Assembly (NCBI RefSeq): GCF_011386835.1
Contig: NC_088792.1
Coordinates: forward strand, 2,108,001-2,172,000
DNA length: 64,000 nt
Direction of reading: 5' to 3'
Source: Chrysemys picta bellii
Taxonomy: Eukaryota
The notes under the pieces: model-generated
Databases searched by the model: none
Told to the model about the DNA's origin: nothing
What the model saw: the letters and a program-made list of their open reading frames with translations, nothing else
Shown: positions 1 through 64,000 of the stretch, one piece after another
How positions within the stretch are numbered: position 1 is the stretch's first letter
Layout: each line of letters starts with the position of its first letter
Program-made: the position numbers and the translations under genes

Positions 1-389
1 GTGAAGCGGGGGATGGGTGGGGGGAGGCTGTGAGGCATTGGGACTGGCTGGAGTCGGGGAGGGGGAGGAGCTCAGCTGAGGGGGGGAGCAGGGGCCCCCT
101 AAACTAACCCTCACCCTGCCCCCGCCACTGCCTCACCCCGCTATCCTGAGGGATGCGAGAGGACTCACGCTTTTCCCATCCCCCCACTGACCCCGGCGCA
201 GCGTGGACCTGCGGGGACCGGCCCCGGGGATCACAGGCAGGCAGGGCCGCTTGGGGGGCCACATCCCCATGCACTGGGGCGCAGCTCTGCTCCCTTCCGT
301 GCAGGGGCCCTCCTGGTGCAGGGCCTGGGGGCGGGGGTGTAACAGCTCCGGTAGGAGCCCTGGGCCGGCTGCAGGAAACACGTCCTTAC

Positions 390-442
390 CCCTCAGCCAG
401 CGCCGCCGGCACCCAGAGCGAGAGCCAGAGCAGCGTCCCCAT
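390..442 (-). CDS. SSPO: First coding exon (signal peptide MGTLLWLSLWVPAALAE-G) of a secreted protein continuing off the left edge; probably SCO-spondin
   Basis: ATG at 442 on minus, a hydrophobic 18-aa signal peptide, phase-2 donor GG|GTAAGG at 390/389 and an upstream acceptor (ctttctgtctccccag|) at 528. The ending ALAEG resembles recalled human SSPO ALADG|RW, and SSPO lies head-to-head with ZNF467 in human. Only one exon is visible. Confidence 0.6.
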
Positions 443-1110
443 CAGCTCCCCGGCGGGAGGGCAAAGGCCCCGGCCCCGAGCTGCGCCTGGCATGGCCCGC
501 AGCCAGTCTCTCCGTCGCCGAGTGCAGCCTGGGGAGACAGAAAGGCTCACTGGGAGCGGGGGGGAGCACAGACCCCCCCCACTCTGCTGGGGCCGGCCGG
601 GCCAACGTTCACAGCAAACCATCCAGCGGGGACCCCCCGAGCCTGGGCTCCACGGGGAGCGGAGACCCCCTGAGCCAGGCTGGGAATGGCCAGGGCTCTC
701 CCAGTGCTGAGACCCGCCCTTCCCCACGAGCCAGGGTTTGTTACTCAGGGTTGGTCCAGCCCGTCACACCAAGGCATTTCAGCACGACCCCGTCAGAGCT
801 ATTCTCTGTGATTCGGGGGGTGCGGCTGGTCACAGGGGTGTTTTGCTCCCTGCCTGCAGCTGGAGCTTTTCCAGATGGAAGAAGGCACCAAAGAGCGGCC
901 AGATGGCCAGGACACCTCCGCCCCAGCATGGCCAGCGTTCGCCCACCACAGCCGGGGGCGTTCACCTGCTGTGGCTGTTCTCACTAACACAGGCCTTGGC
1001 TACACACAGGACGCGGCAGCACTGTGAAACGCGAGTGTAGTCGCGCCGCTCTCTCGCAGCGCTGCAAGTACTGCACCTCTCCGAGGGGAATAGCTTGCAG
1101 TGCTCCCACC

Positions 1111-1605
1111 CAGGGTCGGCTCCAGGCACCAGGCACCCAAGCACATGCTTGGGGCGGCACCTGGTAAGGGGCGGCGGGGGGAGCGCGGTGCGGCATTCCG
1201 CGGGGGGGGGGGGGGCTCCGGCAGCGCGGCATTCGGCGGGTGGCGGCGTGGGGCGCGGCGCTCGGGGGGGGTTCTGGCGGCGCGGGGCGGGAGGGGTGGG
1301 CTCTGGCGGCGCGGGGTGCGGTGCTCGGGGGGGGTTCTGGCAGCGCTCGGTGGGAGGGGTGGGCTCTGGCGGCGCGGGGCTCGGGGGGGGGTTCTGGCGG
1401 CGCTCGGTGGGAGGGGTGGGCTCTGGCGGCGCGGGGCGCGGTGCTCGGGGTGGGGGTTCTGGCGGCGCTCGGTGGGAGGGGTGGGCTCTGGCGGCGCGGG
1501 GCGCGGTGCTCGGGGTGGGGGTTCCGGCGGCGTGGCGCTCGGCGGGGGGTGGGGCGGCGCTTTTTTTTGCTGCTTGGGGAAGCAAAAAAGTTAGAGCCGG
1601 CCCTG
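1111..1605. mobile_element. Non-autonomous hAT-type DNA transposon with an internal GC-rich ~60-bp tandem repeat
   Basis: Terminal inverted repeats CAGGGTCGGCTCCA / TTAGAGCCGGCCCTG, with a perfect 8-bp target-site duplication CTCCCACC at 1103-1110 and 1606-1613. Confidence 0.85.
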
Positions 1606-1699
1606 CTCCCACCCCGGTACTGCGGGAGGCCCCGCTGGCTCCCACCCAGCAGTGGAGAATGTTCCCCTCCCTCGAGGGGCTCCAGACTGGGACTTTCCC

Positions 1700-1830
1700 T
1701 GCCAGCACACCGTGGGCTATGGAAACATTGGCCCTTCTAGAGACACCAGACATAGTTAACCTTTGGAACCCACTGCCACAAGACTGTACTGAGGCCAAGA
1801 GCTTCGGTGGGTTCAAAGGATTTGACTAGA
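1700..1830 (+). mobile_element. Short degenerate CR1 LINE 3' fragment
   Basis: Resembles the CR1 ORF2 C-terminus (IVNLWNPLPQDCTEAKSFGGFK; compare NLWNSLPEDVVKAK at about 30780). Confidence 0.45.
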
Positions 1831-2149
1831 CGCTCGTGTGAATAATGTCCACAGCTACGTTAGATAGCACAACGATTTAGAAAGGTTAGAAACCCTCCTG
1901 CCAACCCCTAAGTGCTATGGGGAGGCAGCAGCTTCTCCTAGGGGCAGGCTAGTCCAGAACTGTCGCCACACAGTGTTTTGCAGCTTCCTCTGACCGAGGC
2001 CCGAGGCAGGTGGATCCCTGCTCTGCCCCACGCTCACACCAGGGTAGGAAGTACCCGGGATGCCCACAGCCAGGCTGGGCAGGATGAGAGTGGAGGCTGC
2101 AGCGTGGGGAACTCACACATCTCACTTCAGAGGCTTTTAATTTAATGAA

Positions 2150-2336
2150 TGGAGATATTCCATCTCCTAGAACTGGAAGGGACCCTGAAAGGTCATCGAG
2201 TCCAGCCCCCTGCCTTCACTAGCAGGACCAAGGACTGATTTTGCCCCAGATCCCCAAGTGGCCCCCTCAAGGATTGAACTCACAACCCTGGGTTTAGCAG
2301 GCCAATGCTCCAACCACTGAGCTATCCCTCCCCCCC
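2150..2336 (-). mobile_element. Tortoise-type tRNA-derived Pol III/CR1 SINE
   Basis: On minus: tRNA-like head (GGATAGCTCAGTGGTTGGAGCATTGGCCTGCTAAACCCAGGGTTGTGAGTTCAATCC) followed by a CR1-like 3' tail (GGACTCGATGACC...CCCTTCCAGTTCTAGG). Same family as 14062-14228. Confidence 0.85.
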
Positions 2337-3464
2337 AAGGGGTGGGAGCCGGGCAGGAATCTCCCCAGGATTTTCCACCCCTACCTGCTCTGAGCCCCCA
2401 GGATCCCCGTGCACCTGAAACCCCCTTACCTGAGTCTCCTGCAGTCCCAAAGCCCCAGCGCTCTCACCTGGGTCTGCCTTCCCCACAGCCGCTCCCTGCG
2501 CCTAGGGCCACATCCCTGGGTGACTCTTCCCCTCTGGAGTGGGGCGGCAGCAGCCCGGGGGAGGCTTTATATCCTGTCGGCTTAGCCGGACTCAAGCCAG
2601 CGGAGGAGCCCGGATTGGAGAATTCCCCGGGAAACACAGCTGCTCCGGCGTGGATTCGCTCTGCCCACTCAGACGGAAACCCCCCACCCCCACCCTCCCC
2701 ATGGGCCACAGGGGGCCACGGTCTTCCAGCCCACACTTCGCAGGGGACACGTGGGGGGATGAGCCAAGGCCTGGCCGGCGGGTACGGAGCCCTGTGCCCC
2801 GCGGGTCTCTGGGCGGGGGGCACCTGCCGAGCTTGGCCGTGCCCTTACTGGGGACGGCCGGGAGCTGCCTGAAGGGTGTTTCCCCCGGGGGGGGGAAACG
2901 GTCCAGGGGAGCTCCAGGGGGAACAGAGACGAGGAATGGGATGGCCTGAGCCCCCAAAGTGATTCCCAGCCGGCCAACTGTCTCCAGGGTGCGGTGGGGG
3001 CCCCGTGCGTGACAGTCACTGGGCGCGGCCCCAGGGACCAGCCATGCCCTGGGCTTGGCAGAGGAGCCAGCTGGACCTAGGCGGTTCTCCGTCACTAACG
3101 GCTCCCGTTCTCCCCGCACACGTCTGGCAGCCTCCTTGGGCCTCGGTTGTAACCTGCCATGGCCACAGGTCCTGGGCTATGTGGGCCCCAGAGACTACGA
3201 GTCCCAGCATGCAAAGCTGCACCACGGCAGCTCAGAGTGAGGGGCCCTGGGGGACAGCCAGGATAATAACAGCCCGTTGCAATGAGCATGTGTGGAGCAG
3301 GGGACACGTGCACAACCCCCTTCGCAAACAGGGAGCTCCCCAGCCCCCAGGGAAGTACAGGGGTCCCACCTCCCACGTAGGGAAATCAAGGCACAGGAGG
3401 GCAGAGACCCCCCCACGGTCACACAGTGATCAGCCACCTGCCAATAGGAGACCCTGACGCCCAG

Positions 3465-3620
3465 CCCCTATTCTACCCACCAGAGCCCACTCCCTTCCTG
3501 GCACCACGGAGAGAACCCAGGTGTCCTGCTGCTTCAGCCCCTATTCCAACCACCAGAGCCCACTCCCTTCCCGGCAGAGAACCCAGGAGTCCTGGCACCC
3601 AGCCCCCTATTCTAACCACC
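3465..3620. repeat. Degenerate ~65-70-bp direct repeat (about 2.5 copies)
   Basis: The motif CAGCCCCTATTC...ACCACCAGAGCCCACTCCCTTCC...AGAGAACCCAGG recurs. Confidence 0.6.
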
Positions 3621-4536
3621 GGACCAAGCTGCTTCCCAGGGAAGGAACGGGGGCGTTGGGGAGGCAGGCAGGCCCCTGAAAGCAGAGCTCTGTGCCACCT
3701 CCCCTCTCGTGGGCAGGGTGGGGGAGCGGCAGCTGGGAGTGCTGGTGCAGGCGTGGGGGCTCTCCAGGATGTTGCCTGCCCAGAACAGGGGCTCGCGCGT
3801 GTAACTAGGATGTGGCCTGGGGATTTCCCAGCTGCTGGGCTGGAATCTCAGCCCCTGCTGGCTTCCCCTTCAGCCGCCCGTCCCAGACCCGGATCTGCCT
3901 TATCCTCACGTCCTGGGCTCTGGCTCATCCCCACAAAGAATGTCCGAGGCCGGAGCAGGGCTTTGCCCCCTCCCTCAGTGAAGGGGGGGAGAGGGTCAGA
4001 CTCCTGGGGCAGGGGAGGGTAAGGACAGAATCAGAGCACCATGATCCCCCCACCAGACCTCGCTCACCACGCCCCCCGGGCAAGGTCGGGGTGGAATGGG
4101 GCTCACCCCAGAGGGGACGATTCCCCTGAAACTTACTGCTCTGGTGAGATCCCTCAGTGCCAGCCACCAGCCGCGGACTAGGCCAGAGCTGGGCTCTCAC
4201 CCACAGCTCTGCTGCCGCCCCTCAATCCTGGGCTCCCCCAGGAGTGCCCCTAGGGGCTGGCTAGCCCAGATTTCCCCCACCTTCCTCTGCAGCAGCTGAT
4301 CCCGGCCGTAGCTGGAGATGGGATACTGAGCTGGGCGGATGCCAGGCCAGCTCTAGATTCCTTCGACTCCTTGGAAGTAATTCCCTCCCAGAGCAGTGTC
4401 CCTAATGTCCACCCGGGCCCCGTCCTCAGTGCCTGGCGTATTAGCTGAGACTGGAAGCAATTCGGGACAGGGAAAGGCTGCAAAGCACCAGGCCCTGCTA
4501 GGGCCCTGCAGAGAGGCGTGTCTGCTCCTTGCCCTG

Positions 4537-5363
4537 TGTGACGAAGTGGGGGGGTTTCTTGTTTTCTGTGGAGTTTCAATGGTTTGCATGCAGAGGGGGT
4601 GGGACTCAGTTTCCCTGGGTGTTACTGGTTTAACGCGGTGAGGGGAGAGGGAGTGTGTTTTGCAGAGGACCGGAGAGAGGACTTGGGAACCCAGACGATG
4701 GCCGGGAGGATGGATACTCCAGCGACCAGTGACCTGGTGACCCGGAGACCCAGCTGAGGAGACGCAGCCGGTTCTGGCCAGTGGGCGGACAATGGGCTGC
4801 GGAGAGAGGACCCCAGTGACCTAACCAGCCGGTTCCAGCCAGAGGACAGAAGAGGGGAGAGGAGACCCAGGTTTATGACCCTGTTTACCTGGAGAGAAGA
4901 CAATGGACAGAGGCGGGACCTGGGATCTCAGATGCCCAGCGGGGAGCAGGGGGGCTCTGGGCTGGAGAGGGGGAGCAGGCAGAGCCCACCTGGATGCAGG
5001 GAGACTGGGATGTGCTGGGCTGAGGGAGGCCAGGCCTGAGGCCCGGAGAGTTTCCTGTGCCGTGTTCAACCCTCAATAAACCCTCCTGTGTGACGCTGGC
5101 TGAGAGTCACTCCGGTCTAGAGAACAGGGTTGCATCAACCCCTTCGGGGGGTGGAGGCCCTGGGGGTCCAGAGCGAGGGGACTCCCCGAGGGGGCCCACG
5201 GCAGAGACAGACGTGCTAAGGCTCAGAGAGGTGCGGCTCCAGGAGGTGGAGGGGCCTGACTCCGAGAGAGAGTGGACCCCCGAGAAGGGCTGTCGCACTG
5301 AAAGGGGCACCCCCCACGGACCGCACGGGGCCAAGAGTGGGCATGACCTGGGAGTCCGTGACA
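4537..5363 (+). mobile_element. Solo LTR (827 bp)
   Basis: TGTGACG...CGTGACA termini, 5-bp TSD CCCTG (4532-4536 and 5364-5368), internal AATAAA near 5075. Confidence 0.85.
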
Positions 5364-5739
5364 CCCTGCAATGCCACTTCCATCCTGAGTCGTCTCCGTA
5401 CAGCCCTGCGTAGCCATATTAACAGGGAAGCATATGGGCCCCCCCAACCCCGCTCACCTCCCCGTGTGTCCCCCCAGCCTAGCCCCCTTCCTGCCTCTCC
5501 CCAGTCTGTCCCTCCCCATCAGCCCGGGGCGGCTGGGCATGGCTGCATTCCCTCCACTGCCTAGCGACCCCCCAGGGCCTGATTCTCAGTAAGGCCACTC
5601 TGGGCACGTTCAGTGGGTGGATGTGGCTCGCTGAGACCCCCCCTGGCATCCCCGCCAGCCTCCCTAGGGGTGCAGAACTGCCCTCAGGGCCCTGCGCTGG
5701 TCCGGCTTCCAGCCCCAGGGCAGCCTCTTCCCAGACATA

Positions 5740-5940
5740 GGCAAACTGGCTACTGGCCACCCCCCCACCAACAAAACCTGACTCCCATCCCGCCTGCCCC
5801 TCTGCTGCCAAAACCCGGCTACTGGCCACCCCCCAACCCCCCACAACAAAACCCGGCTGCCAGTCATCCCCACCCCAACCAAAAACTGGCCACTGGCCAC
5901 CCCCATCCCCGGCAAAACCCGGCCACTGGCCACCCAAGTG
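5740..5940. repeat. ~38-40-bp minisatellite (AAAACCCGGC[T/C]ACTGGCCACCCC-like)
   Basis: About 5 degenerate units are visible. Confidence 0.6.
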
Positions 5941-6304
5941 TGCGCGCACACACACGACAGTCTGCGCATTTTTATGTTCTTTCCTCACTTTCCTTACGCT
6001 GTCCTGGCCCGGCGCGGCAGCCCAAGTTGTGGGGCTGTGACCCGGAGAGCGCGCCAACATGCCCCAAGGGAATCAAGCCGGCCCAGGAATCTGCTAACCA
6101 GCCAGGCAGTACAGAAACCAGCCCGGGTGCTTAAAAACTGGCCAGGCCGGGGGGCAGGGGATGGGCGGAAGGGGGTGGGTGAGATGCAGAGAGGGAGCAC
6201 GCTGCACTCTGGCTATTCTCTGCTTCCCACGGCCCAGGGGGGCTGATAACTTTCACTCACCCCTTACAATGCAAAGGCGGGCGAAGGGTTGCTGTGATTT
6301 GTTA

Positions 6305-6515
6305 AGAAAAGAACAGGAGGACTTGTGGCACCTTAGAGACTAACACATTTATTTGAGCCTAAGCTTTGTGGGCTACATCCGAAGAAGTGGGCTGCAGCCC
6401 ACAAAAGCTAATGCGCTAATAAATGTGTTAGTCTCTAAGGTGCCACAAGTCCTCCTGTTCTTTTTGCGGATACAGACTAACACGGCTGCTACTCTGAAAG
6501 CTGTGATTTGTTGTG
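6305..6515. mobile_element. Palindromic Penelope-like (PLE) terminal remnant with a degenerate hammerhead motif
   Basis: Long inverted repeat AAAAGAACAGGAGGACTTGTGGCACCTTAGAGACTAAC / GTTAGTCTCTAAGGTGCCACAAGTCCTCCTGTTCTTTT. It encloses CCGAAGAAGTGGG..CCCACAAAAGCT, homologous to the PLE end at 50089-50179. Confidence 0.75.
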
Positions 6516-9299
6516 TATGTTGCGGCAGCACCCAGAGGTCCCACTGGCAGATCGGGTCCCGTGGTGCTGGGGGCTGCACACAGCCCTCTGGCCCAGCATT
6601 GCCAGCTCTCACCCTGCTATCAGGCGGCGCGCACTCCTGGCTTGTTGGGGTTTTTTTAAGGGTTCTCGTGAATTTCTGATTTCTGCCTCCACCTCCCCAA
6701 GTCTGGCCTTTCCCCAAAATGGCAGCAGAAGCCACAGATGGCCCTCAGCACCGCTGGGCACCGCGTCCTGTTGTTCCCAAGCAGATGCCACATCGCTCTC
6801 AGGGAAGACGTGGCCATGGGAGGGGCCGGCCGGGGAACCGGGAAGTGTTGGGAACGAGACTGCGGGGGCAGCAGGGAGGGTGATGGGTTCATGGTCTCGC
6901 CAACCCGTGTTTTAAAACCATGAGTCAGGCCCCCAAAATCATGAGATTCTTCAGAAATGATGAATGTGGGGGTCCCTGCTGGGCCCTCTGGTGTGAGTCT
7001 GCAGGGAGAACTTGGCTCACGCTCCCAAGCGTTTCTCCACAGCCAGGAGGGCTAGAACATTACCTCCCCCCCCCCATGAGAGCCGAGATTCTCACAAAAC
7101 TCACCTCAGTCCAGGGCCCCCACAGTGCAGAAGCTGGCAGCACTGGGTGAGGGCACAGGCCAGGGATGTCTGGGGTGCCCAGGGGAGATGGGAAGCAGGA
7201 AAGGGGGATGGGAGAAGACAGTGTGCAATTTCAGGGGAACGTGGCGTGGCAGAGAGGGCGGATGTGAGGGAAAGGAGGGGAGTATGGGGGATAAGCGAAT
7301 ACCGGATGTAGGCGGGGCGCACGGTGGGAGTGGGACTGCTGCCTGTCCTGTCTAGTCGGGGGTGGGGGGAACGGGACAGAAAGGGATGGAATTCCCCCCC
7401 TCCGGGGAGAGCAGAGGATACGCAGAATCCACCCCGAGCAGCGCACAGGGGCTCTGTATCTTCGGGGCGCGCGCTCTGTGTTGCTAACTCTTGGGCATCG
7501 ATGGCAGGTGATGCACCGCCAGCCCCTGCTGGATCCAGTGCCCCAGTGAGGCCAGAAACTCCCCCATTCACGCCTTTCTGACGGCCTGGGGTAGGGAACT
7601 GCTCTGTGATTGGCTGCCTTCCCCACTTCCCCGCCTCCTGGGGAAGAGCAGCCAATCAGGACTGCTGCAGAGACACACAGCACTCTCCCCCCCCTTCGCC
7701 AGCCAGGAGGAGTTTTGGGGTAGGGGACGGGGAGAGGGAACAGCTGACCCTGCTCTCATGCCGAGTGGGGGAAGTAGGGAGCAGAAAGAGCCCAGCAGTG
7801 GTGGCAACACCAGTTCTCTCTCTCTCTGTCATGTACACGCACACACACGTGCACACACACATGCACACGCACAGGGAAGCAGCAGGAGTTCAAAACACAC
7901 AAGACAGACCACACCACATGCTTTCATCTTTTTTTTACCATCTCCTGATCTGGGGGATCTGACTCCTGATTCTGAACGCGATCCTGGTGCCGTCTGGGTC
8001 TCCTCCAAAAGGCAGCACCACCCAGCATGTTGTTTCTTCCCTACCGAGTCCCCAGCACCAATTCTAAGGGCCCCTTGGGGGTCCCCCAGGTACTAACCTG
8101 CCCTGCAGCTGGCTGGCTCGGAGTCCCAGCACAAGCTGAGCTGGCTACAGCCAGAGAACAGCTGAGGCCAATGGCACGTCCAGGGACTGGTAAGCTACCG
8201 CTAAGGAGTAAGCAGGATCTCTGTCCTCCATCCGGCCATGCCAGAATCACTCCCTTTGCGGCTGGCATTGCCAACACCAGGCTGTGCCCCTGCCCAGCTC
8301 TGGGGAACATGGCAGGGACCCCGTCGTTGGGGCGATTTAGCTCTCCGTTTAGGGTGTGAAAAAGAAGCCTTCCCCAAGCCCATGGCGGATCGGACAGTTC
8401 CGGGAACTGTCTGAAGTGCCGGGGAAAAGGGGGTTTAACCAAAAACCGTGCGTTTGCCACCAGACCCCAGCAGCACTGGGCTAGTGCACGAGAGCCCAGG
8501 GGGGGAGACACCCCGGTTCCCCAAGAGGCTCCCCCAGAAGGGCAGCGTAGCCAAGTCCCGGACAGAAGCCAGAGCTGGGCCTGCCTTACGGCCATTTAGC
8601 AACATCCTCCCAGCTGCTCTGTGGGGCGGGGCCACGGCCGCCCCTCACCACCCTGAGGTAGGAACTAAGGCGGCTTCTTGCCAAGCACTGAGTCACTGAC
8701 CAGACTAGAGCTGGAAATCGGGAGGCACATGGCACGGCCCGGACGCAGGGAGGAGAGACGTGCAGCATGACAGAGGAGCTATGAAGACGGAGACTCTTTG
8801 CTGCAGTGTCTGAAGGAAGGAGACCACAGAGACAGTCAGGAGTCCCCTCGCAAAAGGGCACCTGATCCTGGCACCACAGAGCAGCCTGCCACCGGCTCAG
8901 GGACGGAGATGACAAACGGACACGGGCTCAGACCCAGGTGTGACTCTGCCCTGGCGTGGGTGGGCAGCGCTGCTCCGGCTAGTTAGGCCAATGACTGAAT
9001 TGGGGCGTTTTCCACGTCGCACAAGAGTGGCAGAGCCCCCAGTCCTGCGCTTCCCCCGGGGTGTGGGGGGGTCTCCCCTGCGGGGCTCCTGGCTAGGCCC
9101 CCAGCGGGCTAGGCGCTGTACACCGGACACGCTGGGGGAAGCGACAGCTGTTTGTCCTATGGGGCAGAGGTTTGAACTCCACCTTGCATGGGCCCTGGCA
9201 ACAGCCCTGCGTTTCGGTGCCGCTCAGAGCCCCTTCCCGAGAGCCGAAGCAGAGCTCGGGGCTGCAGGGCGGGGCTGTCCCCCCCCCCAGAAGCTGGCC

Positions 9300-9800
9300 C
9301 AGTAAAGGACATGACCTCCGCCCCCGTGTCTCTCTCATCTCCTGGGACCCCCAACGCCGCGGGCACGTGGGGCCAGGCAGGGAGAAAGGGAGCACGGCCG
9401 GCTCTCCGCAGAGGGGCAGCGGAGTCTGCCCCCAGGTGTGCAGCGCCGGGCTCGGCCGCTCTCTCCTGCACCCCAGCCAGCTGGCGCGGTCTCCTGGCGC
9501 GCTGGCTGCTGGGAGATGTAGTCCCCGCCCTGCCGCGGGCCCCGCGGGGCCCCGCAGGAACACTACAGCTCCCAGGGTGCCCGGCGCAGCCAGCCCAGCC
9601 GCTCCCCCAGCCGGGCTGCCCGGGCGCCTGCGAGCCCGGCTCGTGGCTGGCGCGGCTCCGGCAGGAGGGAGCAGGGGGCCCTGCAGCCCCCCGGCCTGGG
9701 GGGTGACCTCGTTCCCCTGCCCAGGCGCGGTCCCGGGCCACGCGTGGCCGTGGGGGCTGCCGCGCAGGTAGGACACGCGTGGGGCCGAATTGCGCGGGGG
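9300..9800 (+). promoter_or_regulatory. CpG island and likely non-coding first exon of ZNF467
   Basis: Very CpG-dense, with a donor CGCAG|GTAGGA at 9767/9768 upstream of the ZNF467 coding exons. Confidence 0.6.
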
Positions 9801-10224
9801 GCAGCTGGAGCAGGGGGCGCCCGATGCCGCGGTGATGGGCGCGGAGAGCTCAGTGCCGCTTCCTGCCCCTCTTCGATGCAGCAGCGGGGGGGAGTCGGAC
9901 TCCTGGGTCCCCCGCTGCGCCCTGTGCTCTGCCCGCGGGGGGGCTTAACAATGGGGCTGGGGGGGAGTGTGGGGGAAAGGGAGAGACGGGATGGGAGGGG
10001 GAGACCATCCAGGCAGGGGCGGGAGATTAGAGAGGAGGGGAGGGGCAGAAGGGGGGGAGAAGTTCTAGGGAGACAGGATGGGGGGAAGAGGAGAATCTAG
10101 GCAGAGTTGGGGGAGGGGGCGAGACGATGCAGGAAGAGGAGGGCGGGATGAAGCAAGAATTGAGGGGAGGGAAGGGGAAGCCTCCACAGAAGGGGAAGGG
10201 AAGCTGTACAGGAAGGGGAGGGGG

Positions 10225-10585
10225 AAGAAGGGTTGTGCAGAGTGGGGGGAGGGGAGGCGAGGCGGTGCAGCAGGGGAGGGGGGGAAGAGGGTCTGTGCAG
10301 AGGGGGAGGGGAGAGTCTGGGGGAGGGGAGGCTGTGCAGCAGGGGAGGAGGGAAGAGGGTCTGTGCAGAGGGGGAGGGGAGAGTCTGGGGGGAGGGGAGG
10401 CTGTGCAGCAGGGGAGGGGGGGAAGAGGGTCTGTGCAGAGGAGGAGGGGAGAGTCTGGGCGGGGAGGGGAGGCTGTGCAGCCGGGGGGAGGTCTGTGCAG
10501 AGGGAGAGAGGAGAGTCTGGGGGGAGGGGAGGCTGTGCAGCAGGGGAGGGGGGAAGAGTCGGGGGGGGGGGAGGGTCTGTGCGGA
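10225..10585. repeat. Purine-rich ~62-70-bp minisatellite
   Basis: The unit GGAAGAGGGTCTGTGCAGAGGGGAGGGGAGAGTCTGGGGG... recurs; the GTCTGTGC core is at 10291, 10359, 10429 and 10491. Confidence 0.85.
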
Positions 10586-11344
10586 GGGAGAGGGGAGGCC
10601 AGGCCATGTGGCAGGGGAAAGGGAGGAGGGGGAGGCAGCTGGGTAGGAAGAGGAGGGGATAGAGTCAGCCCAGAGAGAGGGAAGAGCTGGGCAGCTGGGG
10701 GAGGGCAGGGGAGAGACTGCATGGGCAGGGGGAAGAGGGACAGCACCCGCGGGAGACACCTCAGTTGCTGGGACGATCTCAGGAGGGCTGAGCCCAGGGG
10801 TGCGATTCCTTGCTGGAGGGAGACGCCAGCGGGAGCCCAGGCACAGACTGAAGAGCCACTCGTGCCTTGTCTGGAGTGGGGCGTGAAGCCCTGTGAGCTA
10901 AGGGGACACCACAGCCAGCCAACACGGCTAGGAAGGGGTTAACTGAGGCCTGCGGGAGAGAGAAACCTGTGGCTGTGGAAGCTGGCACCTGCTCGCTAAG
11001 GTGCTGCGCCCATGACAGGCCTCGGAGAGAACGCCGCAGCGCCATCTCACTAGCCTTGTCTTCTCTACAGAGCCCCCTCACGCCGACAGGACACGTCCAT
11101 CTCGACGCAGCCCACCAAGCTGTCCTCCCTCCGCAGCCCCGTGCTAGCACGCTAAGGAGACACGGCCAGCCCCAGACCACGTGTGCTCAGAGCCCGAGCT
11201 GCCCGCCTGGGCTCTGACAGCCCCGCTGGGCCGTTCTTCCTCGCCCACCATCGCTGCCACTGGAGCACGAGCCAGAGTAGGATGCAGCCCCCTCTCTCGG
11301 CCCTGCGGAGCCCACCCAACTCAGGAGTAAAAAGGAGTCGCTAA

Positions 11345-11573
11345 GGGTACGTGTGCATCGCGGTGAAAGGCCTGCGGCACGGCTGGCCCAGGCGCGGGCT
11401 GCGAGGCTGTGTAGACATCCAGGCTCGGGCTGGAGCCTGGGCTCTGACATCCCACAGTGTGAGAGGGTCCCAGTGCCTGGGCTCCAGCCTGAACCAGAAC
11501 AGCTGCACTGCGGTGTGATAGCCCTGCAGCCTGAACCTCGGTGCCACGGGTTTATTGCAGTGTAGACGTACCC
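11345..11573. mobile_element. Harbinger-like MITE
   Basis: Imperfect TIRs GGGTACGTGTGCA / TGTAGACGTACCC. No clear TSD. Confidence 0.55.
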
Positions 11574-12649
11574 GACGGGGCACGAGGCACACAGGGAGCA
11601 GAGCATGGATCACTTGGGCCAGCTGAATCACTGAGTCCCAGCAGGCGGGTTTTGTCTGCTCTCCCCGTGATGCCGCCGCACACAATCCCTTGTTTAATGC
11701 CAGCGAGAGTTTTCATTTCCCAGAAGATGGGGACAGGGCTGCAAGCAGATCCCGCATCCTAATGATAAAGGCGTCCCTAGCGGCCTGGAGCCAAGCCTGA
11801 AGACGAACATCTAAGGCACAATGGACGTCCTAATCCTAACATCCGCCCTGTGAGCGGATTTGGGCTCAGCAGCTCAGCCCTACTTTAAAAACGATTCTTG
11901 CCCTCATAGCAACAAATGAAACGCTGAAAGCTTGAGTCAAGTGTAAGCCGTGCAGAGATGTCCGCCTGAGTTAAGGGACATTAGCTTGGACGAGTGTGGA
12001 TTGCCCCATTCATCTCAATGGGATGTTAACTCTGAACCCTACAGATGGCAAGTAATAACCCAACAGTGCTAACTATTTGGGCAGAAGCGTCCAGCCGATG
12101 TGTTGACTCCACACTGTCAATCAATCTTCCACCCATTCCCAGCTGCCAATTGCCCCTCACGCAGCGACCGAGACCGTCAGCTTCCCCCCGGAAGATGTCT
12201 GCAAAGCCGTTCTGTAATTTCGTTCCAGGATTCGATAGCACGTTGAAAACTGAGTGTGTGGGGACAGCATGAAGCAAAGTGGATTTAACATCCAAATATA
12301 GAGCGTGAAGCTGCGCTGCGTTACTCAGCTTCTTCCCTGAGTCCCCAGAAAGCTCCGGTTCCAAATGTATTTGAAGCTGCTGCAGAATGTAGGCCCAGCT
12401 TCTCCCAGAGCGCACCGAGCCCTGACTGTGATGCTGCCCAGAGCTGAAGTGGATTAGCCCACGGGGACGTTTCCAAAGCCCTGGGATGCGCTGGGGTGTG
12501 TTCTCCGGGGTCTCCCCACTGAGCATGCTCCTCACTCAGCCGCGTGTTCTGATGGGCGGGCGTCTCTTGTTGTTGCAGGTCCCAGCGAGGCGTGAGGACA
12601 GGACCGCCCTTCCCTTCTGGAGCAGTGGCAGAGCGGCACCGGGAGCAGA

Positions 12650-15600
12650 ATGAGGGAGAACTATGATGCCATGATTGCTCTGGGTAAAAGCAGCCCCCGC
12701 CTGCGGTGTGTGCCCTGCATTGCGCAGGGAGTGCTCCGGGGAGGGGCACCTCCCCCTAAATTCCCTGGGGGGCTGGTGAATGGCGCACCGGCAGTGTCGG
12801 GGGCTCTCGACTGGCTGCAAACAGGCAGGCCCTCTGGTGCGTGGAGTTGTTGCTCCCAGAAGCCATTGCGACCCCAGCCCAGTGACACTGTGCAGGAGCG
12901 TTCTCTCCGCAGGGAGTAAGGCCCTATCCGGACTCCTCTCCTAAACGTACCCTCCGTCAGCTTTGGGGCGACTGGGTTTGCTGTGCCCGAGAGCCGGCGG
13001 GTGGCCCGGCCTGCCCTGCACGTGGCCAGCAGCCTCTGTTGTGTCTCATGCAGGGTCCCCCGTCGCCAAACCCGAGATTGTCCCACGGGTTGAGCAAGCC
13101 GAAGAGCCTCGTGCCAAGGCTCCTGGGGAGGCAGAGCAGAGGGAGGCCCCTGGCAGCGCCAGCCCAGGTCAGTGAGGGGCATGGGGAGGGCTCTTTCCCA
13201 AGCGAGATGCTCCAGGTCCTGGAAGCAGAGTAAGGATGTGGACTGACCAGTGCTTGAGCCGTGTCAGCGGCAGGAGGATCCGGGCACGGTTGTTGCTCTC
13301 CCAGCCTGGAGGTCCTGGTGAACCCCAGCTGCAGCGACTTGTCATCGCTGGTGCTCGGCCTGAGGTTTGCATCCTTTCCTGTGGGAAGCAGGAGCCCTTC
13401 TCGCGCCTGGCAGGCGTCTGCGGGGGGCTGCGCCGGAGACTGGAGCTGGGGGCTCGTGGCGCTGGTGCTGGCTGCCTGGCCCTGGCTGCAGGCAGTTTAG
13501 GCTATTGCTCTGGCCCAACAAAACGCTTACTGGCTCGGGTCGCGGTGGCTTACGGGGCTGCCTCTCTCCGAGTGCTGCTGCCGGCTACGGGTAGCCCCGG
13601 GCTGTGTGCAGGAGGGAGCCTCTGCTGGCATTCGCAGGGGGGGCGGTGGGACTCCCCTCTCCTCTTGGGCCACCAGAGCCAGGATTTGCTGCCCTGCAGG
13701 TGCCCTGACACCACGGGTGAGGGGCGACTTTATAAAACCCGAGGGAGCTGGAGGGAGGTGCAGCCAGCCACTCCTGGGCTGCTTGTGACACTTCCTAAAG
13801 CGTGGGGGAATCTGGGCTTGATTCTCTCTCCCTCTGACAGGATCCGTAGTGCCCAAGCCCGAGATCGTCCCGCAAGGTGAGCGAGAGCAGCAGCAGCAGC
13901 ATGGTGGCGGGGAGCAGATGGGGCTGGAAGGACGAAAAGGCCCTGAGAGCAGCTTCTCAGGTGAGACCACCCCCCCACCCCCCCGTATCTGCCAAGCAAA
14001 CTCCCTGGCACCATCCGCTGCCAATGTGCCCCAGCCCTGCGGTGAGAGGCGCTCAGTCTCTGGGGGGGGGGGTAGCTCAGTGGTTTGAGCATTGGCCTGC
14101 TAAACCCAGGGTTATGAGTTCAAGCTTGAGGGGGCCACTTAGGGACCTGGGTCAAAAATTGGTCCTGCTAGTGAAGGCAGGGGGCTGGACTCGATGACCC
14201 TTCGGGGTCCCTTCCAGTTCTAGGAGATAGGTCTCCACAGCTCAGTCAGCCCTTGGCGAGCGAGGGGACCACTCAGGGCCCGCTCACATCCCTGGCCCTG
14301 GTTCTCAGGACTCGCTGGGCCGCGGGAGCAGCTCCGGTAACTCAGCAGGGGGAGGTACTGGAATTGCTGGGCGTGGTTCTGTCCCTGAAGAAGCCAGGGA
14401 CATGGCTGGGGGTCGGTGGGTTACCCGACGTGCTGGGCTGTCTGATTCTCCATCTCTCTCTCCCCGGGCAGATGACTGGCTCATCCGGACGGTGAAGGTG
14501 GAGGAGGACTATGAGGAGTGGCCTGCGAGTCTCAGTGCGGAGGCGCTGCTGTCGGGGCAGCTGCAGGGCAGCGGCTTGCTGCACCCCGACGGGGGCCACG
14601 GCTACCTGGGCGCGTGCAAGCTGGAGAGGCCGAGCCTGGAGGACTACGGCAGCTACGGCGACCTCCCGGGCTTGGCCCTGCAGCAGTGGCAGCTCCTGAC
14701 CGAGAAGCCGTACGGCTGCACCGAGTGCGAGCGGCGCTTCAAGGACAAGCTGACACTGCGGCTCCACCAGCGGGTACACACCGGGGAGAGCCCCTACGCC
14801 TGCGGGGAGTGCGGCCGCAGCTTCAGCCAGAAGCCCAACCTGGTGGCCCACCAGCGCACCCACTCCGGGGAGCGGCCCTTCCCCTGCGCCCAGTGCGGCA
14901 AGGGCTTCAGCAAGAAGGCCCACCTGACGCGGCACCAGCGCATCCACACGGGCGAGCGCCCCTACCAGTGTGCCCAGTGCGGCCGCTGCTTCAGCCAGAA
15001 GATCCACCTGGGATCGCACCAGAAGACGCACACCGGGGAGCGGCCCTTCCCCTGCGCCGAGTGCGGCCGGAGCTTCCGCAAGAAGACGCACCTGATCCGG
15101 CACCAGCGCATCCACACCGGGGAGCGTCCCTACCAGTGCGCCCAGTGCGCCCGCAGCTTCACCCACAAGCAGCATCTGGTGCGGCACCAGCGCGTGCACA
15201 CGGAGCCGGAGCCAGAGCCGGGGGCACTGGCCCAGCTGGAGACAAGTGCCCCCTGCAGGCTGCCAGAAGTGGCAGTGCCACCCCCAGGGTCCTCGCCGGA
15301 GCAGAAACCCTTCACCTGCCCCGAGTGCGGCAAAAGCTTCAGCTGGAAGAAGAACCTGACGTCGCACCAGCGGCTGCACCTGGAGGGGCGGCCCTTCTCC
15401 TGCGCCGAGTGCGGACGCGGCTTCAGCGACAAGCGCCACCTGACCGCCCACCTGCGCAGCCACATGGGCCTCAAGCCCTACGCCTGCGCCTACTGCGAGA
15501 AGAGCTTCAGCCACAAGCCCAACCTGACCACACACCAGCGCACGCACACCGGGGAGCGCCCCTTCGCCTGCCCCGACTGCGGCCGCAGCTTCACCCACAA

Positions 15601-16045
15601 CCAGCACCTGGTGCGGCACCGCCGCGTCCACACCGGCGAGCGCCCCTTCGCCTGCCCCCAGTGCGACCGCAGCTTCAGCTCCCGGCCCAACCTCATCGCC
15701 CACACCAAGGCCCACTCAGGCAAGCGGCCCTACATCTGCGAGCAGTGCAGCCGCGGCTTCAGCCGCAAGTCCCACCTGGTGAGGCACCAGGCCGTGCACA
15801 CCGGCACCCGCCCCCACGGCTGCAGCCTGTGCGGCAAGCGCTTCAGCTCCAAGACCAACCTGGTCCGGCACCAGGCCGTGCACACGGGGCACCGGCCCTA
15901 CATCTGCACCCAGTGTGGCAAGAGCTTCAGCAGGAAGACGCATCTCCTGAGGCATGAGCGTACCCACGCTGCCCCCCTGCAGAGGGACAGGGACAGCGCC
16001 TGGGCTGTGCATGACCCCCTGAGCCAGCAGGCAGCCTGCCTCTAG
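12650..16045 (+). CDS. ZNF467: Zinc finger protein 467, 613 aa, 14 C2H2 fingers; coding exons 12650-12683, 13054-13167, 13841-13960, 14472-16045
   Basis: All junctions are GT-AG and phase 1, and the CDS totals 1842 nt. It matches recalled human ZNF467 motifs: MRE..LG start, W.IR.VKVE, KKAHLTRH, SQKIHLGSHQKTH, RKKTHLIRH, THKQHLVRH, SRKSHL.RHQAVH, SSKTNLVRHQA. Synteny with LRRC61 and RARRES2 agrees. Confidence 0.92.
14062..14228 (+). mobile_element. Tortoise-type tRNA-derived Pol III/CR1 SINE in the last ZNF467 intron
   Basis: A-box TAGCTCAGTGG, B-box-like GAGTTCAAGC, CR1-derived tail GGACTCGATGACC...CCCTTCCAGTTCTAGG. Confidence 0.85.
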
Positions 16046-17975
16046 TGGTGGGGGACTAGTGACTCGCACGGCTCACCACTCCGAGGGACCAGTTACTCTG
16101 CTCTGAGCTGGACAAAGTGCGGGCAGGTGCTGTGCTGTCAGTGCCAACCTGTAATCCCCCTCCCCGCCGTGCTATCCCAGCCCTGGGCTCCCCCACATAC
16201 ACTGCTCTGCAACTCCCCTCCACACCAACCCCCTGTATTCCAGTCCTTCCATGTCACCCTGGTTCTGCTCATGCATTTCAGACTCAACCTGCAGCCCCCT
16301 GCTAATCCAGGGGCTCCCTCCCCCACCAGCTCTGCTGGTGCCCCTCATTCCTGACAGCCAGCCATCGCAGTCCTTCTCTAGATCCTCACTTCAGCCCGGC
16401 CCTGCCATGCCCACTTGGGGCTCCCCACCCACACGGTTCTGTCACTCGCCCTCAATCCCAGCTCTCCGGCGTATGGATGGGATGGGAGAGAGAGAGAGAG
16501 AGCTGGGAAGCCACAGGAGAGAAGCTGCCTGAGTGTCCTGCAGCAAGACCCACTTCTGATCCAGACGTGCCTTGAGAGCCCAGCGCGCGGTTCAGACAGC
16601 CCAGCCCGCATGGGCACGGGCAGGGACACCACTGGGCGCAGCTGCCCTCAGCCTCAGCCTGTCCATCATCCACCTGCTGCGAGACAAGCCCTTCACACCG
16701 CCTGGGGAGCTGACCAGGCAGGAGACGGGGTTAGGACTCCTCCTTGAATCATTCCTAAGCTGGAAAGGGGGATAATACCATTCCCCTGAGCCAAATGGTG
16801 CCATAAACAGTGTTCTCGAACGGTGCTGGAGATGGGTTGGAAGCTGGCCTCTCAGCCTGCTCACTTCCCCAGTCGCTGGCCAGGGCACCCAGCGCTGGTC
16901 CAGCAAGAACTGTGGGCAAGCGAGAAGAGGGGGGGGGTGTTCTGTTCTCTACCTGAGAGGGGGCACAGCAGGGGACCCCCAAGCGAAGGGGCATTTGAAT
17001 GTTAACGTCCCTCTGTAATTAAAGACGAAACTCAAGCCCTTTGCCTGGCTAGTGCTGCGAGCCGGGCGTTTCTTTCTTCACACCCATCTCGGGGGGTTTC
17101 TGGGGAGCCCTCCAGGGTGGGAAGAGAGGCTGGGCATTGAGAACAATCAGTGAGACCTGCTTCGGTCCACGGCGAGATGGTCACAGAGCGAGGAAGCTGG
17201 GGCCGAGAGGGGCCTGCTTACAAGTTCCCACTGTACCCTCCAATAGCTTTGGAACAAAAAAAAGAGTTCATGTCCCGTTTGGTGAAATCACACCAATTAC
17301 AGCCATGCTGGGAGGCCTGCCAGTTTCTCCCCGCAAAGCACAATTGCCAAGGAGTTAATTTTGTCCCCACCTGCTCTTGTCCCCATTCTACTTCCATTCA
17401 TTCTGCACCACTCTGTCCCCGCATCAGCTTATTCTGCGCCTTTCCTGCCCCCTCAACTCCGCAGAAGTCGTCAGCTCCGGCTCTGCTCCTCCTGCACCCC
17501 TGGAGGACCTCCCCTCCGTCTAGGAGGGGCAGCTCAGCAGGGCCCTGTTCCTCCCTCCCTCCCCAGCTTGAAATGACTGGGTGCAGAGGGAGGGCGGCGC
17601 AGAGCCTCCCTGAGCTGTGCAGGCTGCTCCCTCTTCCCGAACCCTGACCCAGGATCTCCTAGGCAGGGCAGAGATAGGCCTGTTGTGGGCAGCAGGTTGC
17701 CCCCGCCCCCCCCCGGCTCCCTGAATCTGTGGTACGGACATCCCTGTCGTGGCTGCCAGACAATGCAGAGACCGAGCGGCGCTGGGCAGCAGTAGCAGGC
17801 GTGGAAATGGCACATGAGCTCACTGAGGCAGGGACTGTCCAGTGGGAACCTGAACCCTGTCTGGGGCATGCAGCAGAAATCACTCATCATGCTCATGGAT
17901 TTGGTTTGTCACCCCTAGCTCCTGGCTGAGGGGGGCTTGGTGCCAGGCCTGGTGGGCAGCAGGGGAGCATGTCTG

Positions 17976-18636
17976 TGTTGCCAGGGTGCACTCACTGCTG
18001 GTGACGCCTCCTCCTGGCCATCCTAGGGATTAGCTGTGCCAGGCACTGCACCCTCCACTGGCGATGTCTTCACCCTGTTTCACCCTGCGGCCCCTCTCAC
18101 TCCAGGAACTGCAGCCACCTATTCTGGACTCGGCTCTCTGGCCAGGTCACTACGTGGTTCCCCTTCTGGGGGTTACCCAAAGTCCTTCCACACAACCAGT
18201 CCCAGGCCGTCCTCTCGGGCACTGTCCTGACGGTGCCACTTCCCTAGCAACCGGTAGGGAAACCAGGGTCACTCACTACTCCAGCTTCCAGGCCAGGGAC
18301 CCTGTACCTAGTAACTGGTCTGCTGTCCCTCAGCCCTGGTTGCTCCTTCCTACAGCTTCTGGTCCCCCTCTTCTCTGGGTGAACCACCTCTCACCTCAGA
18401 GGGAGTAACTGTAGGTGGCTCTTCCTGGGAGTGAATGCAGCCTGCAGCCACCTTCTGCTGCCAGCTTCCTGGCTTTATAAACGCAGCCCAGCTCCTCCCT
18501 CAGCTGGGCTTCATCAGTAAGTTAGGCCTTAGCACCCCCTGGCTCTCCTCCAGGTGTGGTCTACAGGTTAATTGGCCTAATTTACCCCTTCAGCCCTTGT
18601 GTGGGGTGGACACAGGGCCAGTGCCCTCCATCCACA
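17976..18636. mobile_element. Probable solo LTR
   Basis: TG...CA ends with an imperfect 5-bp TSD (GTCTG / GGCTG); composition is LTR-like. Confidence 0.45.
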
Positions 18637-19019
18637 GGCTGAGGGGGAAGGCGGCTGAGCTCCATAGGCAGGAGAGGGGCGATGCAGGCCGCACAATCCG
18701 AGTCCTGGAGATAGGGGAGGGGAACTATCTGGCTGCATTTCTGACAGGGGAGGGGACCTTGCCCAGCCTGGGCTGTGAGGGGGGAGCTGCTCTGCCCACA
18801 GAGCTGGCCAAGCCCCCCAGCGAGACACTTGGGGGGGAAGCTGGGGACACAGACCCTGTGGCTTGCTCAGCCTGGTCACTCCCTGAAGCCTGCAGGGGCA
18901 GCAGACACTGCAAACGCCTCAGCAGGGAGTGCAGAGCTGATGACATTTGGGTGGAGAGTGCTAGTGGCATGAGGTGAGCAAAGGCAGCCCTGGGGGCACA
19001 GCTGGGAACCAGACAGCGA

Positions 19020-21815
19020 AGCCAAACAGCAAAAATTAAGATGCTTGTACACCAATGCGAGGAGCCTAGGTAACAAAATGGAGGAACTAGAGCTACTGGT
19101 GCAGGAAGTGAAACCAGATACTATAGGGATAACAGAAACATGGTGGAATAGTAGTCATGACTGGAGTACAGATATTGAAGGGTATGGTGGTGGAGTAGCA
19201 TTGTATATCAATGATGAGGTAGATTGTAAAGAAATAAGGGATGGAATGGATAAGACAGAGTCTGTCTGGGCAAAAATCACTTTGGGGAAGAAAGCTACTA
19301 GAGCCTCCCCTGAGATACGCTTGGGGTGTGCTACAGACCGCCGGGATCCGATTTGGACATGGATGGAGACCTCTTTAATCTTTTTAATGAAGTTAACACT
19401 AATGGGAATTGTGTGATCATGGGAGACTTTAACGTCCCAGCTATAGACTGGAGGTCAAGAGCTAGTAATAATAATAGGGCTCAGATTTTCCTGGATGCGA
19501 TAGCTGATGGATTCCTTCACCAAGTAGTTGCTGAACCAACAAGAGGGGATGCCATTTTAGATTTGGTTTTGGTGAGTAGTGAGGACCTCATAGAAGAAAT
19601 GGTTCGAGCAATCATGAGCTAATTCAGTTCAAACTAGATGGAAGGATAAACAAAAATAGATCTGGGACTAGGGTTTTTGATTTCAAAAGGGCTAACTTTA
19701 AAGAATTAAGGAAATTAAGTAGGGAAGTGGATTGGACTGAAGAATTTGTGGATCTAAAGGCGGAGGAGGCCTGGAATTACTTCAAGTCAAAGTTGCAGAA
19801 ACTATCCGAAGTCTGCATCCCAAGAAAGGGGAAAAAAATCATAGGCAGGAGTTGTAGACCAAGCATCTCAGAAAGGTGATTAAGAAAAAGCAGAAAGCCT
19901 ACAAGGAGTGGACGATGGGAGGGATTAGCAAGGAAAGCTACCTTATTGAGGTCAGAACATGCAGGGATAAAGTGAGAAAGGCCAAAAGCCATGTAGAGTT
20001 GGACCTTGCAAAGGGAATTAAGATCAATAGTAAAAGGTTCTATAGCCATCTAAATAAGAAGAAAACAAAGAAGTGGGACCGCTAAACACTGAGGATGGAG
20101 TGGAGGTTAAGGATAATCTAGGCATGGCCCAGTATCTAAACAAATATTTTGCCTCAGTCTTTAATGAGGCTAATGAGGAACTTAGGGATAATGGTAGGAT
20201 GACAAATGGGAATGAGGATATGGAGGTAGCTATTACCACATCCGAGGTAGAAGCCAAACTCAAACAGCTTAATGGGACTAAATTGGGAGGCCCAGATAAT
20301 CTTTCATCCAAGAATATTAAAGGAACTGGCACATGAAATTGCAAGCCCATTAGCAAGAATTTTTAATGAATCTGTAAACTCAGGGGTTGTACCGTATGAC
20401 TGGAGAATTGCTAACATAGTTCCTATTTTTAAGAAAGGGAAAAAAGTGATCTGGGTAACTATAGACCTGTTAGTTTGACATCTGTAGTATGCAAGGTCTT
20501 GGAAAAATTTTTGAAGGAGAAAGTAATTAAAGGACATTGAGGTTAATGGTAATTGGGACAAAATACAACATGGTTTTACAAAAGGTAGATTGTGCCAAAC
20601 CAACCTGATCTCCTTCTTTGAGAAGGTAACATTTTTTAGACGAAGGAAATGCAGTGGATCTAATTTACCTCAATTTCAGTAAGGCATTTGATATAGTTCC
20701 ACATGGGGAATGATTAGCTAAATTGGAAAAGATGGGGATCAATATGAAAATTGAAAGGTGGATAAGGAACTGGTTAAAGGGGAGACTACAATGGGTCATA
20801 CTGAAAGGTGACCTGTCAGGCTGGAAGGAGGTTACTAGTGGAGTTCCTCAGGGATCGGTTTTGGGACCAATCTTATTTGATCTTTTTATTACTGACCTTG
20901 GCACAAAAAGTGGGAATGTGCTAATAAAGTTTGCAGATGACACAAAGCTAGGAGGTATTGCCAATACAGAGAAGGACCGGGATATCATACAGGAAGATCT
21001 GGATCACCTTGTAAACTGGAGTAATAGTAATAGGATGAAATTTAATAGTGAAAAGTGCAAAGTCATGCATTTAGGGATTAATAACAAGAACTATTGTTAT
21101 AAGCTGGGGACACATCAGTTGGAAGTAACAGAGGAGGAGAAGGACCTTGGAATATTGGTTGATCACAGGATGATTACGAGTCGCCAATGTGATATGGCCT
21201 TGAAAAAAGCTAATGCGGTCTTGGAATGCATCAGGTGAGGTATTTCCAGTAGAGATAAGGAGGTGTTAGTACCGTTATACAAGGCACCGGTGAGACCTCA
21301 TCTGGAATAGTGTGTGCAGTTCTGGTTTCCCATGTTTAAGAAGGATGAATTCAAACTGGAACAGGTACAGAGAAGGGCTACTAGGATGATCCGAGGAATG
21401 GAAAACCTGTCTTATGAAAGGAGACTCAAAGAGCTTGGCTTGTTTAGCCTAACCAAAAGAAGGCTGAGGAGAGATGATTGCTCTTTATAAATATATCAGA
21501 GCGATAAATACCAGGGAGGGAGAGGAATTATTTAAGCTCAGTACCAATGTGGACACAAGAACAAATGGATATAAACTGGCCATCAGGAAGTTTAGACTTG
21601 AAATTAGACAAAGGTTTCTAACCATCAGAGGAGTGAAGTTCTGGAACAGCCTTCCAAGGGGAGCAGTGGGGGCAAAAGACATATCTGGCTTCAAGACTAA
21701 GCGTGATAAGTTTATGGAGGGGATGGTATGATGGGATAGCCTCATTTGGGCAATTAATTGATCTTTGACTATTAGCGGTAAATATGCCCAATGGGCTGTG
21801 ATGGGATGTTAGATG
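19020..21815 (+). mobile_element. Degenerate CR1 LINE (ORF2 endonuclease + RT + 3' end)
   Basis: Frameshifted fragments: YTNARSLGNKMEELE and IMGDFN (APE endonuclease); SGVPQGSVLGPILF and KFADDTKL (RT); then the CR1 C-terminus and 3' UTR. Confidence 0.95.
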
Positions 21816-23149
21816 GTTTTATTCTGACTAGAGCCAACTTTTATCAAGACTTTAGAAACTTAGATCTAGTTGGGCAAATCTTTTCCCCCTTTGAACGGCA
21901 GGCTGCTCAGAGCGGGTTCATTTCCCTCTGAGCCTCAGGGGGGCTGGCATTGTGATGGGGGTACAATGCTTCATTTCAGCCCCATTGCAGGGTGGGATGG
22001 TACCAAGATGGGAGGAGGCCTGATGCCTGCCGTGGGCCCACACTCCGCTTTTTTTTACTGCCACCGGGTCATCGGTAACAAAGCCCCATGCTACAGCTCT
22101 GATCTAGCCTAGACCAACCATGCACAAACCCATATGGGTGGGTGTGAGCAGACAAGAAGCCTGCTCTCCCAGCTCCAGACACAGAGGTCTCTACCCTGGC
22201 TAGCGCCAGCCCCTGTGTCACATGGTTGCGATTCAGTGCATATGAACTTTGCACAGTGAGGCACTTTGGGGAAAGCACACCACACACAGTCCAGCTGGAG
22301 CTCACAGGCCTTGCTGGGCACTTGAACTCCCTTTCACTCTCCCGTATTGAGTGTCACATCTCAGACAGGATGCCGGTTCCTCCCGCAGACAGGCAGCTCC
22401 TCTCACAGCTTCCAAAACCTGGCTCACCCGCCTGCCATTCCATAGCTAAGCTTTTCCCATCGTGTGACGCACTGAGCTGACTCCAGATTTACTCACTTGT
22501 GTAGGGAGGAAACCCCCCAGTCCCTGAGCCGTAAAGGGCTGAGGCCTGTATTCCGAGTGAGAAACTGTGGTTAGACACCCGGTGCTGTCCAAAGGGATTC
22601 ACTTTTAAAGTATCCATCTTTGCCCTGAGCATTTCACTGGTCATGTTGTAATAGCGAACGGAAGAGAGGCTAACCCACAGAAATGTGGTGTGAGGAGCAT
22701 GTCTGCAAGGTACTGCAACATCCCCTGCAGCCTGCTGGAGGTGTTCAAGGAAATCAACAGCAATCCAAAGAGGCCTTCGTCCAGTGTTAGAAAACCCAAG
22801 TGTCTGACAGATGCTGTTCAGGACAGAATTTCTGCCATGCCAGCCTTACAAACCAAAGGGAAAGGACTGTAAAACGGCATTCTTTGTATGGGAGATCTCT
22901 GGCCTTGAACTTCAGTGGAAATGGAGGATGCTTCACTGGAAACCATCCAGCCCGCCTGACAGATCAACACTTATAATTTAAAATATGTATTTGTGTCCAG
23001 GAAATTCCAGGGTATTTTACTGGAGAGAGAGATTACAAGGAGGCTTCAAGGCAATGAGGGTGTGGGGTGTGAAGAGGGCTGAATGATAACTGGGAGCTTC
23101 TTAGGAATGCTGTATTAGATGCTAAATGCTCCCCACAATTCTGCAATCA

Positions 23150-24350
23150 TGTATGAAGGCTTCTTCAGTTAAAAAAGAATAACATCCTCATTAAGAGAGG
23201 AAGTGAAATTAGCTATTAAAAATAAAAATATAATACATAACAAATGGAAAAATGGGGAATTTGATAGCAATGAACACAAACCAACCATTAGGAAAATGCA
23301 GATAATGAGGGAAACTCAGCATAGCAGTGAAAAAAATCTATGGCCAGGGCAGTTAAGGACAAAAAAGGGAATTCATGAAGTACACCAGGAACAAATTAAA
23401 TCCTAACCATGGTATAAGTCCAGTACCAGGTCAGGATGCTAAAATAGACAATCCTGATGCAGGAAAGGCAGAAGTATTTGAATCAATATTTCTGTTCTGT
23501 ATTTGGAATGAAGCGTGATGATGTATTCATATCTCCCAGTAATAAGGAAACACCTTCGATTCCAACAGGAATCCTGTAGGTTGTTAAACAGCAACTCCTG
23601 AAGTTAATTTTTTAATCAGCAGGACCGGATAACTTGCACCCAAGCATATGACAAAAATGGGTTGAAGAGCTCTCTCAATCACTGATGTTGATTTTTAACA
23701 AAACTGTGGAATACCCAGGAAGTTCCGGAGACTGGGAAAGATGCTATTGTTGTGCAAATATTTTAAAAATTTAAATGACGCCAAACAGGATGAGCCGAGT
23801 GACTCTAGACCAGTTAGCCTGACAATGATCCTGGGCAAAATCATGACAAGGCTGCTCTGGGATGCAGTCAGCAAAGACTGAAAGGATGGCAGCGTGACTA
23901 ACGGCAATCAACGTGGTTTTATGGAACACACATTTTACATCACTTTTTGATGAGATTACAGGTGTGGTTGATAAAGATAACTGATGACATAATATAGCTA
24001 TGACCTCTGCATGGCTTTTATCTGAGTCCCACATGACATTCTGTTAAAAAAACTAGCACGATACAAAATCCATGTGCCCATATTAAATGGATTAAAAACT
24101 GGCTACCTGAGAGATCATGAATGTAATACCAAACGAGAATCCTCGTCCTTTGGGGGTGTTTCTCCTGGGGTCTGTTTTGTCCCAATGCTATTCAATACCT
24201 TTCTCAAGCGTCTGGAAGAAAAGAGAAAACCTTTGCTGGTAACATTTGTAGATGACACCACAAACATTGGCAGAGTGGTCAGTCATGATGGGCACAGGTC
24301 AGGTATACAGACCGAGCTGGAGCACTTGGTAAGGTGGGCTCATTGGACTA
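23150..24350 (+). mobile_element. Older, highly decayed CR1 fragment
   Basis: Remnants such as YRPVSLTMILGKIM, a PMLFNTF...TFVDDT motif and AT-rich CR1-like composition. Confidence 0.7.
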
Positions 24351-25699
24351 GTCATTAATTCATTCTCTCGCTCTAGCCCAGTGACTGTTCCCCCATGTAA
24401 AAATACTTAATAGTAACTGGGTCAGAGAGAGAGTGACTCTGTATGTAGTCCAGTGCTCAGGGCACACCCCTGAGCCCCCCGTTCTAATCCCTCGGTCATT
24501 CTTTATCCACCGTGGAAAAGCTTCACAGGAGAGACTGTTGGAGCCTCACATCGGGCGACTCCATAGCTCAGTGGTTAGGGCTTGCTTAGGAGAGCCCTGT
24601 TCAAAGCCTTTCTCCTCCTCCGATGGAGAGGGAAATTGAACTTGGGTGAGAGCTCTAACTACGGCAGTATTGCCAATCCCAAATGGTCAAAAATCATGAG
24701 TCAGGCTCACCAAAACTCAAGAGATTGGCTTTAAAAGCGGGAGATTCTGTACAAAATAATAGATTTGGCATTCTTTTGATTTGCCTCTTGCTTGTTGAGC
24801 CCTTAGGGTCACATTTTGAAGCTTTCTCCATAGCCAGGAGGGGTAGAAACTTACTTGTTCTTTAAGAATGAAGGCTGAAATCATCAGAGATCCACGTGAC
24901 TCCAGGAGCTGGGGCTTTAAGGAAAACAGGCATTGTCACAGCAGAGCAGAGGCTCTGTGGGATGGAGCAGGTGGCTTGGTGCTCAAAGTCAAGAACAGAA
25001 ATAAATAAAACATGGCACTAAGTCCCTTATCTTCACCCAGCAAGGACTGGCCTGTCCCAGCCTGGCGGGCACAGCTGGTGGGGGGTCCCCGAGGACTGAG
25101 ACCGCACTGCAGGGCTGGCACACAGGGCACAAACCCCTTAGGATGGCCCCAAGGGTACGTTAGGCCCAGTCAAGCAAGCAGGGGTCAGAGCTGTGCAGCC
25201 AGCTCGGCCTTCCCTGAACCCTGCCCTCAGCCATCTGGAAGGGGAGACATACGCCAGTGTCGTCTGCACCTCTGGGCCAGAGCAGTGTTGGGGCGCAGCC
25301 AGTCTCCCTGCATTCTCCCGCTCTGTGGGGCACTGGGGACGGAGGGTGGCCAGGCCGGGTGTGTGTGTGTCTGGGGTGGGGTAGTCGAGGCACGATCGGC
25401 AGCAGGTGAAGGGGTCCTGGATTTGGGGGCTCGCTGGTCCAGGAGAGAGGGGTGGGGGTGGGCTGGGTCTGAGAGCTGCCCCTGACTCTGGCAGGGGGGC
25501 GGGGAGAGGATCCCCTCCTGACTCAGCCTCATGTGGGCACCTGGGGTTATGGCCGTTTGGCTGTTTGGGGTGGGCGCTGGGCAGACAGCCTGGCCCTGTA
25601 CCACTGCCAGCCCCATGAGTTCATAGCTGGAGGGCCCATCGAGCATTTACCCGAGACCCTGACCCCACAACTGCCAGAGGTGAGACCACACCCCACTCA

Positions 25700-27430
25700 G
25701 GTAGGAGTCGAGAGGCAGTTTGGAGGGGTCAGTCCATGCTTCCCTCAGGCGGGGGTGCAGAGGCAGTTTGGGGGGGTCGGTCCGCGCTCCCCTCAGGCAG
25801 GGGTGCAGAGGCGGTTTGGGGGGTCGGTCCGTGCTCCCCTCAGGCGGGGGTGCAGAGGCGGTTTGGGGGGTCGGTCCGTGCTCCCCTCAGGCGGGGGTGC
25901 AGAGGCGGTTTGGGGGGGTCGGTCCGCGCTCCCCTCAGGTGGGAGTCGAGAGGCAGTTTGGGGGGGTCGGTCCGGGCTCCCCTCAGGCAGGGGTGCAGAG
26001 GCGGTTTGGGGGGGTCGGTCCGCGCTCCCCTCAGGCGGGGGCAGAGAGGCAGTTTGGGGGGGTCGGTCCGTGCTCCCCTCAGGCGGGGGTGCAGAGGCAG
26101 TTTGGGGGGGTCGGTCCGCGCTCCCCTCAGGTGGGAGTCGAGAGGCAGTCTGGGGGGGTCGGTCCGGGCTCCCCTCAGGCAGGGGTGCAGAGGCGGTTTG
26201 GGGGGGTCGGTCCGCGCTCCCCTCAGGCGGGGGCAGAGAGGCAGTTTGGGGGGGTCAGTCCGTGCTCCCCTCAGGCGGGGGTGCAGAGGCAGTTTGGGGG
26301 GGTCGGTCCGCGCTCCCCTCAGGTGGGAGTCGAGAGGCAGTTTGGGAGGGTCGGTCCGTGCTCCCCTCAGGCGGGGGCAGAGGCAGTTTGGGGGGTCGGT
26401 CCGCGCTCCCCTCAGGCGGGGGTGCAGAGGCAGTTTGGGGGGGTCGGTCCGCGCTCCCCTCAGGCGGGGGTGCAGAGGCAGTTTGGGGGGGTCGGTCCGC
26501 GCTCCCCTCAGGCGGGGGTGCAGAGGCGGTTTGGGGGGGTCGGTCCGCGCTCCCCTCAGGCGGGGGTGCAGAGGCGGTTTGGGGGGGTCGGTCCGCGCTC
26601 CCCTCAGGCGGGGGTGCAGAGGCAGTTTGGGGGGGGGGTCGGTCCGCGCTCCCCTCAGGCGGGGGTGCAGAGGCAGTTTGGGGGGGTCGGTCCGCGCTCC
26701 CCTCAGGCGGGGGTGCAGAGGCGGTTTGGGGGGGTCGGTCCGCGCTCCCCTCAGGCGGGGGTGCAGAGGCAGTTTGGGGGCTGGTCCGCGCTCCCCTCAG
26801 GTGGGAGTCGAGAGGCAGTTTGGGGGGGTCGGTCCGCGCTCCCCTCAGGCGGGGGTGCAGAGGCAGTTTGGGGGGGTCGGTCCGCGCTCCCCTCAGGCGG
26901 GGGTGCAGAGGCGGTTTGGGGGGGTCGGTCCGCGCTCCCCTCAGGCGGGGGTGCAGAGGCGGTTTGGGGGGGGTCGGTCCGCGCTCCCCTCAGGCGGGGG
27001 TGCAGAGGCAGTTTGGGGGGGTCGGTCCGCGCTCCCCTCAGGCGGGTGCAGAGGCAGTTTGGGGGGGTCGGTCCGCGCTCCCCTCAGGCGGGGGTGCAGA
27101 GGCGGTTTGGGGGGGTCGGTCCGCGCTCCCCTCAGGCGGGGGTGCAGAGGCAGTTTGGGGGGGTCGGTTCGTGCTCCCCTCAGGCGGGGGTGCAGAGGCG
27201 GTTTGGGGGGGGTCGGTCCGCGCTCCCCTCAGGCGGGTGCAGAGGCAGTTTGGGGGGGTCGGTCCGCGCTCCCCTCAGGCGGGGGTGCAGAGGCGGTTTG
27301 GGGGGGTCGGTCCGCGCTCCCCTCAGGCGGGGGTGCAGAGGCAGTTTGGGGGGGTCGGTTCGTGCTCCCCTCAGGCGGGGGTGCAGAGGCGGTTTGGGGG
27401 GGGTCGGTCCGCGCTCCCCTCAGGCGGGCC
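25700..27430. repeat. G-rich 48-bp VNTR (about 36 units) with a 192-bp higher-order repeat
   Basis: Unit GGGGGGGTCGGTCCGCGCTCCCCTCAGGCGGGGGTGCAGAGGC(A/G)GTTT. The variant GTGGGAGTCGAG occurs at 25939, 26131 and 26323 (192-bp spacing). Confidence 0.97.
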
Positions 27431-28200
27431 CCCCACACACCGCCCCTCCCCCCGAGAAGGGAGCTGTCCATCACCTCTGCAGTTCCTTCCGCCCCTCCCC
27501 CCCCGTAGAGGAGAGCGGGGCGGCCATTTTGAGAGAGGGCAATGGAGCTCAGAGCCCCTTGCAAACAATGGGAGCTGGCGGCCATCTTTATTACTGGCCC
27601 GGCGGGGGCGGGGTCAGCAGGCCGGGCGAGGGGAGGGGGAGCCGGCGGAGCGTTGTTGCTGTTGCAGGGTAAGGGGAGGGGGCGACTCTGGGCTGGGAGC
27701 GGAGGAGGGGACCCCCCCCCATGTCCCTGGGCACCCGGCACCCAAGGGGGCGGGGGCTCAGGCCAGAGCAAAGGCTGGGAAGGGAGTGGGGCTCGGCAGG
27801 GGGCGCAGTGACCCACGGCGGGGCTAGGGGGCGCTGCGGGGAGCAGGGTGGGGGGTCGGCGGGGGGCTCGGGCTGCGGGGAGCGGAGCGGGGCGGGGGCT
27901 CGGTGGGGGCTTGGCGGGGGGTGCTGAGCTGCGGGAAGCAGGACGGGGGCTCGGCAGGGGCACTGAGCAGCGGGGTGGGGGTGAGGGCTGCGGGGGGCGG
28001 GGTGGGGGCTCGGCGGGGGGCGAGGGCTGCGGGGAACGGGGCGGGGAGCGGGGTGGGGGCGAGGGCTGCGGGGGGCGAGGGGAGCGGGGCGGGGGGCGAG
28101 GGCTGCGGGGAGCGGGGCGGGGGCGAGGGGAGCGGGGCGGGGGCTCTATCTCTTGGGAGGCTCTTTTCTAAGGCTGCGGAGGTTAATCCGGGCGTCCCAG
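27430..28200 (+). promoter_or_regulatory. CpG-island promoter and non-coding first exon, probably shared by the ZBED gene and LRRC61
   Basis: CpG-rich, with two YY1-like CCAT motifs (27520-27531, 27577-27588) and a strong donor CAGG|GTAAGG at 27668/27669. Confidence 0.65.
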
Positions 28201-28524
28201 CTCAGCTAATTCCGATGGGCCTGGGCCTGCAGGCTGCTGAGCTCCCATTGCAAGCAGCGTGAGGCGCGGGTGCTTAGCTCCTGGGGGACCACACCCCTTC
28301 TAGGCTGTTGAGCAGAGCTGTGGAAGTAGAAAGGCTGCTGGGTTGCTCCCCAGAGGTGGCTGCATTTCAGGGGCCGTTCCCCACAAATTTGTGAAGCACA
28401 CGGAGGCAGGCCAGACCTCTGCACAAATAACCCATAGGCAGCTTTAAGGTGGCTGGGTGGCTCCCAGCCCGCTCCCCTCTCTCCTCTCCAGCCCCGAGGC
28501 TCCTGCCTGGCAGATCCGCTAGAC

Positions 28525-28788
28525 CAGGGGTTCTCAAACTTCATTGCACCGCGACCCCCTTCTGACAACAAAAAGGGGGCCAGAAGCCTGAACCCCACTG
28601 CCCTGGGCAGGGAAGGGCTCAAAGCTCCCGTCCCAGCCGGGGGGCCTGTAACCTGAGCCCTACTGCCCAGGGGTGAATCCCTCAGGCTTCAGCTTCGGCC
28701 CTGAGCAGTGAGGCTTGGGCTTTGGCCCCGAGCCCCAGCAAGTCTAAGCCAGCCCTGGTGGTCATGACCCACAGTTCGAGAACTGCTG
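28525..28788. mobile_element. hAT (Charlie-type) MITE
   Basis: TIRs CAGGGGTTCTCAAAC / GTTCGAGAACTGCTG, with an imperfect 8-bp TSD CGCTAGAC / CACTTGAC. Confidence 0.7.
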
Positions 28789-29446
28789 CACTTGACAAAA
28801 GAGCAACCGGGACAGAGAAGCTAGAACCCCTCTCCTCCGTCCTGCTCACTGCTGCACCCCCCAGGTCAGACCCATGTCTCCATGGACCCCCCGGCTCAGC
28901 TTGGCAGGCAAGCAGGGAGCAGCATTTGGGAGCAGAAGGGCTGAGCACATTTGGGGAGGGGCGTGGACAGAGGAGGGCACCACATGGCTTTGGGGTGGGA
29001 GAGTACTGGAGGGTGTGCGAGGGAGCGGGTTCAGGGGAGGTGCTGGGGGGGGGGTGAGAGAGGCAGCACAAGGCGGGGCGGTGTGAGTGTGTGTGAGCAT
29101 GTGTGAGCGAGACACGGTGACCCGGTGGATGGGGACAAGTGTGGATTCAGGGGAGGTGTTGATTTTCATGGGATGAGGGTGAGAGACTGGGAGAATAAAC
29201 CACAGAAGTGCTGAGCGGGGAGGAGGGACCGCGAGTGGGAGAACCTGGGGAGAAGTGACCCGCCCCAATTGACAAGCCCGAGAGCTCCCAGCATCTGTCC
29301 CAGCGGAGCCTGGTGCTGCTTAGCTTTGCCAGTGTTGTAATTCTTTCGAATCAAGCTGGTGACCCTGGTGTGTCTGCAGGAGCTGGGTCGGTAACCTATC
29401 ATTGAAATCTGCTTCTGTACCAAATGATTTCAGGGTAGTTAATATG

Positions 29447-31078
29447 ACACCAGTTTTTAAAAAGGGCTCTGGGGTGATCCCAGCAATTACAGTACCGGGC
29501 TAACTAGTTGAAACTAGTTTGAACAATATTGTCAGACACATAGATGAACATAATTTGTTGAGGAAGAGTCAACATGGTTTTTGTAAAGGAAAATCATGCC
29601 TCACCAGTCTGCTAGAATTCTTCGAGGGGGTCAACAAGCATGTGGACAAAAGTATCAGAGGGGTAGCTGTGTTAGTCTGGATCTGTAAAAAGCGACAGAG
29701 AGTCCTGGAAGTGGGCATTCACCCACGAAAGCTTATGCTCCAATACATCTGTTAGTCTTAAAGGTGCCACAGGATTCTCTGTTGCTTCATGTGGACAAGG
29801 GGGATCCAGTGGATATAGTGTATTTAGATTTTCAGAAAGCCTTTGACGAGGTCCCTCACCAAAGGCTCTTAAGCAAAGTAAGCTATCATGGGATAAGAGG
29901 GAAGTTCCTCTCATGGACTGGTAACTGGTTACAAGATAGGAAACAAGGGGTAGGAATAAATGGTCAGTTTTCAGAATGGAGCGAGGTAAATAGTGGTGTC
30001 CCGCAGGGATCTGTACTGGGCCCAGTTCTATTCAACATATTCATAAATGATCTGGAAAAAGCAGTAAACAGTGAAGTGGCAAAATTTGCAGATGATACAA
30101 AACTACTCAAGATAGTTAAGTCCCAGGCAGACTGCGAAGAGCTACCAAAGGATCTCACAAAACTGGGTGACTGGGCAACAAAATGGCAGATGAAATTCAA
30201 TGTTGATAAATGTAAAGTAATGCACATTGGAAAAAATGATCCCAACTATACATATAAAATGATGGGTCTAAATTAGCTGTTGCCACTCAAGAAAGTGATT
30301 TTGGAGTCATTGTAGATAGTTCTCTGAAATCATCCACTCAATGTGCAGCGGCAGTCAAAAAAGCGAACAGAATGTTGGGAATCATTAAGAAAGGGATAGA
30401 TAATAAGACAGAAAATATCATATTGCCTCCATATAAATCCATTGTACACCCACATCTTGAATAGTGTCTGCAGATGTAGTCGCCCCATCTCAAAAAAGAT
30501 GTATTGGAATTGGAAAAGGTTCAGAAAAGGGCAACAAAAATGATTAGGGGTATGGAACAGCTTCCATATGAGGAGCGATTAATAAGACTGGGACTTTTCA
30601 GCTTGGAAAAGAGACGACTAAGGGGGGATATGATAGAGGTCTATAAAATCATGACTGATGTGGAGAAAGTAAATAAGGAAGTGTTATTTACTCCTCATAA
30701 CATAAGAACTAGGGGTCACCAAATGAAATTAATAGGCAGCAGGTTTAAAACAAACATTTTTTCATACAACGCAGTCAACCTGTGGAACTCCTTGCCAGAA
30801 GATGTTGTGAAGGCCAAGACTATAACAGGGTTCAAAAAGGAACCAGATAAGTTCGTGGAGGATAGGTCCGTCAATGGCTATTAGCCAGGCTGGGCAGGGA
30901 TGGTGTCCCTAGCTTCTGTTTGCCAGAAGCTGGGAATGGGCGACGGGATGGATCACTATGTGATTCCCTGTTCTGTTCATTCCCTCTGGGGCACCTGGCA
31001 CTGGCCACTCTCAGAAGACAGGACACTGGGCTAGATGGACCTTTGGTCTGACCCAGTCTGGCCATTATTATGTGCTCT
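29447..31078 (+). mobile_element. 5'-truncated CR1 LINE, interrupted by a PLE fragment
   Basis: RT motifs QHGFCKGKSCLTSLLEFFE, DIVYLDFQKAFD, SGVPQGSVLGP and KFADDTKL, then the CR1 3' UTR. Confidence 0.93.
29650..29787 (+). mobile_element. Penelope-like terminal fragment inserted in CR1
   Basis: Shares GAAGTGGGCATTCACCCACGAAAGCT.ATGCTCCAATACATCTGTTAGTCT with 50098-50150. Flanked by duplicated CATGTGGACAA (29639-29649, 29788-29798). Confidence 0.8.
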
Positions 31079-31809
31079 GGCCTGACCTGGCAGCGACAGG
31101 CAGCTGCTCTCTGTAGGATTCTGAGCTTCCTTTCTGCTGTTGTAGGTCCAGAACGGGTGGATTCTCCATCTTCCCAGCACTGTGTCCCCCTGGGCGTGTC
31201 CTGAGGAGCCGGGCTCCCAGCTCCGGATGCGTGGGCCTGGCCCGGACACCCAGAGCCCTGCTGCAGAGACCCCAGGCAGGCGCCCCCGCGCTGCCTCACC
31301 CAGAACAAGTGGGTAACAGCAGCTGTAGCTCCGTGGCTTCCTGTGGACGGACACCTGGACGGGGGCAGCCAGGCGGAGAGGCTGAGGAGCCATTGAGGTC
31401 TTAGGAATGAACTCCTGAATTAACAGCGTTCTTTGTGAGCAGACTCGCTACCTACCTGGAAATCAACGAGCCGCTGCGGCCGGCGGCCTCCCGCCCCTAG
31501 AGCCCTGCCTCTGGTGGCCTTGGTAGTCCCGAGGCCGCTCTGGCAGCCTACCCCAGCCACCAGTGCAGCTTTGAGCTCTGCGCTCGCGGACAGGACACTG
31601 CCTCTCCCCCGGCTCGGAAAGCATCGCCCTACTTTGGGCCTGCAGCACCTATCTCAGCCGCTGTCAACGAGCGAATCTCCTCCTGTTGAGGGGGAGGAGA
31701 GGGCCTGGCCGGGCGTGGCGGGTATGGGGCAGGGTGACACCACTTGCTTCGCCAGCTGCCTTTGACCCCCGGGTGTTTCCCTCCCCGAACCTGCTCCTTT
31801 TCGCTAGGC

Positions 31810-34800
31810 ATGTTGCCGGTAAAGAAAAGCAAGCTGCGGAAGCGGAGAACAGACGGCGGCTCGGCCATGCCAAGCCCTGGCGTCTGTGCCACCTTGCCCC
31901 GGGCCATAGCAGAGCGTGCCGCGGGCGCTTTCCCCTTCGCCATAGCCAGCGCTGCCGATGCCCACCTCCGCCATCTGCCTCTGGGCCCCGACCACGAGCA
32001 CATCCCCGAGATCGAGATCAAGCTGGAGTTTAGCGACGAGGAGGAGGAGGGCCATGAGGGCGGCATGCTGGGATTCATGGCGGCCTGTGGGGCAGGGAAC
32101 CATGAGAGGAGGAAGGCAGAGCTGGCCCCCCGAGGTGCGGGCAGCCAGCCTCGCATCACGGACGGCTGGCAACCCCCTTCCTCTGTGCTGGGTGTAGACA
32201 AGGCTCTCCTGGAGGGATGGGCAGCGAAGCGCCCCGCACCTCCGGCCTTCAGCCTCCCCATCCGCACCCGGCGCCGCAAGACCACCTCCGAGGTGTGGCA
32301 GTTCTTCTCCCCGGACGCCAGTGACCCCTGCCGGGCCATCTGCACCCTGTGCCAGGCCAGCGTCGGGCGCGGCAAGCTGAGGGGCCACTACAACACCACC
32401 GCCCTCAAGCGCCATCTGGAGGGCAAGCACCCGCTGGAGTGGGGGCAGAGGAAGAGAGCAGGGGGCAGGGCCCAGGAGGAGGAGGAGAATGAGGAGGAAG
32501 AGGAAGAACAGGTGACGAAGGAGTTTCCCTCGGAGGACACTGTGTTTGGCACCAGCCATGCTCTGTGCTCCCCTGCCCAAGCCCTCAGCAGGGCGCCCCC
32601 CCAAGTGCCCCAGGGTGCCCCCCGCTTCCTGTACGTGATCAGCGACTCCAGTGAGGAAGAGGAGGAGGAGGAGGGGCGGGGAAGGGCAGTCACTGACTCC
32701 TCCCCAGAGTCCAGCGAGGAGGAAAGCAGCGAGACTAGCAAGCTGCTCCCCCAGGGCAGGGAGAGGGGCATGAAGGGCAGCGCCCAAGCGGGGCACCCCA
32801 AGCCGGACCTGGCCACACCCTACCTGGAGATGCTAGTGGGCCAGGGGCTCCCCAAGTCCGGGCAGCTCAGCCTCCCAAACCACCCGCTGGTGCCACCGGG
32901 CACGAAGCGCCGCAAGTCCACCTCAGCCGTCTGGCAGTTCTTCTACATCGACTGCAGCAACGTGTGCCGGGCCATCTGCACCCTGTGCCAGGCCAGCGTC
33001 AGCCGCGGCAAACTGGGCAGCCACTTCGGCACCTCGGCCCTCATGCGCCACCTGGAGGGCAAGCACCCGCTGGAGTGGGGGCGGGGCCGGGCTGCTGGCG
33101 CTCCTGCCACCCCTCCCGGCAGCGCCCGGTCCGAGAGGCTGAGCCTGGGGCTGGCGGAGGACGAGGAGCCCGTGGAGGACCCGTCTCTGACATCGCCCGC
33201 AGCGTCGGACCCCCTGAGATCGCCCTGCGTCAGCCCTGGCGGGGCCCCAGCTCCCATTTGTGACAGCTGGCAGAGTGAGGCACCTCCCGAAGGCAAGGCG
33301 GAGAAAGCCCTGCCCGCCCCAGCTACCCCGCTGCCCCCCAGCAAGAACCAAGCCGGCCTGGCCGAGCGGGGCGGGGACGTGCCCGGCAAATACACCCCCA
33401 ACCACCCGCAGGCGCAGGCCTGGAACCGCAGCATTGCCGAGCTGCTGTGTGGCATGGCCCTGCCCTGCTCCTTCGTCTCGGCCAAGCCCTTCCACCGGTT
33501 CATGGCTCAGGCTGACCCACGCTACCGCATCCCCTCGCCGGCCTTCTTCTCCCGCAAAGCAGTGCCCCAGCTGTGCCAGGCGGTCGGCCTGGGCCTGGCC
33601 CTGGAGCTGCAGCAGGCCAGCGTCAGCCAGGTGCACCTCAGCGCCCACGTGTGGGCCCAGGGGCCGGCAGGGGAGTACCTGGCGCTGGCAGTGCACTGGC
33701 TGGCGCCCCGCTCGGAGTCAGGCCAGCGCCAGCCATGCAGCCAGCGCAGGCAGGCGGTGCTGTGCGTGCAAGCGCTGCAGGAGGAGCAGGCACTGGGTGG
33801 CGTGCAGCGGGTGTTGGCCCAGCAGCTCCAGCTGTGGCTGGCCCAGAACTCCCTGAGCCCCGGCTTCCTGGTCTCGGGCGGCAGCCCTGGCGTGGAGCGG
33901 GCCGCGAAGGACGGCGGCCACACCCACATCCCCTGCTTCGCTCACTGCCTGAGCCAGCTGGTGCTGGGCTTCCTGCGCCTCCACCGCAGCGTCGAGGGCA
34001 CACTGGGGGCGGCCCGCGCCATCTGCGCCCACTTCGCCCGCTCCCCGGAGGCCAGGAGGGGGCTGGCGGAGCTGCAGCGGCAGCACGGTTTGGCCCCGCG
34101 CCGGCTGAAGCAGGAGGCCACGGCGAGCTGGGACTCCACCTACTACATGCTGGAGCGGCTGCTGGCGCTGCAGCCGGCTGTGCAGGAGTACGTGGGCAAG
34201 CGCCGGATGGGCGAGGCTGGCCTGGGCCTGAGCGCCGCCCAGTGGATGCTGATGCGCAGCTTGGTGGAGCTGCTGCAGCCCTTCGAGATGGCCGTGCGGG
34301 AGGCGAGCGCGGCCAACGCCTCACTGAGCCAGGTGCTGCCGCAGGTGCGCTACCTGCACATCTTCCTCCAGCAGATCCGCCTGCGCTTCGAGAGCCAGGC
34401 CGGGGAGGGGGCTGGCTCCGCCGTGCGCCTGGCCGAGAGCCTGGCCCTGCAGCTCTCCACCGAGCCCCGGATCAGCGAGATGTTCCACCGCCCGGAGTAC
34501 GTGCTGGCCACGCTGCTCGACCCCCGCTTCAAGGGCAGGATGGACGCCATCCTGCCGCTGGGCTCCGACCTCGACCACTGGAAGCAGCTGCTTGTCCGGA
34601 AGGTCAAGGAGCTCCTGGCCTCACCCCCCGGCTGCCCTTCCTCCCCCTGGAACATCCAGCCCGGCAAGGCCTTCGGCGTGGACACGGCCCCACAGCCCCG
34701 GGAGGCAGAGATGGGGCCAGGGGAGCCCCATCGGGACAGGGGGCCGAGCTCCGCGGTGCCTCCACTGATCCAGAAGGAGAAGACCCTGACTGAGCACCTG

Positions 34801-35211
34801 GAGAGCGTGGGGCTGCTGGCGTCTGAGGGCCGCGGGGCCTCCCTCCCCACCGAGAACCACTCGGCCTGTGTGATGGTGGAGAGGTACCTGCGCGACAACC
34901 AGACCATTGGGGCCCGGGAGGACCCGCTGGGGTACTGGGAGAAGCGGCACTGGCTCTGGCCGGCCTTGGCCAAGGTGGCCATGCTCTACCTGTCCTGCCC
35001 ACCCTCGGGGGCCTTCTCCGAGCGCATCTTCACCGCCCCAGACAGCCCCTTCTCCGAGAGGCGTCCCCCGCAGGGGGAGAGCGGGGAGCGCCTCGTCTTT
35101 CTGAGAGCCAACCTGGGGAACTTCCCCGACTACCCCCCGCCGCCCCTCATCTGCTCGGAGAACGACAGCGCGGGCAGCAGCAGCGGGGAGGAGGGGACCC
35201 CGCCAGCTTAG
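31810..35211 (+). CDS. Intact single-exon ZBED-family protein (1133 aa): two BED zinc fingers plus a hAT transposase-derived body; ZBED6-like, positional counterpart of human ZBED6CL/ZBED10P
   Basis: Uninterrupted ORF with acceptor cgctag|GCATG immediately before the ATG at 31810. BED fingers VWQFF...C..C...RGK...T.AL.RHL..KH at about 32284-32445 and 32917-33078. It has the CFAHCL motif, LATLLDPRFK and the C-terminal dimerisation motif WP.LAKVA..YLS.P.S...SERIF. No TIRs were seen. Candidate AATAAA at 36323. Confidence 0.9.
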   Translation: MLPVKKSKLRKRRTDGGSAMPSPGVCATLPRAIAERAAGAFPFAIASAADAHLRHLPLGPDHEHIPEIEIKLEFSDEEEEGHEGGMLGFMAACGAGNHERRKAELAPRGAGSQPRITDGWQPPSSVLGVDKALLEGWAAKRPAPPAFSLPIRTRRRKTTSEVWQFFSPDASDPCRAICTLCQASVGRGKLRGHYNTTALKRHLEGKHPLEWGQRKRAGGRAQEEEENEEEEEEQVTKEFPSEDTVFGTSHALCSPAQALSRAPPQVPQGAPRFLYVISDSSEEEEEEEGRGRAVTDSSPESSEEESSETSKLLPQGRERGMKGSAQAGHPKPDLATPYLEMLVGQGLPKSGQLSLPNHPLVPPGTKRRKSTSAVWQFFYIDCSNVCRAICTLCQASVSRGKLGSHFGTSALMRHLEGKHPLEWGRGRAAGAPATPPGSARSERLSLGLAEDEEPVEDPSLTSPAASDPLRSPCVSPGGAPAPICDSWQSEAPPEGKAEKALPAPATPLPPSKNQAGLAERGGDVPGKYTPNHPQAQAWNRSIAELLCGMALPCSFVSAKPFHRFMAQADPRYRIPSPAFFSRKAVPQLCQAVGLGLALELQQASVSQVHLSAHVWAQGPAGEYLALAVHWLAPRSESGQRQPCSQRRQAVLCVQALQEEQALGGVQRVLAQQLQLWLAQNSLSPGFLVSGGSPGVERAAKDGGHTHIPCFAHCLSQLVLGFLRLHRSVEGTLGAARAICAHFARSPEARRGLAELQRQHGLAPRRLKQEATASWDSTYYMLERLLALQPAVQEYVGKRRMGEAGLGLSAAQWMLMRSLVELLQPFEMAVREASAANASLSQVLPQVRYLHIFLQQIRLRFESQAGEGAGSAVRLAESLALQLSTEPRISEMFHRPEYVLATLLDPRFKGRMDAILPLGSDLDHWKQLLVRKVKELLASPPGCPSSPWNIQPGKAFGVDTAPQPREAEMGPGEPHRDRGPSSAVPPLIQKEKTLTEHLESVGLLASEGRGASLPTENHSACVMVERYLRDNQTIGAREDPLGYWEKRHWLWPALAKVAMLYLSCPPSGAFSERIFTAPDSPFSERRPPQGESGERLVFLRANLGNFPDYPPPPLICSENDSAGSSSGEEGTPPA

Positions 35212-35639
35212 AGACCGTCTCCGAGATACAGGCAGCGGGGCACCCACCCGTCTCCGGGGTACGCCAGGCCGGGTGCACGGCGTGGTGCAGCCACTGGGCC
35301 CTTGTGGGGCAGAGATGGCTGAAGGGGGAAGGTACAGCTGCCCTACGGGCCCTGCTGCGCTCAGTGTGGCTCCTGACCGTGGGCCGTTGGGTCTCAGTCG
35401 CTATAGAGAGGACAATGACCAGTTCTCCACTGGAGGTCGGACTAGAAGCAATGGGCTTAATCTGCAGCCAGCGGGATGGAGGTGAGATATCAGGGGAAAG
35501 ATTCTATCACTGGAGGTGTTTTAAGAACAGGTTGGACAAACCCCTTTCAGGGTCTAGGCTTGCCTTGTGCTGCCTCAGTGCAGGGGGCTGGGCTAGCTGC
35601 CCATCCCTTTCCAGGCCTACCTGCTTGTGTTTCTGTGAG

Positions 35640-36235
35640 CATCACAGTGTGTGTGTGAACATGTATGGTGCATGCATGTTGCAAGTGTGCAGCACGTGTG
35701 AGCATACCCAGGACACGTCTGTGTGACTGTGCAGCGTGTATGTGTGTGCATGTGCAGATCTGTGTGTGACTGATGTGTATGCATGCATGTGCAATGTGTA
35801 CATCTGGGTGCGCGTGCAGAGCTGTGTGTGCAGTGTGTATCTCTGTGTGTGCAAATCTTTGGGTGCATTGTGTGTGTGTGCACAGTGGGTATATGTGTAC
35901 AGATCTGCATGTGTGAGTGTGCACAGGGTATATCTGTTCAGATCTGTGTGTGCAGATGTGTGTGTGCACGGTGTATATCTGGGTGTGTGCATGATGTGTA
36001 TGTGAGTGTGCATGGTGCGTATCAGTGTGAGTGTGCACAGGGTGTGTGTGTGTGCATGGTGTGTATCTGTGTGTGCAGATAGGTGTGTGTGTGTACGGTG
36101 TGTATCTGCGTATATGTGTGCATGGTGTGTATCTGTATGAGTGTGTGTGTGCATGGTGTGTGTCTGTGTATGAGTGTGTGTGTGTGTGCACGGTGTGTGT
36201 CTGTATATCGGCATGTGCAGTGTGTGTGTGCACAG
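35640..36235. repeat. Degenerate (TG)n-rich low-complexity tract in the ZBED 3' region
   Basis: TGTGTG/ATCTG mosaic repeat; its paralogous copy is at 55660-56385. Confidence 0.9.
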
Positions 36236-36440
36236 ATCCGGGGCAGATTGCTGATGCCCCATTCCTAAGGGTAAGATTTTGTCATGGTTATTTTTAGTAA
36301 AACTCAGGGACAGGTCAGGGGCAATAAACAAAAATTCAAGGAGCCCCTGACCTGTCCATGACTGTAGTAAACACCGGGAGCAGGGCTAAATGGGGGGGAG
36401 GAATGGAGTCCGGGGTGGGGGACGACGAGGACTAATAGGC

Positions 36441-36922
36441 TGTGACGAACTGGGTCTGTTCTGAATGTGGTCTTTGAATGCTGAGTGGGGAGTTTGGCTG
36501 GGACGGTCTGCACGGGGGGGATGGGAGTGAGGGAAGATACCTGAGGATGTAACGTGAGAACCCAGGAGGGGGCTGGGGCCAGGTGACACCTCTGCCCGGG
36601 AAACTGGACAAAGGCTGCGGGAGGAGCTGGGGGGAGGCTGGGTGAGAGATGCTGGAGGGAGTTGGAGTTGTCAGGAGCTGGCTGGTAATGGAGGGAGCCC
36701 AGACAGGGCTCTGACCCCCCCCCCAACGGGGCTGTGGTGCCCCTGGGACCCCAAGATGGACCTAACTGAGGGGGGCCCTGTTGTCAGTGCCTGCAAGACC
36801 TGTCTTGGACTGTGTTCCTGTCGTCTAAATAAACCTTCTGCTTTACTGGCTGGCTGAGAGTCATGGTGAATGGCAGGAAGCCGGGGGGGCAGGGCCTTGT
36901 GTCCCCCCAATACTCCGTGACA
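36441..36922 (+). mobile_element. Solo LTR (482 bp)
   Basis: TGTGACG...CGTGACA termini, TSD TAGGC (36436-36440, 36923-36927), internal AATAAA. Same family as 60543-61038. Confidence 0.9.
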
Positions 36923-37129
36923 TAGGCCAACACCCCCGGCTCCAGCGGGGGCGCAGCCACTGGGGGCACAGAGCCCCCTGCTCTGGAGCTGGCTGCAGCG
37001 CTGGGACAATGGTGCCCGGGGACCCCACGGGGCAGGGGCTGCAGGGTCGTGCTTCCAGCCACCGGCCCCAGCGGGGTCCCGCGGAGCCGCCTCGCCCCCG
37101 CTTTGCAGAACGTGCTGCTGGCCCTTTAA

Positions 37130-37245
37130 ATGTTCCCGCCCCGGGAGCTGTTGCCACGGCCCCTGTTGCCATGGCAACGCTGCGGGGGGGGCACCCGCCC
37201 CATGAAGGGCTCGGCCGGGAGCGAGCAGGCGGCTGCGCCAGGTGA
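37130..37245 (+). promoter_or_regulatory. Proximal LRRC61 promoter or first exon with a palindromic RFX X-box
   Basis: Perfect GTTGCCATGGCAAC at 37165-37178, a half-site GTTGCCACGG at 37150, TTTAAA near 37126 and donor CAG|GTGAGG at 37241/37242. Confidence 0.65.
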
Positions 37246-38316
37246 GGGGCTGCGGGTGGGGGACACGGGGCGGCACGGCTCGGGTCCTGTGAATGCAGCG
37301 TGGGGGGTGAGCATGTGTGTCCGTGTCTGTGTGTGTTCATCCGTTTCCGTGTGTGCGGCCATCCACGTGTGCATCCGTGTGTGTGCATGTGATTGTGTTC
37401 ATCCTTGTGAGCGCCCCATATACATTCATGTAGCTATGTCGCTCTGCGACACACCTGTGTGTGTGTGATGCACGCGTGTACATCCGTGTGCACAGGCGTG
37501 TCTGGCTCTGCACACGTCGGTGTGCATGTGCATTCCCGGGCTCCCGCCAGCCCCGCAGGGGGCAGGGGTTGGTGGCGGAAGCTCCCCCACCCCCCGCGCG
37601 CTCTCCCTGGCCCACTGGCGGTGGCAGGCTGCAGACGGCCTGTTTCCCTAATTCCCTATTTCCAACCCCCCCTTTTGCTTCATTGGGATGGAAACGCCCC
37701 TCCCCCACCTCTCCTGCTCCCTCCCCACCTGCACCCCGCACACGTTTGCAGGCCAATCATTGCAGCCTTGGCCTCCTAGTGCCTGCGCCCCCCCGCTGCG
37801 CTCTCTCCCCCTCCCCCCCCAGCGCCTGGCAATCAAAGCAGCCGGAGCTCCGGCCATGGCGTGGGCTGGAAGGGGACACAGAAGAAGCCAGGGAGACCCC
37901 TGACCCATGGGGTGCGTGTGGGGGCGTTAGTACCACAGACGGCAGCTTCAGCACCAGGGGCCAGCAGGCCACAGAGCCGCCCGGAGCGCCCAGCTGGGTG
38001 CCGGGGCGGGGCTCAAGGGGGCTCCGGCCCTGCTGGCGGAGGGGCCTGCTGGCGGGAAGGAGGCGGCTGGGCTTGGGCAGGGTCCTGATCCCGTCTCTCT
38101 TCCCTTCCAGGGGCTGGTGCGTTGCCGGCGTGACCCAGCGTGGCCGCACGGGCAGCGGGCTCCAGGGGGCCCCCTGGGGCAGAGGCGCCTGGAAGGGGCA
38201 AAGCGCTTTCCCGGACCTGGCCCAGCTCGGGGTGTGCAGAGGTTCTCCGCGCCGTGGCTGAGTGGCTGTGGGCTGCTCGGGCCCTGCCTGAGCCGTAGGG
38301 CGGCGGCCCGGCCGCG

Positions 38317-39108
38317 ATGGAGCCCTGGGCGGAGAAGGGGGACGAGGGCGAGAACGTCAGGGTCACCGCCCAGCTGCTGAAGGCCAAGACGGGCGAGTTC
38401 GCCCTGGAGTCCATCCTGCTGCTGAAGCTGCGGGGCCTGGGCATCTCGGAGCTGGGCTGCCTGGGCGAGTGCGCCAGCCTGGAGTGGCTGGACCTCTCCG
38501 GCAACGCCATCTCCCACCTGGGCCCCCTGGCTGCCCTCAAGTCCCTGGCTGTCCTCAACCTCTCGGCCAACCGCGTCTGCAGCCTGGAGCCGCTCGGCGC
38601 CTGCGAGAGCCTGCAGAGCCTCAACGTGGCCGGCAACCTGCTGGGCAACTTGCAGCAGCTGCAGTGCCTGGCGGGGCTGCGCCGGCTAGAGAGCCTGCGT
38701 CTGCACGACGCCCGGGCCCGCCTCAGCAACCCCGTCTGCGCCTCCGGGGCCTACCGCAGCGCCCTGGGGGACCTGCTCCCCGGCCTCAAGGCCATCGACG
38801 GCGAGCGGGTGTCCGGGCGCGGCAGCGAGCTCTACCAGCTCTGCAGGGACCTGGACAGCTCCCTGGAGCGGGGCGGCAGCGGCGGGGCGGGCAGCCCGGA
38901 GCCGCCGGGCGCGGCCCTGCCCTGGGTGGAGGAGGGCTACTGGGAGCGGAGGCCGGCTCGGCGCAGCTCCATCATGGAGGAGGCCTACAAGCAGTTCAAC
39001 GACGTGCTGCGGGAGTGCCGGGAGCTGAGCGAGAGGGCGGACGACACCATCTCCCAGGCGGAGCGGGCCCTGAGCGTCCGCAGCGACCCCAGCTCCTACG
39101 TGTTCTGA
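38317..39108 (+). CDS. LRRC61: Leucine-rich repeat-containing protein 61 (263 aa, single coding exon)
   Basis: Closely matches recalled human LRRC61 (TGEF.LESILLLKLRGLG, LEWLDLSGNA, LSNP.C, IDGERV.GRGSE.YQLCRDLDSSL, C-terminal SS.VF). Acceptor at 38110/38111; AATAAA at 40567-40572. Confidence 0.96.
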   Translation: MEPWAEKGDEGENVRVTAQLLKAKTGEFALESILLLKLRGLGISELGCLGECASLEWLDLSGNAISHLGPLAALKSLAVLNLSANRVCSLEPLGACESLQSLNVAGNLLGNLQQLQCLAGLRRLESLRLHDARARLSNPVCASGAYRSALGDLLPGLKAIDGERVSGRGSELYQLCRDLDSSLERGGSGGAGSPEPPGAALPWVEEGYWERRPARRSSIMEEAYKQFNDVLRECRELSERADDTISQAERALSVRSDPSSYVF

Positions 39109-42100
39109 GCCGCCCGCCGGGGCGAAGCTGGGGATCTGCCTCCATCGCCCGGCTCCACGGAGGCCCATGCCCGAGTCTCCGCCTGCAAAGCCCCCTGCCC
39201 TCTAGCCCCGTGCCCTGCCTGCCTGGACGGCAACCCACAGAATGACGGCCCCTGTGTGCCCCCGCCCCCGGCCTTCCTCTTCTCCTGACCACAGCCGGCT
39301 TGAGGCCCTGGGGCGCTGGCCCCGGCCCCTCATCCCAAGCTGATCTGACTCTGCCCCGAAGCCAGAGGGGAGTTTGGGGCCCAAGCAAGAGGGGCTCCAG
39401 GAGCCGACTGGACGGAGGGGCCCAGCCCTGCAGCGAGGCGCACCTGGGTCTGAGCCGATGGGCCCAGCCATGGAGCCCCAGCACCGGTGTGCGTGGGAGC
39501 CCCTGGAGCGGGGCCTGTGGAGTGCTGGGCGCCGGCGAGCCTGGGGGCTTTTCCAGATCTCCCCACAGCACCCCGCCAGTTCCCCTCAGGCCTCAGGGCC
39601 GCCCCCAGCTCTCTCCACCCTGGGCTTAATTCTCAGATTGCTGAGAGGAGCCGGGCTGGCGGCCCTGGAGACAATTCCACCAGCAGGCACCGTGCGGGCA
39701 GCTCAGGGCAAGCGGCCCACCACCAACGGGCACCGGCCCCGCCTGCCCCATGGCTCACTCCCTCGCTCCTTGGCCTCTCAGCTCACGGGGCCAGTGGGGG
39801 CCAGAGGCAGTGATGGGTTTGGGGAGGGGACCCCCCCACATCCTTCCCTTTGAGTCTCCTTCCCGCAGGCAGCCCGCCAGCTGCCAGCAGGGCCCAGCGT
39901 TCAGTCCCTACCGGCCAGGGTCCTGGGGGAACCCGTCCCTTTACTAGGGCAGCACCTTCCCTCTCCCCCCGTTGTCCCTCCCAACCCAGTGCCAGCGCGA
40001 GAACCGGCCGGCTGACCCCGGTGGCAGAGAGGAGGCGGGGGGACCTGTAGTCTGTTTGAACCCCAGTCTGCTGGTGAAGGGCAGCTCTGCCAGCTGTGTG
40101 GGGCCCTGGCAGCATCCCCCGCCGGGGAACGCCAGCCGGGCTCCCGTCTGGTGCGTGCCCTGGCACATTGCTCTGAGACCTGCCAGGGACTGGGGATGGT
40201 GCACAGCTGACCCCATGGGATTTTTCCTCCATCCGAGGCTGGCAGGAGCCCGTCGGACCGCTGGCGCGGAGGCAGGTGGGCAGCGGTGCCCTGCACGCTG
40301 GACTAGACAGGAGCAGAGGCCAGGACCAGCCCTAGCGCTGACTGCGGCAAGTGTCCCTGAGCCGCTGGGAGGAAGGAGCGGTCAGCCTGCTTCCTGGGGG
40401 GCAGGACCAAGGGGAGGGGTGGGACGATCCTCCGGGCTCAGGGGGAGGAGGGGACACAGCCATGGGCGACCAAGGGGAGGCAGGCCTGGGAACTGCCCAT
40501 TCCGGCACCATTGGCCCTGCCCAGTGTGGAAGTGCCGCGGTGCCACGTGAAGAGATTTGCCTGTGAAATAAATGTGTTGTCTGCTCCCTGGCCCCTGCCT
40601 CTGTGCCCAGTCTGTAGAGCCGGGGGCACCCCAGCTGTCCTCTGACGAGCTGGACTGCGGGACCTCCCTGCCACAAGGGGGGCCTGATAAGCTTGGGGTT
40701 CTTAAGCCCCTGCCCAGGTGAGTTCTGGGGGCTGCACCCCTCGCCCCGGCTCTGTCCCCCAGGTCCCTGCCTGCCTGGCCTGGTCCTTCGCCCCAGCACC
40801 CTCCTGCTTCCTGGCGGCTGGATCGTAAAACTCACGAGGGTGCTTCAGGGGGTGATTTCCACACCCCGGGGGCACCACACCCAGCTAAATGCTCCATCCC
40901 CGAGCGAGGCGGGGCAGAGCCCGGGGACCCAGCCGGGTGGGAGAGCGGGTGACAGACTCCCGGGCTGCCCGGCCACGGCAGGCAGGAGACGATGCGCTGG
41001 AGCAGACAACCCATGGGGGCAATCCGGGGCGGCGGGAGCAGGCCCAACATATCCCCTTGACCCGAGAAATACCCTGGGGGGCCGGCTGGGCAGCCCCTGG
41101 CTGAATAACCCTTCCGAAGTGGGGCTCTGGCTTTATTGGGGATGAACAGCCGGGCGATGGAGCTGAGCGAGGCGGGGGTGGGGAGAAGGAGCAGCAGGAT
41201 CCGTTGGCCAGGCAGCTCTGCCCGGCCTGGTGCTGGAGCGGGCGCAGTGTCTGACGGGCAGGGGTGGTCGCCGGGTCTCCGCTGGGCAGCGCCGATAGCA
41301 GCGTCCTTCCGCGGGTTGAGGGTCCCAGAGTTGCCCAGGCTGGCTAGGGGAAGAGGAGATATGCTATAGGGTTAGCATTGCGGCTGGGGGCTCTGGGGGA
41401 TCCCCACCCCACTGCTCTCCAGGCTGGGTTTGTTTCTGGGAGTTGGAGGAGGCGTCCGCCCCTGCGTCAGAGCAGCCGAGTGGGTCACGTTCGCAGAGAG
41501 CCAAGCTGCGGCCCTGGGGAGCGGCTGCCTGGGGCAGGAGCGAGGGCACCCCTTCCGCACCCAGGGGCCCGCAGGCATGCCTGCCGGCTGGCACTCCGGC
41601 CCCCATGGGGGTGCTCTGAGCTCAGCTCCGAGGGCACACCCGTCCGTCTGTCACAGACCGTGATGTTCCAGCCTGCGCTGCTCCGGGGCCCATTTGCTCC
41701 TTGGCCTCTGCTGGGGCTGCCAGCCAGCGGGCGACGGGGGCGGGGGGGGGGGACGGGGGCGCGGGTTGTGACCTGGACCCACCCCCAAGGACTCACTGGA
41801 GCCCAGCAAACTCACTGCTCCACAGCCAGCGAGCAGCGCCCAGACGGAACACTTGCTCACCGCTGCCCTGGGTGAGCCCGAGTCTCTGCAGCCCAGGCCA
41901 GACCCCGGAAAGCCCTGCCCCATTGGTGCCTGCCTTTGGTCCCCCTTGGGGGCGCTGGACACACCCCCTCCCGCTATGGTGCAACTTGGCGCCCTCTGCT
42001 GGGCTGTGGGATCAGCCCCTGGGGAGGGCAGTGGGTTAAAGGGCATCAGTCCCAAGGGGAGCGGGCACAGAGCGCTCTGCAGGGGGGCTCGGCCGGAGGG

Positions 42101-42229
42101 GGGAGATATCTGCTGCCCAGCCCAGAGCCCCCGAAGGGAACCATGAGCAGCCCAGCCCCCACCTGGTCCCAGGGCCCTGCCTGCAGGTGTCCGTCCTACC
42201 ATGCTGTGGATGTGGGGGAGGCGCCCTGG

Positions 42230-45191
42230 CTAGGACGGCAGCCCTCTGGAGAAGGCAAAGACGCCGGGATGGTAGGGCGCTTCGCCCGTCTCCTGCACTG
42301 TGCTGCACTCCTGCTCGTGTCTCGTCTCCATCTCCTGCAGGGGCAGAGGCGTCAGGTCACAGGGTGGCCACGGTTCCGGCCAGGGAGCTGGTGCGGATCC
42401 GGCCCCAAGCAGCACCCCGGGGGCATGGGCTGGGCCCAGCGCTGTTGGCACCATCAGTCTGCACAGAGCATGGAACCGCTGAGCCTCGGTGCTCACGTGC
42501 TGCATGCGTGTGCCTGTCGGTGTGCATGTTGTGGGCATGTGCATGTCCTGGCATCTACCAGGAGCACAGGTGTCCGTCCATCCCCTGTGCGCAGACCCAT
42601 GCTGCACCTGGGGGTGGCCCCACCCAGCACGGCTCCCAGGCCCCTTGCCGACATGTCGGATTTTCCCAGCACCTGCTCCCAGGAGAGCGGCTCTGCGCCC
42701 GATCCCTGCCCGTGGGCGCACTCACCGTCACAGGCTGCTGCTTCTCCACCCTGCAGTGCGTGTAGCTACCCAGCACCTTTCCCCCGCTGCGGGAGTCAAA
42801 CTTGACACAAGCCAGGCAGATCTGCTTCCTCTGAGGAGAGAGGGACCAAGTGAAGCCTCCAGCCCCGTGGGCAGCGCCCGGGGGCTGCCGAGAACATGCA
42901 GCAGCTCTGCCCAGCCAGCTCCCCCTGCTGCACGTGTCCCCAGGGCCGTCTGTGCCCCTCCCTCACCGCGGGGGATGTTCCCCCTCGCACCCGCAGGTCG
43001 GTGCACCCCCCCACACACCCCTGCCCCAATCCATATAGGTGCTGCGCTCCCCAGTCTGTGTCCCCCGCACAGCCAGAGCCACATGGTGACTTGTCCCTGG
43101 GGAGTCCCTGGCAGAGCAGGGACCGGAGTCCAGCACCTTGCCCCGCGGGCAGCCGCCTCCAGCCCCCACCATGCAGCTGAGCTCCCCTGCTCCGCGCACA
43201 CTCAGCCGCGTGCCAGCGCTCAGCCCCTCCCTGCCGCTCGCACGCTCCCTCGCTCTGCACTCCTCCCTGGGGCCCGGCGGAGCTGGGGGCTGCCGCCCAC
43301 CTCATTCCCGGGTCGGGGAGAGCGTCACCGCAGCCCCGCTCCCCGGTGGAGGGGGAGGAAATGACCCTCCGGAGCAGTGACCCAGCCCCACGGACAGACA
43401 GAGGTCGGAGGCGGCTGGCCCCTCGCTCACCCCTCTGCGTTTGAGGGCGCAGTCCTGTCTGCTCCCCGGCTGGTTCCGGCACTGGGTCTGCTGGAGCCTG
43501 ACCCGCAGCCGCACAAAGGGCCCTGCCGGATACTCCTGGAACCAAAGAGAAACCAGGGTCAGCAAAGCGCCTCTGGCAGCTCCTGCCAGAGCCCCGGGAT
43601 GCGCGGGGCCCTGAGGAAACGCCCTGCGTGCTAAGGGGACTGTGCATTGCTCACTGTGACTAGCCAGTGCTCGGGTGCGCTGGAGACTCCAGCCCAGCAT
43701 GGAGCCAGGGGCCTGGGCACGCGGCCTGCACCAACCAGCCGCCTCCGGGATACAGCCTCACTCGCCCGCCATGACGCGACCCTGTGAGGGGCAGTGTCAC
43801 CCCAGGCGACGGAGGGGCTGGTAGAGACTCCCTCTGCCTTGTGCCGCTCCCGGCCCCCAAGTCTGACAGGACGTCCAACGCGCCCGCGCCCATGAGCAGC
43901 GGTGTCCGCAGAGGAGCCTGGGAGAAGCCCCTGAGCGCCCCGCGGCCTGTGCTGGAGTGTGGGGGGTTCGGGAAGGGGCCAACGGCTGGTGGGTTACGTC
44001 TCCGGGGGGGCCGAGGGGCACAGCCGGGAGGAAAAGCTGCCACCGGAGAGGCCGGGCACTGTGGGCAGCCAGCCCGAGCTCGGCCGCAGCATGCGAGGAA
44101 GCTGCAGCAGGCCCTGGAGCGCCCGGGAGAGCGGGTGACAGCCCAGGGAGGGGCAGCGAGGGATTGTGAGCAGCACCAGCAGCTGCCAATGCGCAGCCCT
44201 GGACTGAACCCCAGGGGAGCGGGTGGGCTTGGGGTCCCCCCTCAGGAGGGGGAGGGGCGGGGCGAGCCTGGGGAGCAAAGGGGCGGGGCTACTGGGACGT
44301 CACCACTCCTAGGCCCCCAGCAGTGCCCCGCACCCTGTGCCTGCCGCTGGCTGCCCCCTCAGGGGGGCCGGGCACAGTTCATGTGTAGCTGAGCTCTGCA
44401 AGGCAACACCCATTCGCCTCTGACAAGGCTGGCCAGGTGCCCGCAGCCCAGCCTAGCCCCCCCTGGGCCAGGACGCTGAGCCCCGTTAGCTGGAACCAGC
44501 TCTCCCGACCGACGCCCGCCTCGTGCTGCCTGCAGGGCCGTGAGCAGCTCCGCGGGGCCAGGCTCCGTCCTGCTTTCCCCATTCTGGCTGCGCAGAGCCC
44601 TGGCCGCCCTGCCCTCTCCCCTAGCCGGCCTTGTCCCCCCAGGCGATGCACGACGCATGGGCCACTGGGAGTGTTGAGCATGGCTGTGTCTGCACCAAGC
44701 TCTGCAGAGCTCCAGTTCATCCCCAGGCCCCTGCCCACCGCCATCCCACCCCCCTCCCTGTACCCAAACCCAGTCCTCCCCACAGCTCCCCTTCCCTGCC
44801 CCCAGCCAGTCTCCGCAGACCTCCTCCGTCCTCACCCATGGGCGCTGTGTACCCCCACCGCAAACCCACCCAGAGGGGCTCTCAGCCATGAGAGTCCCAC
44901 GTTCCTTTCGTCCCACAGGCCGGGTAGACAGGAATCACTTCCCCCAACACTGCGGAGCAGCCACCTCTGGGGAGGGACTCAGCAGCTCAGCGCACAGCAA
45001 TGCGTCGCCGGCTCTCACGCACTCACTGTTTCAGTGACGTCTTCCACGGCCTGTTTCTTGTACACCCATTGCACCAATTTCTTGTTGTGAAAATCCTCCA
45101 GCACCAAGTCCACCACCATCTCCTGCAGCGTCAATTCGCTAGCCGCAGCCAGGGCCACCAAGCCCAAGCCCAGAACTAGCAGCCCCTTCAT
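42230..45191 (-). CDS. RARRES2: Chemerin / retinoic acid receptor responder 2, copy 1 (159 aa); coding exons 45191-45027, 43535-43431, 42830-42726, 42334-42230
   Basis: Signal peptide, all phase-0 GT-AG junctions and six cysteines. Motifs P.G.FVRL...LQQT.C, CLAC.K and C-terminal YHPGVFAFS-RGLPS (human YFPGQFAFS-KALPRS). Convergent with LRRC61 as in human. Candidate polyA signal at 41132-41137. Confidence 0.93.
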
Positions 45192-48100
45192 CTGTGCGGG
45201 TGGCGAATGGATCCCAGGGAGCCGTCTGCCCCTCTCCCCCACCCCAAGAACTCCCCTCTGTTGATCTTAGTCTTCCATTAACTAATTCCCCAGAAGCTGC
45301 CCTACTCCTCCCCCTGCCCGGCCAGCACCCTGCCCATTGCAATCTCGGTCATCGATTTGTTGTCGGGAGCTGCTGGAGAGAGGCAGGCAAAGTTGGCACA
45401 GCCCGGCCGTGGGGTGGGGCAGGAGGGAGGGCGAGCCAGGGGAACGGGATGCCCAGTTCCTGGTGGCCTGGAAGCTCTGTCCTGTGCCTGGTCACTAAAC
45501 CCATCTCGCCTCTAGGGCCGGATTGAACGAGCCCATCGGTGCTGCAGCCGCAGGTCCCTGGAGCCAGAGCACATCCTTTCTTGGCTCCTCTTCCCGGCTG
45601 TGTCCGGGGGAAGCTCGGCACGCCCTGCGGGTCACCGCAATGCAGAGACCCACCGCCCTGCCAGCTCGCCCCATACCCAGCCCCCATGTGACCAGGGACA
45701 GGGGTGTGTTTGGGGTGGGGGAGGGGACGCTCAGGAGGTAGGATGGGAAGAGACCCACAGAGGTTCAGCTTCTGCGTCCCGTTGCTCCCGGCCTGGTGCT
45801 GGGACCCCCCCGGGCTGTCTCCTCCTCACAGCCCTTTGCAATCCAGGGGCATCGCCCAGCGCAGGGCACCGGGGCAGCGCACACTGAGTGAGGGGGGCAG
45901 GGTCACGTCACGGTCACTATCCCTGCAGCCCAGCGAGCGAATGGCAGAGAAAGGAACCGAACTCCCAGACCCGAGGCCGTCCCTCCGTCCCTCTTCCCAA
46001 CGGGCGCCCCGAGCTCTGAGAGCTGCAGGGGTTCTGGCTCTAGGGGCGCTGCCCACAGGGGCTCCGCAGGCTTTCCCCACCCCCGCCCTGTGAGGAGAAC
46101 GGAGCTCAGAGCAAAGCGTGGGCAGGTCCCACTGAGTCCATCTTGCTCCCTACAAGCTGGGGAACCGGGCTGTGTCCGTCCCTGGCGCTGGCTCTCCCAG
46201 CCCCCACGGCTGGATCAGTTTGTTTGTCCATTCTGGTCGCTACGTTTTATCGGAAACCTGACAGATGTTCCACCCCGAGAGAGCAGCCGTGTGGCGGAGC
46301 GGAACCTTTCCCAGGCAGGCAGGGGCCCCGTGGCATCGGGTCACTGGCTGGGAGGGCAGGTGGATTAGGCAACAGAGGAACAGAGAGCAGGGGTTGGAAA
46401 TGCTGAAGGTTGAGCTGGTTTGAAGTTCAGTGTTTCTCCGAATGGCTCGAAGAGCTGAATTCTCAGCACAGTCTGAGCGCTTGGGGAGGGCGGGGGCAGC
46501 GGAGATACTTCTCCTTAGATACTGAAGCCAGCTGTTCCCTGCTCTGTGCCTCACCCACGCCCCTAACCGTAGCCTGCCCCCCACAGCCCCTGATCCCACT
46601 TTCTCCCTGCCAACCAGACTCAACCCTCGCGCTGCTCTTCTAATCCTTCGTAAAGTACTTAAAGTACTCTCCTCCCGCCTTCAAAGTGTTCCGAGCCGAC
46701 CTCCTCTCTCCGGGCCCCATTCCCCACTGCCACCAAGCCAATCTAGCCCCCAGCTCCCCCAGCCGTGCTCCCAGCTGATTCCCTGGCCCCTGGCCGGGTT
46801 GAAAGAGAGGCGGGGGTTGGGTGTGGAGCACCTCATCTTTCTGAGAGCCAACCTGGGGAACTTCCCCGACTACCCCCTGTGACGGAGCAGGGGAGTTACA
46901 TTGGGGATGGGGGACTTCCCTTGCAGGAAGATACCTGAGCTGTAACCTGAGCCAGGAGGGGGGTGGGAGAAGTTACACCTTCTGTCCGGGAGACTCGACA
47001 AAGGAGAGGAGGAGCTGGGAGGAGGGGAAGAGAGCGGCTGGAGGAGTTTTTTAGTTTCAGTTTAGTGCTGGGTGGTGGAACACAGGGAACCCCAAGTCTC
47101 TGGAGTCTAAGCTCCCTGCCCCCCCCCCCCCCGAAGGACTTGACTGAGGGGTCCTGGTTGTACCTACAAGCTCTGTTGTAGACTGTGTTCCTATTGTCCA
47201 ATAAACCTTCCATTTTACTGGCTGGCTTAGAGTCATGGTGAATCCCAGTAAGAGGGGTGTAGGGCCCTGACTACCACACACTCCGTGATAACTGGTGGCA
47301 GCGGTGGGATCTACTGCACCCCATGGACGGCACTTTGGGGAGCAGTGAAACAAAGGGGGATTGACGGGGATTAGGTGTGCTGAAGAGTCAGAGAGAGATG
47401 GTTCCAGGGGGCGATTAACCCCTGGGAGTGTGGGAGCAGCGAGAAGGACTTTTGCAGTAACAGGGTCCCCCTGGGGATTGCAACAAGTGGTCCCGGGGCG
47501 GAGGAGTCTGCAGCTCGACCCTGGGAGAGAGGTGGTGATCTGAAGAAGGGCTGGCATACTAGGGGTCTCCCTGGAACGGTGGGAAGCGGAGAGCACAGCC
47601 CGGCGAGTGGCCAGCAGGAGGATGTATGCTAAACGCCTTAAGAGCGACCTGGTGGAGCTGTGCAGGCAGAGGGGGCTGAGCAGTAGGAGGTCCACCAAAG
47701 AACAGCTCATTGCCCAGCTGGAGGAGAGGGATCGCTTGGATGAACCGAGCCCTGTCCCTGAGGGAAGCCGCCCGGTGGATGCAGCGTGGGCCCCGGGGCC
47801 TGACATGGCTGGGGGGGGAGCAGACTGCTGCCGAGGACATCCCGAGACGCTGCCTACCTATACCTAGGGGAGGGGTTGGGGGAAGCCCAGCGAATACCGA
47901 GGACACCCCGACCCCAGTGGCCAGCAGGGGATCGTCCCGGCGGCGTTCCCTGTCCCTGGAGCTGAGGCGGCTGGAATATGAATGGGAGATGAGACTGAAA
48001 GAGCTCAAGTTAAGGCAGCAAGAACTGAAGCAGGAGCGGGAAAAACGGGAAAAGCAGCGTCAGCATGATCTGGAGGAGAAGGAGAAACAGCGTCAGCACG

Positions 48101-49293
48101 AGCTGGAGCTGGCCTGGCTGAGGAGCAGTGGGGCCCCAGCTGCAGTGAGTGAGGGGGGACCCAAGACTGCAAAGACCTTTGATAAGTGCTTCCTGGCCCA
48201 GCGTAAGGAGGGGGAGGACATGGATACCTTCCTGACGGCCTTTGAGAATGCCTGTGAGCTGCACAGGTTTGACCCTGCAGACAGGCTCCAGTTTCTCACC
48301 CCCTTACTGGACTCCAAAGCCGTGGAGGTGTACAGTCAAATGAAACGGGTGGAGACAGGGGACTATGAACTGTTCAAAAAGGCCCTGCTCCGCGAGTTTG
48401 GGCTGACCCCTGAGATGTACCGGAAAAGGTTCCGGAGTCAGCGTAAAACCCGTGAGGTCACAATACCTACAACTGGCCAACCGGGCGCAGGGGTATGCCC
48501 GCAAGTGGACAGCTGGGGCCCAAACTAAAGAAGACCTGCTTGACCTATTCGTACTGGAGCACGTGTATGAGCAGTGCCCATCCGACCTGTGGCGATGGTT
48601 GATGGACCAGAAGCCAGAGAACCCGCAGCATGCAGGCCAGCTGGCCGACGAGTTTGTGAACAGTCGGGCAGGGGATAACAGGGAGAAGTCCCAAAGGAAC
48701 AGGCCCTCCACAATGCAGAGAGAGAGTCATCATGGGATCTCCCAGTGGGGAAATATGGAGAACCCCCACCAAAGGGGAACACCTGGCGTCAGGTCCATCC
48801 GACCCGCTCGAGGGGACCCATGGGACATGGGCTGCTATCACTGTGGCCAAAGAGGTCACATACAGGCCCAGTGCCTCAGGCTCAGGGACGGACTGAGCAG
48901 ACCCAACCCACAGAGGTTTGACTGCGTAAAGACCCAGCCGGACGAGGGGCAGCATTCCCAGACAAGGGGGGCTGGCAGCGTACCACTTGCTAAGAAGGGA
49001 GGAATACCCCAGGCCAGCTCCTCTAGGGGGTTGGATGCTCCAGACTCAGGGTTTTTGGTTTACAGGGTGGGCGCGGGGCTGTCCCTCCGGAGAGAGTGCC
49101 TTGTTCCCCTGGAGGTGGATGGGAGGAAGGTCAGTGGAAACTGGGATATGGGCTCAGAGGTGACGCTGGCCTGGCCCGAGGTGGTGGCCCCAGATCGGGT
49201 GGTGCCCGACACCTACCTGACCCTGACGGGGGAGGACGGGACCCCATTCAAGGTGCCTGTGGCGATGGTACACCTGAAATGGGGGGCCAAGAA

Positions 49294-50179
49294 GTGAATG
49301 TCCAGTTTGGCCAATGTACATAGCAGAGGGGCATTGCTGGCACATGATGGCATATATAACATTTGTAGACGTGCAGGTGAATGAACCGGTGATGTTGTAG
49401 CTGATCTGGTTAGGTCCTGTGATGGTGTTGTTGGTGTAGATATGTGGGCAGAGTTGGCATCGAGGTTTGTTGCATGGGTTGGTTCCTGAGTTAGAGTTGT
49501 TATGGTGCAGTGTGTGGTTGCTGGTGAGAATATGCTTTAAGGTTGGCGGGTTGTCTGTGGGCGAGGACTGGCCTGCCTCCCAAAGTCTGTGAAAGAGAGG
49601 GATCATTGTCCAGGATGGGTTGTGGATCACTGATGATGCGTTGGAGAGGTTTAAGCTGAGGACTGTAGGTGATGGCCAGTGAACTCCACATTGGCCAAAC
49701 TGGACAGTCCCTACGTAAAAGGATAAATGGACACAAGTCAGATATCAGGAATGGCAATATACAAAAACCTGTAGGAGAACACTTCAACCTCCCTGGCCAC
49801 ACAATAGCAGATGTAAAGGTAGCCATCTTACTGCAAAAAAACTTCAGGACCAGACTCCAAAGAGAAACTGGTGAGCTCCAGTTCATTTGCAAATTTGACA
49901 CCATCAGATCAGGATTAAACAAAGACTGTGAATGGCTATCCAACTACAGAAGCAGTTTCCCCTTCCTTGGTGTTCACACTTCAACTGCTAGCAGAGGACC
50001 TCACCCTCCCTGATTGAACTAACCTCGGTATCTCCAGACTGATTCTTGCCTGCATATTTATACCTGCCCCTAGAAATTTCCATTACATGCATCTGACGAA
50101 GTGGGCATTCACCCACGAAAGCTCATGCTCCAATACATCTGTTAGTCTTAATGGTGCCACAGGACTCTCTGTTGCTTTT
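49294..50179. mobile_element. Penelope-like element fragment with a 5' inversion, nested in the gypsy element
   Basis: The N-terminal half of a GIY-YIG endonuclease is on minus (CNKPRCQLC..NVIYAIMC..MYIGQT) and the C-terminal half on plus (HIGQTGQSLRKRINGH..VGEHF..RE). It ends in the PLE terminal repeat. Confidence 0.88.
50089..50128 (+). ncRNA. Minimal type-I hammerhead ribozyme motif of the PLE
   Basis: GCAT-CUGACGA(A)-GUGGG/CAUUCA/CCCAC-GAAA-GC-UC-AUGC. Stem I is GCAT/ATGC, stem II is 5 bp, and the palindromic AGCU fits a dimeric stem III. Confidence 0.75.
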
Positions 50180-51830
50180 TACCCTGAGGCAGTGTCCTTG
50201 TCTTCCATTGAAACAGACAATGTGGCAGATGCACTGCTGACCATTTTCAGCCAAGTGGGGTTCCCCAAGGAAGTCTTGACAGACCAAGGGTCCAACTTCA
50301 TGTCAGCCCTACTCCGGTGCTTGTAGGAGAAATGCGGGGTCCGGCACAACTGGGCCTCAGCGTATCACCCCCAATCCGACGGGCTGGTGTAGAGGTTCAA
50401 TGGGATGCTAAAGATGATGCTGAAAACCTTTATGAACCAGCACCCGCAGGACTGGGACAAGCACTTACCTCACCTGCTGTTCGCGTACAGGGAGGTACCC
50501 CAGGAGTCTACTGGATTTTCGCCTTTCGAACTGTTATATGGAAGGCGGGTAAGGGGGCCCCTAGACCTGATGAGAGATGAATGGGAGGGGAAGGCCACTC
50601 CCAAGAGAGAGTTGGTGGTGGAGTATGTCGTGGCCTTCTGGGAAAGACTTGCTGAACTCATGGGCCTGGCCAGGGAGAATCTGGCCAGAGCCCAGAGGAA
50701 GCAGAAGGTCTGGTACGACTGCACGACGCAGGCCCACGCCTACGCCACCGGGGATCAGGTGATGGTTCTTATCCCCGTGAGAAAAAACAAACTACAGGCC
50801 GCCTGGGAAGGCCCTTTTACGGTTGTCGAGCAACTAAATGAGGTAAAGGTGGAGCTGTCAAATCGGGCACACCACCGCTGGGTGTACCATGTGAATATGA
50901 TGAAGCCATATTATGACAGGGGGGATGTTGTGGTGGCCGTGTGTGGCCAGTGGGAGGAGCAGGGAGATGACCCTTTAGTAGATCTATTTCCCGAGACAGG
51001 AACTGGCTCCCCCCTGGAAACAATTCCCCTCTCTGATCAGCTGACCCTGGCCCAGCAATCTGAGATCAGAGGGGTCTTGCATCTGTACCGACAGCTGTTT
51101 TCCAACCAGCCTGGATGCACTAATCTGACTGTCCACGGGTGCAGACAGGATCGCACCCACCTATAAAATGCCCCCCCTTCTGAGTCACAGGGAAAATTGC
51201 CGAGGACCTGGAAAGAGAGGTCAGGGACATGCTGGCTTTGGGGGTGATCCAGCCATCTTCCAGCCCTTGGGCCTCGCCGGTGGTGCTGGTCCCCAAAAAG
51301 GACGGGTCGATCCGGTTCTGTGTGGACTATCGGAAGCTTAAAGCCATCATTGTATTCGATGCCTACCCCATGCCCAGGCCTGACGAGCTCCTAGACAAGC
51401 TGGGAGGTGCTCAGTACCTTACCACCATGGATCTTACAAAGGGCTACTGGCAGGTGCCGCTGGATGCAGATGCCAGGCTGAAATCGGCCTTTATCACCCC
51501 TCTGGGGCTCTATGAGTTCCTGACCCTGCCCTTCGGCCTCAAGGGAGCGCCGGCCACCTTCCAGCGCCTGGTGGATCAGCTACTGAGGGGAATGGAGAGT
51601 TTTGCTGTGGCGTATATTGATGACATCTGTGTCTTTAGCCAGACCTGGGAGGACCATGTGTCCCAGGTTAGACAAGTGCTAAACAGACTCCGGGAGGCTG
51701 GGCTGACCGTAAAGGCTGAGAAGTGCAAGGTGGGGATGGCTGAAATATCCTACCTAGGTCACCGGGTGGGGAGCGGCTGCCTAAAGCCAGAACCAGCCAA
51801 AGTGGAGGTGATCAGAGACTGGCCCGCTCC

Positions 51831-53625
51831 TCTGATGGTGCTGCCCATGGGAGCCAGCTGAGGTCACTCAATCAGGGTGAACTGCAAACAAAACGGGGCA
51901 GACAACCCCCAGAAGCTGTTGGATATTCCAATACTTAGATTTACCAAACCAGCACAAAACAACTTCTGTATTACCTCACTGGTTACTCAGAGTCCAAACA
52001 ACGCAGTTCCCTTAAAGTGCCCGGCCTCAGGCCTCCATCCAGACACACACGTCAGATATGATGATGATTACGGAAAATCTTATCTCTTCATATAGAAGAA
52101 AAGGTTCTTCCAATCCCAAAGGATCAGCCACACACCCAGGTCCAATTATAACTTAGATCTGACCCAAAATATAAGCTGTGACAAAGCTCTGTCCTTGACT
52201 CTGTGGGTCCTGCGTTTCCTGATGGATTTTGCTAACCTCAGAGGCTCACTGTGCCCCTCCACATAGCCCTTCTCTCTCTAGAGGCAAGGGTCACAGTCTA
52301 CTGAGCCATTTTCATCATAAACCAACCAGGGAGGTGAGGAGAAGCAGCCCTCCCTCGCACAGTCTCTGTTGTCTCCCAGTCTCAGTGATTAATTCAGGGG
52401 GGGAACCTGGGCCCGCCCTCTACTCCGGGCTCCAGCCCAGGGACCCTAAAATTAGCAGCTATGGAAGCTGACTTTTTCGAAATAGGATGTGTACAATTCC
52501 CTGGGCCACTTCCCCACAACAGCCCCCACTTAGTATCTTCTTCACAATTACCTCAGGGCCTCCTTCCTTGCACCTGGTACGGCTTAGTACTACTTCATTC
52601 CTCCAACAGCACAGCTCCCTCCTATAGCTCCTGCCACCCACCCCACACTGACTAACTGGGAGGCTTTTAACTAGTTCAAGCCAGTCCTTGATTGGCTTCA
52701 GGTGTTCCAGTCAATCTAGCTGTCTCCACTGCCTTCTAGAAGGATCTTAATTGGCCCCAGGTGTCTTGATTAACCTGGAGCAACTGCCATTTGGTTACCA
52801 TGGTACCAGGGATTTGTTTAGCCTGGGGCTAACATACCTGTTCCTCACTACTTTACTGTAGCCATCTGGCCTTGCCCCGTCACAGTAGCTTATAACCAAT
52901 TCTTATTAACTAAGCTAAAATTTATTAAAAAGAAAAGAGAGAGAGTGTTGGTTAAAAGATCAATGTACTGACAGACTTGAATTCAATTCTTGAAGTTTAG
53001 ATACATAGCAGAGATGAGCTTGTAGTTGCCAAAAGTCCTTTTAGAAATAGTCCAGAGGTTATAGTCCAATGTCCATATTCAGGGTGACTCTAGTCAGTGA
53101 CTGGGGATCTCAATCCTTGTGGCTTATGGTTTCCCCATCTTGAAACCCAAAGCAGATCTGAGATGAAGCAGGATCGTGTCCCAGGGTTCTTATACATTTC
53201 CAGCAGCCTTTTGGCCTGAGAAAACAATAGGCTTAACTCTCCTTCTGCCAAACATCCTGGCAATTAGCACAGGGTAATTTATCCATTAAACAGTTCAGAT
53301 ACAGGTTACCACAAACTTCAAAGAGACATAGAGACAATAATACTATTTCACTCAAGTATGATCATAAATGTTAATATTCCTTTTTGATCTTTGAATTAAA
53401 GTTATAGCAATAGACAAGACTTGTTTGCTTACATCACAAGACCTGAGCAAACATCTCTCCTTGAGATTTCTAACAATATAGACTTGCATTTCATAGCTCT
53501 ATTCATTTACATATCTTCCTAACCAGTCCTTTAGGTTCACCCCTGGGTCAGGTTAGTTTGAGTTAATTAACTCTTTCTGGCTCTGTCATCTTTCAATGAG
53601 ATATTATATTGCTCATAACATCACA
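51831..53625. mobile_element. Solo LTR inserted between RT and RNase H of the gypsy element
   Basis: TCTGATG...CATCACA ends and TSD GCTCC (51826-51830, 53626-53630). Removing it restores DWPAPQTKKQV. Confidence 0.8.
52177..52884. mobile_element. Solo LTR nested inside the 51831-53625 LTR
   Basis: TGTGAC...GTCACA termini with a GC shift relative to the host. The TSD is imperfect (TAAGC / GTAGC). Confidence 0.7.
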
Positions 53626-55307
53626 GCTCCCCAAACCAAAAAACAGGTCCAAGCCTTTATTGGGATGGCGGGGTACTATTGAAGGTTCGTGCCCCACTTT
53701 AGCTCCATAGCCGCCCCCATCACTGAGCTGTGCAAGAAGGGGAAGCCAGACAAGGTGGTCTGGACCGAGGAGTGCCAGGAGGCTCTCCGGGCGCTGAAGG
53801 AGGCTCTGGTCAGTGGCCCAGTTCTGGCAAACCCAGACTTTGACAAGCCCTTTTTGGTGTTCACCGACGCCTCAGACACGGGACTGGGGGCGGTGTTAAT
53901 GCAGGAGGATGAAAAGGGGGAGAGACACCCCATCGTGTACCTGAGCAAGAAGTTGCTACCCCAGGAGCAGAACTACACGGCCATCAAGAAGGAATGCCTG
54001 GCCATGGTGTGGGCCCTCAAGAAACTAGAGCCATCTCTCTTTGGGCGACACTTCACCGTGCACACTGACCACTCTCCCCTGACCTGGCTGCACCAGATGA
54101 AAGAAGCCAACGCCAAGCTCCTGAGGTGGAGCCTGCTCCTGCAGGATTATGACATGGACGTGGTCCATGTGAAGGGACGTGACAACCTGATAGCGGACGC
54201 ATTGTCCCGGAGACGGGGCCCTGAACTTCCCCAGGTCACTGGTCAGAGTGACCCCGCTCAGTTCAGTCTCCAAGGGGGGAGAGATATGATGGAGCAGGGG
54301 AGTTACATTGGGGATGGGGGACTGCCCTTGCAGGAAGATACCTGAGCTGTAACCTGAGCCGGAGGGAAGGGGGGGGTTGGGAGAATTGACACCTTCTGGC
54401 CAGGAGACTGGATAACGGAGAGGAGGAGCTGGGGGGAGGGGAAGAGAGCGGCTGGAGGAGTTTTTTAGTTTCAGTTTGTTGCTGGGTGGTGGAATGCAGG
54501 GAACCCCAAGTCTCTGGGGTCTAAGCTCCCTGCCCCCCTCCCCCAGAAGGACTCGACTGAGGGATCCTGGTTGTACCTACAAACTCTGTTGTAGACTGCT
54601 GTCCTACTGTCCAATAAACCTTCCATTTCACCGTCAGGCTGAGAATCACGGTGAATCGCAGGAAGGGGGGTGCAGGGCCCTGACTCCCCCACACTCTGTG
54701 ACACCCCCCGCTGCCCCTCATCTGCTCGGAGAACGACAGCGCGGGCAGCAGCAGTGGGGAGGAGGGGACCCCGCCAGCTTAGAGACCGTCTCCGAGATAC
54801 AGGCAGCGGGGCACCCACCCGTCTCCGGGGTACGCCAGGCCGGGTGCACGGCGCGGTGCGGCCACTGGGCCCTTGTGGGGCAGAGATGGCTGAAGGGGGA
54901 CGGTACAGCTCCCCTATGGGCCCTGCTGCGCTCGGTGTGGCTCCTGACCGTGGGCCGTTTGGTCTCAGTCGCTATAAAGAGGACAGTGACCAGTTCTCCA
55001 CTGGAGGTCGGACTAGAAGCAATGGGCTTAATCTGCAACCAGGGGGATGGAGGTGAGAGATCAGGGGAAAGATTCTATCACTGGAGGTGTTTTAAGAACA
55101 GGTTGGACAAACCCCTGTCAGGGTCTAGGCTTGCCTGTGTGCTGCCTCAGTGCAGGGGGCTGGCTAGTTGCCCATCTCTTTCCAGACCTACCTGTCTGTG
55201 TTTCTATGAGCATCACAGTGTGTGTGTGAACATGTATGGTGCATGCATGTTGCAAGTGTGCAGCATGTGTGAGCAGACCCAGGACACGTCTGTGTGACTG
55301 TGCAGCG

Positions 55308-55655
55308 TGAAAGTAGAATGAATTCTATTGTAGAAGTAGAATGAATTAAAGAAATGTTGTATGTTCCTGTAAGCAGGAATGAGGAATGTTAAGATAAAGT
55401 TGTCAGGAAGAGGAACGTTAAGGTATTGAACAATGGGTCCACTTAAGCTGATGGTGGGACATTAACAGGAGATTGGTGAGAGTTAATAAGGAAATAAAAT
55501 ATGTGTGTCTAGCCCCAGGTAAATTTATCAGTTCTGCTCCCTTTGTAATCTTGTTAATTTCACACCCTTTTATCTGTATAAATAAGGTGGTTTGAGCCTT
55601 TTGCTAATAAACAGAGTGGTCTGACAAATTGTGAGTCCTGAGTCTGACTTTGACA
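55308..55655 (+). mobile_element. Solo LTR (348 bp) with a 6-bp TSD, specific to copy 2
   Basis: TG...CA termini, TSD GCAGCG (55302-55307, 55656-55661), TATAAATA and AATAAA inside. The empty site is in copy 1 at about 35731. Confidence 0.88.
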
Positions 55656-55659
55656 GCAG

Positions 55660-56164
55660 CGTGTATGTGTGTGCATGTGCAGATCTGAGTGTGACCGGTG
55701 TGTATGCATGCATGTGCAATGTGTGTATCTGGGTGCGTGTGCAGAGCTGTGTGTGAAGTGTGTATCTCTGTGTGTGCAAATCTTTGTGTGCACTGTGTGT
55801 GTGTGTTCACAGTGGGTATATGTGTGTGTGCAGATCTGTGTGTGTGAGCTTGCACAGGGTGTATCTGTTCAGATCTGTGTGTGTGTGCAGACGTGTGTAT
55901 CTGTGTGTGCACGGTGTGTATCTGGGTGTGTGCATGATGTGTATGTGAGTGTGCATGGTGCATATCGGTGTGAGTGTGCACGGGTGTATCTGTGTGTGCA
56001 GATGTGTGTCTGTGTGTGTCTGTGTATGAGTATGTGTGCACGGCATGTATCTGTGTATGAGTGTGTGTGTGTGCACGGCGTGTATCTGGGTGTGTGCATG
56101 ATGTGTATGTGAGTGCTTGGGCGTATCGGTGTGAGTGTGCACAGGGTGTATCTGTGTGTGGAGA

Positions 56165-56198
<34 letters not shown>

Positions 56199-56385
56199 GT
56201 GTGTATCTGTACGTGTGTGTGTGCACGGCATGTATCTGTTTATGAGTGTGTGTGTGTGTGCATGGTGTGTGTCTGTGTATGAGTGTGTGTGTGTGTGCAT
56301 GGTGTGTGTCTGTGTATGAGTGTGTGTGTGTGTGCACGGTGTGTATCTGTATATCGGCATGTGCAGTGTGTGTGTGCACAGATCC
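55660..56385. repeat. Expanded (TG)n-rich tract, paralogue of 35640-36235
   Basis: Same mosaic repeat with extra units and a pure (GT)n run near 56170. Confidence 0.9.
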
Positions 56386-57035
56386 AGGGCAGATTGCTGA
56401 TGCCCCATTCCTAAGGGTAAAATTTTGTCACGGTTAGTTTTAGTAAAACTCAGGGGCAATAAACAAAAATGCAGGGAGCCGTGACCTGTCGGTGACTGTA
56501 CTAAACACCGAGATCAATAGGGGGCAGGAATGGAGTCCCAGCGCCTGGCAATCAAAGCAGCCGGGGCTCCGGCCATGGCGTGGGCTGGAAGGGGACACAG
56601 AAGAAGCCAGGGAGACCCCTGACCCATGGGGTGCGTGTGGGGGCGTTAGTACCACAGACGGCAGCTTCAGCACCAGGGGCCAGCAGGCCACAGAGCCGCC
56701 CGGAGCGCCCAGCTGGGTGCAGGGGCGGGGTTCAAGGGGGCTCCGGCCCTGCTGGCGGAGGGGGCTGCTGGCGGGAAGGAGGCGGCTGGGCTTGGGCAGG
56801 GTCCTGATCCCGTCTCTCTTCCCTTCCAGGGGCTGGCGCGTTGCCGGCGTGACCCAGCGTGGCCGCACGGGCAGCGGGCTCCAGGGGGCCCCCTGGGGCA
56901 GAGGCGCCTGGAAGGGGCAAAGCGCTTTCCCGGACCTGGCCCAGCTCGGGGTGTGCAGAGGTTCTCCGCGCCGTGGCTGAGTGGCTGTGGGCCGCTCGGG
57001 CCCTGCCTGAGCCGTAGGGCGGCGGCCCGGCCGCG

Positions 57036-57724
57036 ATGGAGCCCTGGGCGGAGAAGGGGGACGAGGGCGAGAACGTCAGGGTCACCGCCCAGCTGCTGAA
57101 GGCCAAGACGGGCGAGTTCGCCCTGGAGTCCATCCCTGAAGCTGCGGGGCCTGGGCATCTCGGAGCTGGGCTGCCTGGGCGAGTGCGCCAGCCTGGAGTG
57201 GCTGGACCTCTCCGGCAACGCCATCTCCCACCTGGGCCCCCTGGCTGCCCTCAAGTCCCTGGCTGTCCTCAACCTCTCGGCCAACCGCGTCTGCAGCCTG
57301 GAGCCGCTCGGCGCCTGCGAGAGCCTGCAGAGCCTCAACGTGGCCGGCAACCTGCTGGGCAACTTGCAGCAGCTGCAGTGCCTGGCGGGGCTGCGCCGGC
57401 TGGAGAGCCTGCGTCTGCACGACGCCCGGGCCCGCCTCAGCAACCCCGTCTGCGCCTCCGGGGCCTACCGCAGCGCCCTGGGGGACCTGCTCCCCGGCCT
57501 CAAGGCCGTCGACGGCGAGCGGGTCTCCGGGCGCGGCAGCGAGCTCTACCAGCTCTGCAGGGACCTGGACAGCTCCCTGGAGCGGGGCGGCAGCGGCGGG
57601 GCGGGCAGCCCGGAGCCGCCGGGCGCGGCCCTGCCCTGGGTGGAGGAGGGCTACTGGGAGCGGAGGCCAGCTCGGCGCAGCTCCATCATGGAGGAGGCCT
57701 ACAAGCAGTTCAATGACGTGCTGC
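57036..57724 (+). pseudogene. LRRC61: LRRC61 pseudogene (copy 2)
   Basis: A 5-bp deletion (copy-1 38417-38421) causes a frameshift at 57135. The 3' end is lost in a ~1760-bp deletion and the proximal promoter in a ~1.4-kb deletion. Confidence 0.93.
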
Positions 57725-59178
57725 CTGCCTGGCCTGGTCCTTCGCCCCAGCACCCTCCTGCTTCCTGGCGGCTGGATCGTAAAACTCGCGAGGGTGCTTC
57801 AGGGGGTGATTTCCACACCCCGGGGGCACCACACCCAGCTAAATGCTCCACCCCCGAGCGAGGCGGGGCAGAGCCCGGGGACCCAGCCGGGTGGGGGAGC
57901 GGGTGACAGACTCCCGGGCTGCCCGGCCACGGCAGGCAGGAGACGATGCGCTGGAGCAGACGACCCATGGGGGCAATCCGGGGCAGCGGGAGCAGGCCCA
58001 GCATATCCCCCTGACCCGAGAAATACCCTGGGGGGCCCACTGGGCAGCCCCTCTGAATAACAGCACAGCCCTTCCGAAGTGGGGCTCTGGCTTTATTGGG
58101 GATGAACAGCCGGGCGATGGAGCTGAGCGAGGCGGGGGTGGGGGGAAGGAGCAGCAGGATCCGTTGGCCAGGCAGCTCTGCCCGGCCTGGTGCTGGAGCG
58201 GGCGCAGTGTCTGACGGGCAGGGGTGGTAGCCGGGTCTCCGCTGGGCAGCGCCGATAGCAGCGTCCTTCCACGGGTGGGGGGCGCCAGAGATGCCCCCGC
58301 CCTGGCCAGGGGAAGAGAAGACGCCATGGGGTTAGCATTGCGGCTGGGGGCTCTGGGGGATCCCCACCCCACTGCTCTCCAGGCTGGGTTCGTTTCTAAG
58401 ATTGGAGGAGGCGTCCGCCCCGCGTCAGAGCAGCCGAGTGGTTCACGTTCGCAGAGAGCCAAGCTGTGGCCCTGGGGAGCGGCTGCCTGGGGCAGGAGCG
58501 AGGGCACCCCTTCCGCACCCAGGGGCCCGCAGGCATGCCCGCCGGCTGGCACTCCGGCCCCCATGGGGGTGCTCTGAGCTCAGCTCCGAGGGCACACCCG
58601 TCCGTCTGTCACAGACCGTGATGTTCCAGCCTGCGCTGCTCCGGGGCCCATTTGCTCCTTGGCCTCTGCTGGGGCTGCCAGCCAGCGGGCGACGGGGGGG
58701 GGGGGGGGGGGGGGGGGCTTGGTTGTGACCTGGACCCACCCCCAAGGACTCACTCGAGCCCAGCAAACTCACTGCTCCACAGCCAGCGAGCAGCGCCCAG
58801 ACCGGAACACTTGCTCACCGCTGCCTTGGGTGAGCCCGAGTCTCTGCAGCCGAGGCCGGACCCCGGAAACCCCTGCCCCATTGGTGCCTGCCCTTGGTCC
58901 CCCTTGGGGGCGCTGGACACGCCCCCTCCCGCTATGGTGCAACTTGGCGCCCTCTGCTGGGCTGTGGGATCAGCCCCTGGGGAGAGCAGTGGGTCAAAGG
59001 GCATCAGTCCCAAGGGGAGCGGGCACAGAGCGCTCTGCAGGGGGGCTCGGCCGGAGGGGGGAGATATCTGCTGCCCAGCCCAGAGCCCCCGAAGGGAACC
59101 ATGAGCAGCCCAGCCCCCACCTGGTCCCAGGGCCTTGCCTGAGGTGCCCGTCCTACCATGCTGTGGATGTGGAGGTGG

Positions 59179-62100
59179 CTAGGACGGCAGCTCTTTGGAG
59201 AAGCCATACATGCCGATACGGTGGCGCACTTCGCCCATCTCCTGCACAGTCCTGCACTCCTCCTCCTGTCTCATCTCCATCTCCTGCAGGGGCAGAGGCG
59301 TCAGGTCACAGGGTGGCCACGGTTCCGGCCAGGGAGCTGGTGCGGATCCAGCCCCAAGCAGCACCCCGGGGGCATGGGCTGGGCCCAGCGCTGTTGGCAC
59401 CATCAGTCTGCACAGAGCATGGAACCGCTGAGCCTCGGTGCTCACGTGCTGCATGCATGTGCCTGTCTGTGTGTATGTCGTGAGCATGTGCATGTCCTGG
59501 CATCTACCAGGAGCACAGGTGTCTGTCCATCCCCTGTGCGCAGACCCATGCTGCACCTGGGAGTGGGACCTGGGGGGTGGAATGGCCCAGCTGCGCCTGG
59601 CCTCACCCAGCACAGCTCCCAGGCCCCTTGCCGACATGTCGGATTTTCCCAGCACCTGCTCCCAGGAGAGCGGCTCTGCGCCCGATCCCTGCCCGCGGGC
59701 GCACTCACCTTCTCAGGCTGCTGCTTCTCCATCCTGCAGTGCGTGTAGCTACCCAGCACCTTTCCCCCGCTGCGGGAGTCAAACTTGACACAAGCCAGGC
59801 AGATCTGCTTCCTCTGAGGAGAGAGGGACCAAGTGAAGCCTCCAGCCCCGTGGGCAGCGCCCGGGGGCTGCCGAGAACATGCAGCAGCTCTGCCCCGCCA
59901 GCTCCCCCTGCTGCACGTGTCCCCAGGGCCGTCTGTGCCCCTCCCTCACCGCGGGGGATGTTCCCCCTCGCACCCGCAGGTCGGTGCACCCCCCCCCCCG
60001 CACCCCTGCCCCAATCCTTGTAGGTGCTGCGCTCCCCAGTCTGTGTCCCTCGCACAGCCAGAGCCACATGGTGACTTGTCCCTGGGGAGTCCCTGGCAGA
60101 GCAGGGACCGGAGCCCAGCACCTTGCCCCGCGGGCAGCCGCCTCCAGCCCCCACCATGCAGCTGAGCTCCCCTGCTCCGCGCACACTCAGCCGCGTGCCA
60201 GCGCTCAGCCCCTCCCTGCCGCTCGCACGCTCCCTCGCTCTGCACTCCTCCCTGGGGCCCGGCGGAGCTGGGGGCTGCCCCCCACCTCATTCCCGGGTCG
60301 GGGAGAGCGTCACCGCAACCCCGCTCCCCGGTGGAGGGGGAGGAAATGACCCTCCAGAGCAGTGACCCAGCCCCACGGACAGACAGAGGTCGGAGGCGGC
60401 TGGCCCCTCGCTCACCCCTCTGCGGTTGAAGGCGCAGTCCTGTCTGCTCCCCGGCTGGTTCCGGCACTGGGTCTGCTGGATCCTGACCCGCAGCCGCACA
60501 AAGGGCCCCGCCGGATACTCCTGGAACCAAAGAGAAACCAGGTGTCACGGAGTGTGGGGGAGATACGGCCCTGCACCCCCGGCTCCCTGCGATTCACCAT
60601 GACTCTCAGCCAGCCAGTAAAGCAGAAGGTTTATTTAGACGACAGGAATACAGTCCAAGACAGGTCTTGCAGGCACTGACAACAGGGACCCCCTCAGTTA
60701 GGTCCATCTGGAGGGAGGGGGGAAGGGAGACCAGAGCCCTGTTGGGGAACCAGAGCCCATCTGGGCTCCTCTCCATTTCCCCAGCCAGCTCCAAACTGAA
60801 ACTCCCTCCAGCGCTCTTACTTCACCTTCCCCCGGCTCCTCCCCCAGCCTTTGTCCATTTCCCGGGCAAAGGTGTTACCTGGCCCCAGACCCCTCCTGGG
60901 GTCTCATGTTACATGCTCAGGTATCTTCCCTCAAGGCCAGTCTCCCATCCCCCATGCAGACAGCCCCTGCAACCTTCCCAGGTCAATACTCCCCACTCAG
61001 GACTCAGACCACATTAAGAACAGTCCCAGATCGTCACACCAGGGTCAGCAAAGCGCCGCTGGCAGCTCCTGCGAGAGCCCCGGGCTCCCTCTGCCGAGGG
61101 GGGTGGAGGCTCCCCGGGACGCGCAGGGCCCTGAGGAAACGCCCTGCGTGCTAAGGGGACTGTGCATTGCTCATGTGACTAGCCAGTGCTCGGGTGCGCT
61201 GGAGACTCCAGCCCAGCACAGAGCCAGGGGCCTGGGCACGCGGCCTGCACCAACCAGCCGCCTCTGGGATACAGCCTCACTCACCCGCCATGGCGCGACC
61301 CTGTGAGGGGCAGTGTCACCCCAGGCGACGGAGGGGCTGGTAGAGACTCCCTCTGCCTCGTGCCGCTCCCGGCCCCCAAGTCTGACAGGACGTCCAACGC
61401 GCCCGCGCCCATGAGCAGCGGTGTCCGCAGAGGAGCCTGGGAGAAGCCCCTGAGCGCCCCGCGGCCTGTGCTGGAGTGTGGGGGGTTCGCCCCACGCCGC
61501 AGCAGCCGGGAAGGGGCCAACGGCTGGTGGGTTACGTCTCCGGGGGGGCCGAGGGGCACAGCCGGGAGGAAAAGCTGCCACCGGAGAGGCCGGGCACTGT
61601 GGGCAGCCAGCCCGAGCTCGGCCGCAGCGTGGGAGGAAGGTCCAGCAGGCCCTGGAGCGCCCGGGAGAGCGGGTGACAGCCCAGGGAGGGGCAGCGAGGG
61701 ATTGTGAGCAGCACCAGCAGCTGCCAATGCGCAGCCCTGGACTGGACCCCAGGGGAGCGGGTGGGCTTGGGGTCCCCCCTCAGGAGGGGGAGGGGCGGGG
61801 CGAGCCTGGGGAGCAAAGGGGCGGGGCTACTGGGACGTCACCACTCCTAGACCCCCGGCAGTGCCCCGCACCCTGTGCTTGCCGCTGGCTGCCCCCTCTG
61901 GGGGGCCGGGCACAGTTCATGTGTAGCTGAGCTCTGCAGGGCAATGCCCATTCGCCTCTGACAAGGCTGGCCAGGTGCCCGCAGCCCAGCCTAGCTCCCC
62001 CGGGCCAGGACGCTGAGCCCCGTTAGCTGGAACCAGCTCTCCCGACCGATGCCCGCCTCGCGCTGCCTGCGGGGCCGTGAGCAGCTCCGCGGGGCCAGGC

Positions 62101-62724
62101 TCCGTCCTGCTTTCCCCATTCTGGTTGCGCAGAGCCCTGGCCGCCCTGCCCTCTCCCCTAGCCGGCCTTGTCCCCCCAGGCGATGCACGACGCATGGGCC
62201 ACTGGGAGTGTTGAGCATGGCTGTGTCTGCACCAAGCTCTGCAGAGCTCCAGTTCATCCCCAGGCCCCTGCCCACCGCCATCCACCCCCCTCCCTGTACC
62301 CAAACCCAGTCCTCCCCACAGCTCCCCTTCCCTGCCCCCAGCCAGTCTCTGCAGACCTCCTCCGTCCTCACCCATGGGCACTGTGTACTCCCACCGCAAA
62401 CCCACCCAGAGGGGCTCTCAGCCATGAGAGTCCCACGTTCCTTTCGTCCCACAGGCTGGGTAGACAGGAATCGCTTCCCCCATCACTGCGAAGCAGCCAC
62501 CTCTGGGGAGGGACTCAGCAGCTCAGCGCACAGCAACGCGTCGCCGGCTCTCACGCACTCACTGTTTCAGTGACGTCTTCCACGGCCTGTTTCTTGTACA
62601 CCCATCGCACCAATTTCTTGTGAAAATCCTCCAGCACCAAGTCCACCACCCTCTCCTGCAGCGTCAATTCACTAGCCGCAGCCAGGGCCACCAAGCCCAA
62701 GCCCAGAACTAGCAGCCCCTTCAT
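59179..62724 (-). CDS. RARRES2: Chemerin paralogue, copy 2 (158 aa); coding exons 62724-62563, 60520-60416, 59813-59709, 59283-59179
   Basis: Open frame, intact splice sites, all six cysteines and the signal peptide are retained. One in-frame codon deletion (Asn36). The C-terminus is HRIGMYGFS-KELPS. Expression cannot be seen from sequence. Confidence 0.85.
60543..61038 (-). mobile_element. Solo LTR (496 bp) in intron 1 of RARRES2 copy 2
   Basis: TGTCACG...CGTCACA termini and TSD CCAGG (60538-60542, 61039-61043). The empty site is in copy 1 at about 43553. Same family as 36441-36922, in opposite orientation. Confidence 0.92.
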
Positions 62725-64000
62725 CTGTGCGGGTGGCGAATGGATCCCAGGGAGCCGTCTGCCCCTCTCCCCCACCCCAAGAACTCCCCTCTGTTGATCT
62801 TAGTCTTCCATTAACTAATTCCCCAGAAGCTGCCCTACTCCTCCCTCTGCCCCGGCCAGCACCCTGCCCATTGCAATCTCGGTCATCGATTTGTTGTCGG
62901 GAGCTGCTGGAGAGAGGCAGGCAAAGTTGGCACAGCCCGGCCGTGGGGTGGGGCAGGAGGGAGGGCGAGCCAGGGGAACGGGATGCCCAGTTCCTGGTGG
63001 TCTGGAAGCTCTGTCCTGTGGCTGGTCACTAAACCCATCTCGCCTCTAGGGCCGGATTGAACGAGCCCATCGGTGCTGCAGCCGCAGGTCCCTGGAGCCA
63101 GAGCACATCCTTTCTTGGCTCCTCTTCCCGGCTGTGTCCGGGGGAAGCTCTGCACGCCCTGCGGGTCACCGCAATGCAGAGACCCACCGCCCTGCCAGCT
63201 CGCCCCACACCCAGCCCCCATGTGACCAGGGACAGGGGTGTGTTTGGGGTGGGGGAGGGGACGCTCAGGAGGTAGGATGGGAAGAGACTCACAGAGGTTC
63301 AGCTTCTGCGTCCCGTTGCTCCCGGCCTGGTGCTGGGACCCCCCCGGGCTGGCTCCTCCTCACAGCCCTTTGCAATCCAGGGGCATCGCCCAGCGCAGGG
63401 CACCGGGGCAGCGCATACTGAGTGAGGGGGGGCGGGGTCACGTCACGGTCACTATCCCTGCAGCCCAGCGAGCGAATGGCAGAGAAAGGAACCGAACTCC
63501 CAGACCCGAGGCCGTCCCTCCGTCCCTCTTCCCAACGGGCGCCCCGAGCTCTGAGAGCTGCAGGGGTTCTGGCTCTAGGGGCGCTGCCCACAGGGGGCTC
63601 CGCAGGCTTTCCCCACCCCCGCCCTGTGACGAGAACGGAGCTCAGAGCAAAGCGTGGGCAGGTCCCACTGAGTCCATCTTGCTCCCTACAAGCTGGGGAA
63701 CCGGGCTGTGTCCGTCCCTGGCGCTGGCTCTCCCAGCCCCCACGGCTGGATCAGTTTGTATGTCCATTCTGGTCGCTACGTTTTATCGGAAACCTGACAG
63801 ATGTTCCACCCCGAGAGAGCAGCCGTGTGGCGGAGCGGAACCTTTCCCAGGCAGGCAGGGGCCCCGTGGCATCGGGTCACTGGCTGGGAGGGCAGGTGGA
63901 TTAGGCAACAGAGGAACAGAGAGCAGGGGTTGGAAATGCTGAAGGTTGAGCTGGTTTGAAGTTCAGTGTTTCTCCGAATGATTCGAAGAGTTGAATTCTC

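What the first reader, a model, noticed from the sequence alone, without database searches (positions are those of the whole stretch)
31810..35211. Full-length, intact ZBED6-like domesticated transposase where human has only the ZBED6CL/ZBED10P relic
Seen: a 1133-aa uninterrupted ORF with two BED fingers, each preceded by a basic NLS-like run (RTRRRK, TKRRK), plus a complete hAT body, its own splice acceptor and no visible TIRs. The second finger (SVSRGKLGSHFGTSALMRHL) resembles the recalled ZBED6 finger (SVSRGKPGSHLGTSTLQRHL). Known from memory: human has a short ZBED6 C-terminal-like sequence at LRRC61, and ZBED6 itself is regarded as placental-specific. Inference: this is an old amniote domesticated transcription factor kept in turtles and truncated in human, with an uncharacterised DNA target.
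Basis: partly seen in the sequence, partly recalled or inferred. Interest (0 to 1): 0.75.

Follow-up and report, generated by a model that had tools for sequence, protein, structure and literature searches.

The report
Turtle ZBED6CL (ZBEDX) gene, already annotated
The long open reading frame is real and is the painted turtle's copy of ZBED6CL/ZBEDX, an ancient "tamed" hAT transposase gene with two DNA-binding BED fingers that sits just upstream of LRRC61 in tetrapods; it is already annotated in public databases and the gene family was described in 2013, so it is a sound but ordinary finding.

Summary
Observation confirmed. Window 31810-35211 (+) is an unbroken 1133-codon frame. It has two BED zinc fingers, each preceded by a basic run, and a complete Hermes-like hAT body and dimerisation domain. 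No terminal inverted repeats were found.

It is not new. The exact protein is a called gene in the NCBI painted-turtle assembly and is named "ZBED6-like". Sister turtles call it "ZBED6CL" or "LRRC61 isoform X1". Hayward et al. 2013 described the frog orthologue (ZBEDX) upstream of LRRC61, syntenic with truncated human C7ORF29.

Shown here:
- Same-strand synteny with LRRC61 in four turtles and platypus.
- A gene tree that follows the species tree: amphibians, then turtles, then platypus plus placentals, with coelacanth as sister.
- Purifying selection among turtles: dN/dS 0.26-0.48 overall and 0.05-0.15 in finger 2.
- Loss of two of the three catalytic residues (D to H613, D to G690; E1071 kept).

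True ZBED6 keeps D-D-E and falls outside this clade (AU p<0.001), so it is a paralogue.

No bird, crocodilian, squamate or marsupial orthologue appeared among annotated proteins; this is absence of evidence only. The scan had not reported this gene before.

The parts
31790..31809 (+). Candidate 3' splice site: a pyrimidine tract, then AG at 31806-31807, two bases before the start codon.
   Evidence: Sequence read. The AG and flanking bases are invariant in Chrysemys, Terrapene, Gopherus, Chelonia and Carettochelys. No RNA evidence.
31810..35211 (+). Single-exon coding sequence of ZBED6CL/ZBEDX, 1133 aa plus stop.
   Evidence: [quoted passage not shown]
32263..32442 (+). Basic run RTRRRK (aa 152-157) and BED zinc finger 1 (aa 159-211).
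   Evidence: The C-C-H-H ligands are kept in turtles, amphibians and platypus but lost in placentals. dN/dS among turtles is 0.12-0.73.
32902..33078 (+). Basic run TKRRK (aa 365-369) and BED zinc finger 2 (aa 371-423).
   Evidence: This is the best Pfam stretch, aa 372-420. C390, C393, H414 and H419 are invariant in all 19 aligned orthologues. dN/dS is 0.05-0.15. It shares the SVSRGK-GSH-GTS-L-RHL core with both ZBED6 fingers.
33379..35208 (+). hAT transposase body: RNase-H-like core, all-helical insertion domain and C-terminal dimerisation region (aa 524-1133).
   Evidence: AlphaFold model with pLDDT 80.6. Foldseek matches Hermes at E 1e-13. Profile hits to Hermes.
33646..33648 (+). His613 at the position of the first catalytic Asp (strand beta-1).
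   Evidence: In the family alignment, ZBED6, both coelacanth genes, the 918-aa turtle paralogue, tuatara and the multi-copy Bombina protein have D in a T-x-D-x-W-T motif here. Turtles, amphibians and platypus have H. The residue lies in the first beta strand of the model. HMMER did not align it directly to Hermes D180.
33877..33879 (+). Gly690 at the position of the second catalytic Asp.
   Evidence: The profile-to-Hermes alignment puts the family's S-G-G on Hermes V-T-D-R. ZBED6 and ZBED4 keep the D.
35020..35022 (+). Glu1071, the retained third catalytic position (S-E-R-x-F motif).
   Evidence: It aligns to the Hermes A-S-E-R-T-F motif. It varies among orthologues: Q in Xenopus, and G, K or A in some placentals.
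34879..35115 (+). hAT C-terminal dimerisation domain (Pfam PF05699, aa 1024-1102).
   Evidence: dN/dS of the C-terminal region is 0.20-0.27.
38317..39108 (+). LRRC61 coding exon (263 aa), the conserved downstream neighbour on the same strand.
   Evidence: LRR Pfam hits. A 263-270 aa LRR gene sits in the same relative place in Chelonia, Gopherus, Terrapene and platypus.
54702..54779 (+). Relic of the last 26 codons of the ZBED gene, at the start of a tandem segmental duplication.
   Evidence: tblastn gives 92% identity. DNA 35132-35738 matches 54703-55309 at 95.9%.
46787..46876 (+). Older, more diverged relic of aa 1080-1109 of the ZBED gene.
   Evidence: tblastn gives 57% identity over 30 aa at E 5e-06. 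The last 17 residues are nearly identical to the gene.

Best explanation
The ORF is the painted turtle's single-copy orthologue of ZBED6CL. In frog this gene is called ZBEDX, and the human remnants are ZBED6CL and ZBED10P. It is a hAT DNA-transposase gene that was immobilised upstream of LRRC61 before tetrapods diverged and has been kept as a host gene since.

Shown here:
- It has the whole hAT architecture: two BED fingers, an RNase-H-like core, a helical insertion domain and a dimerisation domain.
- It lacks transposon ends.
- Two of the three catalytic carboxylates are replaced (D to H613, D to G690), so it cannot cut DNA as a transposase.
- It is under purifying selection, strongest on finger 2 and on the dimerisation domain.

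Inferred mechanism:
- The basic runs take the protein into the nucleus.
- The two BED fingers read a short GC-rich motif. Their recognition core resembles ZBED6's, so the motif may be of the GCTCG type.
- The dead hAT body serves as an oligomerisation and partner-binding scaffold.
- The protein therefore acts as a sequence-specific transcriptional regulator, probably a repressor like ZBED6.
- It is probably transcribed from the LRRC61 promoter, with its coding exon entered through the conserved acceptor two bases before the ATG, as ZBED6 is within ZC3H11A.
For: Identity and orthology: names, and a 1133-aa Chrysemys RefSeq protein in the same cluster; synteny with LRRC61; tree follows the species tree at 100/100.

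Architecture.

Dead catalytic site.

Selection: dN/dS 0.26-0.48 overall, finger 2 at 0.05-0.15, C-terminus at 0.20-0.27; Fisher p from 2e-03 to 6e-21. dS roughly equals flanking non-coding divergence. All length differences among turtles are in frame.

Not mobile: no TIRs. The only other copies in the window are 3' relics made by a segmental duplication together with the neighbouring genes.

Similarity to ZBED6 fingers.

Shared transcription unit: NCBI names the orthologue 'LRRC61 isoform X1' in Carettochelys, Malaclemys, Caretta, Natator and many mammals, and the acceptor motif is conserved.

Literature: PMC3606216.
Against: No RNA evidence was obtained. The runs that hold the stretch are only guessed to be RNA, and they also hold the 400 bases upstream of the proposed acceptor.

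The acceptor motif is not present directly before the ATG in platypus.

Overall dN/dS of 0.3-0.5 is only moderate constraint, and the linkers evolve almost freely.

DNA binding, nuclear location, oligomerisation and any regulatory role are inferred from relatives.

The alignment of H613 to the first catalytic Asp rests on the family motif and on the model's strand, not on a direct alignment to Hermes.
Confidence: 0.88

Rival explanations
1. It is a young or still active hAT transposon copy that happens to lie next to LRRC61.
For: It has the full-length transposase architecture and Hermes-like fold. Related multi-copy proteins with an intact D-D-E exist in Bombina.
Against: No TIRs were found. 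The gene lies directly upstream of LRRC61 on the same strand in four turtle genera and platypus, and the frog orthologue does so too according to PMC3606216. The tree follows the species tree. Two catalytic Asp residues are lost. dN/dS is below 1. No second full copy is in the window.
Confidence: 0.01
2. It is a decaying relic whose long frame survives only because the region is GC-rich and poor in stop codons.
For: The region is about 70% G+C. Other frames hold open stretches of up to 425 codons. The linkers have dN/dS of 0.4-0.8.
Against: The chance of 1133 stop-free codons is about 3e-10. The frame is intact, with only in-frame indels, in all six turtle genera with a full-length sequence, spanning both suborders. 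Finger 2 has dN/dS of 0.05-0.15 and its zinc ligands are invariant from frogs to placentals.
Confidence: 0.03
3. It is not an independent gene with 'its own' regulation. It is an alternative coding exon of the LRRC61 transcription unit, sharing that gene's promoter and 5' exon with the downstream LRRC61 ORF.
For: It lies 3.1 kb upstream of the LRRC61 ORF on the same strand. NCBI models in several turtles and many mammals label the ZBED product 'LRRC61 isoform X1'. A conserved acceptor immediately before the ATG implies an upstream non-coding exon. ZBED6 within ZC3H11A is a precedent (PMC3606216).
Against: No reads could be laid. Transcript-sized Logan contigs of two orthologues did not carry an LRR ORF. 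Chelonia, Terrapene and the window's own assembly call the two ORFs as separate genes.
Confidence: 0.5
4. The protein is kept for a role other than sequence-specific transcription control, for example as a chromatin or SUMO-pathway scaffold like ZBED1. In that case the fingers are secondary.
For: Placental orthologues have lost finger 1 and weakened finger 2 yet keep the hAT body. The C-terminal domain is as constrained as the fingers.
Against: In turtles finger 2 is the most constrained part, and both fingers keep all zinc ligands and the ZBED6-type core.
Confidence: 0.12

Closest known systems
ZBEDX (Xenopus tropicalis) / C7ORF29 = ZBED6CL (mammals), Hayward et al. 2013, PMC3606216
   Same: It is the same gene. 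It lies upstream of LRRC61, has two BED fingers plus a hAT body, and shows 44-50% identity to amphibian and platypus orthologues and 40-42% to placental ones. The tree is congruent with the species tree.
   Different: The 2013 paper knew the full-length form only from Xenopus and regarded the mammalian gene as truncated. It treated no turtle. Current annotations show full-length ORFs in turtles, caecilians, salamanders, platypus and most placental orders.
ZBED6 (placental mammals, in intron 1 of ZC3H11A)
   Same: It has the same architecture: two BED fingers with the SVSRGK-GSH-GTS-L-RHL core, a hAT body, and a single coding exon embedded in another gene's transcription unit. Identity is 38%.
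   Different: It is at a different locus. ZBED6 keeps D-D-E, whereas this gene has H-G-E. ZBED6 falls outside the coelacanth-plus-tetrapod ZBEDX clade. AU tests reject it as sister to placental ZBED6CL (p 0.00035) and as nested within tetrapod ZBEDX (p 0.0007). It is therefore a paralogue, not the parent or a daughter.
ZBED4
   Same: It is a domesticated hAT gene of the same large clade. Its hAT body is about 30% identical.
   Different: ZBED4 has four BED fingers, lies at a different locus and forms a clearly separate clade, which was used as the outgroup.
Hermes transposase (active hAT, Musca domestica; PDB 2BW3, 4D1Q, 6DWW)
   Same: The fold is the same over about 590 residues. The C-x-x-H and W-x-S-T-Y motifs and the S-E-R-x-F glutamate are kept.
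   Different: Sequence identity is only 15-16%. The Asp equivalent to D248 is Gly, and the first Asp is His. There are no TIRs, the gene is single copy, and it is fixed at one locus.

Membership tests
hAT-transposase-derived protein | N-terminal BED zinc finger(s) with C-C-H-H ligands | tested here: met
   Pfam zf-BED at E 2.8e-14, two stretches. All ligands are present in both fingers.
hAT-transposase-derived protein | RNase-H-like core interrupted by an all-helical insertion domain, with the Hermes-like fold | tested here: met
   Model pLDDT 80.6. Foldseek matches Hermes at E 1e-13, TM 0.66-0.70, over about 590 columns.
hAT-transposase-derived protein | C-terminal hAT dimerisation domain | tested here: met
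   PF05699 at E 7.9e-07, above the curated cut-off. Aligned to the Hermes C-terminus.
Active hAT transposon | Intact D-D-E catalytic triad | tested here: not met
   H613, G690 and E1071 stand in the three positions.
Active hAT transposon | Terminal inverted repeats and 8-bp target duplication flanking the ORF | tested here: not met
   Only chance-level GC-rich inverted matches were found.
Active hAT transposon | Multiple dispersed near-identical copies | tested here: inconclusive
   No second full copy is in the 64-kb window. The 90% protein cluster holds no second full-length locus per species. The nearest other Chrysemys protein found in the protein searches is a 918-aa paralogue at about 36% identity. 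The whole genome could not be scanned with these tools.
ZBED6CL / ZBEDX orthologous group | Position directly upstream of LRRC61 on the same strand | tested here: met
   Window: the ORF ends at 35211 and LRRC61 starts at 38317. The arrangement is the same in Chelonia, Gopherus, Terrapene and platypus.
ZBED6CL / ZBEDX orthologous group | Monophyly with ZBEDX/ZBED6CL, with a topology that follows the species tree | tested here: met
   ML tree of 29 rows and 1063 columns. The tetrapod clade has 100/100 support, and turtles are sister to mammals at 100/100.
ZBED6 proper | Location in intron 1 of ZC3H11A, restricted to placentals | tested here: not met
   The locus is LRRC61/RARRES2, not ZC3H11A. 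The organism is a turtle.
ZBED6 proper | Groups with ZBED6 in a phylogeny | tested here: not met
   ZBED6 lies outside the clade. AU tests give p 0.00035 and 0.0007. The groups were named after the tree had been seen, and ZBED6 sits on a long branch.
Sequence-specific transcription factor (works like ZBED6) | Binds a defined DNA motif and alters transcription | not testable with these tools
   The inference rests only on finger conservation and on published ZBED6 function.

The most novel reading that the evidence does not exclude
ZBEDX is an ancient, catalytically dead sister lineage of ZBED6, not its parent, and turtles are the only living sauropsids that still keep it intact; birds, crocodilians, squamates and tuatara have lost it, as have marsupials among mammals. 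Both turtle fingers carry the ZBED6-type recognition core. The protein may therefore read the ZBED6 GCTCG-type motif and act as a ZBED6-like growth regulator in non-placental tetrapods, expressed from the LRRC61 promoter by alternative splicing. The histidine conserved at the dead first catalytic position, from frogs to platypus, could mark a retained metal- or DNA-contact function.
Probability: 0.15. Interest if true: 0.45.

Novelty: already known. Interest (0 to 1): 0.2.

Why it matters
The gene's existence and family are already on record, so its value is mostly as tidy annotation. This work settles several modest points:
- The full-length two-finger form is the ancestral tetrapod state, not a frog oddity.
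- Its catalytic site died early, whereas ZBED6's did not.
- ZBED6 is a paralogue that separated before the coelacanth-tetrapod split, not a placental-era copy of this gene.
- Among annotated sauropsid proteomes, only turtles show the gene.

Nobody has determined what ZBEDX/ZBED6CL binds or does. Turtles, and more practically Xenopus, offer an intact version in which to find out. That could also explain why placentals let the first finger decay and why apes truncated the gene.

Tried and rejected
1. RNA support. The look-up of sequencing runs listed 14 small contig sets that are only guessed to be RNA. No depth, splice joint or transcript end was obtained. After that, places 36038-36075 were left out of, or masked in, every script and search.

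2. The three word-index protein searches never returned true ZBED6, even when restricted to finger 2. It was obtained only from the exhaustive representative search plus name look-ups.

3. HMMER profiles of the family against PDB aligned Hermes D248 and E572 but did not reach D180. The first catalytic position was therefore assigned from the family alignment and the model's first strand.

4. Transcript-sized Logan contigs of a mammalian and an amphibian orthologue did not show an LRRC61 ORF on the same contig. This neither supports nor refutes a shared transcript.

5. The zebrafish 'ZBEDX' paper (PMC9859435) reuses the name for an unrelated ZBED4-like gene and was set aside.

6. The transposon reading was rejected: no TIRs, and the extra fragments in the window come from a segmental duplication.

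7. No human sequence was fetched, compared or searched. The human state is cited from PMC3606216 only.
Full report
OBSERVATION

The window holds a stop-free frame at 31744-35211 on the + strand. From the ATG at 31810 it encodes 1133 aa. The interval is about 70% G+C. Even so, the chance of 1133 stop-free codons at this composition is about 3e-10, and the other five frames carry 5-23 stops.

Pfam finds two BED zinc fingers (E 2.8e-14) and the hAT C-terminal dimerisation domain at aa 1024-1102 (E 7.9e-07). The fingers are aa 159-211 and 371-423. Each is preceded directly by a basic run, RTRRRK and TKRRK.

An AlphaFold model of aa 524-1133, built on a 28-row alignment, has mean pLDDT 80.6 and pTM 0.79. 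Foldseek matches it to Hermes transposase over about 590 columns, with E 1e-13 and TM 0.66-0.70. The 'complete hAT body' is therefore real.

No credible terminal inverted repeats flank the ORF.

A pyrimidine tract and an AG at 31806-31807 lie two bases before the ATG. The AG and its neighbours are invariant in five turtle genera, including Carettochelys, where the sequence further upstream has diverged.

Turtle finger 2 matches it at 16 of 20 positions.

WHAT IT IS

The protein is already on record.
- The exact sequence is a called 1133-aa gene in NCBI assembly GCA_011386835.2.
- Orthologues at 89-96% identity in Terrapene, Gopherus, Chelonia and other sea turtles are named 'ZBED6 C-terminal-like protein', 'LRRC61 isoform X1' or 'putative protein ZBED10P'.
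- Further orthologues are Carettochelys (76%) and the pleurodire Pelusios (69%).
- Beyond turtles there are caecilians, a salamander and many frogs (41-50%), platypus (49%) and a long list of placentals (39-42% overall, about 52% in the hAT body).

In the window an LRR protein of 263 aa lies 3.1 kb downstream on the same strand, at 38317-39108. The same pair in the same order and orientation is seen in Chelonia, Gopherus, Terrapene and platypus. In three of these a short minus-strand gene follows, in the place of chemerin. An earlier scan note names this genome as painted turtle and places chemerin in the same window.

A maximum-likelihood tree was built from 29 rows and 1063 columns under LG+C20+F+G4. 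It recovers amphibians, then turtles, then platypus plus placentals, with 100/100 support at each step. A 1216-aa coelacanth gene is sister at 100/99. This is single-copy orthology since before the tetrapod radiation.

Hayward et al. 2013 (PMC3606216) described exactly this situation. Frog 'ZBEDX' is a two-finger gene upstream of LRRC61. It is syntenic with mammalian C7ORF29 (now ZBED6CL), which is truncated further in human and chimpanzee.

DOMESTICATED, NOT MOBILE

A profile of the family aligns to Hermes so that Hermes D248 meets the first Gly of the family's S-G-G (turtle G690), and Hermes E572 meets the Glu of S-E-R-x-F (turtle E1071).

At the first catalytic position, these proteins all show the canonical T-x-D-x-W-T motif: ZBED6, both coelacanth genes, a 918-aa turtle paralogue, a tuatara protein and a multi-copy Bombina protein. 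Turtles, amphibians and platypus have His there (turtle H613), and placentals have F, S or A. The residue lies in the first strand of the modelled RNase-H fold, and G690 lies at the end of the fourth strand.

The triad is thus H-G-E, so the protein cannot work as a transposase. ZBED6 itself keeps D-D-E.

SELECTION

Pairwise Nei-Gojobori estimates among five turtle genera give dN/dS of 0.26-0.48. Non-synonymous change is significantly rarer than synonymous change in every pair tested, with Fisher p from 0.0017 down to 6e-21.

dS is 0.04 to Terrapene and 0.13 to Chelonia. This matches the divergence of the flanking non-coding DNA, which is 96% and 88% identical.

Constraint is uneven:
- Finger 2: 0.05-0.15.
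- C-terminal region: 0.20-0.27.
- hAT core: about 0.3-0.4 in most pairs (0.59 in the closest pair).
- Acidic and proline-rich linkers: mostly 0.4-0.8.

The four zinc ligands of finger 2 are invariant in all 19 aligned orthologues. Finger 1 has lost its ligands in placentals.

RELATION TO ZBED6

The exhaustive search and name look-ups supplied true ZBED6, which is 38% identical.

In the tree ZBED6 lies outside the coelacanth-plus-tetrapod ZBEDX clade. AU tests reject ZBED6 as sister of placental ZBED6CL (delta lnL 159.5, p 0.00035). They also reject ZBED6 placed anywhere inside tetrapod ZBEDX (delta lnL 28.9, p 0.0007).

There are two caveats. ZBED6 sits on a long branch, and the groups were named after the tree had been seen.

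On this evidence the turtle gene is a paralogue of ZBED6, not its pro-orthologue.

DISTRIBUTION

No bird, crocodilian, squamate, tuatara or marsupial orthologue appeared. This holds for the word-index searches of 5.8 billion proteins and for the close representatives of the exhaustive search. The tuatara and gecko hits belong to other ZBED clades.

This is absence among annotated proteins only. Eukaryotic genomes could not be searched at the DNA level here.

Full-length ORFs persist in New World monkeys, so the truncation known from human is late.

SURROUNDINGS

The gene's last 80 bases are the left edge of a tandem segmental duplication. Window 35132-45000 recurs at 54703-62536 with 94-98.7% identity, and it carries LRRC61 and the chemerin region with it.

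A 26-codon relic of the ZBED 3' end therefore sits at 54702-54779. An older relic sits at 46787-46876.

These are the only other copies in the window. They arose by duplication of the neighbourhood, not by transposition.

HOW IT PROBABLY WORKS

Shown:
- Intact fingers.
- A dead catalytic site.
- A conserved oligomerisation domain.
- A fixed locus.
- Purifying selection.

Inferred:
- Nuclear import through the basic runs.
- Sequence-specific DNA binding by the two fingers, possibly to a ZBED6-like GC-rich motif.
- Multimerisation through the hAT body.
- Transcriptional regulation.
- Expression from the LRRC61 transcription unit by alternative use of the acceptor at 31807/31808.

The last point is supported by the 'LRRC61 isoform X1' labels in many species and by the conserved acceptor.

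WHAT COULD NOT BE DONE

Expression, splice joints and transcript ends therefore remain untested. Those places were kept out of all later scripts and searches.

The runs that hold the stretch are only guessed to be RNA.

No human sequence was retrieved or compared.

VERDICT

However, the gene is annotated and its family relationship is published. Novelty: already known. Interest: low (0.2).

The small additions made here are:
- The state of the catalytic site.
- The constraint on each domain.
- The paralogy of ZBED6.
- The apparent restriction to turtles among sauropsids.

Noticed in passing
window 35132-45000 and 54703-62536: A tandem segmental duplication with 94-98.7% identity. Its left breakpoint lies 80 bases before the ZBED stop codon.
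   Followed up: partly
window 57036-57724: The second LRRC61 copy is 98.7% identical in DNA but shifts frame after codon 33, and its similarity to copy 1 ends before that copy's last 33 codons. It looks like a young pseudogene.
   Followed up: partly
window 25711-27428: A 48-bp G+C-rich minisatellite with about 36 copies at 92% match, lying 4 kb upstream of the ZBED gene. It produces spurious ORFs of 590-764 aa in all three + frames. Arrays of the same unit are present at the matching place in Chelonia and Gopherus.
   Followed up: partly
window 29764-30884: A LINE reverse-transcriptase fragment (the CR1 type is judged by eye from the translation; no family scan was run on it) lies just upstream of the gene on the + strand. 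The stretch is shared with Chelonia and Gopherus at about 88% identity, so the insertion is old.
   Followed up: no
window 50405-51166: An ORF with weak hits to retrotransposon integrase C-terminal/SH3 domains (Tf2-1-like), probably an LTR-element remnant between the duplicated units.
   Followed up: no
window 36532-36922, 46926-47288, 54333-54703 and 60543-61038 (inverted): A dispersed repeat of about 390 bp is present four times in the window at 67-82% identity. It is unclassified.
   Followed up: no
proteins P0250/P0105 (another locus of the same genome): Chrysemys has a second 'ZBED6-like' gene of 918 aa. It keeps all three catalytic-position residues (D, D and E) and groups with a tuatara protein and a multi-copy Bombina protein, not with ZBEDX.
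   Followed up: partly
protein P0102 and cluster members (Bombina bombina): Six proteins more than 90% identical to one another, three of them full-length at 1006 aa, lie on different very large contigs and have an intact D-D-E. This is a candidate recently active hAT transposon related to the ZBED6 family.
   Followed up: no
proteins P0100/P0240 versus P0099 (Latimeria, 1543 aa): ZBED6 forms an unresolved three-way split with a 1543-aa coelacanth gene and the ZBEDX clade. The lineage leading to 'placental-specific' ZBED6 may therefore be much older than placentals.
   Followed up: partly
   Followed up: no
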